Below are positions 1-64,000 of a DNA stretch of 64,000 bases, one piece after another (positions within the stretch are counted from its first letter, which is position 1; each line of letters opens with the position of its first letter). A program made the translations under genes and the position numbers. A model generated the notes under the pieces. It searched no databases and was not told the DNA's origin. It saw nothing but the letters and a program-made list of their open reading frames with translations. Source of the DNA: Sarea resinae (lineage: Eukaryota); the NCBI GenBank assembly GCA_026026165.1, contig JAPEUD010000016.1:124001-188000 (forward strand), written 5' to 3'.

Positions 1-1299
1 ATTAAGATCTAGACACAACCACCTACCTTACCTAAGCTTACCTAACTCTGACTACACTAAACTAAACCTAGAGAGAAACTCTCCTAATAATGATGATTGT
101 TCTTACTACTACTAGATAAGGACTACTAAATAAGGTAGGCAAACATGCTGTTCCTACATGCGCTATCCCAAAAAACAAAAAACAAAAAACAAAAAAAAGA
201 CTACTAGAACCCGCCGGCTCGTCCAGGTTATGCCTAGGTATTTGCCTGTATAGCGCAGCCGCAGCGCTCCTCACGCGATTGTTGTTTTTATTACTGTGGA
301 TCACCGCATTAGACCTAGACTACCTGATATAACAGGCCAAGACTAAGTCAACACATACAGTAAACCAGAACAGCACTCGTCGTCGATCGTCCATCACCTT
401 CTCTACTACCTAGTACCTACCTAATCAGTCCCAAACCACGACACGAATAAAAAAAAAGTGCTCCATCGATCAAAAGCATCCCACTAGCAATCCAGTAAGT
501 GATTAAATTTAACCAGATTGTCTGGCTAGAACTATGTAGATTGACCGGGTATTGTAGGAGACCAAGGAAGATAGATCGGGCGAGGGGGGTCTGGAAGCTT
601 GCGTGGTCTTCGTCGGGGAGTGCAAGGTATCTAGCCGGATTAGAGTGCACGAAGATGGGGTTAGGATAGGTCGATGGGTAGGTAGGTGGGTAGGTGAGCA
701 TAGAAGGATTGAGAAGCGTGCTATATTACATCCCCCACCACCACCACCACCACCACCATCACCATCACTAATCTCAAACACTACCATGCCAGAGAAAAGA
801 GATAACAGTTGTCGCAATACCCATGCACACCACCTCAGCCATGCCCAACGTTTCCAAACAGGAAACCGCATATATGCGAATCAGACAGAGACAAAAAGGA
901 CACGAAATGCGACAAACAAAAGTCCTGCCAACCTAGAGGGAAAAATGACCTAAACGCCGGGATATCAAAGTCGAGATGCCACGCGACAATCGAGTGGGCG
1001 GTTGGTGGTGATACCGGGGAAATTGAAGGGAATGGCGAGAGGAGATGGGATATTATGCAAAAGGGGTATCGAAAAATCAGAGGGTCGTGAGCTCGTATTG
1101 GCAAGCATCCGTCGAGAGTAGTCTTTTTCCATGATCATTCAGAGGCGTTGTTGGGTGTCGTTATCGTCTTTGTTGAGGTTCATTTCCCATCTCACTTCAT
1201 CCCATTCCGCCCACCCATAGTCATCTCCTCGGTTTTCCTTGTTTTCCTTCTGCCATCTTCCCTTCTCCACCTCGGATGTACTGTTCATGGTATTCTCTT

Positions 1300-3600
1300 T
1301 CATGCGACACCCACCTCCCTGACCAATTCCCCATTCTCGACCAGCCCAGCTCCTACAATCCTCTCGTCTGGCGGCGGACCGAATTCGACATACCGCAACC
1401 AAGCACCGACCCTGTTCCTGCCACCTCCACTGCCTGGCACGGAACTGTTCAAGCCTGCTAACAGCGACGCGCGTCGTCTGCCGCGTCGGCGTTCGACTGC
1501 CTCAAATGGACGGTGCAATGCGGCTTCGGCGGCGTAGTCCATGCTCGTACGTGCTGGGATGACGCGATCCGCGGGGCGTGTGGAGGGCGAAGAGTTGTAG
1601 CGGCGGGAATGTGAGGTGTGGCGGCGGAGAGGTGGTGGAAGTGGGGGATGAGCGAGCTCGTCGGGTGCAGCTGGAGGAGGAAGAGGGAGTGCTCGACGCC
1701 CTTCAGGGACGTAGTCGGCGTTCATGTGATGGTCCATGGTGTTGCCGACGCCCCATGTGTCATCGTAGCTAGCGTCGAGGAGCTCCGTACGACGATCATC
1801 ATCATCACCATCTAGACCAAGCACTTGAAGACGGCGCGCGTACGCTTCGTCCTCGAGTTCCTGGCGGCGACGATGGTCGAGCTCGTCTTGGTAAGCGGGA
1901 GGTTCGCGACGGAAGAGAATATTGACGGCGCGGGGGATGTTCATGTGGTTGAGGCGGTCGCCCGGGTTGGGTTCGACGTCGTTGTTGTAGTTGAACCAGG
2001 GACAGTCGCAGCTTTTCCACTTGGAGCCGCAAATCATGCAGAATTGGGCAGTGCACCGACTACGATAGTATGAGCTTCCAGATAGAAAAAAACGGGATAA
2101 GGATGCTTACCATGTCATGTGATTGCAGCCTTCCTTCAATTCAACCATGGCTCGGCAGTTGTAACATCGCTGCCAGCCTTCGGTCTTTGCAATCTCAACA
2201 ATCCTTTTCGTCTCTTCATCATTCGGACACTCCCTCGACCGATGCCACTTTCCATTGCACGAGCAGCAGACCTTGGTCTTGCAGCGACTGCACTTGCCGC
2301 ATTTCCTTCCCCCAGCCTCCACATGTATATTCGCTGGCTTGATCCATTCTCCGCAGCCTTTATTGGGACAGTATATACGGTTTTTGGTAGTGTATTCTTG
2401 GTATTTTTTATTCCACAAGATCTTGAATTTATCGTTGAAGAGCCTCTCGACGTGCTTCAGAGGAATATGGTCTTGCGTGCAGCAGCGTGGTGGCATGTGC
2501 TGTGGATCATGGACCGACATGGTGAAGACTCGTTTGAGGCAGCCGTGGCACATTCGATGACCGCATGCCAGTCTCGCCGACTTGGATATTGGAATATCGT
2601 CGGAGAGGCAGATGGAGCATTCGACCCTAGCACCATTAGCTTCCTTCCAGATAGATCTGATTGCGGTGTGGCTCACAATTTTGGAGGGCTAGTATGAGTT
2701 GGTCCGAAGAGCATAGCGAATAAGCCAGTGCTCTGTCTACGAGCTCGAGGACCATCCCGGGCCGCAACCGAACTGGGCCTTGTTGTCGGTGCTCGAGCGT
2801 GTGTTGTCGTATTACTTCTTCGTAGAGGTGGCCGAGCTTGAGCTGCCGCTGGTTCCCGTAATGAAGTGCTCCTGTATGAACCTCATCAGCAAAGGCATCT
2901 CGTTGACCGATCAGAATGCAATTGACCTGGGTAGTTGTGGGTTGGATTGTTGCCTTGGGTGATCTTCTGAGTGTCTCGGGCGTGATCTTGTCTCCGTCCT
3001 GCTCAAGTCCTCTTCTACGGCCTCTCCAGAGACGCGCATGGTTTGGCCCGAGGTGGCATTTCGACGAGATGGTTTTGAAGGTGTCGAGCTCTTCCGTGTG
3101 CTCGACGAGACCTTGGACCGGCTGATAGTCGTCTGCGAGGCTCCCACCGCTCCCACCGCTCCCACAGCTCCTCCATGACCAACATCGTCAGGCGGGCTGA
3201 CGGTTCTGTACACATATGCTGCCTCGTCCCGCGTTGCCGTCTCCTGCGCATCCCCACCATGATGATGGTGATGATGATGGTGATGTCTGTGTCTGGAGCT
3301 CCTGTGACTGCCTTTGCCCTCCCTCTTCGACCTGACCAGTGACCGCGACTCGCTGATATACGGCATGCTCGAATTCGCGTTCGAGGTGGTCTTGGTCGTG
3401 GTCTTGGTCCGTTCCTGGGGAGTCTTGCTGTAGAACTCGGCTCTCAAGTTCCGTAATTGTTCTACATTCGGAGCATCTTGAACCAACGAGGTCTCTGGGC
3501 CCTTGGCCGTCACGCCTTGGGCCGGCCTTGCCTTCTGTTGACGACGAATGGTCCGCCGTTTGTCCGCGACAAAGAGAGAGCCGGGGTGGGCAATCGCCAT
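1300..3600 (-). CDS. RBR-type (RING1-IBR-RING2) E3 ubiquitin ligase with low-complexity N-terminus; 4 exons
   Basis: RING1 ECSICLSD...ACGHRMCHGC, IBR RIYCPNKGC...CSRCKTKVCCSCNGKWH, RING2 WQRCYNCRAMVELKEGCNHMTCRCTAQFCMIC after splicing. Inferred introns at 2872-2926, 2627-2676 and 2060-2110 restore a continuous frame. Start is ATG 3600 or 3366 (uncertain). Confidence 0.88.
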
Positions 3601-4504
3601 GAGGTGAGGAAGAACAGCAATGATCAAACTAGGGCCGGTATGCTAATATGGATGGGCAGAGGGTGCAGGGTCTATCTAGGGTGCCGGGCCAAGTCCAAGC
3701 CAAGCCAAGCCAGGCCAGGCCAAGCCAAGCTCTCGTGGTGGTCTGGGTAGTTTACTCTAGTGCATATTTGCTGTCGGGCGTCTCAGATGCAGCGAGTTGA
3801 GTGCTGAGTGCTGAGTGCTTCGTGCATCTCAGTGGAGGTGGAGAGGAATAGGGTGGGAGGGGACAGTAGAGGAACAGTACGGGAGTCCGACTTGTCTACC
3901 TTACTGTTGCCAATCAGGCGGTGTCGATTCTGCCATCAGCCCGACTTCACCAGCTGATGTGTCGCTCTGCCGTCGGTGGAGGGTGGATTGGATTGGATGG
4001 GATTGGACTTGGGCCGAAGGCTTGCAGACACTTGCATGCAGTAGTCGCAGCGGTAGCAGTAACACCGAAGAGGAGAGAGAGCAGAGGGGCGGAGAGGAGA
4101 GGAGAGCATCAGAGGAGATGCTGCAGCGGACACGCCCAGTTAGATTGCATCGAAGGAGACAAATTGCACGAGAAGGGAGACCATGTCGAACCATGTCCGG
4201 CATGACCTCACATCGAAGTCTGTTATGGCAGTGTCTCCATCCCGATCGAGAAGAATGAGGGAGGCTGGGGATGGGCATCGGGATAGGGGCAGTATCAGAC
4301 GAGCCGCTCGCTTCGACATGCCCAGCACATCAATGAACATCAATGATACACTCAGTACTGCATACGGCGTAGTAGCAGTCATCGTCCAGACGCGTGCTCG
4401 GGTAGTGGTCCCTACGTAGTATGTAGTAGACGCGTCCTGTCTCCTGTCAGATGGAATCATCATGAGGATCATGAGGACTCCCACCAGCTCACAATCCTCA
4501 CAAC

Positions 4505-5961
4505 ATGAGGAGACGGATGCACGTCCTCACAGACAGCGAAGAAGACCGTCAACACCAACACCAACACCAAGCGTCCCAACAGAACGATCAAGGCATCGAG
4601 CTCCGGCCATGCATCGCCGAGCTCATTCGCACCGAGTACTGCGGCTCACCGCTGCTCCTCCGGGTCGAGAGGATCACCACTGTCGTCGCTAGAACAGGCG
4701 GTGTGGGTCGAGAGGCCTATCGTCTGTGGCTGACCGACGGCCCCAAATGCATCCAAGGCACGTCCGAGAGCATCACGACCCATCTCTCCTACCGTATCTA
4801 ACGACTGTCCCTTTTTGCCAGCTATCCTCAAAAGCGAAATGCACCGTTTCATCCTCACCGAGGAGACCAAGGAGGGCAGCTACATCCAGCTAGACGAATA
4901 CATGCTGAAGAGAGCCCAGAGGGTCAGGGGCCCGGGATCCGTAGCGTGAGAGGCATGACCTACGGGAGATCGCCTACCACTAAGACTAATCGTCGACTCT
5001 GCCGCAGACACCTGGCCATCTCGAACTTTCGCACCATCGGCCAAAGTCACGATAGGATCCGCAATTGCCAAGAGGAATCGTCCAGAACAAATCACCGAGA
5101 CACGATCCTGGCTCACCAAGGACAATTATCTAAGATCAGCCACAAGAGCGCCGAACCCGTGCAATCGCAGACGAATACAAGCCACAAAGGAGCATTACAA
5201 GTCCTGGAAGAATCGCAGTCGAATAAAATCCCCAGTCAGCATCCTCCGTCCACAAAGACAACAGCACTAGCCACATCCACAAAGACAGGAGCACCAGCCA
5301 CCTCCCACCTCCCTTGCCCCCGCCCGCCAAAAAGCGCAAAGTCTCGCCTCCCACTGCCTCCATCGCCTCCACCGCCTCCGCCCCGCCCACCCCCTACCCA
5401 CCCCTCTACACTCTCCACGCCATCCTCACCCACGCCCAGCGCCAAAACCTCCGCCTCTCCCTGCTGGCCTTAATAACCTCTGTCTTGCCCTTCTCGCCCG
5501 GCCTTACTTCCACGTCCACACCCCACCACACCAAAACGCCCGGTCAGAAACGCGTCCTCCGTGTCCTTGACACGACGAGCCCGCGTCCGATCCTGCTGAG
5601 CGTATTCGTATCCCCGTCGACCTTCGAGCCAGAACCAGGCACCGTGGCGCTCTTCCGAGGGCTTCGAAACCATCGCTTCGAGGGATGCAGTCTGAATGCC
5701 TACCGCGGCGATTGCGAGGGCCGGGCGTGGTATGTGCCGTTTCCCGAGATCGAGACCAAAAGTGTCATGGCGGGGATAGTGGCCGACGAGGAAGTGGAAG
5801 AGATGGGAGAGAAGGTGCAGAGGTTGAGGCGGCTGTGGCACGAGATGCTGGAGAAGCGCCAATTGGAGGAGCGGCTGGCAGATGAGGCTCTGGAACGGGA
5901 GCAAGAGCGGGGAGCGGGACTTGTGGATCTGTCCAAGTGTAACAAGACAGAGGCCGGATGA
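4505..5961 (+). CDS. Putative ssDNA-binding protein with an RPA1-N-like OB fold and a second C-terminal OB fold; frame break in the linker
   Basis: The spliced N-domain reads AYRLWLTDGPKCIQAILKSEMHRFILTEETKEGSYIQLDEY...HLAISNFRTI, an RPA70N-like pattern. Introns are 4758-4821 (GC-AG) and 4946-5007. The C-domain reads LSLLALITSV...KRVLRVLDTT...ILLSVF...PGTVALFRGLRNHRFEGCSLNAY and is preceded by an NLS-like PAKKRKV. The two domains are in different frames. Confidence 0.6.
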
Positions 5962-6625
5962 GAGAAACTCGGAAGCCCTAAACCGATAGCATGTCTCGTC
6001 GACGCAATAGTCACGAGGGCCACGACACCAGCTCCGCTATTCCCGCCCAGCAGTGCAGCGATGAAGGCGCACCATTGTCCGGTGGTACAACCGCACATAC
6101 AACACAGAGGCACCGACATGCGTGCTCTCCCTCGCTCTATACCTCCTCACTTCACCTTCCATTTCGATCGGCAATGATGAGTAAAGAAGGGGAGCAAGCA
6201 GTCAAGCAGGCAAGCAGCCAATAAAAACAGCCAGGAAGCACAAACCAACACGAGAAGCGAAGACATGAAAAACGAAGCCGGTGCGAGAACCGACGATAGA
6301 ATCTCTATGGGAGAGGAGAGGGGAAAGCGTGCTAGCGCTCCCACAAAACGGAGTGGTTAGAAGACCCTCATCGACTTGGGGCCTGAACCCGAGACGGAGG
6401 GCAGGAAATAGCAAAGGAGCTACAGATGGAAGTGAATCCAGAGCCGGAGCCAAAGCCAGAGCCGGAGCCAGAGAAAGATAGAAGTAGAAATAGAACCAGA
6501 AATAGAACCAGAAATTTGGAAGACGGTCACCGACTCCGAAACCCGCCTCACAAACAAATGGTACCAAGAATGATCTTGATTCATCCAAACTTCGATACTT
6601 CTATACTTTTAGACTTCTATGGTAT

Positions 6626-8440
6626 TCAAAAGATTTCCACCAGCTGTTCGTCCTCATCCTCTTCCTCTTCCTTTTGCTCTTCCTTTACTTCCCTCTCCGC
6701 CTCCCGCGTCGGCTCTCCCGCGTCTTCCGCCGCCCGGGAAGCCCTATTGGCATCCTCGTACGCCTTCCGCCTCGACCGCTCCAGCGCCTTCGCCTTCTCC
6801 GCCTTGGCCCTCTCGGCTTCGAGATCAACGACCGTTTTCTCGGGCTGCTCCTTGCCGTCGCCGACCCAGCCGCCACCAATACTGACGCCGGCACCGGCAC
6901 CACCGGCATTACCATCAGCACCGCTCTTGCTCGCCTGCGCCGCCGCCACGACGGCGGGATCGAGCGGCTTTTCCTCGCCCTCCTCGTCGCGCATCAGGAC
7001 CTGCACGAGCCGATCGCAAGCCTCCCTGACAGCCTCGTCCTCGACGCCGAGATGGGTCTCGCGCACGATAGGGTAGACGCGGATGTCGCGCAGGAGATCG
7101 CGGCCCTCGCGCGTCGTGGTCAGGAGCATCAGGGTCTCGAGATGCGTGGTCAGGATGGCGGGGTCCGGGTCGCGTTTCTTGTCCGGGGGCAGCAGCTGCA
7201 GGTCCGGCAGCATGGCGTCGACGTCGTCTTCCGGGTAGTCTTCTGGGCCCGTGATCGGGAGCAGGATGTAGGGGAGGAGGTTGGCGCCGGAGTTGGGCGA
7301 GCTGGAGAGCAGGGTCGGGTGCGAGGGGATGGCGAAGGCGACGTTTTTCAGGGTCGAGGCGACGCCGGCGCGCCGGATCGTCGAGGCGTGCTCCGTGAAG
7401 GGCGTCAGTTTCGTGATGGGCAGGATGTTGGAGTCGTAGGGCTGTGGCGTCGTGAAGTAGGATTGTCCTTCTGGGTGCTGCGTTGTTCAAAGATGTTAGC
7501 TAGGGGTCCCATACGGTAAGGGAATGTTGAGAGGGCTTGAAAGAGGCTTGAAGGGGGAATCAAAACGGGCGCATTACTTTTGCCATGTCGGCGAAGAAGT
7601 ACGAGAGATAATCGTAATCGGCGTGTTTATTGTAGCTGCCTTCGGCGCCCTTGACGAAGCAGTCCATTAGTTGGTCCATGGCCTTGTCCGAGGTCGACAG
7701 GCCTTTCGGCACTGCACGTGTGAGGGTAAATATGCGTCTCATGTCGTCTGATTTGGCCATGTTGGCCAGCAGCATGGCGATTTCATTGGCGTTTGGTTCC
7801 GAGGCGCTCTGTTACGCAAACAGGTCAGTCGTGCGGACTCTCTTTTGAGACGTCATCAGGAAAGGGAGCAGAATGTGTGTATTGAGATTTCTGAGGGCGC
7901 AACAGAGCTGACTGACGGGACGGGGGAAGGGCCGGACGTACGGTTATTCGGAGGAGCAACGACTCGAGGAATGTGTTGTCTGTGGCCAGACATTGTAGGA
8001 CCTCGCGGTCGTCTGCGAGGTTGATGAGGGCAGTGAGGGCGTTTTTGGAGATGGGCTGTGCGCGTAGAGGAGGGGCTTATCAGCACGGAAGGTCATTGAA
8101 CGGGTGTTGGGCAGGTTTGCGCGCACAGTGTAGTCTTTCACGAGCAGCTTCAGATCTCTGATCGGAAGTAATTGGTCCCTCTTGAATAGTGATGGCTGCG
8201 ACGTAGTATATGGCAAGACATTCTCGGCCGCTGTATTAGAGCGCGCTGGTCAGCCATCATCTTCTCCTTGATGCGCGGCGTGGGCGCGTTGTGGAAAATC
8301 CAAATGGCTTACCAAGCTGTCGGATCTGTGTGTTTCCATGGTGAAGAAACTCCACGAGCTACAATGATGAGATTATTTAGTGCCTGGTCATCGGTGAGAT
8401 ACTACAGACGCTTTCGTACCTCTTCAAGCTCTGTCGGCAT
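6626..8440 (-). CDS. HGH1: HGH1 (DUF383/DUF384 ARM-like eEF2 chaperone); 6 exons
   Basis: Starts MPTELEELVEFLHHGNTQIRQL. Contains DQLMDCFVKG...NKHADYDYLSYFFAD, IRRAGVASTLKNVAF and LPDLQLLPPDKKRDPD...VYPIVRETHL, with an acidic C-terminus. Introns at 8359-8419, 8231-8312, 8056-8126, 7809-7941 and 7478-7577. Confidence 0.93.
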
Positions 8441-8632
8441 CGTGTTGGAAGTGGTTGTCGTTGTCAGTCGCTGTGGGACTCCAAGTTCTATCTCTGCCCG
8501 TTGGCGTTTCGTTTGCTCTGTTTGTCGCAATCAGATCTCGAACTTTTTCTGGCGGGGTGCGAGGTGGCGGGCGGGGTCGGGAAAACGTTTCGCCAGTCCC
8601 GTTGCGCACGGCACTGTGAACATCAATCACTT

Positions 8633-8641
8633 AAGCCACTT
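8633..8641. repeat. Left target-site duplication AAGCCACTT
   Basis: Identical to 14227-14235 and immediately outside the TIR. Confidence 0.9.
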
Positions 8642-9207
8642 TTACCTCAGCATGCTCAGACCTCCTTTCGTGGCGCCGGGCGTTACCCGGCGCTATTATG
8701 GCATGACTAAGCATGCCCAAATAGGCAACCCACGAAAAGAAGGTCTGAGGCAACTCTTCTGAAAATTTGCAGAACAAGCTAATAATAAATCTGCATTATA
8801 AACATATTTATTAGTATATATCTGCAACTATATCTGTAGCTAGGCTTATAATCTAATTATCTCTAGAGAATATATAAGGCTATCTATTACTATTATCTAT
8901 AGTGTCTAAGGTGTAGTTGTTCCTAAGATCTTATACTTTAAAGTAAAAAGAGCATTGTTACTAATAAGTAAAGTAGTAATATTAGAACAACACCTGCACT
9001 ATATCTGCTATAACAGCTTAAGTGTATAGAGGTAGAGTATAAGACATAATATAGCGCGGTTATATTAAGTCTTATACACTATAATCGCCTTGTTTAATAC
9101 CTAGAAAGAGATGTAATAACTGCAGCAAATATATTTACTAATAGCTAAAAACATCTATAAAGTAAGCCTTATTATAAGCAAAGGCAATAGCATATAGTAA
9201 CCTTAAG

Positions 9208-10239
9208 ATAAATAACAAGCAGCAGATATAAGACCTATAGAACAGACTCTAAGCGCTATATAATACAGATAAAGGAGAATAGCTTCTAGCAATTAACACA
9301 CTTATCTATATAATATATCTATATAGTAAGAGACTAGAGCAGCTAGAGGCACTTTATTAGCTAATATATAAGAAGAAAGATCTCTTTCTAATTGTAAAAA
9401 CCTTGTTTAGTAAGAGTATAATTATGCAGTTAATTCTATACCTTGTTTATAGGGCTATTATTCTTATTATTCTTTTGCTAAATAAGATTAGCAATAAGCA
9501 GACTATATAGATAAAGAAACTTATAGGTATAAAGCCTGTTTATATAATAAGTAATAATAATAACTACTAGTTGCTTAAGGATATCTGTAATAGCAATTAT
9601 ACACATATCCTAATATTGCTAGAACTTATAGTTAGCTTAAAACTAGAGCAGATATAGAAAGACATATAATTATAAGAGCAGATAGCCCTTATAGTATTAG
9701 ATAAAGTTTATCTAGTCTTAGACTAGTCCTTCTTTTATAAGTGTTATACTAGTCTAAATATATTGTATAGATTACTAAGAAATAAGCCCTAGTTTGCTTA
9801 CACTACAACACTAGATAATAACACCTTTATAGAGGTATACTAGCTTACTAGCTTTAACTAAGATATTAGAATAATCTGTATATTAATTAATTAACCTAAG
9901 TTAGCTATTATCTATAAACCTATATCTTATAGTAAGAAGACGTTATTTAACTATCTATATTTTGTTATTAATAGCTTAACCTATAACAATACAGATATAG
10001 CTCTATTAGTAGCAGTTAAGTTAGAGGCTCTATCTATAGCAAGTAGGTTAGAGGCCTTAGTGTTAGCCACGCTAGGCCTAGAATCTAAGAGGCCTACTTT
10101 GTAGCAGATTAAGAAGACAGCGATCTTTATAAGCAGTAAGTAGCAGCTAAAAGAGGCCTGCAATAAAGTCTGTAGATAGCTGCAGAACTATAGATATTTA
10201 GCGTAGTTAGCAATACATATAGTCTAAGTGTATCACGCT
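9208..10239 (+). pseudogene. RIP-degenerate RecQ-like SF2 helicase of the transposon (motifs I-IV), truncated at the nested MITE
   Basis: The frame reads KDLFLIVKTLFSKS (reverts to LIAKTSFGKS, motif I, ~9379-9417) and ALIVLDKVYLVLD*SFFY (DEVH...W..FR, motif II, ~9700). It continues with P*FAYTTTL (WFACTATL, motif III, ~9800), then KTAIF and VYHA just before 10240. The differences are C>T/G>A changes. Confidence 0.85.
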
Positions 10240-10698
10240 TAGGGTGTCTACTTAGGTACCTACTAGGCGGGTAGAGGGGTACGTACCCGCCCACCCGTGG
10301 GTAGCAGGTACCTATAGCAGTATGTACCCGCCTGATAGGACCTGATAGGTGGGCTTAGGTACCTATCATGTGACTTTTTCATAGGTACGTACCTATTATG
10401 TAATCACAAGAAAGGTACGTACCTAGTCATGCTGGGGGTACGTACCTATTCTATGTACCTAAGTATATTATTACCTATAAAATGTTACCTCTATGTGTTA
10501 CCCTACGCGAAGATTTTTGCTTATCTTATCTGATAAGCGGATAATCTGATAAGATCTACCCGCAGAAACCCAATAGGTAGGCTGTAGGCTCTACAGCTGA
10601 TTGAGCCTGCCTAAACCTAACCCGATTATGTAATCAGGCAGGCTAACCTGCCTAAACCTTAATTTAGGCTAAGTACCTAAACCTAAGTAGACAGCCTA
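10240..10698. mobile_element. Nested non-autonomous TIR element (MITE, hAT-like termini)
   Basis: 18-bp TIRs TAGGGTGTCTACTTAGGT (10240-10257) and ACCTAAGTAGACAGCCTA (10681-10698), 17/18 complementary. The interior has repeated GGTACGTACC and GCCTAAACC motifs and no ORF. No TSD is recoverable. Confidence 0.8.
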
Positions 10699-11539
10699 TA
10701 TATATCTAGTAGGAGCTAACACATTGTACAGTTACAGAAGATAAAGGATCTAGCTAAGCTTAAAGATATTAAAGTAGAAGAGGCAGCTATTAGCTCTCTA
10801 CTTACTACTGTATTATTGCCTGCTACCCTTGTTTGTAATAGACTCTACACCTAGCGCGTTGCGTTATCTGCCTGCGCTTCTTATAAGTTAGCTGCTATTA
10901 TTAATAAATATATCTATAACCTTCTTTAGCTATATAATGCTATTTTATCTGCCTCTACTAAAGTAAGAAATATAAATATCGCTAGTATAGTAGAAGATAT
11001 AGTAGAGTTGCAATTAGAGGTGACTTTGTTAAGAGCAGACATTATAAGGCTATCTAGAGATATCTTAGAAATTCTAAATTACATTTACTAATAGTAGTTT
11101 AGCTAGGTTAAGTAATAGCAATAGTTATATAGTTAAGAGTAATTATAATAAGAGTGTTTATAGATACAATAGATATTGTTAGTTGTGTTTGTAGTTGTTT
11201 AGTTAAATGAAATTTTAATAATAATATAATAACTTAGATAATCTAACATAATATCTGCTTATAAGAGCGATATAGTAGGCATTATATTAGGATATCTACT
11301 AAATAAGTTAAGTATCTAATACCTAGAACAGTCTTCTGCATTAGAATTATAAATGTAAAGCTATAGATATACACTTATATTAAGGCCTACTAACACCTCT
11401 ATAACTTATTAGTCTATATTGTTATTATTTGCCTTATCTAGATCTATATATCTGCTACTTAATATAGGTAGTCCTTTTTAAGCTAGCTATATAACACCTA
11501 ATTGCAATAATCCTAGTGCTATATAAGCAGATCTTTTGT

Positions 11540-13900
11540 TCTTATAACAAATAATAGAGTCTTAAGCAATTAAATTTATAAGACTCTTAATATCTGTTGT
11601 AGCAGATCTATTAGTATAAGATGTGTTAATACATTCTCTAAATGTAAATTTAAATTAAGACTGTAGCAGAGTAAGATAACTAGTTATTAATACTAACTAC
11701 TTAAACAATACTATTATATTAAGAGTTAAATTACTCTTAGTCTATAGAATAGTCTTTAGCTATAGATTAAGAAGTTTATTTATCTAATTAACTTTAAAGA
11801 AGGTCTCTAGTTAATTATAGTTGCTAATAAGACTGTTTATAAGTATTGCTTGCTATAGATAACAATTACATATTAGTGTAGATATTAGCTGCTATAAACA
11901 AATTATCTCCTGTAAATAGTTAAACAACTTGCTTCTACTAAAGTAAAGACAACTACAGGCAATTATATAGTAGAGCAATCTAATGTCTGTAGCTTTAATA
12001 GCATGCCTTAATGTTAGGTATATTTTAATATAGTGTATAAAGCAGATATAGTTAAAATACTCTGTATTATAAGGCAGATACTGCTGTTTCTGCTTTTGTT
12101 TCTACTTTAAATCCTTTGTAGCGTTATCTACACAACAAATATCTGCTTTGTATTAAGCTAGCTCTTAATAACTAGCAGCAAAGAAGGCGGTTTTATAGAT
12201 ATCCTCTATATAAGCAAGGAATTCTATAAGAGTTAATATATAGAGGAATATATCTAGTTAACCTAAATACTGTCTTTTCTATACACCTAGGAGTTTTAAT
12301 AAGAATAACACAACTATCTTTGCTTAAAAGCTATGTTAAACAAGCTCTTACTAATAGTAGAAGAGCGCTTTATCTGCAGGTATACTCTAATAGCTAAGGA
12401 AATTAATATACAAATATAGCGTTAAATATTGCTAGAGACTACTCTATCCTTTATAGTGTGATCTAATAATTAATGCTAGAAGGTTTATCTGTATATAGAA
12501 GAGGCTAGGTATAGATAATATCTAGTCTAAGTAGTTGTATCTATCTGCTACCTCTAATTGCTTAAGCTAATATAAGTAGATTAGGCCTGCTGTTTTCTAA
12601 TCACTAAATACTAATATTAGCTGCTTCTTAAAGTTAACTGTGTCTTTCTCTAGCTGACTAGCAAATATGTTGTTTAACACGCTGTATATACTTATAATAG
12701 AACTCTCTAACTTAGTAATTAGTCTAAGAGTAATCTGCTTAGTCTGCCTATATAGAAGGACATTAAGAGTTAGTATTTATAAAAACATAAGGATATTTAC
12801 AGCGAATATATTATTAATAACATCTAGATATACTGTGCAGATAGCACTAGCTATAAAATATATTGAAATCTGTGCCTATATATTATCTATCTAATTTCTA
12901 TCTGCAGCTAGAAGATCTATTATATCTATCTAAACACTAGGATAAAACATATCTTATATAAGTCTATTATCTAGTAGATATTGTCTATGTAATAGTTTTC
13001 TAGTCGTGTATAAATATAGAGTTCCTATATAACTAACTAATTAATGCTGTGTTTTTATATACCACTTAAAATTATTGTATATAACTATATAGTCCTATGT
13101 TTGTATAGCAAAGCAAATAGCTATCTTTAGATAGTTAGCCTTTAAAAATAACAGCGTTTAAAGACTACGTTCTTTACTTTATTCTAATATCTGCTTTTTC
13201 TACGCATCTAATATATAATATCTATCTACTAAGCCTAAGCTATAAAGCGTGCTTATTCCTCTCTAGGTTAGTCTAGAGTCTTATAGATATAGTCTTAGTA
13301 TATAGGCAAAGCAATTTATTGTCTTTTATATATATCTAAGACTAAGTATAGATGTAGTTATAACTAGTTATCTATTATCTGCTAAGTGTGTTATCTGCTA
13401 ATGTTTTGCAATACACTATAATTTAGTAGCTCTACTAATAAGACGTGATAGTATAGGTGTAATAGTCTTTATTTAATCTGTAGAGCTAGCTAAGTTAAGT
13501 GTCTTTAAGTCTATCTCTTTATTATATTAGCTAAGCAGCAGATAGTAGCTTTATAGCTAGTCTAGATCGCTGCAGATAAAAGCAACACTGCTATTAATAA
13601 CTATATCTAGACCTTTATTTATAGTTTATAAGAGATAGATAATGTTGTTAAACTAAAGGACTATATTAAGAAAGGCTTTTTAATGCTTTAACTATATATA
13701 CCTTTAATCTTCTTCTAGATAATTAAGCTAGATCTCTATAAAGTTAATAGGCAATAACTGCTACTCCTATAGCTTTATTAGGATAATCTTAACCTTTTCC
13801 TTTAAAGATAATCTATTAGATACAGATATTAGTTGCTAAGATTAACTATTTATTATTATAGGTGTTATAGTTGCAAACGTCTACAGTGTAGTTAGTGCAG
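11540..13900 (-). pseudogene. RIP-degenerate Academ-type (DUF6589-like) transposase
   Basis: The minus frame gives IYNNF (YDNF, ~13070), VFSD*KT (GDQKT, 12591-12605) and *ILSIPSLFYIQIN (W..PGLFH.QMN, ~12495-12520). It also gives YLTLRHAIKATDIRLL (...DIGLL), NYLQEI, AILINSLI...FFKVN*INKLLN and SYTNRS. Boundaries are approximate. Confidence 0.8.
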
Positions 13901-14226
13901 TTAGTGCAGTTAGTGTAGATATAGTTGTTGTCTTATAACACTTTCTCTAACTAGATAATTTCTTTATAGATATAGATATTGTAATTAATTATATAGTAGA
14001 AGTGTAGCTTTTAATTAATGCAACTTTTAGTGTTGTTAGCGTTATAGTTGCAGATATCTTATGCCTTAAAGTCAGTGATTGTTGACTCTATACAAATCGC
14101 CTGCCTTAGTTATAGTATGTCAGAGAAGTTGCCTTAGACCTCTGGCTGGTGGATTGCCTATTTAGGCAATAGTGGTCCGTGCGCAGCGGACCACCCGCCA
14201 AGCGAGGTCTGAGTATACTGAGGCAA

Positions 14227-14235
14227 AAGCCACTT
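14227..14235. repeat. Right target-site duplication AAGCCACTT
   Basis: Identical to 8633-8641 and immediately outside the TIR. Confidence 0.9.
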
Positions 14236-14563
14236 ATCGGCTCATAATCTACAATCTCGAAGTATGGCTGTATTGGTGATGTGTCTATCATTGTTTATTA
14301 ATCTACCTTGGACGAGGCTTCGAATCTAATGTTATGCCCGTCCTCTCGCCATCGAAAAGTCCTGACGTCCATCAAGTCATCAAATGAAGTGAACAATCAT
14401 GTATCGAGAATAAGTCTGGCAGAATAGCCCATGTCTGCACAAACATAAAAGCTGCCCACACATAGTCGCCGAACAAGTGCAACGCCCTCGTTTACAGTCC
14501 GGACCTTAGAGCCTTTTGGTTTGTTGTATCCTGGTCGTGATAGAAATAACCTGGTCATAGAGT

Positions 14564-16967
14564 TTAACCCTCGCGAGGCGGAGAACCAGCTGCCCTCTTC
14601 GGCTTCAACAACTTCGTTTTGCTATCGAGCGAAGATACAGACCGGACCAGCGCAATAAATGCCGTCTTTTCTTGGATTCGACCCTTGAATTTGGCAACGA
14701 GCGCGGAGATGGTGATGCCATCTTCGGGAAGATTGGCCACGATTTCCTCTTTGGATACTGGAACTGGGGGCGCTGTGTCATGGATGGTCAGCTCGTCGTG
14801 GACACAGGAGAGAAAAGGTAAAGGCAGATACATACGTCGTTGGACGTTAGCTGTCCCAGGAGCGACTGGGCTTCCAGCTCGGCTTCCACTGACAGCAGAC
14901 GGTTTGCGTTGAGGAGCCCCAGCTTGTTCTGGACTACCAGCTCGAGAGCCTTGAGGACTGCCACCTGTAGGAGAACCACCAACACGAAGCTTGATCTTCT
15001 TTCTCTTGTTCGCTCCGTCACTCAGGTCGCCAGCCGTTCCATCACCCTCGCTTCCGGATCCAGCCAGAGCCTGGTGATTCCTCTTTTCCGGACGAGGCGG
15101 AGACGAAGAGATCTCATTGAGCTTAGAGGGCTCAATCGGAATTTTGACGATAGACGATCTCTTCCTTGGACCTTCTGGGGCAGGCGACATGGGTCGGGAT
15201 CCGGGCGCGGTTGTGGTAGGTGAGGTGGCTTGAGAGGCGGCGCCGTGCTTATCCTTGTGCTTCTTGTGCTTCTTTCTGGCAGCGGTCTCCGTGCCACTGG
15301 CTTCCGATAGATTAGGAGAACCAGGACGCTTGAGTGCTGAAGCTGCCTTCTTTGAGTCCTTCTTATCTTTGCCAGATGGTGTGGTCGTGCCTTTCGTCGA
15401 GGTGCCTGACTTCTCGCTCTTGGCCTTTTCCTTTTCTGCGGCAGCCTTTTCTTCCTCCTTTTTCTTCGCCTCCTCTTCTTTTAGCTTCTCTGCTTCGGTA
15501 TCTTCGGACTCGCTCTGTAGCAGGTTAGCATAGAAAGGAAATGGGCAGAGCCAGGTGCCGTCATACTTCTTCGGAGTAAGGATTCTCATCGGAGTCATCC
15601 GTGTAATTGTAGTTTCGTTCTCTCTTCATCAGAGCCTTTCGAGTCCGCTTGCCGAGCTTCTTTTTCATCTCTTTTTCAAGTTGTTCCGCTTTCTCAGCCT
15701 TGTCATAATCTTTCTCATCCTTGAGATTGAAAATGTTCGCCTGTAATTGATCCCGCTTGATCCTCTCCTCGGCTTCTTTGTTTTCCTCCTCGTCGCCCTC
15801 AAAAAGCTGATTCTCTTCATCATCCGCAAAACGATCTTCAACAAAGTCCAGGTCATCTACATCTCCACCACCTGATTTCAGCGCACCGTAGTTCACACCG
15901 GTATCTTCATTGTTGGCTTTGCCAACATATAGCTTGTTCCAAGCCCGCTTATCTTGTGCTTCTTGCTGTCTCTGAGCCTTGGCACGTTGCGTGTCCATGA
16001 ACCATCTAGGTTCTTTCACCTTCTTCGTCATCCTGTCTTCGGCTTCATCGATGTTCAAGGTCTTGAACTGAGCTTTAGCAGTAAATTTGTACCACTTCTC
16101 GAGCGGCACCATACGGAACACCCCAGTGGGCTCCATGACCAGAATAGCATGGGTATCTGACAACGCTGCCTCATAGTTTCCAACCCAGGTATTCTTGTTA
16201 TCGAAGTCCTCGAGATGCCATGGCAAAGCTTCTTCGTATCGTAACTTGGCTTCGGCTTGCCCCTCCTTCGTCTGATCATTCCGAAAAACTTGCTGTGTCT
16301 TCTTCTTGTTGAAGGTGTTCGCCTTCTTCTGACGCTCAGTATTCGCAGAAGGAGCAATCTGGGCCAAGTTGGCTTCTCGTTGGGCCTCCCGTTCTGCCCT
16401 TGCTATCTCTTGTCTCTCTTTCTCTTTATCGTCGATGATGTTCTCCTTCGAATCTGTGGCTTCGTTGTTCTCCTCCTTCATCGCTCCTGCGCCTGCGGGT
16501 GGTGCTCTGGGATCCCGTCGCTGAAGCCGGACAGGCCTTGTGAATTGACTCTCATCCCTCGGGTCGACGTTTTTCTTGGAGGCGAATTTGGCGATATGAT
16601 GGCGAAGGCCTTCGAGCAACGCTCGCTTTGTCGTGAACAGAGGATAGTCCTGAAACGATCCCTCCGGTTTTTCTGAGAAGCCGCTGGTACTGACGCCAAT
16701 AGTGGCTTGATCAGGCGTGGACGTACTGGACGATACTGTCGTTCTAGCGGCAGTCGGTTGCAGGGCTTTTGTGTGAGGCTTGCTATCGCCAACAACAGCA
16801 ATGCCGTTGACACTAGAGGCGGATGTCCCAGGTGGAGCTGGCCTGCGGTTTGCAAGCCTCTTCTTCGGCCTTACAAGAGGGTCGGCTGCTTTAGGACGGC
16901 GGATGAAGGGCGGGGGCACTCCATTTGGAGCTCGAGACAAAGGCGGATTGGGAGGTGTGGCGCTCAT
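14564..16967 (-). CDS. TFG1: Transcription initiation factor IIF large subunit (RAP74/Tfg1); 3 exons
   Basis: Contains FTRPVRLQRRDP, KLRYEEALPWHLEDFDNKNTWVGNYEAALS, FRMVPLEKWYKFT, FADDEEN and ENPYSEE, plus a C-terminal winged-helix-like segment. Introns at 15515-15566 and 14773-14835. Confidence 0.93.
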
Positions 16968-18138
16968 GTTGAAGAATGACGGATGATTTGCAGAGAAGCA
17001 GGAGAGCGAGCGATGAGCCAGCGACGGGCCTCACTGCGAACGCAGAAGTGAAAGCCAACCGTCGCACGCGTCCCGGCCAAGCGGCGCGTCTTTCGTGATG
17101 CTCAAATCAAGCCCGAGACATGAGTGATACGGTCGGGGGTGGTAACGCTGATGGTGGAATCAAGTCTTGACTGATCGTGTTTCTGGAGAGGTCTTGAATG
17201 GTGGCTTTGCTCTTGTGAGACGAGCGTCGAATGGGTGCTGGGAGGATGTGAAGGTGTTGCAGAAGACAGTGTCCTTCTGCTGATCGTATGAGGGTATGAG
17301 GACAAAGATGAGATAGACAAAGATGCAGATGAGGGAAGCGCGATGAAGCGGGAGTATGAGAGGACGCTGTACGGCGAGGTAGGGTACCTAGTATGATTGA
17401 TGTGAAAGCGGCCAGTGACGATTGAGATGGAGGCTCAGCCCTACGGTGTTGCCGCGTACATTTCGGTATGCAATGGGCGGCGAGGGGTGGATTACGGCGG
17501 CCCGTGCTGGTCTGAATGGCAGCTCTATTACGGCATGGGATCTGCGCCGAAACTGCATATAACGCGAGACAGCCCACACGGGTGATATCATACCTCGAGT
17601 TTGCTCCCGCCAACTTCACACTCACCACCTTACAGCAACAAATGCGGAACAACATCGAGGCCGCAGACTCATGAATAACCAAGTCCTTTTCTCTTTCCTT
17701 TCTCTTTCTTCTCGAACTCCTCTCCGCATGCTTGCCATTGGCATGAGGAGAACAGTCAGGAATGAATAAAGCTCGCGTTTGACACAGATACCTACAGCCA
17801 GTACGCGGCGCATCACGCTCTTTTCATTGCATGAGTGGGAACCTTCGGGCGTGGTGAATATCTATTTCTCTACATGAACCTTGGCACCATGTACGCGCCT
17901 CTGTGATCTGGTACTCATACCTACACTTGTCCACGGAACTCTCCTTCTGTTCAGTTCTCGCAGCAGATGGACTCTTTCTGTCTGTATACACCTGTTCGGT
18001 TGCATTATTCGATGCCACACTCTTTCGCAGATTAGATACCAGATATCACGTTCAGAAGCCAGAGAGCAGTGACATCACTCTCGCTGATCATTCGAAGAAA
18101 CAATCTATGGTGACACGACGTCCATCAAACTCGTCACG

Positions 18139-21100
18139 ATGAATCAGAATGAAACCGTCCCGGATGGCATCGCAGCTGGCATGCCATCCGCCCAATCGAA
18201 TGTGCACCGTTCGGCCCCTTCCGCCTCTTTACAGAGCTCAGATGCTGGCTACGCGAACCATGGCCAGTCTTTGCCTACCATCATAGATGGTAATCCGAAC
18301 GGTGCACCACCATTCGCACGAGGCATGATTCCTCCTGACCACCATTGTGTACAACAACATGGCAGTCTACAACGACCTCAGGCCTCCTTCATATCTGATC
18401 AGGCGCCCATCGTTGCTGGCTCTACTCCATTGCCGGCTGCGCAGGGCACCGACTCTTTCGAAAAAGTGAATGATCTTGAGGGTAGACTTCGAGGACTCAT
18501 TTTAGGAAATTCTCAGATAGCGCAGGACAAGACTGGCACTCAGCAAGCTATACGATCACAAGAATCCTCACCATATCACAAGGGCCCTGCGAAACCGCAG
18601 AACCAATCAAGAAGGCACCAGTCGATACCTACTGGTCAGTCGACCAGCGACGCTCAGCATCAAATGCCTCGGCCCCAATCATCCCCGTCAAAAAAGCGAC
18701 CCAATCAAGCACAACGAAGACAGATGCAAACCAAGCCTGATTTGCCCGCCATGACGAGCCCGCCAAAAGCATACTCAGGTCCCACAGCTCAGAACAGAAG
18801 CACGAGTGGCGGTAGGGGCGGTCATTCTATCGGTCCACGTCCAGAGCGAGCCACGGCTGAGTCTCAACGAGCTCAACAATGGCGTGGATTTGCACAGGGA
18901 CACCCGGTTGAACAGCCTCAAGAAACTCAACAAACTCAACAATATCAAAGACCTCAGGTAGGGGGGCCTCCTGGGTTTCACCCACCACAATCATACCATG
19001 GCAACTATGCCCGTCCACCTCCAACACATCATCAGTTGTATGAGCCTACACCATTTGGACATGGTCCACATGCTCAGCAATCAGCGCCCCGATATCAACA
19101 AAATATCAGCGAGAGCATTGCGCAGGCCCGCTATCTAGAGGAGCTGGCTACCACAGCTGTACCGAGTGCGGAGATTGATCCAGCGGAGCTGCAAGAGAAG
19201 GACGAGTTTCGGAAGACCTTGGAGGAAATTTGCAAGGATGCCATCACAAGATACGAATTGGGAAAGGAAGGTCAAAGCTTTGATTCAAACTCTGTAACTT
19301 TGGAATGCTTTGGGAGTTTAAGCTCCGGATTCGCCACTAAGTCGTCGGATATGGATCTCGCTCTCCTTTCCCCAAACTCTAAGCCAGAACCTTCGACCAC
19401 TGCTTCAGCTATCCCACGAATCCTCGAAAAACATTTCCTAGACAGAGGTTATGGCGCAAGGCTTTTAACGAGGACAAGAGTTCCCATTATCAAGTTATGT
19501 GAGAGCCCGACCGAGGAGCTCTTGACGGCGCTGAGGGAAGAACGAACAAAATGGGAGGAGCAAGGAGATGAACCCGAACCCGAGGTCGAACAACAGGACA
19601 ACAGTCCAGATGACCCGACTGATAACATTACTGGAGAAGGAAGCGCAACACCCCGAAAAGACTCTAATGGCGACTCATTTATCAATAGCGAGCTTGTGGG
19701 ATTCTCACAGAAGCCTCAAGAATCGCTCTGGCAGTACTGTCGTAGGGCGAGAAGGGTACTGGAAAGCATTGGAGGGCGTGATTACATGATGCCAAGACAT
19801 CGCAAATTGGAATTTGAGGAGGGCCAACTCCTCAATTCCATGTCAAAAGCTTTTGTCGTTGGTTTACACGATCACAAGTTGAAAGAAAGGCTTCTGTCTT
19901 ACAAATCGGTCGCCTTCGAGGCTGGATTTCGATCACTGAATGGGATATGGGTACAGACAGAGGGCGAGCGAATGGTGATGGGCTGGGAGAGCAGAACCAT
20001 CTCGGAAGCCAGTGAAGAAAAAGAAGCACAAGGCCAGATGGTCGTGGATGAATGGCACCAACTTCAGGATAAAGATTCAACCGACATCCTAGCTTTCAAT
20101 GAAGCCTTACATAAGCTCTGGGAGAAAATAAAGCTCTACCCCTCTGCAAAGCTTGCTATTCTTGCGCAAGGCCCAGACGAGAGCTCGCGATCCTATAATG
20201 TCCGCACTACAGCAATCCTGAGAGAGCTGGGAGGTCGAGACCTTACGGATGATCCGCCACTTTCTTCAAGGGAAGCATCTGTCTTTGAAGCAGTGGTTGC
20301 TAAATTCATTGAAGGCATTCGTGGCACTGCCGAAAAGGAGCTTGTCCGCGAATTCTGTTCTTCAAGAGAGAACATCAGCCTCGCAGACATGGCAGCGCAA
20401 TTCATTGCAGAAAGTCAGATGTACCACTATGAGCACCCAAGTCGTTCGACACATTATACAGATGACGAAAAGTCCGTTATTCGGACTTACGCCAGTCTCA
20501 TCCGTCAGCACGGCGCCTCAGCACACCTTCCTGAACTTGCTACAGCCCACCAACAACTCAACCAACTTGCAGACCCGACATCCTACCAGCGTGAGCGCAC
20601 GGGTGATAAGCTTGACTTTCCAAAGACAGGCGTCGGCATCCAATGCGATATCAACTTCTCGAATCAACTTGCTCTTCACAACACTGCTCTCCTCCGCTGT
20701 TACTCTCTCTGCGACCCGCGCGTCCGCCCGATGGTACTCTTTGTTAAAGCCTGGGCCAAGAAGCGCCAGATAAATAGTCCATATAATGGCACCTTATCAT
20801 CCTACGGCTACGTTCTGATGGTTCTTCATTTTCTCGTCAATGTCGCTCAGCCGCCGGTCGTCCCGAACCTCCAACTTGCCTGGCGTCCCCCCCATCTGTC
20901 CCCAAACAAGGACAATACCCGCGAGCCCCCAACTACACTCCAAGGCTACGACATCCGCTTCTGGCGCTCCGAGCCCGAAATTCGTCATCTTGCATCTCAA
21001 GGTCACCTGACGCAGAACCATTCCCCCCTCGGATTCCTTATTCGCGACTTCTACGCCTACTACGCGGCCCAAGGCCCGCTGATCCCCTCTCGCGGCTTCA

Positions 21101-21687
21101 ATTGGTCTACCGACGTCCTCTCCCTCCGCACAAAAGGAGGTCTCCTCTCCAAGCACGCCAAAGGATGGACCGCGGCGAAGATGACCACCATGGCCGATGC
21201 AGGCGGGAAGACAAGGGAAGTCAGACATCGCTATCTGTTGGCGGTCGAGGATCCGTTTGAAGTCGATCACAACGTCGCGAGGACGGTGACGCATCATGGT
21301 GTGGTGGCCATCAGGGACGAATTGCGGCGAGCGTGGCGGATTCTGGGAAATGTAGGGAGGTCTGGAAATGTTGGCGGAGAAGGGGGCATCTTTGATGATC
21401 TGAATGCTACGAGTGCAACTCCGATCTCGAGTGTAGCCCCTACTACAGCCGCCACCGCTGATGCACCAGCTTCGACGAGCGCGGCCGACGCTTCCTCGGC
21501 CTCTTCACTCGTAAGCCCAACCAAGGTCCACGAGGACCAAACCCAGCTCCGTTCCAAGGCGGACACGCAAACCAAAGCAGCAGGCCCCCTCGATCAAAGC
21601 TCTCTTCAGAAGCAAGGACAAGAAGCACAGCCAACTCCCGCGACGGATCAAATCCAGTCTATCAAGACAAGCCGCAAAGACCTCTGA
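18139..21687 (+). CDS. Cid1/Cid13/Cut-family terminal nucleotidyltransferase (TUTase / non-canonical poly(A) polymerase), 1182 aa, single ORF
   Basis: NTase motif FGSLSSGFATKSSDMDL, then RTRVPIIK and the third Asp in GIQCDINFSN. DPRVRPMVLFVKAWAK...GTLSSYGYVLMVLHFL is present, as is the PAP-associated LAVEDPFEVDHNVARTV. There is a long Q/P-rich N-terminus and a large insertion inside the catalytic domain. Confidence 0.93.
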   Translation: MNQNETVPDGIAAGMPSAQSNVHRSAPSASLQSSDAGYANHGQSLPTIIDGNPNGAPPFARGMIPPDHHCVQQHGSLQRPQASFISDQAPIVAGSTPLPAAQGTDSFEKVNDLEGRLRGLILGNSQIAQDKTGTQQAIRSQESSPYHKGPAKPQNQSRRHQSIPTGQSTSDAQHQMPRPQSSPSKKRPNQAQRRQMQTKPDLPAMTSPPKAYSGPTAQNRSTSGGRGGHSIGPRPERATAESQRAQQWRGFAQGHPVEQPQETQQTQQYQRPQVGGPPGFHPPQSYHGNYARPPPTHHQLYEPTPFGHGPHAQQSAPRYQQNISESIAQARYLEELATTAVPSAEIDPAELQEKDEFRKTLEEICKDAITRYELGKEGQSFDSNSVTLECFGSLSSGFATKSSDMDLALLSPNSKPEPSTTASAIPRILEKHFLDRGYGARLLTRTRVPIIKLCESPTEELLTALREERTKWEEQGDEPEPEVEQQDNSPDDPTDNITGEGSATPRKDSNGDSFINSELVGFSQKPQESLWQYCRRARRVLESIGGRDYMMPRHRKLEFEEGQLLNSMSKAFVVGLHDHKLKERLLSYKSVAFEAGFRSLNGIWVQTEGERMVMGWESRTISEASEEKEAQGQMVVDEWHQLQDKDSTDILAFNEALHKLWEKIKLYPSAKLAILAQGPDESSRSYNVRTTAILRELGGRDLTDDPPLSSREASVFEAVVAKFIEGIRGTAEKELVREFCSSRENISLADMAAQFIAESQMYHYEHPSRSTHYTDDEKSVIRTYASLIRQHGASAHLPELATAHQQLNQLADPTSYQRERTGDKLDFPKTGVGIQCDINFSNQLALHNTALLRCYSLCDPRVRPMVLFVKAWAKKRQINSPYNGTLSSYGYVLMVLHFLVNVAQPPVVPNLQLAWRPPHLSPNKDNTREPPTTLQGYDIRFWRSEPEIRHLASQGHLTQNHSPLGFLIRDFYAYYAAQGPLIPSRGFNWSTDVLSLRTKGGLLSKHAKGWTAAKMTTMADAGGKTREVRHRYLLAVEDPFEVDHNVARTVTHHGVVAIRDELRRAWRILGNVGRSGNVGGEGGIFDDLNATSATPISSVAPTTAATADAPASTSAADASSASSLVSPTKVHEDQTQLRSKADTQTKAAGPLDQSSLQKQGQEAQPTPATDQIQSIKTSRKDL

Positions 21688-22682
21688 ACCGGAACAAGTC
21701 ACGACGGAAGCCGGCGGTGCGGTAGCCCTTGGTATGTCTGACTCTCTGTGACTGGGGGCGTTTACTTTGCGTGGGGCGGGGCGGGATAGGTCGGTCGGGA
21801 CTCTGCGAGTGGACTTGATTTTCTTTCTTTCTTTCTGTTGGTGTCGAATGCATGGATGCATTGCGTGCTCACATGCGTACCAAGCTGCGTGTCGCATGAG
21901 TGGACGAATGCACGACTTGAACAGCTAGACGGATAAATGAATGAATGAAGGAATGCACACGAGACCCATGACTTTTTCATTCCTTTCGTCAAATTTTCGT
22001 TCTCTACCCCGTTCATTCATTCCCGTGTTTGCTTTTCCTGCTTCCTGTAATCCGGATCAGACGTGATGGGATGGGATGGAGAGTGGTAGGCTGGGTACCT
22101 CACCTCAGCTCACACCTTAGATTGGCTTGGTTTGGTTTTGCTTGGCTTGGCTTATCCTATCCTACATTAGCTGAGTTTAGTGTAGCTGTTCAATCGAAGA
22201 ATACCTCAATAGCGTAGTATCGCATCTTACAAGTTAGCACGAGACCACACGTTCAATAGAGCAAACAGAGTCGGGCGGGGTAAGCTTCAGTAGAACAGTG
22301 AACCAGAAACTTTCTTCATCTTGAGTATTCGATTTCTTCGATTTAGATTACATATTGCAAGGAAAAGGAGAAACAATCCACAGGAGCCGCATGCCACATA
22401 CGCATGAAAAGGGACATAAAACAGAGACCCCCGTACACAATGTAGGGTAGCTATCGGGGGGTGTTCAATCAAAAGGTCTAGTAAGACATAAAAACAGGGA
22501 AAAAGGGGGGCGAGAGGCAGAGTTTCAATGAACAATGCCATCATTGGATTCGAGCAACTCCGTCGCCGGTGCGGCCGCCGCCCGGACGATTCTTGTTTTT
22601 TTGTTTCGGTATTCTCTCGTCCGTCCATTCATCCATCCATTCAAGTACAGCCACGTCCGGCCCGACTCGAGCTCGATCAAGC

Positions 22683-25600
22683 TCAAGCGAGTTGGCTCTT
22701 CTTAAGCTCGGGCGACTTCGTGCCATCCTCATACTTTTCCCAGTTGGCCAGCACGGCGCCGATCTTGGGGGAGTTGGTCAGGCGGTAAACATCCTCGAAG
22801 TACTCCTTGGTCAGCTCAAAGGGTTTCGCAGTAACGTTGGGAATGTATTTGCCGACCAGCTTCGAGGGGTCGATGGTGGTCTTGTTGATCTTGCGCAGCA
22901 GGAAACTGCGGAAGGGCTTCACGCCCGATCGCAAGAATGTGGAGTGGAAGGGAACGTCAATGCCCTTGAGCGGGATGGTGGCGAAGCCGCGTTGGAGCTC
23001 AATGGGCTTGGGCTTGGCTTCTGTCTGCTTGGCGCATTCGCGAATGATTTCGACGAGGTGCGCTTTGACGTCTTCGAGGGACATTGATTGCATGAGGGCT
23101 TGGATGTCGATCTTTTGGGCTTTGAGGTAGTTGAGGACATTGGTCATGCAGTCGAGGGCACGGAGCTGAAATATCATATTAGATTTGCTTCTCAGAAGGC
23201 AGATGGACTTGTAACTTACATCACCGGCTGCCACGTACTGCTGGTTAACGACATTGTAGTTGACAATTTCCAGAAGCCATTTCGTCTCCTCGGCAATGTT
23301 CTCCACAACGAATTGAAGCGCTGGCTCGTTAAAGGCTATGACTGTTAGCTTATCCTTTCAAGTGATTTAAAGCTCGACTCACTCTTTGAGATTCTGCTTG
23401 GGTTGACCGCAGCCATGGAGTAGTTTGATCGGCCAGCGGCGTCACGTTCCACAGCGACTTGCATAGTCAGACCACGATAGAACACGACAGAAACCAAACT
23501 CTCAATAGGCATGACCTCGGCGAGCGCCGCAAGAGCAGAATACTCTCCTAGGGAGTGACCAGCGAAGCTGCTGTCCCGCTGGACGAGACCCTTTGAAAGC
23601 ATATCTTCAAATGATGCCTTCTCCATCAATGTCAGGGCCGGCTGGGTGAATTGCGTTGCTGACAGAAGACCAGTGGGTGATCGGTAGGTGTACGATGTGC
23701 TGTTCTCATCGACTTCCTTGAATATTTTCTCAGACTTGATGGAGCCGTCGGAGCTGACCGTCTCAAAGGTCATTGACATGTAGTTTTGGCGGATAGCCTT
23801 GCCACGAGGACCACCAAAGTAGATGGTAAGCTCCTTGGGATTGTTCTTGACGATGTTGGTGATTGAGAAACCATAGTTGTCCATGAAGTGCTTGTCTGCG
23901 CGATCCCAAACTTCCTTGGCGACCGGGCTGCTTTCATATAATTCCATACCCATGCCTTGTTCTTGAGAACCTTGACCGGTGAAAACATATGCGGAGACGG
24001 GCTGTTCGACCTCTGCCTCGCCAAGTATCACCTTCTCTTCTGTTTCCTTATTACTTGCTTCGACCTTGATGATTTTACGGCCAGCAACCATGCCGACATG
24101 CTGTAGCTTGACTTCAATGTCGTCATTCGGTAAGACCATGCCCACTAGCGACACATTGAATCCCCGAACACGGCCGATATTGTTCTCTGCCGCCCAAGTC
24201 TCCACCAAGCTGCGCACTGCAGCGCTGGAGTACATGCCATGGGTAATAGTACCGGGGAGGTTTGCGTACTTGGCGAACACGCGAGACACATGGATCGGGT
24301 TGTAGTCACCGGAGACACGAGCGTATGTGTCGTTGGCGGCCGGAGCTCTGAGAACCAAGGGGGTCTTTCCGTTCAAGGGAATAGCATTCTCGAAGTGGAC
24401 TGGCTGTTCAATTGAAGAACCATATCTCTGGAGGTAGTCGATGACAGGGTTGCCGTGAGAGACGCCAGCTTCATACTGAACCGAGGCGACCTGGATGATT
24501 TCTTTCGTAGGCAACTCGACGAGCACCTGACCGACAGTCTCAACACTTTGGAACACGCTCTTATTCTTGAATCGAACAAGGCTCTGCAACCTGAAGGTAA
24601 GGGTTTGATTGAGCAGCTCAGTGTCAGGCTCATCGAGGCGGAACCATTCCTTTGAGCGGAGAACAGCAACATCCTTGGTTGTTGCCAAGTGAAGCTGCAT
24701 TGGCGTCTCTTCCTTGCGCTGGAATGTATTCTCAAAGTCGGTATATACGCCTCGGTACAAGAATTGGCTTGTGACTTCCATTACCGGCTTTCCTTCTCGG
24801 ATGATTGTGCCACAAACCTCTACCATCTTGCCTGATTCCTGGTTGATCACGGCGTTGACTTGAGCGGTGGTATCAAGTACGTCGCCCTTCTTGAGAGGCT
24901 CGGCGCCAGGGATCATCCTGAAGCCGTTTGAAAGATGGACAAGCTTCAAGAGGTCGCCATCAATAGATCTCGGGAAGATGGGCTTGGTGATAGCTTTCCA
25001 ACCAACAACGATGGCAAAATCCATGGGTGCGAAAACCTCCTTGTCGGGTCTGTCAACGAACGCTTCGCCAGTGTTGCCGACCGCATGAACAAAGTCGGCA
25101 ATTGCTTGGCTCGTGACTGTCGTACGTCCACCTTCGAAAGTGCTAGTGACAGGAGTATCGAAGGGAACCTTTTCGTCGCCAAACCAGACACGGAAGTAGA
25201 ATTCTTTGATACGATCGTTTCGGCCTTCCATGACTTCGTGGATGGGGGCATAGCCAGCCTCCGGGTGATAGGTAAACTTGAGAGGTAGGGCGACAACCTT
25301 GCCTTCAGCGGTACGCTCTTCGAGCATGTTCACAACAATCTCATTCTTGCCCGTCAGGCTCGCCTGGAGTGTCTGAACAAGTTTCCCAGCTTGTGATGGC
25401 TCCTTCACACTGACCACGGTCTTTGATGGCTGGTTGGGATTGCGGATCTCAACCACCATCCCAGTAGCGGGAGAAAAGATACGCTTCATTGGATTGGTTT
25501 GGAATTCTTTGCCTTGGACGAAGATTTCCGCGGTGAAAAGAGCATGACGCCAAGAATAGGACTTGCCGGCGAGAAGCTGCAGCCACGCCTCTGTGTTGGG

Positions 25601-28600
25601 GAGCGTAGCACTCGGAGATGCAGAGAGTCGGTAGGTGACCTTGTCGCTGTCTTCTGAGATAGTCAAACCTTCCACGTCCACATCCTTCTCTGCTGCCAAG
25701 AGCTTGCCACCGAAGTATTCGATCTCGGGAATCTTAGATTCATCACCGCCATAGATATCCTGAGTGAGACTCTTGATATGAAATTGATGAATGCCACCTA
25801 GGATATCACCGACTGGCTCATCGACAACCTTGGAGTATTTAGCAGCCATTGGGCCCTGGAGAATGCAGGTTCTCCCGACATCCTGGTCGACGACAGCTTC
25901 GAGATCTTCAGATTGCCAGAGCGAATCTTTCTTAAAGTAGAATTCGAAGTTTTCATCGAGGGCTGGCACGAACGGGACAGGCTTTTGAATGATACGCTGA
26001 CAGAGCAGGAGGAAATGCTGTACGTCTTGAGCGTTGATGAGTTGTTGCTCGGCCTCGGGGTAAGCTTTAAGGACCTTGTCAACCACTGGGAACGGATCGT
26101 GAAGGTCGGAGTAAGACTGGAGGAGAGAAGCCTTGCCAGGGCTGGAAGTAAAACGTTCTTCCACCCGGCGGATAAAGTCGCCAGTCATACGCTCAAGGGA
26201 CGCATCGATCCATCTTGATTCGTGCTTGACATACATCAACTCAACCAAACGCTTCATCACTTCCGCATAGGTCATGTCTTCGAGGTCAACGGACTCGCCA
26301 GCCGAATTTCGACCAAACCATGGTTTCTGGAAGTCATCGTTCAACTTCTTGATAATGTAGTCGCGGTTTTTCTTAAGTTCAACAAGACGCTTGGCCTTGT
26401 CTAGGCTGAAGATCTTCTGGTCCATTTCGGCCCAGAATTTCACACCACGGGTTGCAAGCTTATGGATAGGCTCGCCCATCTCAGATCGAACAGTGATGAC
26501 GCCACCTGCAGGTCCTTTGTATGTCTTCTCCCACTCGTGGTCATCTAAGCCTTCGGCTTCAGTGATAGCCTTCTTGGCAGTCTTGGAAGTGTGTGCTTCT
26601 TTGGCCGTCATCATACGGCTTCCAAATAGACACCCGTCAAATGGCATGGGAGGATATCCGAATCGGTTGGACCAAGTACCGGTAAGATAGGGGTATGTGT
26701 CTTCGGCACCACCGAAGCCACTACCTGCGACCAGGACTATGTTCTCACATCGACGGATCCGGCCATACATTTGCAGGATTGGCTGATGGAAATCCTCAAA
26801 GGAGTGATGCCCGCCTCCTCGACCGCCAGTCCATTGAAGCATGATAGGGAAGGTGGGGTTGGCTTTGGCAATATTGATGACCTGCTGGATGGCTTCTCCG
26901 GAGCCTGGTTTGAAAGAGATGTGCTTGACACCAAGGGTTTCGATGTATTCGTTAGCGACCTCGATAGAAGGAACACCAGCTCCGATAGTCATGCCTTCAA
27001 TCGGCACACCTTGGGCGCGCAATTGTGCGAGCATAGGAACCTGCCACGCCATGGCGCGAGGATTGACGTAGATCAGATTGACGGCGATACCGCGGCCGGC
27101 AGGGATGGCTTTCGCAATCTTCTTAATGGCGTCGGTCATGAAGTTGGGGGCGAAGTATCCACCTCCAGCGAGCTCGATGTGGTAACCAGCGTTCATCGTA
27201 GCAGCAACAAAGTCCCAGGGAACTGTACATGGCGTCATTCCAGCAACCATAACAGGCGGTAATCCGATCAATCGGCTCATCTTCGTGTCGACAAATGTTT
27301 GCCCGACGGAAGTCTTGACCAACTTAGGGCCATGCTCTTTCACCCAGTCGACAGCATATTGGACAGCGTTCTCGTCGCGATCGAAGAGCTCAGGTTTGTA
27401 GCCTACTTCGGCGTTGGTTCCGTCTATCGCGCCCGCAAGGATCACTCTGACACCGGTGCCCTCTTTGATTCGGTTGGTCAGGACTCCGAGACCAGAGATA
27501 CCTCCGGGGCCGAAATCGAGAATGTGGGTGGCTTGTGGGAAGACGGTTGCCTTGTCCCAATGGACCGGTTCGCGGGTGATCATCCTCACGAGAGCCGGAA
27601 CCGCGTTCTGATCGCCATTGCCTCTGATGTCTTCTCCGGTATTGGTATCATAGACGGGGATCTTCATGTCTTTCACGGGGATGCTGACATCGCTGAGATC
27701 CTCCTGGAGATGCTTATAGGCTTCCTCGAGGTATGGGCTGTGGAAGGGAGCAGTGATGGGAAGGAAGCGGTTAACAAAGCGGACTTTCCGGTCAGTGAAA
27801 GGAATGCGCGTCTGGTCCAGACCTGTGGGGGCTTTGACCTTGCGCAATCTCAAGTTGAGACCGTACAGGGAGATGGGGGGACCAGTCACCACAAAATTCC
27901 GTGTGCTGTTCACCAAAGATATTCCGATCCGACGCTCTTCGGGGAGATGGTGATTCGTTGCGTCGATGTGCTCCTGCACAGCGGACTTGGAAAGATCTCG
28001 GATAGACAGCATGGGCGTCGGAATGCCCTCGCCATTATCCATTGAATCCTGGAGGACTGACGGGGCCAAGGATGTCCGCGGATAAGCTTGCTGACTGCGG
28101 GAACCGATCCAAAAGAGGGTCTTCAAAGCATCTTTGGCGACCTTGTCGAAGGATTCCCAATCACTGGCCGCCGCAATGGCAGCAGCAGTGACGATACCCT
28201 GCGAGTGACCAGTGCTACCGGATAGGCGCTCCCTCACTTCCCCGGGAGTTCTACCAACCACCTTGCATGTGACGGTAAAGTGTGCAAGTTGAACCAAGCC
28301 AATTAATGGCAAACTGACTGGAGCCGAAACGAGATAATCGGTATCCGGTTGGGTATCTCTGTTATGGAGCCATTGCATGGCGTCGAGGCCTTTGGAATAG
28401 AGCTTGGCAACTCGCTCGTCTCGAGCTAGTCCCTTTAGTAGTTCTGCAGACGACGAGATGAACTCCTCCACGAAAGATGGGTATGTGTTGTAGACTTCGC
28501 GGAGCTCATCAAAGTACTCCTCGATGTTTCCCTGGCCTCCGAAGATGGCGTAGACCTTGGCAACGTCCTCCCCGGCCGCACGGAAAAGAGCAGACTCGTG

Positions 28601-29059
28601 GGACTTGAGAGGTCTGTTGGAAGAAGCGCGGGCTGCATAGTACGACTGGACAACGATGAGCTTCTTCGCCGCGATCCCCGGCAACGAAGCCGCAACGGCG
28701 TGGACATCGTTGCCTCGGAGGAAAGCCCGCTCAAAGTCGCCCAAAACATTCTTCAGGACTTCTTCGTAGGAGCCTTGTGTGTCATCCTCGCCATCATCCA
28801 CCGCCTTTGCAACGAAGCCAAGATATCGAGCGACCAGTTCCGTCACTGACGATGGCTCCTCATCCAGAGCAAGCTCGTCCGTTGGCTCGGGGAGAGTCGC
28901 TGTGAATTCATCCTTCAACTGCGATGCGTGGAAGTGAAGAGCGGTAGATATTAAGAAAGAGTAATCGAGGGAGCCATGTGTAAGAGTAAGAGGGCGAAGA
29001 GATGACGAGAATCGAGGAGTCGAGACACCCGTATGGGCGCCGGTACCGTTTCCGTACAT
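22683..29059 (-). CDS. FAS1: Fatty acid synthase beta subunit (AT, ER, DH, MPT); 3 exons
   Basis: Contains FGGQGN, GHSQG (AT), [12 protein letters not shown] (ER), SGDYNPIH (DH), FTGQGSQ/GHSLGEY (MPT) and [12 protein letters not shown]. Introns at 23336-23382 and 23166-23219; a probable 5'UTR intron lies at 29086-29171. Confidence 0.98.
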
Positions 29060-31020
29060 GATGGAATTCGAGCTTTCTCACAGAACTGTCCTCCAGTTAG
29101 CTGTGGACCATCCAGATCCGCACCCGGCCGCGGCAGCTCCAGAGAAGTGAGCAAATATCGCTGCAACGTACCTCTCTTAAGAGAATCCTCGTGCTGATAG
29201 AGCTCCGTGATGGCTGCAAAGACAGCTCTTCAGTTCTCGCTCAAGCTCCCAATGACCGTCGCTCGAGTCGAAAACCAAGAAGAAGCCGAGGAGTGCAGCA
29301 CCCTCGAAGAGGTGAAGAGATTGATGTGGCTGATCGAGGAGGAGAGGATTGATGATGGGGTCTCCTTGAGTGATGAATTGAGACTTGTAGAAGGTGCAGA
29401 ACGGCGATGTTCAAACTTGTCGCTCACTACCACTGTAGGCCTTGACACTACTCGAACTGCTGCTCTTCACCACTCTACGGGGGCCGAACAATAATTTCTC
29501 TTGAGGTTGAGACTACAGTACGCCTTGCTGTGAAGGGTTAGGCCATTCAATGGGCTCTTCGTCTACTCGGAGTGCATGACCACGGAACCGAGCAGCACCG
29601 GGGCTTGCGGCAAGGTAGACCACTGCATCTCACTGCGGGACAGTGACAAGCTGCACTGGTAATGGGGGACGGATCAATGGTCGTTGAATCGTTGGGACGT
29701 TAGACGGAGGATGGTGGGGACCAGGATGTCAGTGGTGGCGCCGTTTCTACCATGTACTCGGGTGGTACCGCTCCAGGTACCGACGTACCCTTCCAGTGAC
29801 TCTCCGAGCCTCCTTTAAGCCGATTGACGATCATCTGAGTACCTCGAGTCCGCATCTCCCTCCGCCCGAGGGTACCTTGATGCTACCTCGACCGTCAGCT
29901 GCCAAGCATAAGGGTCCCTCGCCAGAGCGAGTGTGCGTGCGGTGTCGGTAGCTCAGCAAGGCCTGTACCTTAGCTCCTTGTAGCTCGGAGACTGGCAGCT
30001 TAATCTGAAATCTAAAATGGCCCTGGCCGGCATCTCGAAATGAGATGAAGGCAGCACACGAGCACGAGGCAACGAAGCATGCATTCCTTTTCCATGTTTC
30101 CACCGCAGTGATGACTGATATGAAGGGCGACCATGCCACTCATCCAGCTTGAACGACAGTAATCATGACATGGAGGTCCCCCTCTGTAGATATCTATCCT
30201 TGTCCAAGGATCCATCCCAACGACAGGAGGCGCACATCATCCTGCAGATGTTGACAAGGGATCCGATGAGAATCGATGCAGGTCAAAAGGCAGAGCAGTT
30301 CTCTCTCGGACAACGTACTGGAAGCCGGCCATGCTATTGGGTAGCCGTCGGCTCGTTGAGGGTTAGTCAAATCAACGATTTTTGCTGTGGCCGTCGTCTG
30401 GTGGGGAGCCGAGCAAATGAGAATGGAAAATAGCAGTTGAACCTTGAAGGAAGAGGCATGGCGAGGAACAGGCGAGTCAAGCAGCGACGCGGTACACGAG
30501 TTCCGTGGTGTGAAGTACTGGAACTTTAGAAGAAGGTTCCAAGTGGTCCCTTCTGAGCTGGAAGTGTACACGCAGATACCTACTTAAAAGTACCGGAGAC
30601 CTTTTCCCCGTGCTGCACCGTACACCCACCAGTAGCGGAGACGGTGAGACTCGAAAGCTGTGCCAGCTTCGTACATGTACTACTTCCTACGAGAGCCTTC
30701 AACTTTTCCTCAACCTCCAAGGCTGTCTGTCTACGTGCTGCCGACTGCTCTCTCCATCACCTCTCACTTCATACCTCCATTGGGCAGATCTGGCCTTCCC
30801 TTCCTCCTTCACTATCCCATCATCGTCTTTATTGACGACGCTCTCTCACTCCCGGCGGGTCTTCATTGCCTTCGTCCTTGACCTGGTCTCAACAGAACTC
30901 AGGGCACCTCGGTCGCTGTGCAATCCATGAACGACGCTTCAATACATACCTAATTGATACCCCAGCTCATCTGCCTTTGTCATTTCTTTCGAGCCTCACA
31001 TCATTGCACATCAATCCAAA
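29060..31020. promoter_or_regulatory. Shared bidirectional promoter/5'UTR region of the divergent FAS1-FAS2 pair
   Basis: Head-to-head start codons at 29059(-) and 31021(+). CT-rich tracts precede both starts and no credible ORF lies between them. Confidence 0.7.
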
Positions 31021-34000
31021 ATGAGGCCCGAACTTGAGCAGGAGCTCGCTCACACGCTCCTAGTGGAGCTTCTCGCATATCAGTTTGCTTCGCCCGTGAG
31101 ATGGATCGAGACACAGGATGTTATCCTCGGGGAGAAGACCACGGAGCGAATCGTCGAAATTGGCCCGGCAGACACACTCGGGACGATGGCGCGGCGAACA
31201 CTTGCCGCCAAGTATGAAGCTTACGATGCCGCTCGGTCGGTTCAGCGACAAATCCTCTGCTACAACAAAGACGCCAAGGAAATCTACTACGACGTCGATC
31301 CTGTTGAGGAGGAGCCAGAGCCAGCAGCCGCGGGGAGTTCGAGTGGTGCTCCAGCTTCGTCGGCTCCAGCCGCTGCAGCTGCTCCGGCCGCCGTTGCGGC
31401 ACCTGCCCCGAGTGCTGGGCCAGTGGCACAAGTCGCAGACGTTCCCATTGGGGCTGTTGATATTCTCCGATCTCTTATTGCTCAGAAGCTCAAGAAGCCA
31501 TTCCTGGAGATTCCGCTGAGCAAGGCCATCAAAGATCTTGTCGGAGGTATGTAGTCAACGTAGTGTTTGGGTTTTACTCCATTGACAAGTGTAAACAGGT
31601 AAATCAACTCTGCAGAATGAGATTCTCGGCGATCTTGGCAAGGAATTCGGCTCGACGCCCGAGAAACCAGAAGACACGCCCTTGGACGAGCTAGGCGCTT
31701 CCATGCAGGCCACATTCAACGGACAGCTAGGCAAGCAATCCTCGTCGCTTGTCGCCCGAATGGTCTCGTCGAAGATGCCTGGTGGCTTCAACATTACGGC
31801 AGTACGGAAATACTTGGAGAGTCGATGGGGTTTGGGCGCCGGCAGACAGGACGGTGCTCTTATTTTGGCCATAACGATGGAGCCCACCGCTCGTCTGGGT
31901 TCTGAAAACGACGCAAAGGCATATTTCGATGACGTCGCCAACAAGTATGCCGCGAATGCGGGGATCAGCCTGGCAGCTCCGACCGCTGCAGCCGACGGTG
32001 GGGCTGCCGGTGGAGGCATGATGATGGACCCTGCCGCCCTCGACGCCTTGACCAAGGACCAACGAGCTCTCTTCAAGCAGCAGCTTGAGCTCTTCGCCAG
32101 ATATCTCAAAATCGATCTTCGTGCTGGCGACAAGGCCTTTGTTGGCGCGAAACAGACCGAGAGCGCATTGCAAGCCCAGTTGGACCTCTGGAATACGGAA
32201 CATGGCGAGTTCTACGCCGCTGGTATCGAGCCAGCTTTCAGCCCATTGAAGGCCCGTGTGTACGACTCGTCCTGGAATTGGGCTCGTCAGGATGCCCTCA
32301 ATATGTACTACGACATCATCTTCGGTCGCTTACAGGTCATTGACCGCGAGATTGTCAGCCAGTGCATTCGGATCATGAATCGTTCCAACCCACTTCTTCT
32401 CGATTTCATGCAATACCACATTGACAACTGCCCCACCGAGAGAGGGGAGACGTATCAGCTTGCTCAGGAATTAGGAAAGCAGCTTATCGAAAACTGCAAG
32501 GAAGTCCTTGGAGAGGCTCCGGTTTACAAAGATGTCAATATTCCCACCGCTCCTCAATCTACTATCGATGCCCGAGGCAACCTCGATTATGCCGAAGTGC
32601 CACGCGCTAGCGTTCGAAAGCTCGAGCACTATGTTCGCGAGATGGCCGAAGGTGGAAAGATTTCCGAATACGGCAATCGGACAAAGGTTCAGAACGATCT
32701 CAGTCGGATCTACAAGCTCATCAAGCAGCAGCACAAGCTTTCCAAGTCATCTCAGCTCCAGATCAAGTCTCTCTATGCCAACGTTGTCCGCTCGTTGGCA
32801 ATGAATGAGGGTCAAATCATGCCCCTGGAGAACGGTAAAGCCACCAATGGCAAAGCGCTGAACGGTAGTGCCAAGAAGGGTACACGGACCGGCTCTCCTC
32901 GGTCTCGTAACGGCAAGCCAGGCAAGGTCGAAACTATTCCGTTCCTCCACCTTAAGAGAAAGGAGGAGCATGGATGGGAGTACAGCAAAAAACTCACTGG
33001 CCTCTATCTGGATGGCCTAGAGAAAGCGGCCCAGTCTGGCGTCACATTCCAAGGCAAGAATGCGCTCATGACGGGCGCTGGAGCTGGATCCATTGGCGCT
33101 GAGGTTTTGCAAGGCTTGATCAGTGGTGGTGCAAAGGTCGTGGTGACCACCAGCCGATTCTCACGGAAAGTGACGGAATACTACCAGGCGATGTATGCCC
33201 GGTACGGAGCTCGTGGTTCTCAGCTTGTCGTCGTCCCCTTTAATCAAGGCAGCAAGCAAGACGTAGAGGCACTGATCGAGTACATCTACGACCCCAAGAA
33301 GGGTCTAGGGTGGGATCTTGATTACGTTATTCCTTTCGCTGCCATACCAGAAAATGGTCGCGAAATCGACGGCATTGATTCTCGATCTGAGCTCGCTCAC
33401 CGAATCATGTTGACCAATCTTTTGAGATTGCTCGGCAGCATCAAGGCTCAAAAATCAGAACGGGGATTTGAAACTCGCCCTGCCCAGGTCATCCTGCCGC
33501 TCTCGCCCAACCACGGTACTTTCGGTAACGATGGCTTGTACTCGGAGTCAAAGCTTGCTCTGGAGACGCTATTCAATAGGTGGCACTCGGAGAGTTGGGG
33601 TAACTTCCTTACCATTTGCGGAGCCGTCATCGGCTGGACTCGCGGAACGGGCTTGATGAGCGGAAATAACATTGTCGCCGAAGGTGTTGAGAAATATGGT
33701 GTCCGCACTTTCTCTCAGCAGGAAATGGCCTTTAACCTCCTTGGCCTGATGTCCCCATCGATCGTCAACCTTTGCCAGGTAGAGCCTGTCTTTGCTGATC
33801 TCAATGGCGGTTTGCAATTCATCCCTAACCTCAAGGACCTCATGACCGACCTTCGGAAGGACATCATGGAGACCAGCGAAGTCCGCAAAGCCGTGACAAA
33901 GGAGACTGCAATCGAGAACAAGATCGTCAACGGCGAAGACTCCGAAGCTCTTTACAAAAAGGTCACCGTTGAGCCGAGAGCGAACTTGAAATTCGAATTC

Positions 34001-36742
34001 CCGAACGTGCCCGACTGGAAGGAAGATATCGAGCCATTGAATGCCAACCTCAAAGGGATGGTTGATCTCGAAAAGGTCGTTGTCGTCACCGGTTTCTCAG
34101 AAGTCGGCCCTTGGGGTAACTCGCGGACTCGATGGGAGATGGAAGCCTACGGCAAGTTCTCATTAGAGGGCTGTGTGGAAATGGCCTGGATCATGGGTCT
34201 CATTAGGCATCACAACGGTCCCATCAAGGGCAAGGCATACGCCGGTTGGGTCGACGCCAAGTCTGGTGAGCCGGTCGATGACAAGGACATCAAGCCCAAA
34301 TATGAGCAACATATCCTGGACCACTCTGGTATCCGAATCGTCGAACCCGAACTCTTCAAGGGCTATGACCCGAACAAGAAGCAGATGCTTCAGGAAATCG
34401 TGATCGAGGAGGACCTTGAGCCGTTCGAGTCTTCCAAAGAGACTGCGGAAGAGTTCAAGCGCGAACATGGCGACAAGGTCGAGATTTTCGAGATTCCCGA
34501 CTCTGGCGAATTCACCGTCCGATTGCGGAAGGGTGCTACCTTGTTGATACCCAAGGCTTTGCGATTCGACCGTTTCGTAGCTGGTCAAATTCCATCCGGC
34601 TGGGACGCTCGCAAGTATGGCATCCCCGAAGACATCATCTCTCAGGTCGACCCCGTCACGTTGTTCGTTTTGGTCTGTACTGCAGAGACTCTTCTCGCCT
34701 CTGGTATCACCGATCCTTATGAGTTCTACAAATACGTCCACCTTTCCCAGGTCGGAAACTGCATCGGTTCAGGTATCGGTGGTACTTCCGCTTTGAGAGG
34801 CATGTACAAGGATCGATACCTTGACAAGCCACTGCAAAAGGACATTCTCCAGGAATCTTTCATCAACACCATGAGCGCCTGGGTTAACATGTTGCTCATG
34901 TCTTCCACCGGACCTATCAAGACTCCCGTCGGTGCTTGTGCCACTGCCGTCGAGTCCATTGACATTGGTTACGAGACCATTGTCGAGGGCAAGGCCAGAG
35001 TTTGCTTTGTTGGTGGTTTCGACGACTTCCAGGAGGAAGGATCCTACGAGTTCGCCAACATGAAAGCTACCAGCAATGCCGAGGATGAAGTCGCTCACGG
35101 TAGAACGCCAAAGGAGATGTCTCGACCGACTACCACAACCAGAAATGGGTTTATGGAGTCTCAAGGTTGTGGTATGCAAGTGATCATGGATGCTAAACTT
35201 GCCTTGGACATGGGTGTGCCGATCTACGGTGTCATCGCCCTGACCGCGACTGCGACGGACAAGATTGGCCGATCTGTTCCAGCACCTGGACAGGGTGTTC
35301 TTACCACCGCTCGCGAGACCCCATCCAAATTCCCGTCTCCTCTGCTCGACATCAAGTACCGAAAGAGACAACTCGAACTCCGCCGACAGCAGATCAAGCA
35401 ATGGCAAGAGTCAGAACTCTTGTATCTGCAAGAAGAGCTTGCTGCCATGAAGGCTCAAGGAGGAGAATTCAACGAGTCTGAATACATGCAGGAGCGTGCC
35501 GAGCACATTGAACGAGAGGCAGTCCGCCAGGAGAAGGAGGCGACCAACAGCCTGGGCAATTCATTCTGGAAGCAAGATTCTCGCATTGCTCCTCTGCGCG
35601 GCTCATTGGCCACGTGGGGTTTGACTATCGATGACCTCGGGGTGGCATCTTTCCACGGTACCTCCACCGTTGCCAACGACAAGAACGAGTCAGACGTCAT
35701 CTGCCAGCAAATGAAGCATCTTGGCCGAAAGAAGGGTAATGCTGTCCTCGGAATATTCCAAAAGTACTTGACCGGCCATCCCAAGGGTGCGGCTGGTGCG
35801 TGGATGTTCAACGGTTGCTTGCAGGTCATGAATTCCGGTCTCGTCCCCGGTAACCGTAATGCGGATAACGTCGACAAGGTCATGGAGAAATTCGACTACA
35901 TTGTCTACCCAAGTCGTACGATCCAAACGGACGGCATCAAGGCTTTCTCGGTCACCTCTTTCGGTTTCGGCCAGAAGGGTGCTCAAGCTATTGGTATCCA
36001 CCCCAAGTATCTCTTCGCCACTCTTGATCAAGAGCAATTCAAGGCCTACAAGACCAAAGTCGAGGCTCGGCAGAAGAAGGCCTACCGTTATTTCCACAAC
36101 GGTCTCATCTCAAACACTCTCTTCGTCGCCAAGACCCACTCCCCGTACACCGACGCGCAGCAGAGCGAGGTCTTCCTCAACCCCGAAGCCCGCGTTTCCA
36201 CCGACAAGAAGACTTCCAACCTTACGTACCCTGCCGTTCCTGTCAAGAAGCTCGCAGATCCCTCCAGGACAGAGGGTACGCGCCAGATGCTCGAGTCACT
36301 TGCCAAGGCCACCGCCGCAGAGAATTCGAAGATTGGCGTCGACGTCGAGGCTCTCGACGCCATCAATGTCGAAAATGACACCTTTATCGACCGCAACTTC
36401 ACTCAGAAGGAACAGGAATACTGCCGCAAGGCGGCCAACCCCCAGGCCAGCTTCGCAGGGAAATGGTCTGCCAAGGAGGCTGTCTTCAAGGCCCTCGGGG
36501 TGGAGAGTAAAGGTGCTGGAGCCCCACTGAAGGATATCGAGATCACAAACAACGAAAAGGGCGCTCCTACCGTTGCCGTAAGTTGTTCTGCTTTACCTTT
36601 CCGGTGTGGTGTTTGACTAACTTTCTTGCAGCTACATGGTGATGCTCAAGCAGCAGCCAAAAAAGCCGGTGTCAAGTCAGTCGACGTGAGCATCAGCCAT
36701 AGCGACGCTCAAGCAATCGCCGTTGCCGTATCGAAGTTTTAG
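31021..36742 (+). CDS. FAS2: Fatty acid synthase alpha subunit (ACP, KR, KS, PPT); 3 exons
   Basis: Starts [40 protein letters not shown] spans intron 31547-31598. [26 protein letters not shown] and PPT GVDVE...WSAKEAVFK follow. The last intron 36578-36631 leads to LHGDA...SISHS...SKF*. Confidence 0.98.
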
Positions 36743-37399
36743 AAGGACAACCAGAAGACGACGCAGCTCTTAGTGATTGTCCATCTTCTCTAGATATACG
36801 TAACGGCTTCTCCTTTCCGAATGTACTTTAGCAGACAAATTTCCCTGTAGTTTCTTTTGACCAAGGCGGCGATTTTTTTCTTTTGGGCGCTTTTCCTTTT
36901 CGTATTCGTTGCCCACCATGCTATGCTATGAGCAATCAGCTAGCGGTAAGAGCGGTGCTGTGCTCTGATACAAGATCGGATATCTAGAATGGAATAATAA
37001 ACCAATCAATGGCATATTCACGAGGCACGGAACCATGTAGTTGAAGTCTACTGCCTGCGCACTGCACTGCCATTGTGTTATCCTCTACACCGTTTGGAGC
37101 ATATTCGTTCTGGCGGCCTACTCGGGGCCTCTGCCTTTTTTTCTTTTTTTCTTTCTTTCTTTCTTTCTTTCTCCCTCGAGTGTCCCACTCCTCACACAAC
37201 GGAACCGAAAGCAAGATCGCGTGCAGTACAGCTGGCTGCCTGGCCGTGTTCTGTTATATTATATCATATTCTATCATGTCATATTCCTCAGCCAGCCAGC
37301 CAGCCAGTCAGCCGACCGCTTCTTTCGGGGGGCAAGGAGTGGAGGGGAAGGAGATATGGGAAGGGGGAATAAGCTCGGCCTGATATTTGTTCACGACTG

Positions 37400-37970
37400 A
37401 CTGACTGAATGACTGTCCGGCGGGTTGGGAGGGGCGCAGGGCAGGGGCGCAGGGCAGGGGGACAGGGGAGGGAGGGAGGAAGGGGGGGATCTTGTGAGGC
37501 TTCTGGAGCTTTGTGTATATTGTGTGATGTATATTGTGTGACGTGTGATGTGTGATGTGTGATGGAGTCGATGGGCCTGACTAGGTAGGGTATTGTGGTA
37601 TAGGTAGGGGAGGAGAGGTGGGGTAAGGTAAGGTAAGGTAGGGCAGGTAGGTAGGTAGAGCTCTAGCGGTTTTTTGTAGGAGGATAGGGCTTAATGGTGT
37701 TGTAGGGATGGGTGGGTAGAAGTGTGGTGGCTTTTGTTGGAGGGAGGGTAGGGCAGGATAGGGATTTAAGAGTATTATAGGGATGAGTAGAGTACAATGG
37801 GTCTCGGGATGGGTAGGATAGGGGGGGGTCTTTTCTTTCGAGGTTGCGTGTTGTGGGTTAGGTGTTGTGGGTTGTCGACTGCAGACCAGAGACCAGAGAC
37901 CAGAGATTAGAGACTGGAGATTAGAGACTGGAGATTAGAGATTAGAGATTGGGGACTAGAGACTAGATTC
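37400..37970. repeat. Low-complexity / simple-repeat tract (GGGCAG, TGTGA, GGTAA/GGTA, GAGATTAGAGACT units)
   Basis: Short tandem units are directly visible downstream of FAS2. Confidence 0.7.
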
Positions 37971-40900
37971 CATGTGTCTTTTCAACACTGCAGGATAGGC
38001 TCTACCGTCATGATAAGAAAAAATACCCAGGATAGCCCAGATTTCCGTAGATGTTAGTAAATTTTCGTAGATTTTTGTAGTTAAGAACCCGTGGACTACG
38101 TGCGTGTGTAATCATTTTCGTCATTGTAGATATGTAATAATTACAGCAGAGTAGACAGAGCGTGCTGCTGGTTGAGATGATGAGAGAGGTGAGCAGGTGG
38201 TTTGATAGATATTTCCTACCCTATAGGATAAGCATCAAGTCGGTCTTGGGTCTATGGATATCAGGAATTTTAACTTGGAAGTTTGGCCTATCTATTAATG
38301 TTGTTACGGGTCGGATAATAGTGGGTGTTAAAGCTAGAACGACGGGCTCGTTTCTTGATAGAGGTTACAGAGTGTGATTTCTGCTAAGAAGGGAGATTTG
38401 GGTTGTGGGATGGGCTTCAATGCCGATAGTGTAGGGAAGAAAGCTGTGAGATAAAGGAGGATATCGCGGAGGATATCCGAGTTCTGCCCCGAGAGAAGAA
38501 AAAGAAAGACAAAGGGTAAGCCAACAAGCATAGCTACTTGTACACAGCTACCCTTTCTCCCTACTCCCTCCCTACTCTCCACCTTCGTCTCCGTGAAATA
38601 CCCGGCCACATTCACCCCCCCTTCCCCCTCGGGCGATGCGATATCCCTGTTTCGAACAAAAATCGTCGAACGTCTCAGACCGACTCGTCGCGTCTCCCGG
38701 CGCTGGTGTTTTGTACTGTTTACGCCGTCCAGAGCTCTGGTTGGCTGGGTCGAGGCGGAGGTAAATAGATGGATAAGGAGACGCGTCACGTTGATAAGGG
38801 TATGGTCGTCGCGTTGTGGCGGAGTGAATCGAATGAACGAAGTGATGTGATGGGTGGGATAAGATGACATAGGTGGGTAGGTGTGAATGGACTCGTTTGG
38901 ATAGTATAAGTATGCACCTTATATCAGGAGTGTATGTTGTTATATCCATGATTCACAGCTAAGTTACATGACATTGAGCCTGGCGATAAGGAGCTTCGGC
39001 CTCGCTGGATATGACTTGAGACAGAGCGAATCATGCTCGAGCGCCTCCCCTAGCAGACCCAGCGTATGCTCCTGACAGCCGTTGAGCATCTAGGGCACCA
39101 GCGCAGAAGAGACAATCGAGCCGTGTCTGTGTATCTTTAGAATCACCTTGCTTTTGTCTTGGCCGTGGAAGGTGGCGTTCAATGACAGAACCTCCTTGCC
39201 TCAGCGTACTCACTTGGTAATGCGCTCTCAGAGTTTAGCTCCTGTATCACTTGTCCGCGGATGCTTGATGTAAGCGCCTTCGTTGCTTACTTTGATAACT
39301 AGACGTGTTCGCGCCAACGAACGGCCATCTACCAGTCTCTTCGCCGAGACTCGTATCTTTGGATCAGAAGCATCGTGCATCTTGGGATATAGCAGCGCAA
39401 GGGCCATGAGTGCGCCAGAGGAGCACAAATACGCTAATGCTCAGAGAAGGGCGTACAGATGGCTGCTGACAGATGCACAGGGCATCATATACCTTGTAAA
39501 TAGACCTATCTGTCACATACGGCCATAGGTTGTGGAATATAGAGGATCCCGTCCGCTCTCCTGTACTCAAACCACAAACCGGCGGATTAGTAGTTGGGTC
39601 GGTGACGACCAGCGAATACCCGCTGCTGTATGTTTTTTGCATCTTGTTTTTGATCTGGCGAACTAGTACAGCACAATAGTCTCGGCTGTGCTGAGTCATT
39701 ACAGGTCCAGATTGGCGATAAAAGTCTGAAATAGGCTTGGATAATGCCGCAAGTCCCGAGTAGCTCCTTTTCAGAGGACTATAAAGCTAGGGGAGCCGGA
39801 TGAGAGAAGCCAAATTTCATCGAGGCAACAGGGGAGGCGTCGACTTGGCTGAGAAAGAAAAGATCCGACTCGGGAAGCGCAGATTATCAAAGCAGGTCAT
39901 CCTGTACTCAACTGACCAGAGTCAGGGCTTTATGTACCAAGTAGAGCAGTAGATGACGCTTTGAGCATACTCCGAGTAGTCCGAACCTGATGTTAGTCGG
40001 CCAGTGACGCTCGCATTAATGGATATGGAAGTTCCGGTCTGGTCCGTAGTATCAGTAGTAGCATTAAATCATGGACTCGTATGAAGGCTAACGGAATAAG
40101 AGAAAGCTTTTATTGTTATCTGGGTATAGGATGAGTTGATAGAATAAGATTAACGAGATGGCTGATATGTTAAGCACGGCTTGAAGTGTTTGACCTCGGT
40201 GCTGACTGCAGTCACCGGACATGGAAGCATGACGAAGATGGCTTCAGCCCATCAAGATTCCGTCTAAGCAGCCTCAGCACGGAGCTAAGGGTTGGAAAAT
40301 AAGTTAGAAGATGACCGTTGGAAAACGGTGGAATATACCCGCCTTTTAGGCGGGGAACCGAGTAACAGCCAACGAAGATTACTGGCGAATTGCCAGGTTA
40401 TCCGTCCGTTGGGATAAGCCTCTAAGCCCTGTAAGACTTTCGGATAAATGTGACATGATTCGAAGATTTCTCGCATCTTCAGCCTTGACGCAGCGCAGAA
40501 TCCCTGGCTGGTCGGCTTCACAGTTTGAGTCGTATCAAAGGACATCATCCTACCATCTCCTCAAAAATTCCGCGGCCAGTACGAAGATCTCCCGCGGTGG
40601 CCTTGCGGATAAGAAGACATCCTGGGTGATTGACGTGTGTCACATCTTATCATTGCTTAGAAGCCAATCACCACCAGCCATAGCCTGTGTAGTTCTCCGC
40701 ACGCGAAGAAACGTGGCATACGAAGCAGGGCGGGAACCGAGGTCGAACCAGCAGACGGTGGACCCAGTTACTTTGAGTAAAGAAGCCCAACAGGGGTAAA
40801 GAGAGCTTCTCGGAGTAACCGAGGCCGCCCATATCAACGCGTCTGCGTTCGTTGAAGCATTTGAGAGTAGCTCAAGGCTGTATAGATGAATGCAAATCAC

Positions 40901-43142
40901 AGATCATTGATTGAATCTACTCGGGATTCTAAAACATCGATGCCTTTGGTAGCAAAGAGTACTGAAGTGGAATGGCACTTTACCAGTATTTGTCCGATGT
41001 CTGTGCGTGCGTAACTGCTGGTTCCGCCCAAGGACTGGGGTCGAGTACTACACAAGGTGGCTTTGCGTCTTCTTATCCATGATCATTGGAAAGATGGCCA
41101 CTCTGATGCGGCATACTGCCCTAAAGCAATCGATATCATTGATATGCTGAATTGGATGTTTCCGCTCCGAACATGCTTGTACAGTGCAAAGTCCACCTCG
41201 GACTGTCTGGGTGTCACCCAGGGCTGGATTCAGAGCCTCGCTGGGTTCTGAAGGCTTGGTGTCGAGCTTGACAAGCACCAATGAATGCTTTTAGGGAGGC
41301 AGCCCCAGAAGTTGACTGCGGCAGATCGTTTCCGACTCCGTGGCCATGGAAGCAACGGCATGAAGCGATCCCCAACGGCTGCTTCTTTTAGGCCAGGCCA
41401 TGGCCCCAACGCGAGCTAATCGCGGGAGCCAGACTCTAGTGATCAGTCACATCCACCAGTCGGGCCACTGCTGCACGCTGAAGCACACTTCAATATCACA
41501 TGCGCAAAGGTTAATTTGATGTTTCGTGTCAGGTAAGTGTGTAGTATGTTGGTAAGCCGTCTCTGGTCTTCACATCGATCAAGAAGATGACACGCAGTAT
41601 CAACGGACGTGCCCGAGCATCTTAGCATGAATCGCGTGAGGGAGCGCATAGACCAGAGCTGTGAGGATCAAGGTGATACGCGTGATGCACCAGATCCCCT
41701 AGACCCTATCCTTTCGGATTCCGTCTGGCAATGACGGGACCACTGAAGCCATTGGCCGGATAGCCAGCCAGCTGCATGAGCCAATGGTATGCTGGGATAC
41801 CATGACCAGAATGCAGTGATCAGCCAAACACGGGATCCAGGCAGAATTCATACTCCACGTTCAGCGCCTTGAACGCAATCGCGTGTCTGTGAGCCACACA
41901 GAGTCCTGTACAACTCGAAAGACTAAGCTAGAAGTCTCGAGGATTTAAGCTTATTTGAACGATCCAGTTGAGTTGTTGAAGGCATCGAGACCTCTCGAGC
42001 ATAGCAGAGACGTTCATGGTGTACATCAATGCCATCGTCCCGCTGGACTGATACTGACTGCGGGCGATGTGATGGCGAAACCGAGTCGCATTGGGCTTGT
42101 GAGGGTGCACGCATACAGACGCAGATCTAAGATTCACCAGATCACCACTGCCGTCAGACACGAGACGCGAATAGAACATCCCATCCATGTCCCTTCACTT
42201 GGAGACTAGCAGCTCGTTCGTACCTATTGGCGCTGCTCGATTAGGGCTGATGATGTACGACGCCAACGGCTCTCTTCACTCGATCGTCATGGGAGATCGA
42301 TCTTCCACTCTCCTAGCATGCGACGGCTCTTGATTGCCTCGATCTTGTTACATCAAACCCGACTGCCATGGGCGTGCTTTGGAAATCTTGGTGGCCTGCA
42401 GTGGTTTCTTCTTGAGCCAGTAGACGCGTTGCGAATTGGTCATCGAATGTGTTCGGCCGTACATTGCAAAGCAAACAGCTGTTGGATGGCAAGTGCAAGT
42501 CAGCCAACTATGCCTCTTTCCTTGCGGTGATGAGACTTTGAGATTGTTACCTGAATTATGATATCGCTCGGCGATTAATCAGAGATCTTCGCAAAACCGT
42601 TTTCAACGCCCTTGAGACGTGTACTCGCAAGATATCGCGAACACCCCGACGAAATCGCGTCCAAGCCATTGCCTCGAGGCTTGCCCCTTTCGTCTTTTTA
42701 CGGTTCGAGTGGCATAGAGGGTGCATGCTGCAAAGGTTCACGTCAAAACCGGTATGCCAAATATTCTTTTTGGCAGAGCCACATCCCGTTGCCGCCGGAC
42801 TAGCGCTTTAGCCGCATTTGCCGCAAGTTCCATTCAACGTTGAGCCTTGCCCCGTCGTTGATATCAATATGAAATTGCCTGCCAAAGCGCCGAGATGGAT
42901 GCACGGAAAGGCCCTGTTTGACGCCGCCCGACCGTGGTTGAGCTGAGATTAGGCTCCAGCGGAGGGTACCCAGAGTGGCGGAATTGTCCTTTCTGACGAA
43001 GCGACGCGGATCTCACACAACCTCAGAATATCAATTGCATGGATGAAGGGGATGGTTCATTCTGGCGCAGTCGGTTCGAATCATTTTACGCGTTTTTGAT
43101 CCGGAGTGCAAATGACTTGATGTTTCGGCTGCGTCGGAGCAT

Positions 43143-43174
43143 GAGTGAGTGAGTGAGTGAGTGAGTGAGTGAGT
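43143..43174. repeat. (GAGT)n microsatellite
   Basis: About 8 tandem GAGT units. Confidence 0.9.
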
Positions 43175-44489
43175 GGGCTAGTGACGGAGCCAATTGATGC
43201 CGGTAGGTGATGGCCAGATCCATGGATGCAGGCCTGCAGTTCTGCAGGCCTCGGAAGCCACCTCTCTAGGCTCGACGGTGAAGAATCGGTGTCGCTGATG
43301 GCTGGATGCCTTCTCGCCGCTTCGTCTCGATCGTCTTCACTCTACATACTGACTACTATCTCCTGCCCACCGCCCACTGCCCTGCCCACCTCGACAAGGT
43401 ATCTGACGGGAGACCGTGGGCGTGGTGATGTAACTTGCATGAAGCCAAAGCACAAGAAGCACAGGAAGCTCAAGGCCGCATCCCCAGGGCTAGACCCGCA
43501 TCACAATGTGGCTTTGGACTCCCATCGTCCTGGTGGGGGCGTACCCGGGCGACCTGGTGCTCTTTGACTCTGTCACTTTGTCACCCCCCGTGCCCTCTAA
43601 CGTTGTGTCTGTCACATTTCGAATGAGCTCTGGCGGCATCTGCAAGGTAAATACGCTCTGCTGCACTCCCCGTCGTCTCGTTTGTCCGTGAGACTGGATC
43701 GGATCATCCATGATTGATGCAGCAGAGGAATCACATCCCACCTGCCCCGATCAGGGAACCCCATCAGCCAACAGCTGGATCGTGGATGAGGCGTCCTCCC
43801 AACCAGCCCTGGCATCGATGCCGTACGGATGTCAATCCTGTCATGTCTAGCCTAGCTGCAGTCATATCAAGCAGTGTGGGCGCTTTCATCCCTGCTCGTC
43901 ACTCTGCCATTTGCCCCATTTGCCCAATGCTTCCCACCCCTTATGCCCTGCCCCTCCCACTTCCCACTTTCCCGTCGTTGCGTCTTCTCGCGTGAACTGT
44001 GAGGGTGAGGCACACTCCCAAACCATCATTTGCATATCCTTGGCTTCACCCTTTGGATCTTTGAGATCACAATTCGACTCATCTTGTCAAGGCCCACAGC
44101 CATCCATCGCCCTCGAAAAGCGTTTTACTCACCTGCCAGGCGAGGACGATTGATAAGCCGATCGATGGGCTCTGAGCTTGCTCGACGCACCGGGTGAGAG
44201 ACCGTCGATCGATCACCATCATGACTCTCCTCTCTTGTCATCACATCCGATCAGCACACATTGACTCGGCCGACACACACTGCACCCCCGGATCACCACT
44301 TTCTCCATCTTCTCTCTCGCCGCCGTTACCATAACGCTCCTTTGGCGCTTCCCTTTTCTTTCCGACGCCATCGATATCATACCCATCTTCATCATCGTTC
44401 GCGGACACGACAGCTTTCTGCCACGGCGGCAGCAACTCTCAGCCTTACGCAAGCGATCTTTTGATTGTTGCATTTCCGCAACCCACAGC

Positions 44490-45462
44490 ATGAAAGACTC
44501 CCTGTCTCCCATGTCCTCACCGGGAAGACCTGGCGAGAAGCTCTTTCGGTGCAGAGCTAGGAACTGCCCGTCGCGATACAACTGTTTCGCATCGGCGGCC
44601 CAACTAGACTCCCATTACGATAATAAGCACCCCGACCGGTCCCGGAAATGTATGGTAGCTGGGTGCGAGTTTTTCGGCAGGAATCTGTCGACGGTCTCTG
44701 CAAGGAAAACACATTACAGATCTAAACACCCGGACCTTGCCGGAGAAGAGATCACTTGGTATGATTGTCCCGTTCCAGGTTGCTCATATCGAGCAAACCG
44801 GAAAGGAAACTTGGACAAGCATCTGAGTGGCCCCCATAAGATCGAGAGACCCCATCCCCCGCCACCAGCCCGCAAACGGAAACCTCGGTCGCAATCCATG
44901 TACACTGGACAAGAATTGGCAACAACACTCCAGTGAGAAGCGTCCATCTATGAGTCGAGTCACTACTGATGATGCCTCTAGCACTGCTCATCCCAGCCAA
45001 GTCTTCTACGCCACCGTTCCGACCTCCGCACCGGCCGAAAACGGCAACGTATACCCCACCAACACTGACGAGTTCGCTGGAACGGCTGGTCGTGCAGATA
45101 GCGAAGGATATTGTGGGATTGGGACATTCTCGCCGCAACGAGCTCCCTCTTCGCGATCGAGCTACAGCGAATTGCAGCCCCAACCAAATTTCAGGCCAGA
45201 CATTTCCCCGCCTCTCACCATGGCTGATTGCCCTTTGTTGTCGAATGGGCCTCTGGATCACCCCTACTTGGCCTACGCGTCGAGGTCTGACGCTGGTCCT
45301 GTATCCGAATACTACAATCTCCAGCAAAATCTCCCTTCCAGCCCTGTGTCTCTGGGCCGCACACCCACCGCTCTGGCCCTCTCATCAGAGCAATTCCAGC
45401 TACCTAGTAGTGGTCAGTCGGATGCGGCTTTCGACAACAGCCAGATGCAATCCTACTTCTGA
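44490..45462 (+). CDS. Three-finger C2H2 zinc-finger protein (putative transcription factor); 3' structure uncertain
   Basis: Fingers are FRCRARNC...HYDNKH, KCMVAGC...HYRSKH and YDCPVPGC...HLSGPH, followed by the basic RKRKPR. The finger ORF stops at 44936. A Ser/Pro-rich ORF continues in another frame to 45462. Confidence 0.7.
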
Positions 45463-45871
45463 GATGGCCTTTCTTGAGTTGGCCTTCCTCTCGGATCAGA
45501 TACTACCTTGGAAAAAGAAACACAATCTCCAACCGAAGGCATCTTCGCCGATCAGCAGAGCCAGCCTGAGACCTGTTTACTTGCTGCGAGGATCGAGGAG
45601 GGCTTGTTGCCTATAGAGCTGTATTTCAATGTCATGTACAGCGTATGGCACAGGGTCTTTGGGCGATCTATCTCGCATGCCTCTATTTCGGTCTCTATTA
45701 TTTTCCTTTTCCCTGTTTGCGCCGGTCAGGGCGTGGAAGTCCTCGTCTTCTCAAGGACGCATGTATTCCCCCTCAGGAAGGAGGCACGAGCGATGGCGGC
45801 CTAGCATGAAAGGGGTGAAGCCATTTATGACTTTCTAGTTCAAACATTGCAACGCTTGTTCAATGTTACTT

Positions 45872-46000
45872 GCTACATGGAATATCACCCGACCAGCACC
45901 GCTTATCGGGTTTTATTCGCTACATGGAATATCACTAAACCAGCACCGCTTGTCGGGTTTTACTCGCTACATCCAATATTCACTAGATCAGCGCTACTTA
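45872..46000. repeat. 47-bp tandem repeat, ~2.7 copies
   Basis: GCTACATGGAATATCAC...CCAGCACCGCTT.TCGGGTTTTA.TC units start at 45872, 45919 and 45966 (the third is degenerate). Confidence 0.85.
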
Positions 46001-46159
46001 GAACGTTACGCAAGAACGAATAGAAAAAGAAACCAAAACTATCGCTTCGAGGCGCCCAAAATATAACCATCATCATCATCGTCATCTTTATTATCAGCAA
46101 ACTATCCATCCATCTATCCATATATCCGTATCAATCAACATCAAATCCTCGCCAATAAT

Positions 46160-46373
46160 CTCTTCTTCTTCTTCTTCTTCTTCTTCAATAATGATAAGCT
46201 ATCTGCACCTAGCTACCTTGGCATTCCCGCCGTAGATCGATCGCTCGCTCGCTACAAGTACCCACCCGTACTCCGTACATACCTGACCGTAGTCCTCCGC
46301 GTACTACGAGTACTACGAGTACTACGAGTAGATTCGATCTATATACCTCACCTACCTGACAAGCACAGCAGCA

Positions 46374-46405
<32 letters not shown>

Positions 46406-47420
46406 AACTCGACCTCTTACGTAGTAGCCAAGGGAAGGGCCCGAGGGCGGGAGGCGGGTCACGAGACGAGATGACCGTGCCCCTCGTGCCCCTGGTGCCC
46501 CTGGTGCCCCTGGTGCCCCTCCTGTCCCCTCCTGTCCCCTCCCTCCCTTCCTCCTCACGTGGGAGCGAAGTGGCGTGGAGAGGGTGGGTGGGAGAGGAGA
46601 ACGTATACGTACGAAGTACGGGGCTACTAGTCGAGCTCGTGCGACGTGCGGGCGGGCGACAGGCGATGACAGGCGGGCGACAGCTGGCGGGGGCGGGCGG
46701 CAACAGGCGGGCGGTAGGGCTCGTGCCGCACGTGCCGCACATCCCGCACGTGCCGGGAGCGCCAGCGCGGAGCGCGCGCGCGACTATCGCTTAGGTTTCT
46801 GGCCGTCGGTCTGGCTGTCTGTCCGTCTCTTCTAATCTGGCAATCCGGGATTTTGGCATGGTATGTCAGGGCAAGGTATGGGCAGGGCATGGCAAAAGCT
46901 AAAAGGCAAGCCGCGGGAAAGCTAAAACCTAAAAGCTAAATGCTAAATGCTGCTCGTAAAACCACGGGAAAGCTACATCCACGGTAAAGCTAAATAAAGC
47001 TTGTGGGTTGTAGGGTTGTAGGGTTGTGCTAAACCAACCCTACCTACCTACTAACCTTACTGTACTCTACTCTACTCTAGGTACTGTGTAGAGTTAAATC
47101 TGGGGCGCTAGAGTACACTGCAGTACACTACCCGGATGTGTTTCATACCAGGGTAAGTATAGTAGTAGGTACAGTAGTTCGTACAGTAGTTCGTACATGG
47201 GGGCTGGAGGGGGCGCCGGGGGAGCTGGAGGGAGGGAGGGCGGCCGAGGTGCCTGCCTCCCTCCCTCCAGGGCTGGCTTCCTGGCTTCTTTTTCCGCTCG
47301 AACCTTTTAGCCCTGTGGTACGGCCATCTAACGTTCTGCTCGCACTTGTAAGTACCTACGTAGGTATCATAGATCTTTGAATTGGTCATGACTAGGGTAG
47401 GTAGGTAGGTAGGTAGGTAT
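46160..47420. repeat. Microsatellite/low-complexity island: (CTT)n, (CGG)n, (GTGCCCCTG)n, AAAGCTAA and (GGTA)n repeats
   Basis: Short tandem repeats are directly visible, with a GC-rich core at ~46370-46800. Confidence 0.7.
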
Positions 47421-49460
47421 GCAGGAGCTGGGGAAAACTACAACGGCCAGGAATCAATATATCAGAGTGGATACGCTAGAGAGGGAATGATGCTATTCAG
47501 GACTATCTGTTGTTGAGTATATGACTGCCTGCCTACCTACCCACGTTGAGATCCAGAGGTAGATATCTCTATACAAGACGTGACGAAACAGGAATACTCG
47601 AGTAATTCTCAGCTGCACGCTCAACGACAGAGGTTGTTTGGAAGCCGCTAGAAGCTTAGAGCCAATAGGACTCGATACTTCCAGTTAGTAATACCTTGAT
47701 GAAGGACTAGTGCAGCATCTCCGGTACTCCAGTCAGTCGGTCGGGAACCTATATCGTCCCTCCCTACCCGGTAAGTATCTGTACTCCGAGTACGCTATCC
47801 CACCCATCCATGTTCGTCTAATGTCGGTCTCTATGTGCACTCATGTTCTGTAATGACTGTCCACAGATCACCCTGTTTACGCGATTCAACGCGTGAAAAG
47901 ACCCTTGCCTTTACCATTCGCGGAATTGGGTCCTTGCTGAAGATAACTGACCGGGCAGGCTGCAGGATCGAGGGATTTTGGGGGCTCCGCGAAAAAACGA
48001 GCACGAGACGAATGAAGCGGTGAGAAATGGAGAGAATGGATAGGGCAAGGAAGGAAATGAGCGATACATGATTGAGTAATAGGACTAGCACCGTTCATGG
48101 AGCGGATCTTGAATGATTGCGCGCAAGTCGACATCCCAACCGTTCTAGGAGTATCTTAGATTCCGTCTCTTCTTCCAAATGAAGGTCGCTTAGACGTTCC
48201 CAAGAACACTGTCGACTTTGCAGATACTGTACCTGAGCTGGTAATCATCGACTAGGGGCCCTCCCGGCCTTAATCCCATGTATAGAGCGATAGTGAATGC
48301 CATGACTGCTGACGTAGTCGAGAACTGATTAGTGTATTGCCTTGGTGTATGATCGCCTGCTAGGCCTTTAGACAGTACAACAGTCGGTCGCCTGGCAGGG
48401 GTCGATAAGGTAGCGTGGCGTCAATTGTGACAGCTGCACATGGCCGGTTCGATGGCGCCAGTACCAAGTATCCCAGTTTCAAAAATTGAGGCCCACTCGA
48501 TCCGCGATATGGTTCCCAGGGAAGGAATTCTCATATGCCCATCGCACGAAGATTCGCACAGGACCCGGGCCAGAAGAGACACTGATGTCCTAGCCAACCC
48601 CGTATTGGCCAATTTGTTTAGGTCATAGGGCTCGGCCCGTCGCGATTGGTCTTCGCTTGTTGACCACCACCAGCAGATTTGTCTTTCGGCTTTCTCTCTT
48701 GATTCATGAGGCCATTGGCCTCGTTCACAAAGCATAGCTGAGCCGCACGGTGAAAAGTTCGCTGGCACCTCCGCCACCGGACCCATCATCCTTCATGGCT
48801 TGTGCCTGGAGCTAAACTTGTAGGAAGTCCTGGCCATCCTAGTCGTCATAGCTTCAATCGGTATCTGTAGGCGCCCCTCATCGTTCGCGAATCGTCGCGT
48901 TTGCGCGCCACGCAGACTGTCGAGAGAAGCATTGCGGTCCAAGACGCCGTCAGCCTCATCCAAAGCCCGCCCAAGTAGCAGCCTACGAGCAATATTGCCC
49001 GCCCGTTAGCTCCCGGCTCCGTCTCTGCTCTCAATCGGCGGCTCGGCTCCACTATTTCATTCGTCTTGCCAGTCAGCCCTCGAAGGCTGGTGACATTTAT
49101 CGCACTCATAGTTCTCTCCCTTGTTCGTTTTGCATAGCGTTGCGGAGGGGACGTAAACGAGTGCGAATAATGGCGTTGACTTTGGATATATAGCCCAACC
49201 CAGGGTGCTGGATGAACGCAATCTGTACACTGGAATCAGCTATCAGATGGGCCGCTCCAGATCAATCTAACTTGATCATCGAAGCCTTCATGTTCCAAGT
49301 TCCATAGCTTGTTGCCCATAGCCGGTCGCAATACCTCTCCTTTGCAGAGGAATCAAAAGAGTAGGTAGATGACAGGGAACGTGAGCTTTGAACCTGACAG
49401 GCTTAGGGACAATAGTCTTGTTCAATTTTCACCGACAAGCGGAATCGTATCACCGAATCA

Positions 49461-50767
49461 ATGGACCATTTGAATAGAAATGACGCAGAAGGGACGACCG
49501 CGAATCAGTCTTCTGCCTTCAATCGGATCGAGTCATCTCGGACGGCTTCCGCCAACGCGGCCGAAACGCTACAAGACACCATGCCTCCCCTCGAGAATTG
49601 CCAAGCGAGCGACAGTCGGGAGCCACTTGGACAAGACGCGACAGAAAGGAGCGGTGACGGTAGAAGCTCTACCATTGGCAAGGGAAGGAAAGTCGGAAAA
49701 GGCAAACGGCAACGAACGAGGACAACATCAACCTCTGTCATTGAGCGTCTTGCGTGTCCCTTCAACAGACACGATCCCATCTTATTCAGCGCCACGGATC
49801 CCTTTTATCGTACTTGTGCCGGCCCAGGATGGGAGGAAATGCATCGGGTCAAGTGGGTAGCGCTACTTATTCCCCTTTTGACCTTGCTGTACTAACACTG
49901 TGTCAATTGAACCAGAGAGCATATCGTCTCGAAGCATTTGCAATGTGGTAGATGCTGGCTGGACTACCAGGCATGGAGAAAGCTTCATCCTCGAAATGAC
50001 GCCCAAGGACTATCATTTTGGCTCAAGAATCACCCCTGTCACCATCATGAAATCGCAACAGATGGGATACCGTTACAAAAAATAGAAGAGTTGGGAATTG
50101 GAACGAGAGCGAGGCCCAAACCGGCAACAACAAGGGAGGAGAAGTGGACTGAGCTGTATGAGAAATTATTTCCCAACGAGGTCGTGCGGAGTCCCTGTGA
50201 GTAGCATCTACAAAATCACCCGATCGCCGGCATCAGCATGACCTAATATGTACGTTAGTCTATGAAAAGGGAGTTCTGGACCAAATCATGCGACTATCGG
50301 AGACCAGCCTCGAGCATAAAAGCGTGGATGGAGATGGATTACTCTCAGAAGCATCACGCACCTCGTATTTGGGAAGAGCAAAGAGAGTGATGATGGGCTC
50401 GCTTTCGGAAGGGAAGCAAACCATTGACCCTGCCGCACCGTTGCAACCCGTGTCGCGCGATCCGATATCAATCGGTCGCATGGAAACAGCTCCCACCTCA
50501 CATACGGCTATGAGTGGCCACGAAACCTCTATCCAAGGCCTTGGAGGAAATGCCTATACAAATATGGAACCTGTAGAGCAGTCTCAGGCGTCTACGCTGT
50601 CTGACAACACCGTCGCTGGCTCATATGTATGGCCTCTGTCAGTCGCCGCCGATGGCAATTGGGCGCACGAAGGGATTTTGAATGAGAACGATGGCAGCAT
50701 GGATGAATTCTTGGGCTGGATCGCTCAAAACGAGCAACGAGTCAACGAAATCATCAACAGTGATTAG
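49461..50767 (+). CDS. Uncharacterised C2H2-like zinc-finger protein, 'CPFNxHDP' family paralogue A; 3 exons
   Basis: Reads RLACPFNRHDP...YRTCAGPGWEEMHRVKEHIVSKHLQCGRCW...HPC...REEKWTELYEKLFPNEVVRSPF. Introns 49853-49915 and 50197-50258 give an open frame to TAG 50767. Confidence 0.8.
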
Positions 50768-52111
50768 GACCGCGGCACGGAGGCGGCCAGAAGAAATGTG
50801 GAAGACGAGGCGTTCAAATAAGATGGACGTTGAACCAGCGTACCTGCGGCTCTGGACTAGTAGTGTGAGGGGGTCCCGCAAGTCCGTGGGCGTAGGGGGG
50901 TGGGTGACATGAGTCTTTTGCTAATACGCCGTCCACCAGGCGCCATTGCGCAATCTTCCTAGTATATCAGCTCCACCATACCTACCTCATTCGCTGTGAT
51001 AGATTCGCTCCATGGTCACTCGTACTACATACTGGTCTTCAGCACTCGGCTTCGCGGTGAGCGATGCACCCGTGGACGATGGGCATGAAGATGCCCAATC
51101 GACAATGGTGCCAGCCGACAGGCTTGAAAGCCACTAGGTAGAGCCACTCGGCAAAGCCACTGGGGAAAATGCAACCCTTTGACGGCCGGGGGGCCATCAA
51201 CGCGCAATACAGCGAACTATGGATGCAGGAGTCTTGATCGATTGGTGTTGATTAGAGTGAGTAGCGAAGCAGGTAGAATACAAAAGGCGTGGGATGTGGG
51301 AGCTCAGTACCTATATTTTGCCAACTCTCGTTTAGCGCATCTCTGAATACTGTACTCGGAGTACTTTAAATTTCATAAGCCCCTGGCCCATGGCCCAGTG
51401 TGTGCTGGGCAGCATCGAGTGTCTGTTATCGTGACCATAGTGATCATTGTATACACATGTCATGGCCTCCTCGCATCCAGACCCGCACGTTTGTAGAAGC
51501 CGATGAGTCTTCGCGTGAGCGTGCGACTTTTATTACTTGCGAAAAAATGCCGGCAGGAAGATGCAGCGGTGAATCTCGTCCCTTGACCCTTCTGTGCAAG
51601 GAACCGGTATCCGTACGATGTCATATCGAACATGATTTCGAGGCGAGATGCCCCTGGGGTTGCAAACTATCGCACCTGAATCAGACATCCAGACAGCGGG
51701 GTGATTTACAGCTTGACGCTCTCGCAGAACATCTCACAGATCTTCTCTCTCAAGCAGTCAATCGCAATGTGTACCATTATCATCACACCACCTTCACAGT
51801 GTAAATGCTACAGTCTGAAATGGTTCCCTAACAGAGAAAATAGGGATGCTTTGATATTTCAAAGGTAGTCTAATCACACACTATCTTCAGGATCCGCTCG
51901 ATGCTATCATACGCGGCAAAAGCATATCCCAATCCAGCTTCGTTATGTGGCATGTCCAAGAAACGAACAAAGCGAACCCAAACCCCGTTCAACCCACTGT
52001 ATATCGACGCCATCTCTGCTCCCCACCCAAAACTGCTTGTCAACTGCCGGTACCCGGGGCAGAGCGAACATAATGTCATCACACGGCTTAGGCAGGTTGG
52101 CCAGACGCCAA

Positions 52112-53361
52112 TCACTCTATCGTATTGCCTCGTATTGACTCTGTCTCGTGATAGAAGGCTGGCCAGCAATAGTGTGATTGGACAACGGGCGCATCAACCC
52201 TGCCAGGTCGCTGTTCTATGCAGATGTACTGGTCGGCAGCTAACGAATCGATGCCATCATTTATACCGGTCTGAGACGTCCCTGATGAGACGTTGACACG
52301 AGGTCTACCATTTGCGGTACTCCCCAACCACGCGCTATCAGTGGCGGCAGGAGTGAGAGAAGATTGGGTCTCCCAGTGGTTTGTGGAAAAGTGAAAGCGG
52401 GGATCCACCAGCATATCTGTGAATGAAGACACGCCCAAGGCCAGGTCATCAGAAGTCAAGAACGCATCATTCGAAAAGTCCAAAGTCTCGGCAGGTTCAG
52501 ACCGCGAAGTCGAAGATGAATCCCGAGAACGCAGTCCAGCAGTATCTTCACTGGTCGTCGAAGTGAAGGGAACCATGGATTGCCATCCGGCAAACAACTC
52601 GGATAGGCTGTTTCTCAGGACCTCTAGAATGAAGCGTCTCGATGCTTCCGAGAATGGTATTTGCCTTTCGGATCGTCTCTGGTCAAGAGTCGCCTCGAAA
52701 ATGGCTGGAAGCCTCCTCATGATAATCTCCAAGCTTTCTTTAAGTCGTGACCCCGTAGTTGAAGTTTTCTTCTCCACGACTAGCCTCTATTAGAGGATTT
52801 GAATGACAAGTGGTCGCGAACCTTGGTACTTACACGGACTCGGTACAGGTTCGCCAGGGAACAATTTGCCATATAAATCTGTCCATCTATCCTCCCTCGT
52901 CTTCATCGATCTCACTCCCGATAGAAGCCCCAACTCTCTCAAGCGATCGAGTGGGATGCTTTGGACAGGATCGGAGGCCGCATGTACACATACATGGCGC
53001 CCAATCCAATCCATCAAGTCTGGGCCATCACGCTCATGAGCAGCCTCAAAAGCTTCCCATTCTCGCCAGCACGGCATGCACTGCAGATGTTTCGCCACCA
53101 GGTGATCTCTGGGTCGAGAAGAAATGTGTAAGGCCTCGGGCCTCCAGGCAGAAGGAGAAGAGATGCTACTTACTTGAGGTGATGGAATGGCTTGAACCCC
53201 GGGCCGGCACAAGAACGATATCTCCCATCCGCAGGACTGTATGTGCTCGGGTCGTGTTTGTTGAAGGGACATGCAAGACGCAGATTTTGCCCATCTGGGG
53301 CCGAATCTCGTGTCTCATGCTCTGCTCCATCATGGATGGTCATACTATGCGCTGCAGCCAT
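52112..53361 (-). CDS. Uncharacterised C2H2-like zinc-finger protein, 'CPFNxHDP' family paralogue B
   Basis: Reads RLACPFNKHDP...YRSCAGPGFKPFHHLKDHLVAKHLQCMPCW...HVC...REDRWTDLYGKLFPGEPVPSPF. Introns are 53109-53173 and 52780-52833. An extra 5' exon may start at ATG 53626. Confidence 0.8.
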
Positions 53362-54713
53362 TTGAATCGACCCCGACGTTTCGTTTAGGCTGCGTGAGCA
53401 CTGCTATACAGATCCGTCAGAGACCAATCATTGGAAGACAATGGACCAAGACAGGATTGGCCTTGCTCAGCAATAGAGCTTCTTTGTGAGGGAAGAGATA
53501 ATACCAGATCGACGACGGAATTACTGTGTATCTCCGACGGGGAGGAGTTGGAGCAATCAGGACGTCCACAGAAGTAACACGATCAGAGATGGATGAACAC
53601 CCCCATCGCGGCTGCTCTCGCGACATGCTCGATTTTTATATGGTCCTGGGCTCTTCTCTTCCCATCGCAATGCCTGTGGTTGCCAACGGCGAGTGGTCGT
53701 CCACGGGCGAAGCTTTGCACAAAGTCGTCCTGCATCTCATCCATTCACGGTGGCAGAGACTACGCAGTAGGTAGGTTAGCATACGATTACCGGCATCTAA
53801 TAGGGTAGCCTTGTCGCGGCCAGGCGTGGGTCCGACTACAATTCTGTATCCGTAAGTCTTGGCCAGGGCAGCTTGTCGCACGACATCCGTCATCGCGTGT
53901 CGTGTGCGACGCAATGGTAAGCCGCAAGGAGCGGGCGTCCATGATCCATGCCAAAGAAAGAATTCATGAAAAGGGCAGCACCTGTTATCGCGGAAGACTG
54001 ATGAGGAGAACCTTTAGCCTTGGAAGCACGTAGGCAGTCGTAGGCAGTGCCCGACCTAGACCTAGAGACGACTCTACATAAGGTAGTAAGCTTCCCTGTC
54101 CTTTCAGTTGTCTTAGGTTCGTACCATCCCATTGTTTCCCCTCTCTTCCCCTCCAGAGTACCAACACTTCGTACCTGGTCGCCTCTTCCCGTCCCGTAAT
54201 CACAAAGCCGAACATCGGTAGAGTACGTAGTAGGAGCAAGGTTAGGAGCAGGGACCGGACAAAGTCTCCTGCATCCAGCCCAATTCTTCGTTGCTGCCAA
54301 TACCCCAAATACTCTGATCCGAAAAATAGCCCTGCGAACCTCGTACCTACGGTGACAGACGCCGCACTCGGACGTGGTGCGTGCCAAAATCCGCAGAGCG
54401 CAGATCCGAGTATGATACGCAGATCCCCCTACGGACCACGTTTTTGTGTCGATCGTATCCATTTTGGACGAATGGAAGATAATAGAGAGGATAAAGTAGG
54501 CTATCTTGCTTTCCTCTGGGTCGCAAGAAAGCAGAGTGCTAGCACATTCCTTAAAACTCTGGTATATCATATCCCGTCAATCCCAAGACAAGGCCTTGGG
54601 ATGCCATATCCTTTTTCGCGCTAGGCGACTCTAACCAAGGCTTTCCTCATCTCGCCCGCGGATATCCAGCACACAAGTGAAGCTACTCCTCTTATGATAA
54701 CACTCGAGCGAAG

Positions 54714-54777
54714 CGCTTGCCTTGATGCGGCGAAATCCAGGCGACGTCGCCTGGATTTCGCCGCATCAAGGCAAGCG
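54714..54777. repeat. Perfect 64-bp spacerless palindrome
   Basis: CGCTTGCCTTGATGCGGCGAAATCCAGGCGAC is followed immediately by its exact reverse complement. Confidence 0.97.
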
Positions 54778-55109
54778 TTGTCACCTGGCCGCAGTAGATG
54801 GCACGAGGGATCGTCGTCGATCCCCTCGGGACCCTGGACGAACGAGATCCCACCACGGGCACACCGCCACATTCGCCAGAATAGGGAACTTTGGAGAATA
54901 AATTGTAGAGGCTTCGCCAAGGCGGGCTGAAGTCGAGAGGGTCTGCAGAACATGGCCTCAGCTTCGAGAATAATGATCACTCCGATTCTTGATCGCAGCA
55001 GCTCTAAGTAATCGACAATAGGAGCTGCAACTCTATACTCCTGTATCTAATTAGACACGGGATCTCAGTGAAATTTCGCGGGTAGGCACTAGAGAGAAAT
55101 AAACAGGCT

Positions 55110-55262
55110 CTTTTCTTACTTGAATTTTTGAGCGATCAACTTCCTCTTGATAAAAATTATGCTCACGTTGATCTATCTGGCTTACTCGATGATGGCTTTG
55201 CTCTACGAGACTGTGCCCGCGTTCGAGGACACATGGATCCCATGCCTTGGGAACCTTGGACT
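55110..55262 (+). pseudogene. Isolated fragment of a fungal Est1/Ebs1/SMG7-type TPR-like protein gene
   Basis: ATG 55159 begins MLTLIYLAYSMMALLYETVPAFEDTWIPCLGNLG, matching the conserved ascomycete motif as I recall it (HMLxFIYLAYSMMALLYETVPAFEDTWIECLGDLGRY). An out-of-frame FLLEFLSDQLP precedes it; there is no continuation. Confidence 0.7.
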
Positions 55263-55444
55263 AGGGTCGCTCGCTTCTGATAGTACTCCGTAAAGCCGCT
55301 GACAAATCTTCGATTGGCCGCTTCGATAGGGTCCTGCTGAGAGCATCGCGGAATTCTGAATTGACCATTTTGAGCCATTACAGACAACTTCTGATGGAGA
55401 GGAAGCTTTAGAACAGGCCGGGTCCGATGGGCGCGGAGTTCAGC

Positions 55445-55518
55445 AACGGCGCTAACCTGACTTTTGGTTGGACTTGGGAAATTTCCCAAGTCCAACCAAA
55501 TGTCAAGTTAGCGCCGTT
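55445..55518. repeat. Near-perfect 74-bp spacerless palindrome (2 mismatches)
   Basis: AACGGCGCTAACCTGACTTTTGGTTGGACTTGGGAAA | TTTCCCAAGTCCAACCAAATGTCAAGTTAGCGCCGTT. Confidence 0.95.
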
Positions 55519-55919
55519 TTCTTAGCGTGCAGCCTAGATCCGACCATACCACCGAGGAGCGAAATGATCTACTCTTGTTTTCATCATCAGATTACCTGGA
55601 GCAGTCCGACGCCTGTAACGTCATCCTTTTCGCCCTGACGCCCGAGCTTGCTTTCCCCGCGCGTACTCATATCGCCTACATAACCATGGCCCGCGCCTCA
55701 ACGATAGCATAAGGCTTCTCAATCATCAGCCTCGTTGTACCTCCATCATTCATGTCCTTATCTGCTGCAAATGCTGAATCTAGACCCGCGGCGGTGGAGT
55801 GGCAATCCTCCTAACCGCCTCGACCTCGAAGATGTTGCATCATACAGTGAGCGTACGAGTAGAGGCGAGAAATTGTGAAGAGACAGGTCGTAGCATTGAT
55901 GCCTTTTGAGAGCGTCTGC

Positions 55920-56740
55920 TCAAGACTGAACCTTTCTCTTGGGCTGACAGTAAGCCCCAGCGGTCAACGCGAACCCAATGGCGATCAGTGTATCCACTTC
56001 CTCCTGGTTGTCCATGTTTCCGAGCTTATGTAAAAGCCCTTGTGAAAAGTCGTCTCCCCCATTCCTAACGAGGTTTCCGTCTCAAAGTATGGCGGCTAGG
56101 CACCAGCGAAAGCCCAGTCGAGAAGCCACACTTTGTCTTCGCGGTCAATGATCAGATTTCGGGGTTCTATGTCTAGATGACACATGACCAATTCTTTGAA
56201 TTTACCAGTGAACCACCCGGATGGGATGTCACTGGCCTGACCAAAATCATGGCAAACAAGTAAACGGTCGTTGAACCATGTCTCCATCTCTTCGCGACTC
56301 TCGAATGGACCTGCGCCGTAGTCGGTAGAGAAAAGAACCCTCGGAAGCTCCGCCGCGAATCGGGCCTGGAGACTCCATTGTGAGATCCTGCAGTTGACCG
56401 ATGCCTTCGGCCACCTGGCGAGCAACGTTGTCACGACTTCGGCCCCCCGGTCAGATCATATATCAGACATCAATGTCCCCTCGATATAGTCCATCACAAT
56501 ATAACAGGTGTTCTGTTCGCCGAGTGATAATGCCTTGTCAGCGGCCTCTCAGGCATCGATGACGGCAGGCAATCGAATCTTGGTATGCTCAAAGACATAT
56601 CGCATCATTCGCGCCTCGGCAAGATTGATCTAGCTGCCATGGTTGACGACTGCAGAGCTAGTAATATGCGCGATTGAAGGCCCGCCTACAAATGGGTGGA
56701 CTTTCGGCGCCATGGCTCTTGCTTCTACGAGCTCGTCCGG
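55920..56740 (-). pseudogene. Aminoglycoside-phosphotransferase (APH)/choline-kinase-like pseudogene
   Basis: Contains NLAEARMMRYVFEHTKIRLPAV, CYIVMDYIEG, GAGPF and VMCHLDIEPRNLII...VWLLDWAFAGA*PPYFE, with several in-frame stops and frameshifts. Boundaries are approximate. Confidence 0.85.
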
Positions 56741-58264
56741 TGAGCCGTGTGCAAGATCGCGACATTCAAGAAAACGGAAGAGCTGGCTGCCGACATACGC
56801 AGAGTGCAATCGTTGAGAATATTTTCGTTGACAACTAAGGCGCTGTTGATATTCTATCTACTTGAAAATTGGAACGCAGGTATTTCCTCCGCTGGGCGCG
56901 CGAGCCAGGACAAGTCGCCCTTTGGAACCATTTCGCGCGCGGGGCTGGATCTGGTAACTCTGGGCTAATAATGAATCAGACTTACGTGACACCTCCCTAG
57001 TAACCTTAATTCAACTACATGCATACTATGTGCTTCGTACCTCCTGACAGGTACGAAGTACATCCATTAGTGACACATCGTGCCAGATCCATCCATGGAT
57101 CCCACGCGGCCACCATCGGCAGACTGCTACGTACCTAGCTAAGGTACCTTATCTTAAACCTTGAACTTCTCCCGTCACGCACGAGCTTAAGGTACCGCTA
57201 GAGAGATAGCTCGTCGAAGTACATCAACCCAAGGTTTTTCTCCCCCCCCCGCCCCCCCGCCCCCCTCCTGCTAATCATCATCGTCGATTCTGCCCGTCGC
57301 GATAACAAGATTTCGCATTCTAGCTCATAGGCCGCTACAGGGTCTTGCATGCCCTTTGATCAAAAGCTGCGAAAATGAACTATTCAAGCGTGGCTACGAC
57401 CCGCACTGTCGTCTGGGCTTCTTTTCACCTCTGTCCAACGGTTCCAGAGTGAGACAGCAAGATATATCTGAATGGCGAGCGAACGCGGGAGTTCGATATG
57501 TACCTAAGTCTACTCTATTTCATGGCCGAGATCTTTAATGACTCGAGCATTGCAAGCACATTCTATTCCACGTAATCCGTTTGAAGTTCTTGTATCTGGA
57601 TGCGCACGGCGCGGATGATCCGAAATAGAAAAGGGAACGTCGGACTGGAGATGATCATCTAGTCTGGTAGATTCGAAGCTAGCTCCTGATTTCCCTTTGG
57701 AACGCTTTTGCGGGGCGTGTTTGTGACGGCTGTATTTGTGGGACGTTCAGCTGACAACCCTGTGTTTAAGTGCAGTCATCGAAAAAGCCCGTGTGTGGAT
57801 ATAGTGCATACTTGTGATGGGTGATGGTGCTCATGAATCCATTGATGCCAGCGGTCCCATTGCTCGGAGATAATTCATCAAACAGAATATGGTCACCAAT
57901 GTAGGTGGAACGAGTGTTGAAACCGGCAATAGAGTGATCACATTGAATAGGCTGCCAGGGCTCTTTGCTTGCTCTCCCTTCACGACGCGACTACTGGAAG
58001 AGAATTGATCTCGACGTTTATGATTTGAGGAGGAATGCATCCCAGATCTGCCTTCCCAAACGCGGATCAAGCCTGTCTATAGTAGCAAACATCTTTGGTT
58101 GACACACCTGCGAGCAGGATATATGAAATGCACGCGCAACATCAACAATAGGGACAACAACAATGTGAGGGGATGCATGTATGGCGTGCATCCCACGACA
58201 GTACCATAGCCGGCGCATAGCTCCGAGGTATTATATCTGTGGTGACGGCGGACACGGCGAGTCA

Positions 58265-59188
58265 TCAGATTCCAAGGTCCAAATCACCGTCAACTCGCTT
58301 TGAATAATCACCCCAGTCCAAGAAAGAGTCAAAGCTGTCCTCGATTCCGATATTGCCGTCCAGCTCGTCCAAGACATCATTTTCTTTTCCGGTCGAGGCG
58401 TTGTACCTGATGTCTATGGACTGAGAATTCGAACCGACGGAAACACCAGATAGACTGGGCGCCCCGGAGAGCTCCCCAGTTGGCGAGGATTCGGGCAGAG
58501 AGGGTCCAGATAAAGTCGTATCAGGAGGTATGGATGTCTGATAGACTGGTACATGTCAGCTTCTGCAAGCACCAAGAGGGCAATTTCAGTGGCACTCACA
58601 AGGGCTCGGTACGGCCTCGTTTGGGAACAGCTTCTGATAGAGGACAGTCCAACATGCCTCTATCCTTCCCTTGGTGTTCCATTTCTTCCGAAGCTCTAAT
58701 GCCTTTATCCCTTCTAAAGATATCCCACCCCGAGAGTATGGAATCCCGTGGTGACAGGCGTCAGGTCGGGACGTCAAACCAGGTAGCCCCGGAGTGGGAC
58801 GGTTCCCATCCATGTAATCTCGGTAGCAGGACTCGCAGTGAAGGTGCTTGGCATCAAGTGCTGCCTGTTCATGAAGATTTGTCAATACCGCGCACTCCGC
58901 AGGGAATAGCTACTTACTTGAGGCGAGACATGTCTGAAAATCCTGGCCCTGCACAACATGCGTATCTTTTACTTGTAGATCCATAGTTGATGGGATCGTG
59001 TTTGTTGAAGGGACAGGCAAGACGCATTTTCACGTCAAGGATTGGATCCGAGCTGTTGCCTTGCTCCTTTGTTCTGGCGGCAGACGGTCGAGTATCAATT
59101 CAACGTGCTATTCGACCCGAAATTGATGATCGAGCAATTCATCCGACACTTGGGGCCTTTGAGAACCCTTCATATTTGAGGAAGCCAT
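58265..59188 (-). pseudogene. 'CPFNxHDP' family paralogue C, apparently frameshifted
   Basis: Reads MRLACPFNKHDP...YACCAGPGFSDMSRLK, then intron 58865-58917, then QHL and a 1-nt frameshift before AKHLHCESCY...HAC...WTVLYQKLFPNEAVPSPF. The second intron is 58546-58599. The upstream ATG 59188 is out of frame and runs into a stop. Confidence 0.75.
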
Positions 59189-60075
59189 GATATATAGTGA
59201 GTTCTCAGCGATTCCTGATGCTGTCCGCAACGCAATGTACGGGCATGATAGCATCGCATGGATGGCCTTCAGCACACACCGCTGGGGGACCTGCAGCTCA
59301 TTCGAAGGCTAAGAGACCGGCTGCCGGGGGTCCCACAATTTTACCCTATCAGAGCCCCAGAGAAGCGGGAGGGCTGGTATGGTGCTGGTAAGGTACTGGT
59401 AACGCACTGGTGAGGTGCTGGTAAACTAGCAACGTAAACGGAAGTGAGATGAGCCCGAGGGCCAAGGGTGAGATCCGGAACTACCATTCATTAAGTTAGG
59501 TGCCCGATCCCTGGCCCAGTGAACACTGGGACGTGATACAAAGTGCCTTTTAGAGATAGGACTAGGGCAGAAAAGGAACAGCCCTGGACGGGCCCAAATG
59601 ATCACTCCGTAGTAGAATTTTTTCTCCAGGACAAGGCGTTGCTGACGCCGAATTAAGCGAATGGCGTGGTCATCTCTGTGAGGTAAACGCCATGCCGATC
59701 CTAATTTACGTTCACCCCAGTACGAGTCCGCACCTCATCTGGCAGGAATTCTAGAGAGAGGCCTCTATTGATCGGTAGAGCACGGCCACCTGTGGCGCTG
59801 CCCTCACAGTCGCCGCATCGGGAGGAACGGAAAGGCCAAGCTATGATGAACGGCCGCGATATATTTTCGTACATCCTAAAACCATAACGATCTATGTCTA
59901 CCGGCAACGACGCTTCCATGGATCTTTGGAGTACCAAAAAGAGGCCGACAGCTCAGAGGTTGTCTCCAGCCTCCACCCATACCATACCAGGGTGGAATCC
60001 GCATACATGCCATAACGAGAACTCGCCCTTCCGTCGTGATGAAAGATGAGTGTGGCTAGGTGACAGAAGAACTTT

Positions 60076-60975
60076 CTACTTCCCAGAAGGGATATCGGTG
60101 AGGACGCTGTACTTTTCCCATTCTTTCAGTTGTGCGATGGTCTCCTCGCACGATTTTTTGATCTGTGCGACAGCATCGCTACCCAGAGCCAGAACTGGAG
60201 GAACATTCGAACTGGTGAGAAGGTCGTACAGGACCTCAGCACCTTTTACAGGGTCACCCAACTGTTTATGGTGCCAGGTCGAAAAGGCGCTGTCGATAGT
60301 CTCATTGAGCGTGGCGTAATCTGGCAACCTTCGTTCGGCTGGAGATTTGCCGAGATTGGTGGTGGAATCAAGCAGCTCGGTGCGGAAGAAGCCAGGCTCT
60401 ATCAAGCAATGCTTGATCCCGAATTGAGCCGTCTCTGTTTGCAGCCCAAGCGCTAATCCGCGGAGAGCTGATTTGGAGGAGCCGTATAAACCGCTACCTG
60501 GAGTGGGATACCAAGCCGCCATCGAGCCAACCGTGGCAATGACACCGGCGCGTCGCTCGCGAAAGTGCGGGAGGATTGCTCTCCAGACGTTGACAGGACC
60601 GAACACATTTGCTTGGTATTGGGCGAGTGTCTCCTCGGGACTGCTGCCGTCAGTAAACGCCCTACAACTATCCAGCTATCCTTACGTAGTCTCCTCCAAC
60701 ATGCCCGTCTGCACATATGCCGCATTGGCCACGAGGATGTCGATTCCGCCGTACGCCTTGATGGCTTCGTTGACGGCGGCCTTGACGTGTTCGAGTGACT
60801 TGTTCTGGTCCAACTGTACGATTGTTGCGCCCTTGGATTTCAGATCGGCAAGGGCAGGACCATCGGGTCTGCGTGATGTGGCGACGACCTTGTCGCCGCG
60901 AGAAAGGGCCTTCAACGCAAGCTCGAGCCCGATGCCCGAACTCGTGCCGGTGATGAGCCAGGTTTTGGGTGCCAT
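60076..60975 (-). CDS. Classical short-chain dehydrogenase/reductase; 2 exons
   Basis: Starts MAPKTWLITGTSSGIG (TGxxxGxG); contains IDILVANA, NVFGP, catalytic YGSSK and IEPGFFRT. Intron 60641-60685. Confidence 0.93.
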
Positions 60976-61400
60976 TGCGTGGTAATTGCTAAGAGCCTCA
61001 AGCAATTGAAGTAGCAAGCAATGTACGATATGTCAGTCGATATCGATTGTCTAGTGCAGGTGTGCTACAAGAGAGATGGGGTTGGAATAGAGTAGGAAGG
61101 ATCGTGTTAGTTATAAGATCAACATCCATTGGCATCTGCTATTCTTGGTCAGCAATCTTCGTCAATGCATTGAACGCCTTTGGGAATCTCTGCTGCGATC
61201 ATTCGATGCACGTTGGATGCTTCCCATGAGCTCGGGTCGATAGTGGGGCAGATGACTCATGAGGCACGGCGATCGACGTCAATCACGTCGTTCAAGCTCG
61301 CGGAAGGACATAACGGAGTTATCCTGATCGACCTTGCCTGTGTTCAAGTCCGCTAAGTCCGAGTGAGAAGCGAAAGAGACGCGCAGCCTCTGTCGAACAA

Positions 61401-62467
61401 ATGTTGCAAGCTCAACACCAAGATTCCCCCATGAGCGCCCCATCCGAATCTAAATCTGACGTCCGTCAGGCGGGCGGCTCCTCGGAGCGGGAGCCCTCGA
61501 TTGAGTCACCGCAAAAACCTGACCACACGGCCCCGGCGTCCGCTCCCACAACGGGTCCCGTGTGGCCTCCCCTAGCCGCCGAGCACCCCCTCGCGCAGCT
61601 CCAGACGCGTCTCCTCGCCCTCCTCGAAGAAAGCGCCTACGACGAAATCTACGGCGTGACCCTCTCGGCGACCGCGCCCATCCCGTTTGCCACCACTCTG
61701 ATCCTACAGAAATTCCTCCGGGCCAACGCCAACGACGTCGACAAGGCCGCCGCGCAGCTCGCCGCGACGCTGAAATGGCGAAAGGAGTTCCGACCTCTGG
61801 AGGCGAGAGACGAGGTCTTTGATGAAAAGCGATTCGGTGGATTGGGGTACGTGACGGTACTGGATGACGTGCCGTCGGGCTCGGGCGACAAGGAGAAGAG
61901 GTCGGAAATTGTGACGTGGAACATTTACGGCGCGGTCAAGGATGCCAAAGCCACGTTTGAAGATCTCGACGGGTATGCTTTTCTCATCACGATCACGAAA
62001 CACTCTACTAACACGGTGCGAGCAGCTTCCTTCGCTGGCGCGTCGCCTTGATGGAACACGCCATCTCGCACCTGAACCTGTCCGCCGCTACCACCCCGAT
62101 CCCAGACTACTCGGCGACCTCGCCGACGCACGACCCGCACCAGATGATCCAAGTGCACGACTACCTGTCGGTCAAGTTCCTGCGCATGGACGCCCACACG
62201 CGCGCCGCCTCGCGCAAGACCATCGACACGTTCGCCGCCTACTACCCCGAGATGCTGAGCCGCAAGTTCTTCGTCAACGTGCCCGTGGTCATGGGATGGG
62301 TGTTTGGCGCCATGAAGCTCGTGCTTGCCAAGGAGACGGTCCGCAAATTTACCGTGCTGAGCTACGGCGAGGAGTTGGTCGGCGAGCTGGGGAAAGATGT
62401 CCCGCGTGTGTATGGTGGGGACGGAGAGGCGCTGAATCGGGTGGGTGACACCGTGAGATTGGCGTAG
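61401..62467 (+). CDS. SFH5: Phosphatidylinositol transfer protein Sfh5 (CRAL-TRIO/Sec14 family); 2 exons
   Basis: Contains YDEIYGV, LILQKFLRAN, TLKWRKEF, FGGLGYVT, VTWNIYG, FLRWRVALME, MIQVHDYLSVKFLRMD and YYPEMLSRKFFVNVP. Intron 61973-62025. Start is ATG 61401 or 61431. Confidence 0.92.
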
Positions 62468-63021
62468 GGCAGCTAACGGCAAAGCTGGGGAGGGAGGGCG
62501 AGATGGAGAGGAAAGCGAGGCCGCTGAGGTGTATGGCTTGACGTCTGGATTCTCTCGTTGTATGATTTCCTCCATTACTCGAAATCCTTGTATGATTTCC
62601 CCTCCATTACTCGAGATAGTGCTACCGAAGATTAAGAAAATTTCAACTCCATGAGAAGAACTGCAGTCCGCCGTGGGGTGCCCCAGAGAAAGGATACAGT
62701 ATGTGGTCAAACATGGCAGTCAATAGCTGAGTGTCTTGCCTCTCTGAAGCAATGATTTGAACAAGTCTAGATCCCTAACGCTGCCCCTTTTCATTGTATC
62801 AAATGAGCAATAGACATGAAGAAAAAGCAACGAAAGAAAAGACCAATTCCCAAAATGTTTCTATTGATAGCATGTTACTCCGTCCCCGTTCATCAGATCA
62901 TTCGCTGTGACATCCGCAACAAAAGCTCTCTAGGCAGTATCGCCTTATGAAGCCTAAATCGGTCGTAGACCGGACACGACCTCGCCCTTGACAGGAATCG
63001 TTCATACCCCCGTAAGGACCT

Positions 63022-63891
63022 TTATGGCCCTTTGGGTGCCTGGCAGACGCCCCCACCACAGTTTGGATCATCATCATCCGGCGGTGTCGGGTCACCGTAC
63101 TGCGTGCCGCAGATGACGGTCCAAAGGTTCTCGGTCGCGAACCAGGAGTAGCTGTCGGCATTATTGGTGGCCTCGTCCTTGTCCATGGCGCGGACTCCGG
63201 TGGGGCCATAGGCAACATCATCGGTTTCCTTGCTCAACGGCGGCGCGACCAGCGACAGCCAGTGCGTATACTCGTGCAGCAAGATCGAGCCCAGCGTCTC
63301 CATCTTCCAGGACACGCGAGGGTCGAAAGAGCCGCATTCGATCGCCGCGACGCTGCCGTAGCCCTTGCCTATGCCGCCGTGGCCGAAAGCGGCCGGGTCG
63401 CACAGCACGATGGTCGGGTTGGCGGTACTCCAGTCGCGCAGCTCGGCCATCGTTGTTGCGTCGCTACAGGTCAACTCGCCATTGGCGTCTGGGAAGTCCG
63501 GCTTGATTGTTATCTGGGCAAGCGTATCATTGCCTTGGTCGCTATTTGCATTACCGCCAAGTATGGCGTTGAAGACGCCTATTTCCTATCAGCGGGTTTT
63601 CCCAGGACTTATGCGAGGAAGGGACTCACTATTGACCAGATCATGGTCACCAGCGTTGAAATACTTGGCAAAGATTGGGTCTACTGAGCTGCTAGGAATA
63701 GTCACGGCATAGCTGGCAAGCTCCAGTGCATCCCTGAATGCGTCTGTGATCTGAGTCGTCTGTTGAGGGGAGAAGCCCGCGGCGATCGTAGGAGGTGCAC
63801 GCTTCTGAATCGAACGAGAAGGCGGGAGAGTAGGAGCAGCGAGCGTGTATGTGACGAACAGGCCTGCAAGTATCACGCCGGTTGGAAGCAT
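63022..63891 (-). CDS. Secreted zinc metallopeptidase, deuterolysin/M35-like (HEXXH); 2 exons
   Basis: Signal peptide MLPTGVILAGLFVTYTLA, Kex2-like KR site, IFAKYF, TLGSILLHEYTH, DVAYG and NNADSYSWFA. Intron 63579-63629. Confidence 0.88.
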
Positions 63892-64000
63892 CTTGGTAAA
63901 GCCGACGTTTTGCTGTAAATAGGGCGACCGAGTCAATGTTTGAGTTGAAGAGCTTGAAGAATCTGATGGTGTTGTTGGGTCAATATCTTCTGATGTGTGG

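Follow-up and report, generated by a model that had tools for sequence, protein, structure and literature searches.

A conserved, probably Gag-derived pair of capsid-CTD-like modules inside a Cid1-family terminal nucleotidyltransferase of filamentous ascomycetes

Structural and sequence comparisons have revealed a common core between the poly(U) polymerase Cid1 of Schizosaccharomyces pombe (PDB 4ep7, 4fh3, 4ud5 and others) and a Cid1-family protein of the fungus Sarea resinae, with the G-S pair, the DxD motif, the third aspartate and the DxxExxH motif present in both. Nonetheless, Cid1 has 6 residues at a site where the S. resinae protein carries approximately 375, and it lacks the long N-terminal region and the C-terminal tail of the latter. 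Insertions within the catalytic domain have been described in related enzymes. In human TUT1, as given in the accessible text of PMC5467268, a proline-rich region is located in the palm between D216/D218 and D381 and its deletion leaves the in vitro efficiency at 96%, and in trypanosomal RET1 and RET2 a folded domain lies inside the catalytic fold (accessible text of PMC5159558). These enzymes thus provide a precedent for a permissive site, but the inserted elements are distinct: the TUT1 segment comprises 70 aa that are proline-rich and predicted to be disordered and the RET1/RET2 domain is RRM-like, whereas the S. resinae insert is a folded, helical pair of modules resembling the C-terminal domain (CTD) of capsid proteins.

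Most of the known cases of Gag co-option come from animals. The domesticated Gag domains PEG10, MOAP1/PNMA, Arc/dArc, SCAN and yeast Drt2 are free-standing or occupy an N-terminal position in transcription factors. In contrast, two CTD-like copies occur here in a loop of an enzyme, without a capsid N-terminal domain (NTD) or a zinc knuckle, and the similarity of the modules to Gag falls below family thresholds. According to the available portion of a 2021 survey, no co-opted Gag genes had previously been documented in fungi; the survey adds three (Crtg12-14), none tied to a polymerase, and places them in other lineages (PMC8321522). Neither "polymerase" nor "nucleotidyltransferase" occurs in the text of PMC8321522. 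None of the titles and abstracts listed in a literature search reports a terminal nucleotidyltransferase containing a domain that resembles capsid or Gag, and the available parts of bioRxiv 10.1101/422972 and PMC4858684 hold nothing on this protein. The capsid-like pair inside a host RNA-tailing enzyme is apparently an old Gag-like capture that has so far gone undescribed.

The gene is located at 18139..21687 on the forward strand of the window, that is, the whole stretch of 64,000 nucleotides that was analysed. It is intron-free and encodes a Cid1-family terminal nucleotidyl(uridylyl)transferase of 1182 aa, the end coordinate including the stop codon; the stop-to-stop reading frame (18088-21687, forward strand) has 1199 codons, with its first Met at 18139. 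Two Pfam families exceed their gathering thresholds, PF22600 at residues 343-457 (E 9.8e-19, 68.3 bits against a cut-off of 27) and PF03828 at residues 964-1044 (E 6.2e-10, 39.6 bits against 22.6), which identifies a Cid1-type non-canonical terminal nucleotidyltransferase. S. pombe Cid1 matches the protein by sequence at E 8.5e-56, and Foldseek aligns a model of residues 340-1075 to Cid1 chain 4ud5_A at E 3.8e-16 with 43% identity. On the forward strand, the N-terminal part of the palm (19165..19509, residues 343-457) contains G392-S393, D404, D406 and the strand RVPIIKL; the strand IQCDINF (20638..20658), placed by the Cid1 alignment, holds the third catalytic aspartate, D837; and the PAP-associated domain (21028..21270, residues 964-1044) ends in the nucleotide-recognition motif D1038-x2-E1041-x2-H1044. 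The catalytic residues are all intact, with G392/S393 (hG[GS]), D404 and D406 (DxD) and D837 aligned to those of Cid1 and invariant across 57 aligned sequences, where D837 corresponds to D498 of the first row. The Cid1 segment with H336 is the aligned counterpart of D1038, E1041 and H1044, which are invariant in 4 sequences; the accessible text of PMC5689010 describes DxxExxH as a U-specific nucleotide-recognition cluster. Judged by its sequence, the gene product is apparently an active, U-specific Cid1-type terminal uridylyltransferase. The catalytic region is flanked by a Q/P-rich N-terminal region of approximately 340 aa and a C-terminal tail of approximately 110 aa. The neighbouring genes are housekeeping genes, encoding TFIIF-alpha and fatty acid synthase subunits. 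A repeat located 4 kb upstream shows RIP-type decay, which indicates that this fungus exerts pressure on repeated and mobile DNA.

An insert of about 370 aa between RVPIIKL and the third catalytic aspartate had been proposed in a first-pass annotation of this DNA, and this is borne out by the alignment to Cid1, which splits into residues 386-455 and 831-1071, matching Cid1 chain positions 46-110 and 117-326, so that some 375 residues stand in place of six. The insert extends over residues 456-830 (19504..20628, forward strand, as are all its parts), between the RVPIIKL strand and that of the third aspartate. It opens with a conserved helix (19513..19563, residues 459-475; consensus P..L...L..ER.KWE, helical at model residues 120-136), followed by an acidic and probably disordered tether (19576..19668, residues 480-510; pLDDT below 50 at model residues 141-171). 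Module 1 (19687..20085, residues 517-649) and module 2 (20140..20520, residues 668-794) are each modelled as a capsid-CTD-like helical bundle with extra helices, the former bearing L..L.Q....SL..YY..AKR.L and then AFV.GL.D..LR.RL, the latter Q677-x3-E681-x4-Y686-x2-R689 and Y/F..GI. The motifs begin at residues 447 (RVPIIKL), 524 (QKPQES), 571 (AFVVGLHD), 677 (QGPDES), 722 (KFIEGIRG) and 834 (IQCDINF), and the span originally highlighted, 19702-20355, corresponds to residues 522-739. An AlphaFold2 model of residues 505-833 reached a pLDDT of 93.5 and a pTM of 0.87, with one or two extra C-terminal helices per module; the model of the whole region has a lower pTM, 0.71, and its pLDDT is below 50 at residues 818-820 as well.

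The charge of the insert bears on the proposal that the pair forms an extra RNA-binding surface by the active site, directly setting substrate preference or processivity as the middle domain of trypanosome TUTases does. Resemblance to that RET1/RET2 insertion within the catalytic domain (accessible text of PMC5159558) speaks for this proposal. So do several conserved basic positions, K538, R584, R689 and R789, found in 45, 54, 59 and 50 of 60 aligned inserts, respectively. We nevertheless consider such a surface highly improbable, since neither module is net positive (medians of 0 and -2 in 60 orthologues; -3 and -4 in the window protein), the linker is strongly acidic and of low model confidence (residues 456-514 have a net charge of -13 in the window protein and a median of -7 in 60 orthologues), and CA-CTD domains are not known as RNA binders.

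The two units of the insert had been described as related to one another, and both sequence and profile comparisons agree with this. BLASTP aligns unit 1 to unit 2 with 28% identity over 65 aa (E 2e-6, single comparison), while profiles built for each unit from 60 orthologues are aligned by hhalign with a probability of 98.8% and E 1.1e-16 over 69 columns, the longer halves giving E 6.4e-16 over 118 columns; the modules measure approximately 130 aa each. A reading of the pair as a capsid NTD followed by a CTD was dropped because the modules are evidently two copies of one unit (hhalign E 1.1e-16). Two-domain capsids align to the module pair only at an rmsd of 9-15 A. When the six-frame translation of the window was searched with the module HMM, no copy beyond these two was found.

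The insert was also suspected to be common to other ascomycete orthologues, where it would have gone unannotated, and this is supported. An exhaustive phmmer search with the insert detected 79 representatives at E<=1e-3, compared with only 3 proteins from a word-index search. Among the 65 collected proteins with a length of 780 aa or more, 63 have exactly two modules, and TUTase families were found in 76 of 81 homologues scanned with Pfam. A form with a single module (P0002) and one lacking modules (P0080) also occur. The named sources of insert homologues belong to at least five classes of Pezizomycotina (Xylonomycetes, Geoglossomycetes, Coniocybomycetes, Lichinomycetes and Candelariomycetes), and further genera among them are ones that we take to be Leotiomycetes and Sordariomycetes; the insert is probably spread over seven classes. 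Conservation of the Q/ES/Y/R and F..G positions, which had been predicted for both units, holds in full for the second and in part for the first. Among 60 aligned inserts, unit 2 keeps Q677 in 56, E681 in 57, Y686 in 60, R689 in 59, Y/F723 in 58 and G726 in 60. In unit 1, Q524 (58/60), Y533 (57/60), F572 (54/60) and G575 (59/60) are likewise maintained, but the MHR-type residues E528 and R536 occur in only 19/60 and 17/60, respectively.

Structure searches with the modules place the C-terminal domains of retroviral, retrotransposon and domesticated capsids at the top. A VIA-align structure search, conducted without Foldseek, returned capsids at all of ranks 1-16 among 48,161 chains, covering whole domains, and a second structural comparison found capsids in 50 of the 50 matches listed. 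A comparison of the predicted structure by Foldseek, as the first-pass annotation had recommended, gave 43 listed matches from the PDB, 27 of them to retroviral capsids; none reaches E<=0.001, the best value being 0.12. No match at E<=0.001 was obtained against BFVD either, where the best is herpesvirus ICP4c (0.14) and scattered Gag entries lie at 0.26-1.4. The four-helix CA-CTD fold is aligned over the whole domain in the predicted structure. The best structural matches are retroviral CTDs, with the complete CTDs of RSV, MLV and HIV-1 aligning at an rmsd of 2.1-3.0 A and 13-18% identity in the structural alignment; model residues 168-255 match HIV-1 CA 150-218/221 and RSV CA 153-226. Capsid CTDs begin with the major homology region (MHR), whose motif is Q-x3-E-x7-R. 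This spacing is kept in module 2; the differences from the retroviral domains are the low identity, the extra C-terminal helices and the loss of E and R in module 1, which keeps Q524 alone. With a register taken from the aligned ranges only, the capsid MHR invariants would presumably match Q677, E681 and R689. The structural matches also include a PDB entry entitled "Drt2, an Endogenised Ty1 Gag CA-CTD Restriction Factor".

The closest folds include the assembling proteins PNMA2, Copia and Arc. CA-CTD-type domains commonly self-associate, and the pair might accordingly drive oligomerisation, or even the formation of capsid-like shells, through CTD-CTD contacts such as those of SCAN, PEG10, Arc and PNMA. 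This seems very unlikely to us, as the predicted structure already has both modules packed together in a single chain (pTM 0.87), so that their interfaces may be satisfied internally, as the N-terminal capsid domain is missing, and as two-domain capsids align poorly to the pair. A homodimer prediction with two copies of residues 505-833 gave a score of 0.00 (mark 0.32) and, having no controls, counts neither for nor against.

Sequence comparisons with Gag families point weakly, yet consistently, in the same direction. PF03732 (Retrotrans_gag) was detected at sub-threshold scores of 14.5-20.9 bits in 11 of 81 homologues (best 20.9, in protein P0020), eight times in module 1 and three times in module 2, always over profile positions 32-97. 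Apart from the TUTase families, no other family came up repeatedly when the homologues were scanned with Pfam. Scans of 46 isolated modules likewise rank Retrotrans_gag first, with 4/46 against 2 for the next family. Neighbours of module 1 in a protein language model, TUTase families being skipped, are the Retrotrans_gag, Ty3_capsid, Caulimovirus coat and Gag_p30 clusters, at a score of 0.81 that the tool itself rates as a lead only. Since none of 82 proteins attains the Retrotrans_gag gathering threshold of 24.1 bits, membership of the Pfam Gag family cannot be assigned. The proposal that the modules are capsid-like is supported by the structure searches and by the recurrence of Retrotrans_gag, but not at the level of the Pfam Gag gathering score. 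Neither the window protein, nor its insert, nor either unit matches Gag in Pfam even at E<=10, where the insert and units give CHASE7 alone (E 0.21). When a profile of the 46 modules was run against the full set of PDB sequences with a cut-off of E<=10, it retrieved six sequences and no capsid; the hits include a de novo designed protein (E 0.03) and the caspase-8 DED (E 0.8-1.4). The zinc knuckle CX2CX4HX4C occurs in 0 of 89 proteins, and the capsid NTD is absent from the insert, which does not amount to a complete Gag.

These results may be read in two ways. The modules could have originated as a helical extension of the palm loop, specific to the lineage, which was duplicated and merely converged on a small four-helix arrangement like that of CA-CTD, with no Gag ancestry; this agrees with the sub-threshold level of every Gag sequence match, the lack of capsids in the PDB profile search, Foldseek E-values of 0.1 or worse and the missing E and R of module 1. 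Against convergence, HMM, Foldseek, VIA-align and language-model features all indicate one superfamily and no other, capsids fill the first 16 of 48,161 ranks with whole-domain coverage, and Q-x3-E-x4-Y-x2-R lies at the start of the fold in 56-60 of 60 inserts, where capsids bear the same motif. We thus regard convergence as somewhat unlikely, and common ancestry of the modules with Gag as likely.

Taken as a whole, the protein is in our view fairly probably a U-specific TUTase with a captured and duplicated Gag CA-CTD pair in a palm loop, serving as a protein-binding adaptor. The insert itself is a conserved, probably Gag-derived capsid-CTD-like pair. Most likely, the permissive loop of the palm domain took up a Gag fragment, which was duplicated there before leotiomyceta split into its classes, the pair having been fixed ever since. 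In the model each module is built on the four-helix CA-CTD fold with an MHR-like motif, and both are predicted to pack as one rigid body, held on flexible tethers beside the catalytic core. The pair may then act as an adaptor that chooses where, or on which RNAs, U tails are added, a role to which we give roughly even chances. If true, a capsid-CTD-like pair found across at least five classes would be among the oldest Gag-type captures and the first to be embedded in an enzyme, as opposed to free-standing or end-fused, and it would add a new kind of regulatory module to the Cid1/TUT family. The insert would also offer a handle on substrate selection in cytoplasmic uridylation of filamentous fungi, and on a possible coupling of uridylation to retroelement control.

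Such a coupling is at the centre of the function first suggested for the pair, in which it would recognise or co-assemble with LTR-retrotransposon Gag and bring the uridylyltransferase to the RNA or particles as a restriction system. TUT4/7 reportedly uridylate LINE-1 RNA, the modules have a capsid-CTD-like fold, host proteins derived from capsids and acting on capsids exist, such as the Drt2 of the PDB entry, and RIP-type repeat decay occurs in this genome. In a more specific form, an ancient Gag CTD pair, domesticated before the radiation of filamentous ascomycetes, would serve as a head that recognises capsids, docking on the assembling Gag lattices of LTR retrotransposons or mycoviruses while the tethered enzyme adds U tails to the packaged RNA; if true, this would be an innate anti-retroelement system, combining capsid-binding restriction with the logic of TUT4/7 and LINE-1 in one polypeptide. 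We consider the restriction function unlikely and this specific form quite unlikely. In the six-frame translation of the window the module HMM recognises only the two copies within this gene, and the gene sits beside the housekeeping genes noted above. Moreover, many classes share one fixed architecture and motif, as against the turnover expected of arms-race factors; this deep and stable conservation of two modules would make a fixed housekeeping adaptor likelier than an arms-race factor.

The forward strand of the window holds one open frame of 1199 codons at 18088-21687, in which the first Met, at 18139, opens a protein of 1182 aa (P0001). Two Pfam domains have been detected in it, a Cid1/MTPAP-type nucleotidyltransferase palm domain at residues 343-457 (PF22600, E 9.8e-19) and a PAP-associated domain at residues 964-1044 (PF03828, E 6.2e-10). 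Of the solved structures, S. pombe Cid1 is the closest in sequence (E 8.5e-56); it aligns in two pieces (P0001 386-455 with chain residues 46-110, and 831-1071 with 117-326), and therefore some 375 residues of P0001 (456-830) replace six in Cid1. The catalytic motifs of Cid1 align with G392-S393, D404, D406 and D837, all invariant across 57 aligned relatives, while the nucleotide-recognition segment reads D1038-x2-E1041-x2-H1044; DxxExxH is the cluster that confers U-specificity on Cid1 (PMC5689010). In Foldseek, the region 340-1075 as modelled by AlphaFold (pLDDT 88.3, pTM 0.71) matches Cid1 structures (E 3.8e-16, 43% identity), and from sequence and model the enzyme looks active. The Q/P-rich N-terminal region, about 340 aa long, is otherwise poorly conserved and holds two short motifs, a leucine-rich LE.RLR.LIL.N (window 18475-18510, residues 113-124) and a basic K...NQAQRRQM (window 18691-18729, residues 185-197). 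Both are invariant in four orthologues and present in the 60-row consensus, and could serve as export/import or partner-binding signals.

The insert lies in a palm loop between the strand RVPIIKL (447) and the strand of the third catalytic Asp, IQCDINF (834). The first-pass annotation had described two related units here, at what corresponds to P0001 residues 522-739, and its quoted strings are found in place (QKPQES 524, AFVVGLHD 571, QGPDES 677, KFIEGIRG 722). The relationship of the units is borne out by BLASTP (28% identity over 65 residues, E 2e-6) and, when profiles were built from a local alignment of the inserts of 60 relatives, by hhalign of unit 1 against unit 2 (probability 98.8%, E 1.1e-16, 69 columns). 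The longer halves 515-667 and 668-800 align with each other across 118 columns (E 6.4e-16), giving a module length of about 130 residues, and a pooled-module HMM places the modules at residues 517-649 and 668-794. At the sequence level, the insert is thus a tandem duplication. It opens with a conserved helix (459-475), followed by an acidic stretch (480-510) with pLDDT below 50; the net charge of residues 456-514 is -13 in P0001, with a median of -7 across 60 relatives. On the chain's route back to the palm, pLDDT falls below 50 at 818-820, with block means of 68-74 over 810-829. A conserved stretch 3' of module 2 (window 20560-20637, residues ~808-833; consensus L.DP....RDRY.D.LEFPK.G.G) runs into the catalytic strand and may anchor this return.

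AlphaFold, given 59 homologues, models residues 505-833 as all-helical and with high confidence (pLDDT 93.5, pTM 0.87; model residue n is P0001 residue n+504). In the structural comparison with capsid C-terminal domains (CA-CTD) suggested in the first-pass annotation, Foldseek against the PDB returned nothing at E<=0.001, but retroviral capsids accounted for 27 of the 43 matches listed (E 0.12-1.2). VIA-align, a method independent of Foldseek, was run on 48,161 representative chains; ranks 1-16 were all capsids or capsid-derived proteins, as were 30 of the best 50. Matches to module 2 (score, rmsd in A, aligned residues, model range) included the CA-CTDs of RSV (8.4, 2.3, 77/77, 163-255) and MLV (8.2, 3.0, 84/87, 160-257), HERV-K Gag (7.8, 3.7, 94, 161-268), the PEG10 CA-like CTD (6.9, 3.6, 85/85, 157-261, 19% identity), Drt2, a Ty1 CA-CTD (6.2, 3.3, 86/90, 157-258), and the dArc2 C-lobe (6.0, 3.3, 83/84, 159-260), while the MOAP1 CA-like CTD matched module 1 (7.1, 3.9, 96/101, 8-120). 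Copia capsid (7.8, 13.5, 168, 14-262) and PNMA2 (7.4, 10.7, 147, 18-256) extended over both modules, and rat Arc over 22-255 (5.8, 9.9, 137). Judged by first and last aligned residues, model 168-255 corresponds to HIV-1 CA 150-218/221 and RSV CA 153-226. A gap-free alignment of the first helices would place Q677, E681 and R689 on the major-homology-region invariants of HIV-1 and RSV CA, by the usual residue numbering of these.

The sequence signal for Gag ancestry is weak, and all of it points in one direction. Pfam Gag families gave no match to P0001, its insert or its units even at E<=10. In Pfam scans of 81 homologues (E<=0.05 for 48 proteins, E<=0.01 for 33), Retrotrans_gag (PF03732) was the sole recurrent non-TUTase family, with sub-threshold matches in 11 (14.5-20.9 bits, where the gathering score is 24.1; lowest E 4.3e-4), all at profile positions 32-97 on the N-terminal part of a module (8 in module 1, 3 in module 2). 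It was also the commonest family among 46 isolated modules scanned at E<=10 (4/46, best E 0.0011; the next family had 2, the rest 1 each). Language-model neighbours of module 1, skipping TUTase families, were Retrotrans_gag clusters, then Ty3_capsid, Caulimovirus coat and Gag_p30, at a lead-grade score of 0.81. This is countered by a 46-module profile, which returned six of all PDB sequences at E<=10, none of them a capsid. A whole Gag was rejected, as a zinc knuckle occurs in 0/89 collected proteins; so was a pairing of N-terminal and C-terminal capsid domains, the modules being duplicates of each other, and two-domain capsids superpose on the pair at 9-15 A rmsd. Since the modules miss the family threshold, PF03732 membership was likewise rejected, and the pair is termed capsid-CTD-like and probably Gag-derived.

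A word-index search found just 3 relatives of the insert. Exhaustive phmmer with the insert alone against 1.84 billion representatives retrieved 79 at E<=1e-3, of which 72 were at <=1e-10; almost all are about 1000 aa in length and matched at ~350-800. TUTase families were present in 76 of the 81 scanned homologues, the other five being fragments of 136-325 aa; the insert is, as far as sequence goes, conserved and specific to this enzyme. Exactly two modules occur in 63 of the 65 collected proteins of at least 780 aa, and three in none. One relative, P0002 (915 aa, Pycnora praestabilis by its source), carries a single module in a 276-aa insert; in another, P0080 (1030 aa), no module was detectable in an insert of 286 aa, and its match is confined to the final 64 residues of the P0001 insert. 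The earlier suspicion that other ascomycete orthologues share the insert unrecognised has thus held, precomputed Pfam annotation of relatives comprising two TUTase families only. Source names among 33 looked-up proteins include Xylona, Geoglossum, Sclerophora, Peltula and Pycnora, from five different leotiomyceta classes by taxonomy lookup, and Sarcosagium, without a class there; Claussenomyces, Diplocarpon, Pseudogymnoascus, Apiosordaria, Xylariaceae, Parahypoxylon, Microdochium, Coniochaeta and Phyllachora are presumably Leotiomycetes and Sordariomycetes. About half of these 33 proteins carry names, none of them Eurotiomycete or Dothideomycete.

Conservation of the proposed capsid motif, counted over 60 aligned inserts, differs between the modules. 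Module 2 keeps it along with other positions (L675 54, Q677 56, E681 57, Y686 60, R689 59, L697 54, Y/F723 58, G726 60, Y784 56), and thus retains Q-x3-E-x4-Y-x2-R, spaced as in the major homology region of capsids. Module 1 keeps the Q, Y, F and G positions, among others (L522 42, Q524 58, S529 40, L530 49, Y533 57, A537 47, K538 45, L541 52, F572 54, G575 59, L576 52, R584 54, E610 59, W639 60) but not the E or R, position 528 being E in 19 and Q in 24, and position 536 R in 17.

Low-pLDDT flanks, and a pTM of 0.87 for the pair alone against 0.71 for the whole 736-residue region, suggest that the two modules would form one rigid body, flexibly tethered beside the catalytic core. With median net charges of 0 and -2, the modules are neutral or weakly acidic, which argues for protein binding and against a plain RNA-binding surface. 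Human TUT1 carries, where P0001 has the module pair, a proline-rich region (235-304) within the palm between D216/D218 and D381, without which 96% of in vitro efficiency is kept (PMC5467268), and trypanosome RET1/RET2 carry an RRM-like domain within the catalytic fold (PMC5159558). As these cases show, the TUTase family is tolerant of inserts at the palm site. Taking tethering, charge and tolerated inserts together, the best reading is an adaptor, which would choose the partners, place or substrates of uridylation.

In the open literature, searched by titles and abstracts, no terminal nucleotidyltransferase was found to be described with a capsid or Gag-like domain. The three fungal cases in a survey of co-opted gag genes belong to other lineages, and neither 'polymerase' nor 'nucleotidyltransferase' occurs in its text (PMC8321522). 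P0001 is rated as a variation on two known themes, the domesticated capsid domain and the palm insert in a TUTase.

The first-pass annotation had proposed retrotransposon Gag as the partner, in a defence role. This appears unlikely, since an architecture and motif fixed over many classes are more in keeping with a stable cellular role than with an arms race, as is the housekeeping neighbourhood: a TFIIF-alpha-domain ORF directly upstream on the opposite strand (window 15564-17030, (-), E 9.3e-09), and fungal type I fatty acid synthase beta (22686-29077, (-); Fas1-like helical, MaoC, acyl transferase and SAT domains) and alpha (30958-36613, (+); ACP, ketoacyl synthase, phosphopantetheinyl transferase). 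The two synthase genes form a divergent pair. An AT-rich block at 7900-14500 (GC 0.34, against 0.52-0.55 elsewhere) has a TpA/ApT of 1.49 against 0.55-0.66 in the remaining window and a (CpA+TpG)/(ApC+GpT) of 0.78 against 1.19-1.29, dinucleotide indices which, at the usual thresholds, are typical of repeat-induced point mutation. ORFs of 130 aa or more are absent between 8760 and 14566, and the block, which lies some 4 kb upstream of the uridylyltransferase gene, probably represents a decayed repeat or transposon. The window also contains genes for a DUF383/DUF384 protein (6629-7486, (-)), a short-chain dehydrogenase (60079-60675, (-)) and a CRAL/TRIO N-terminal domain protein (61314-62048, (+)).
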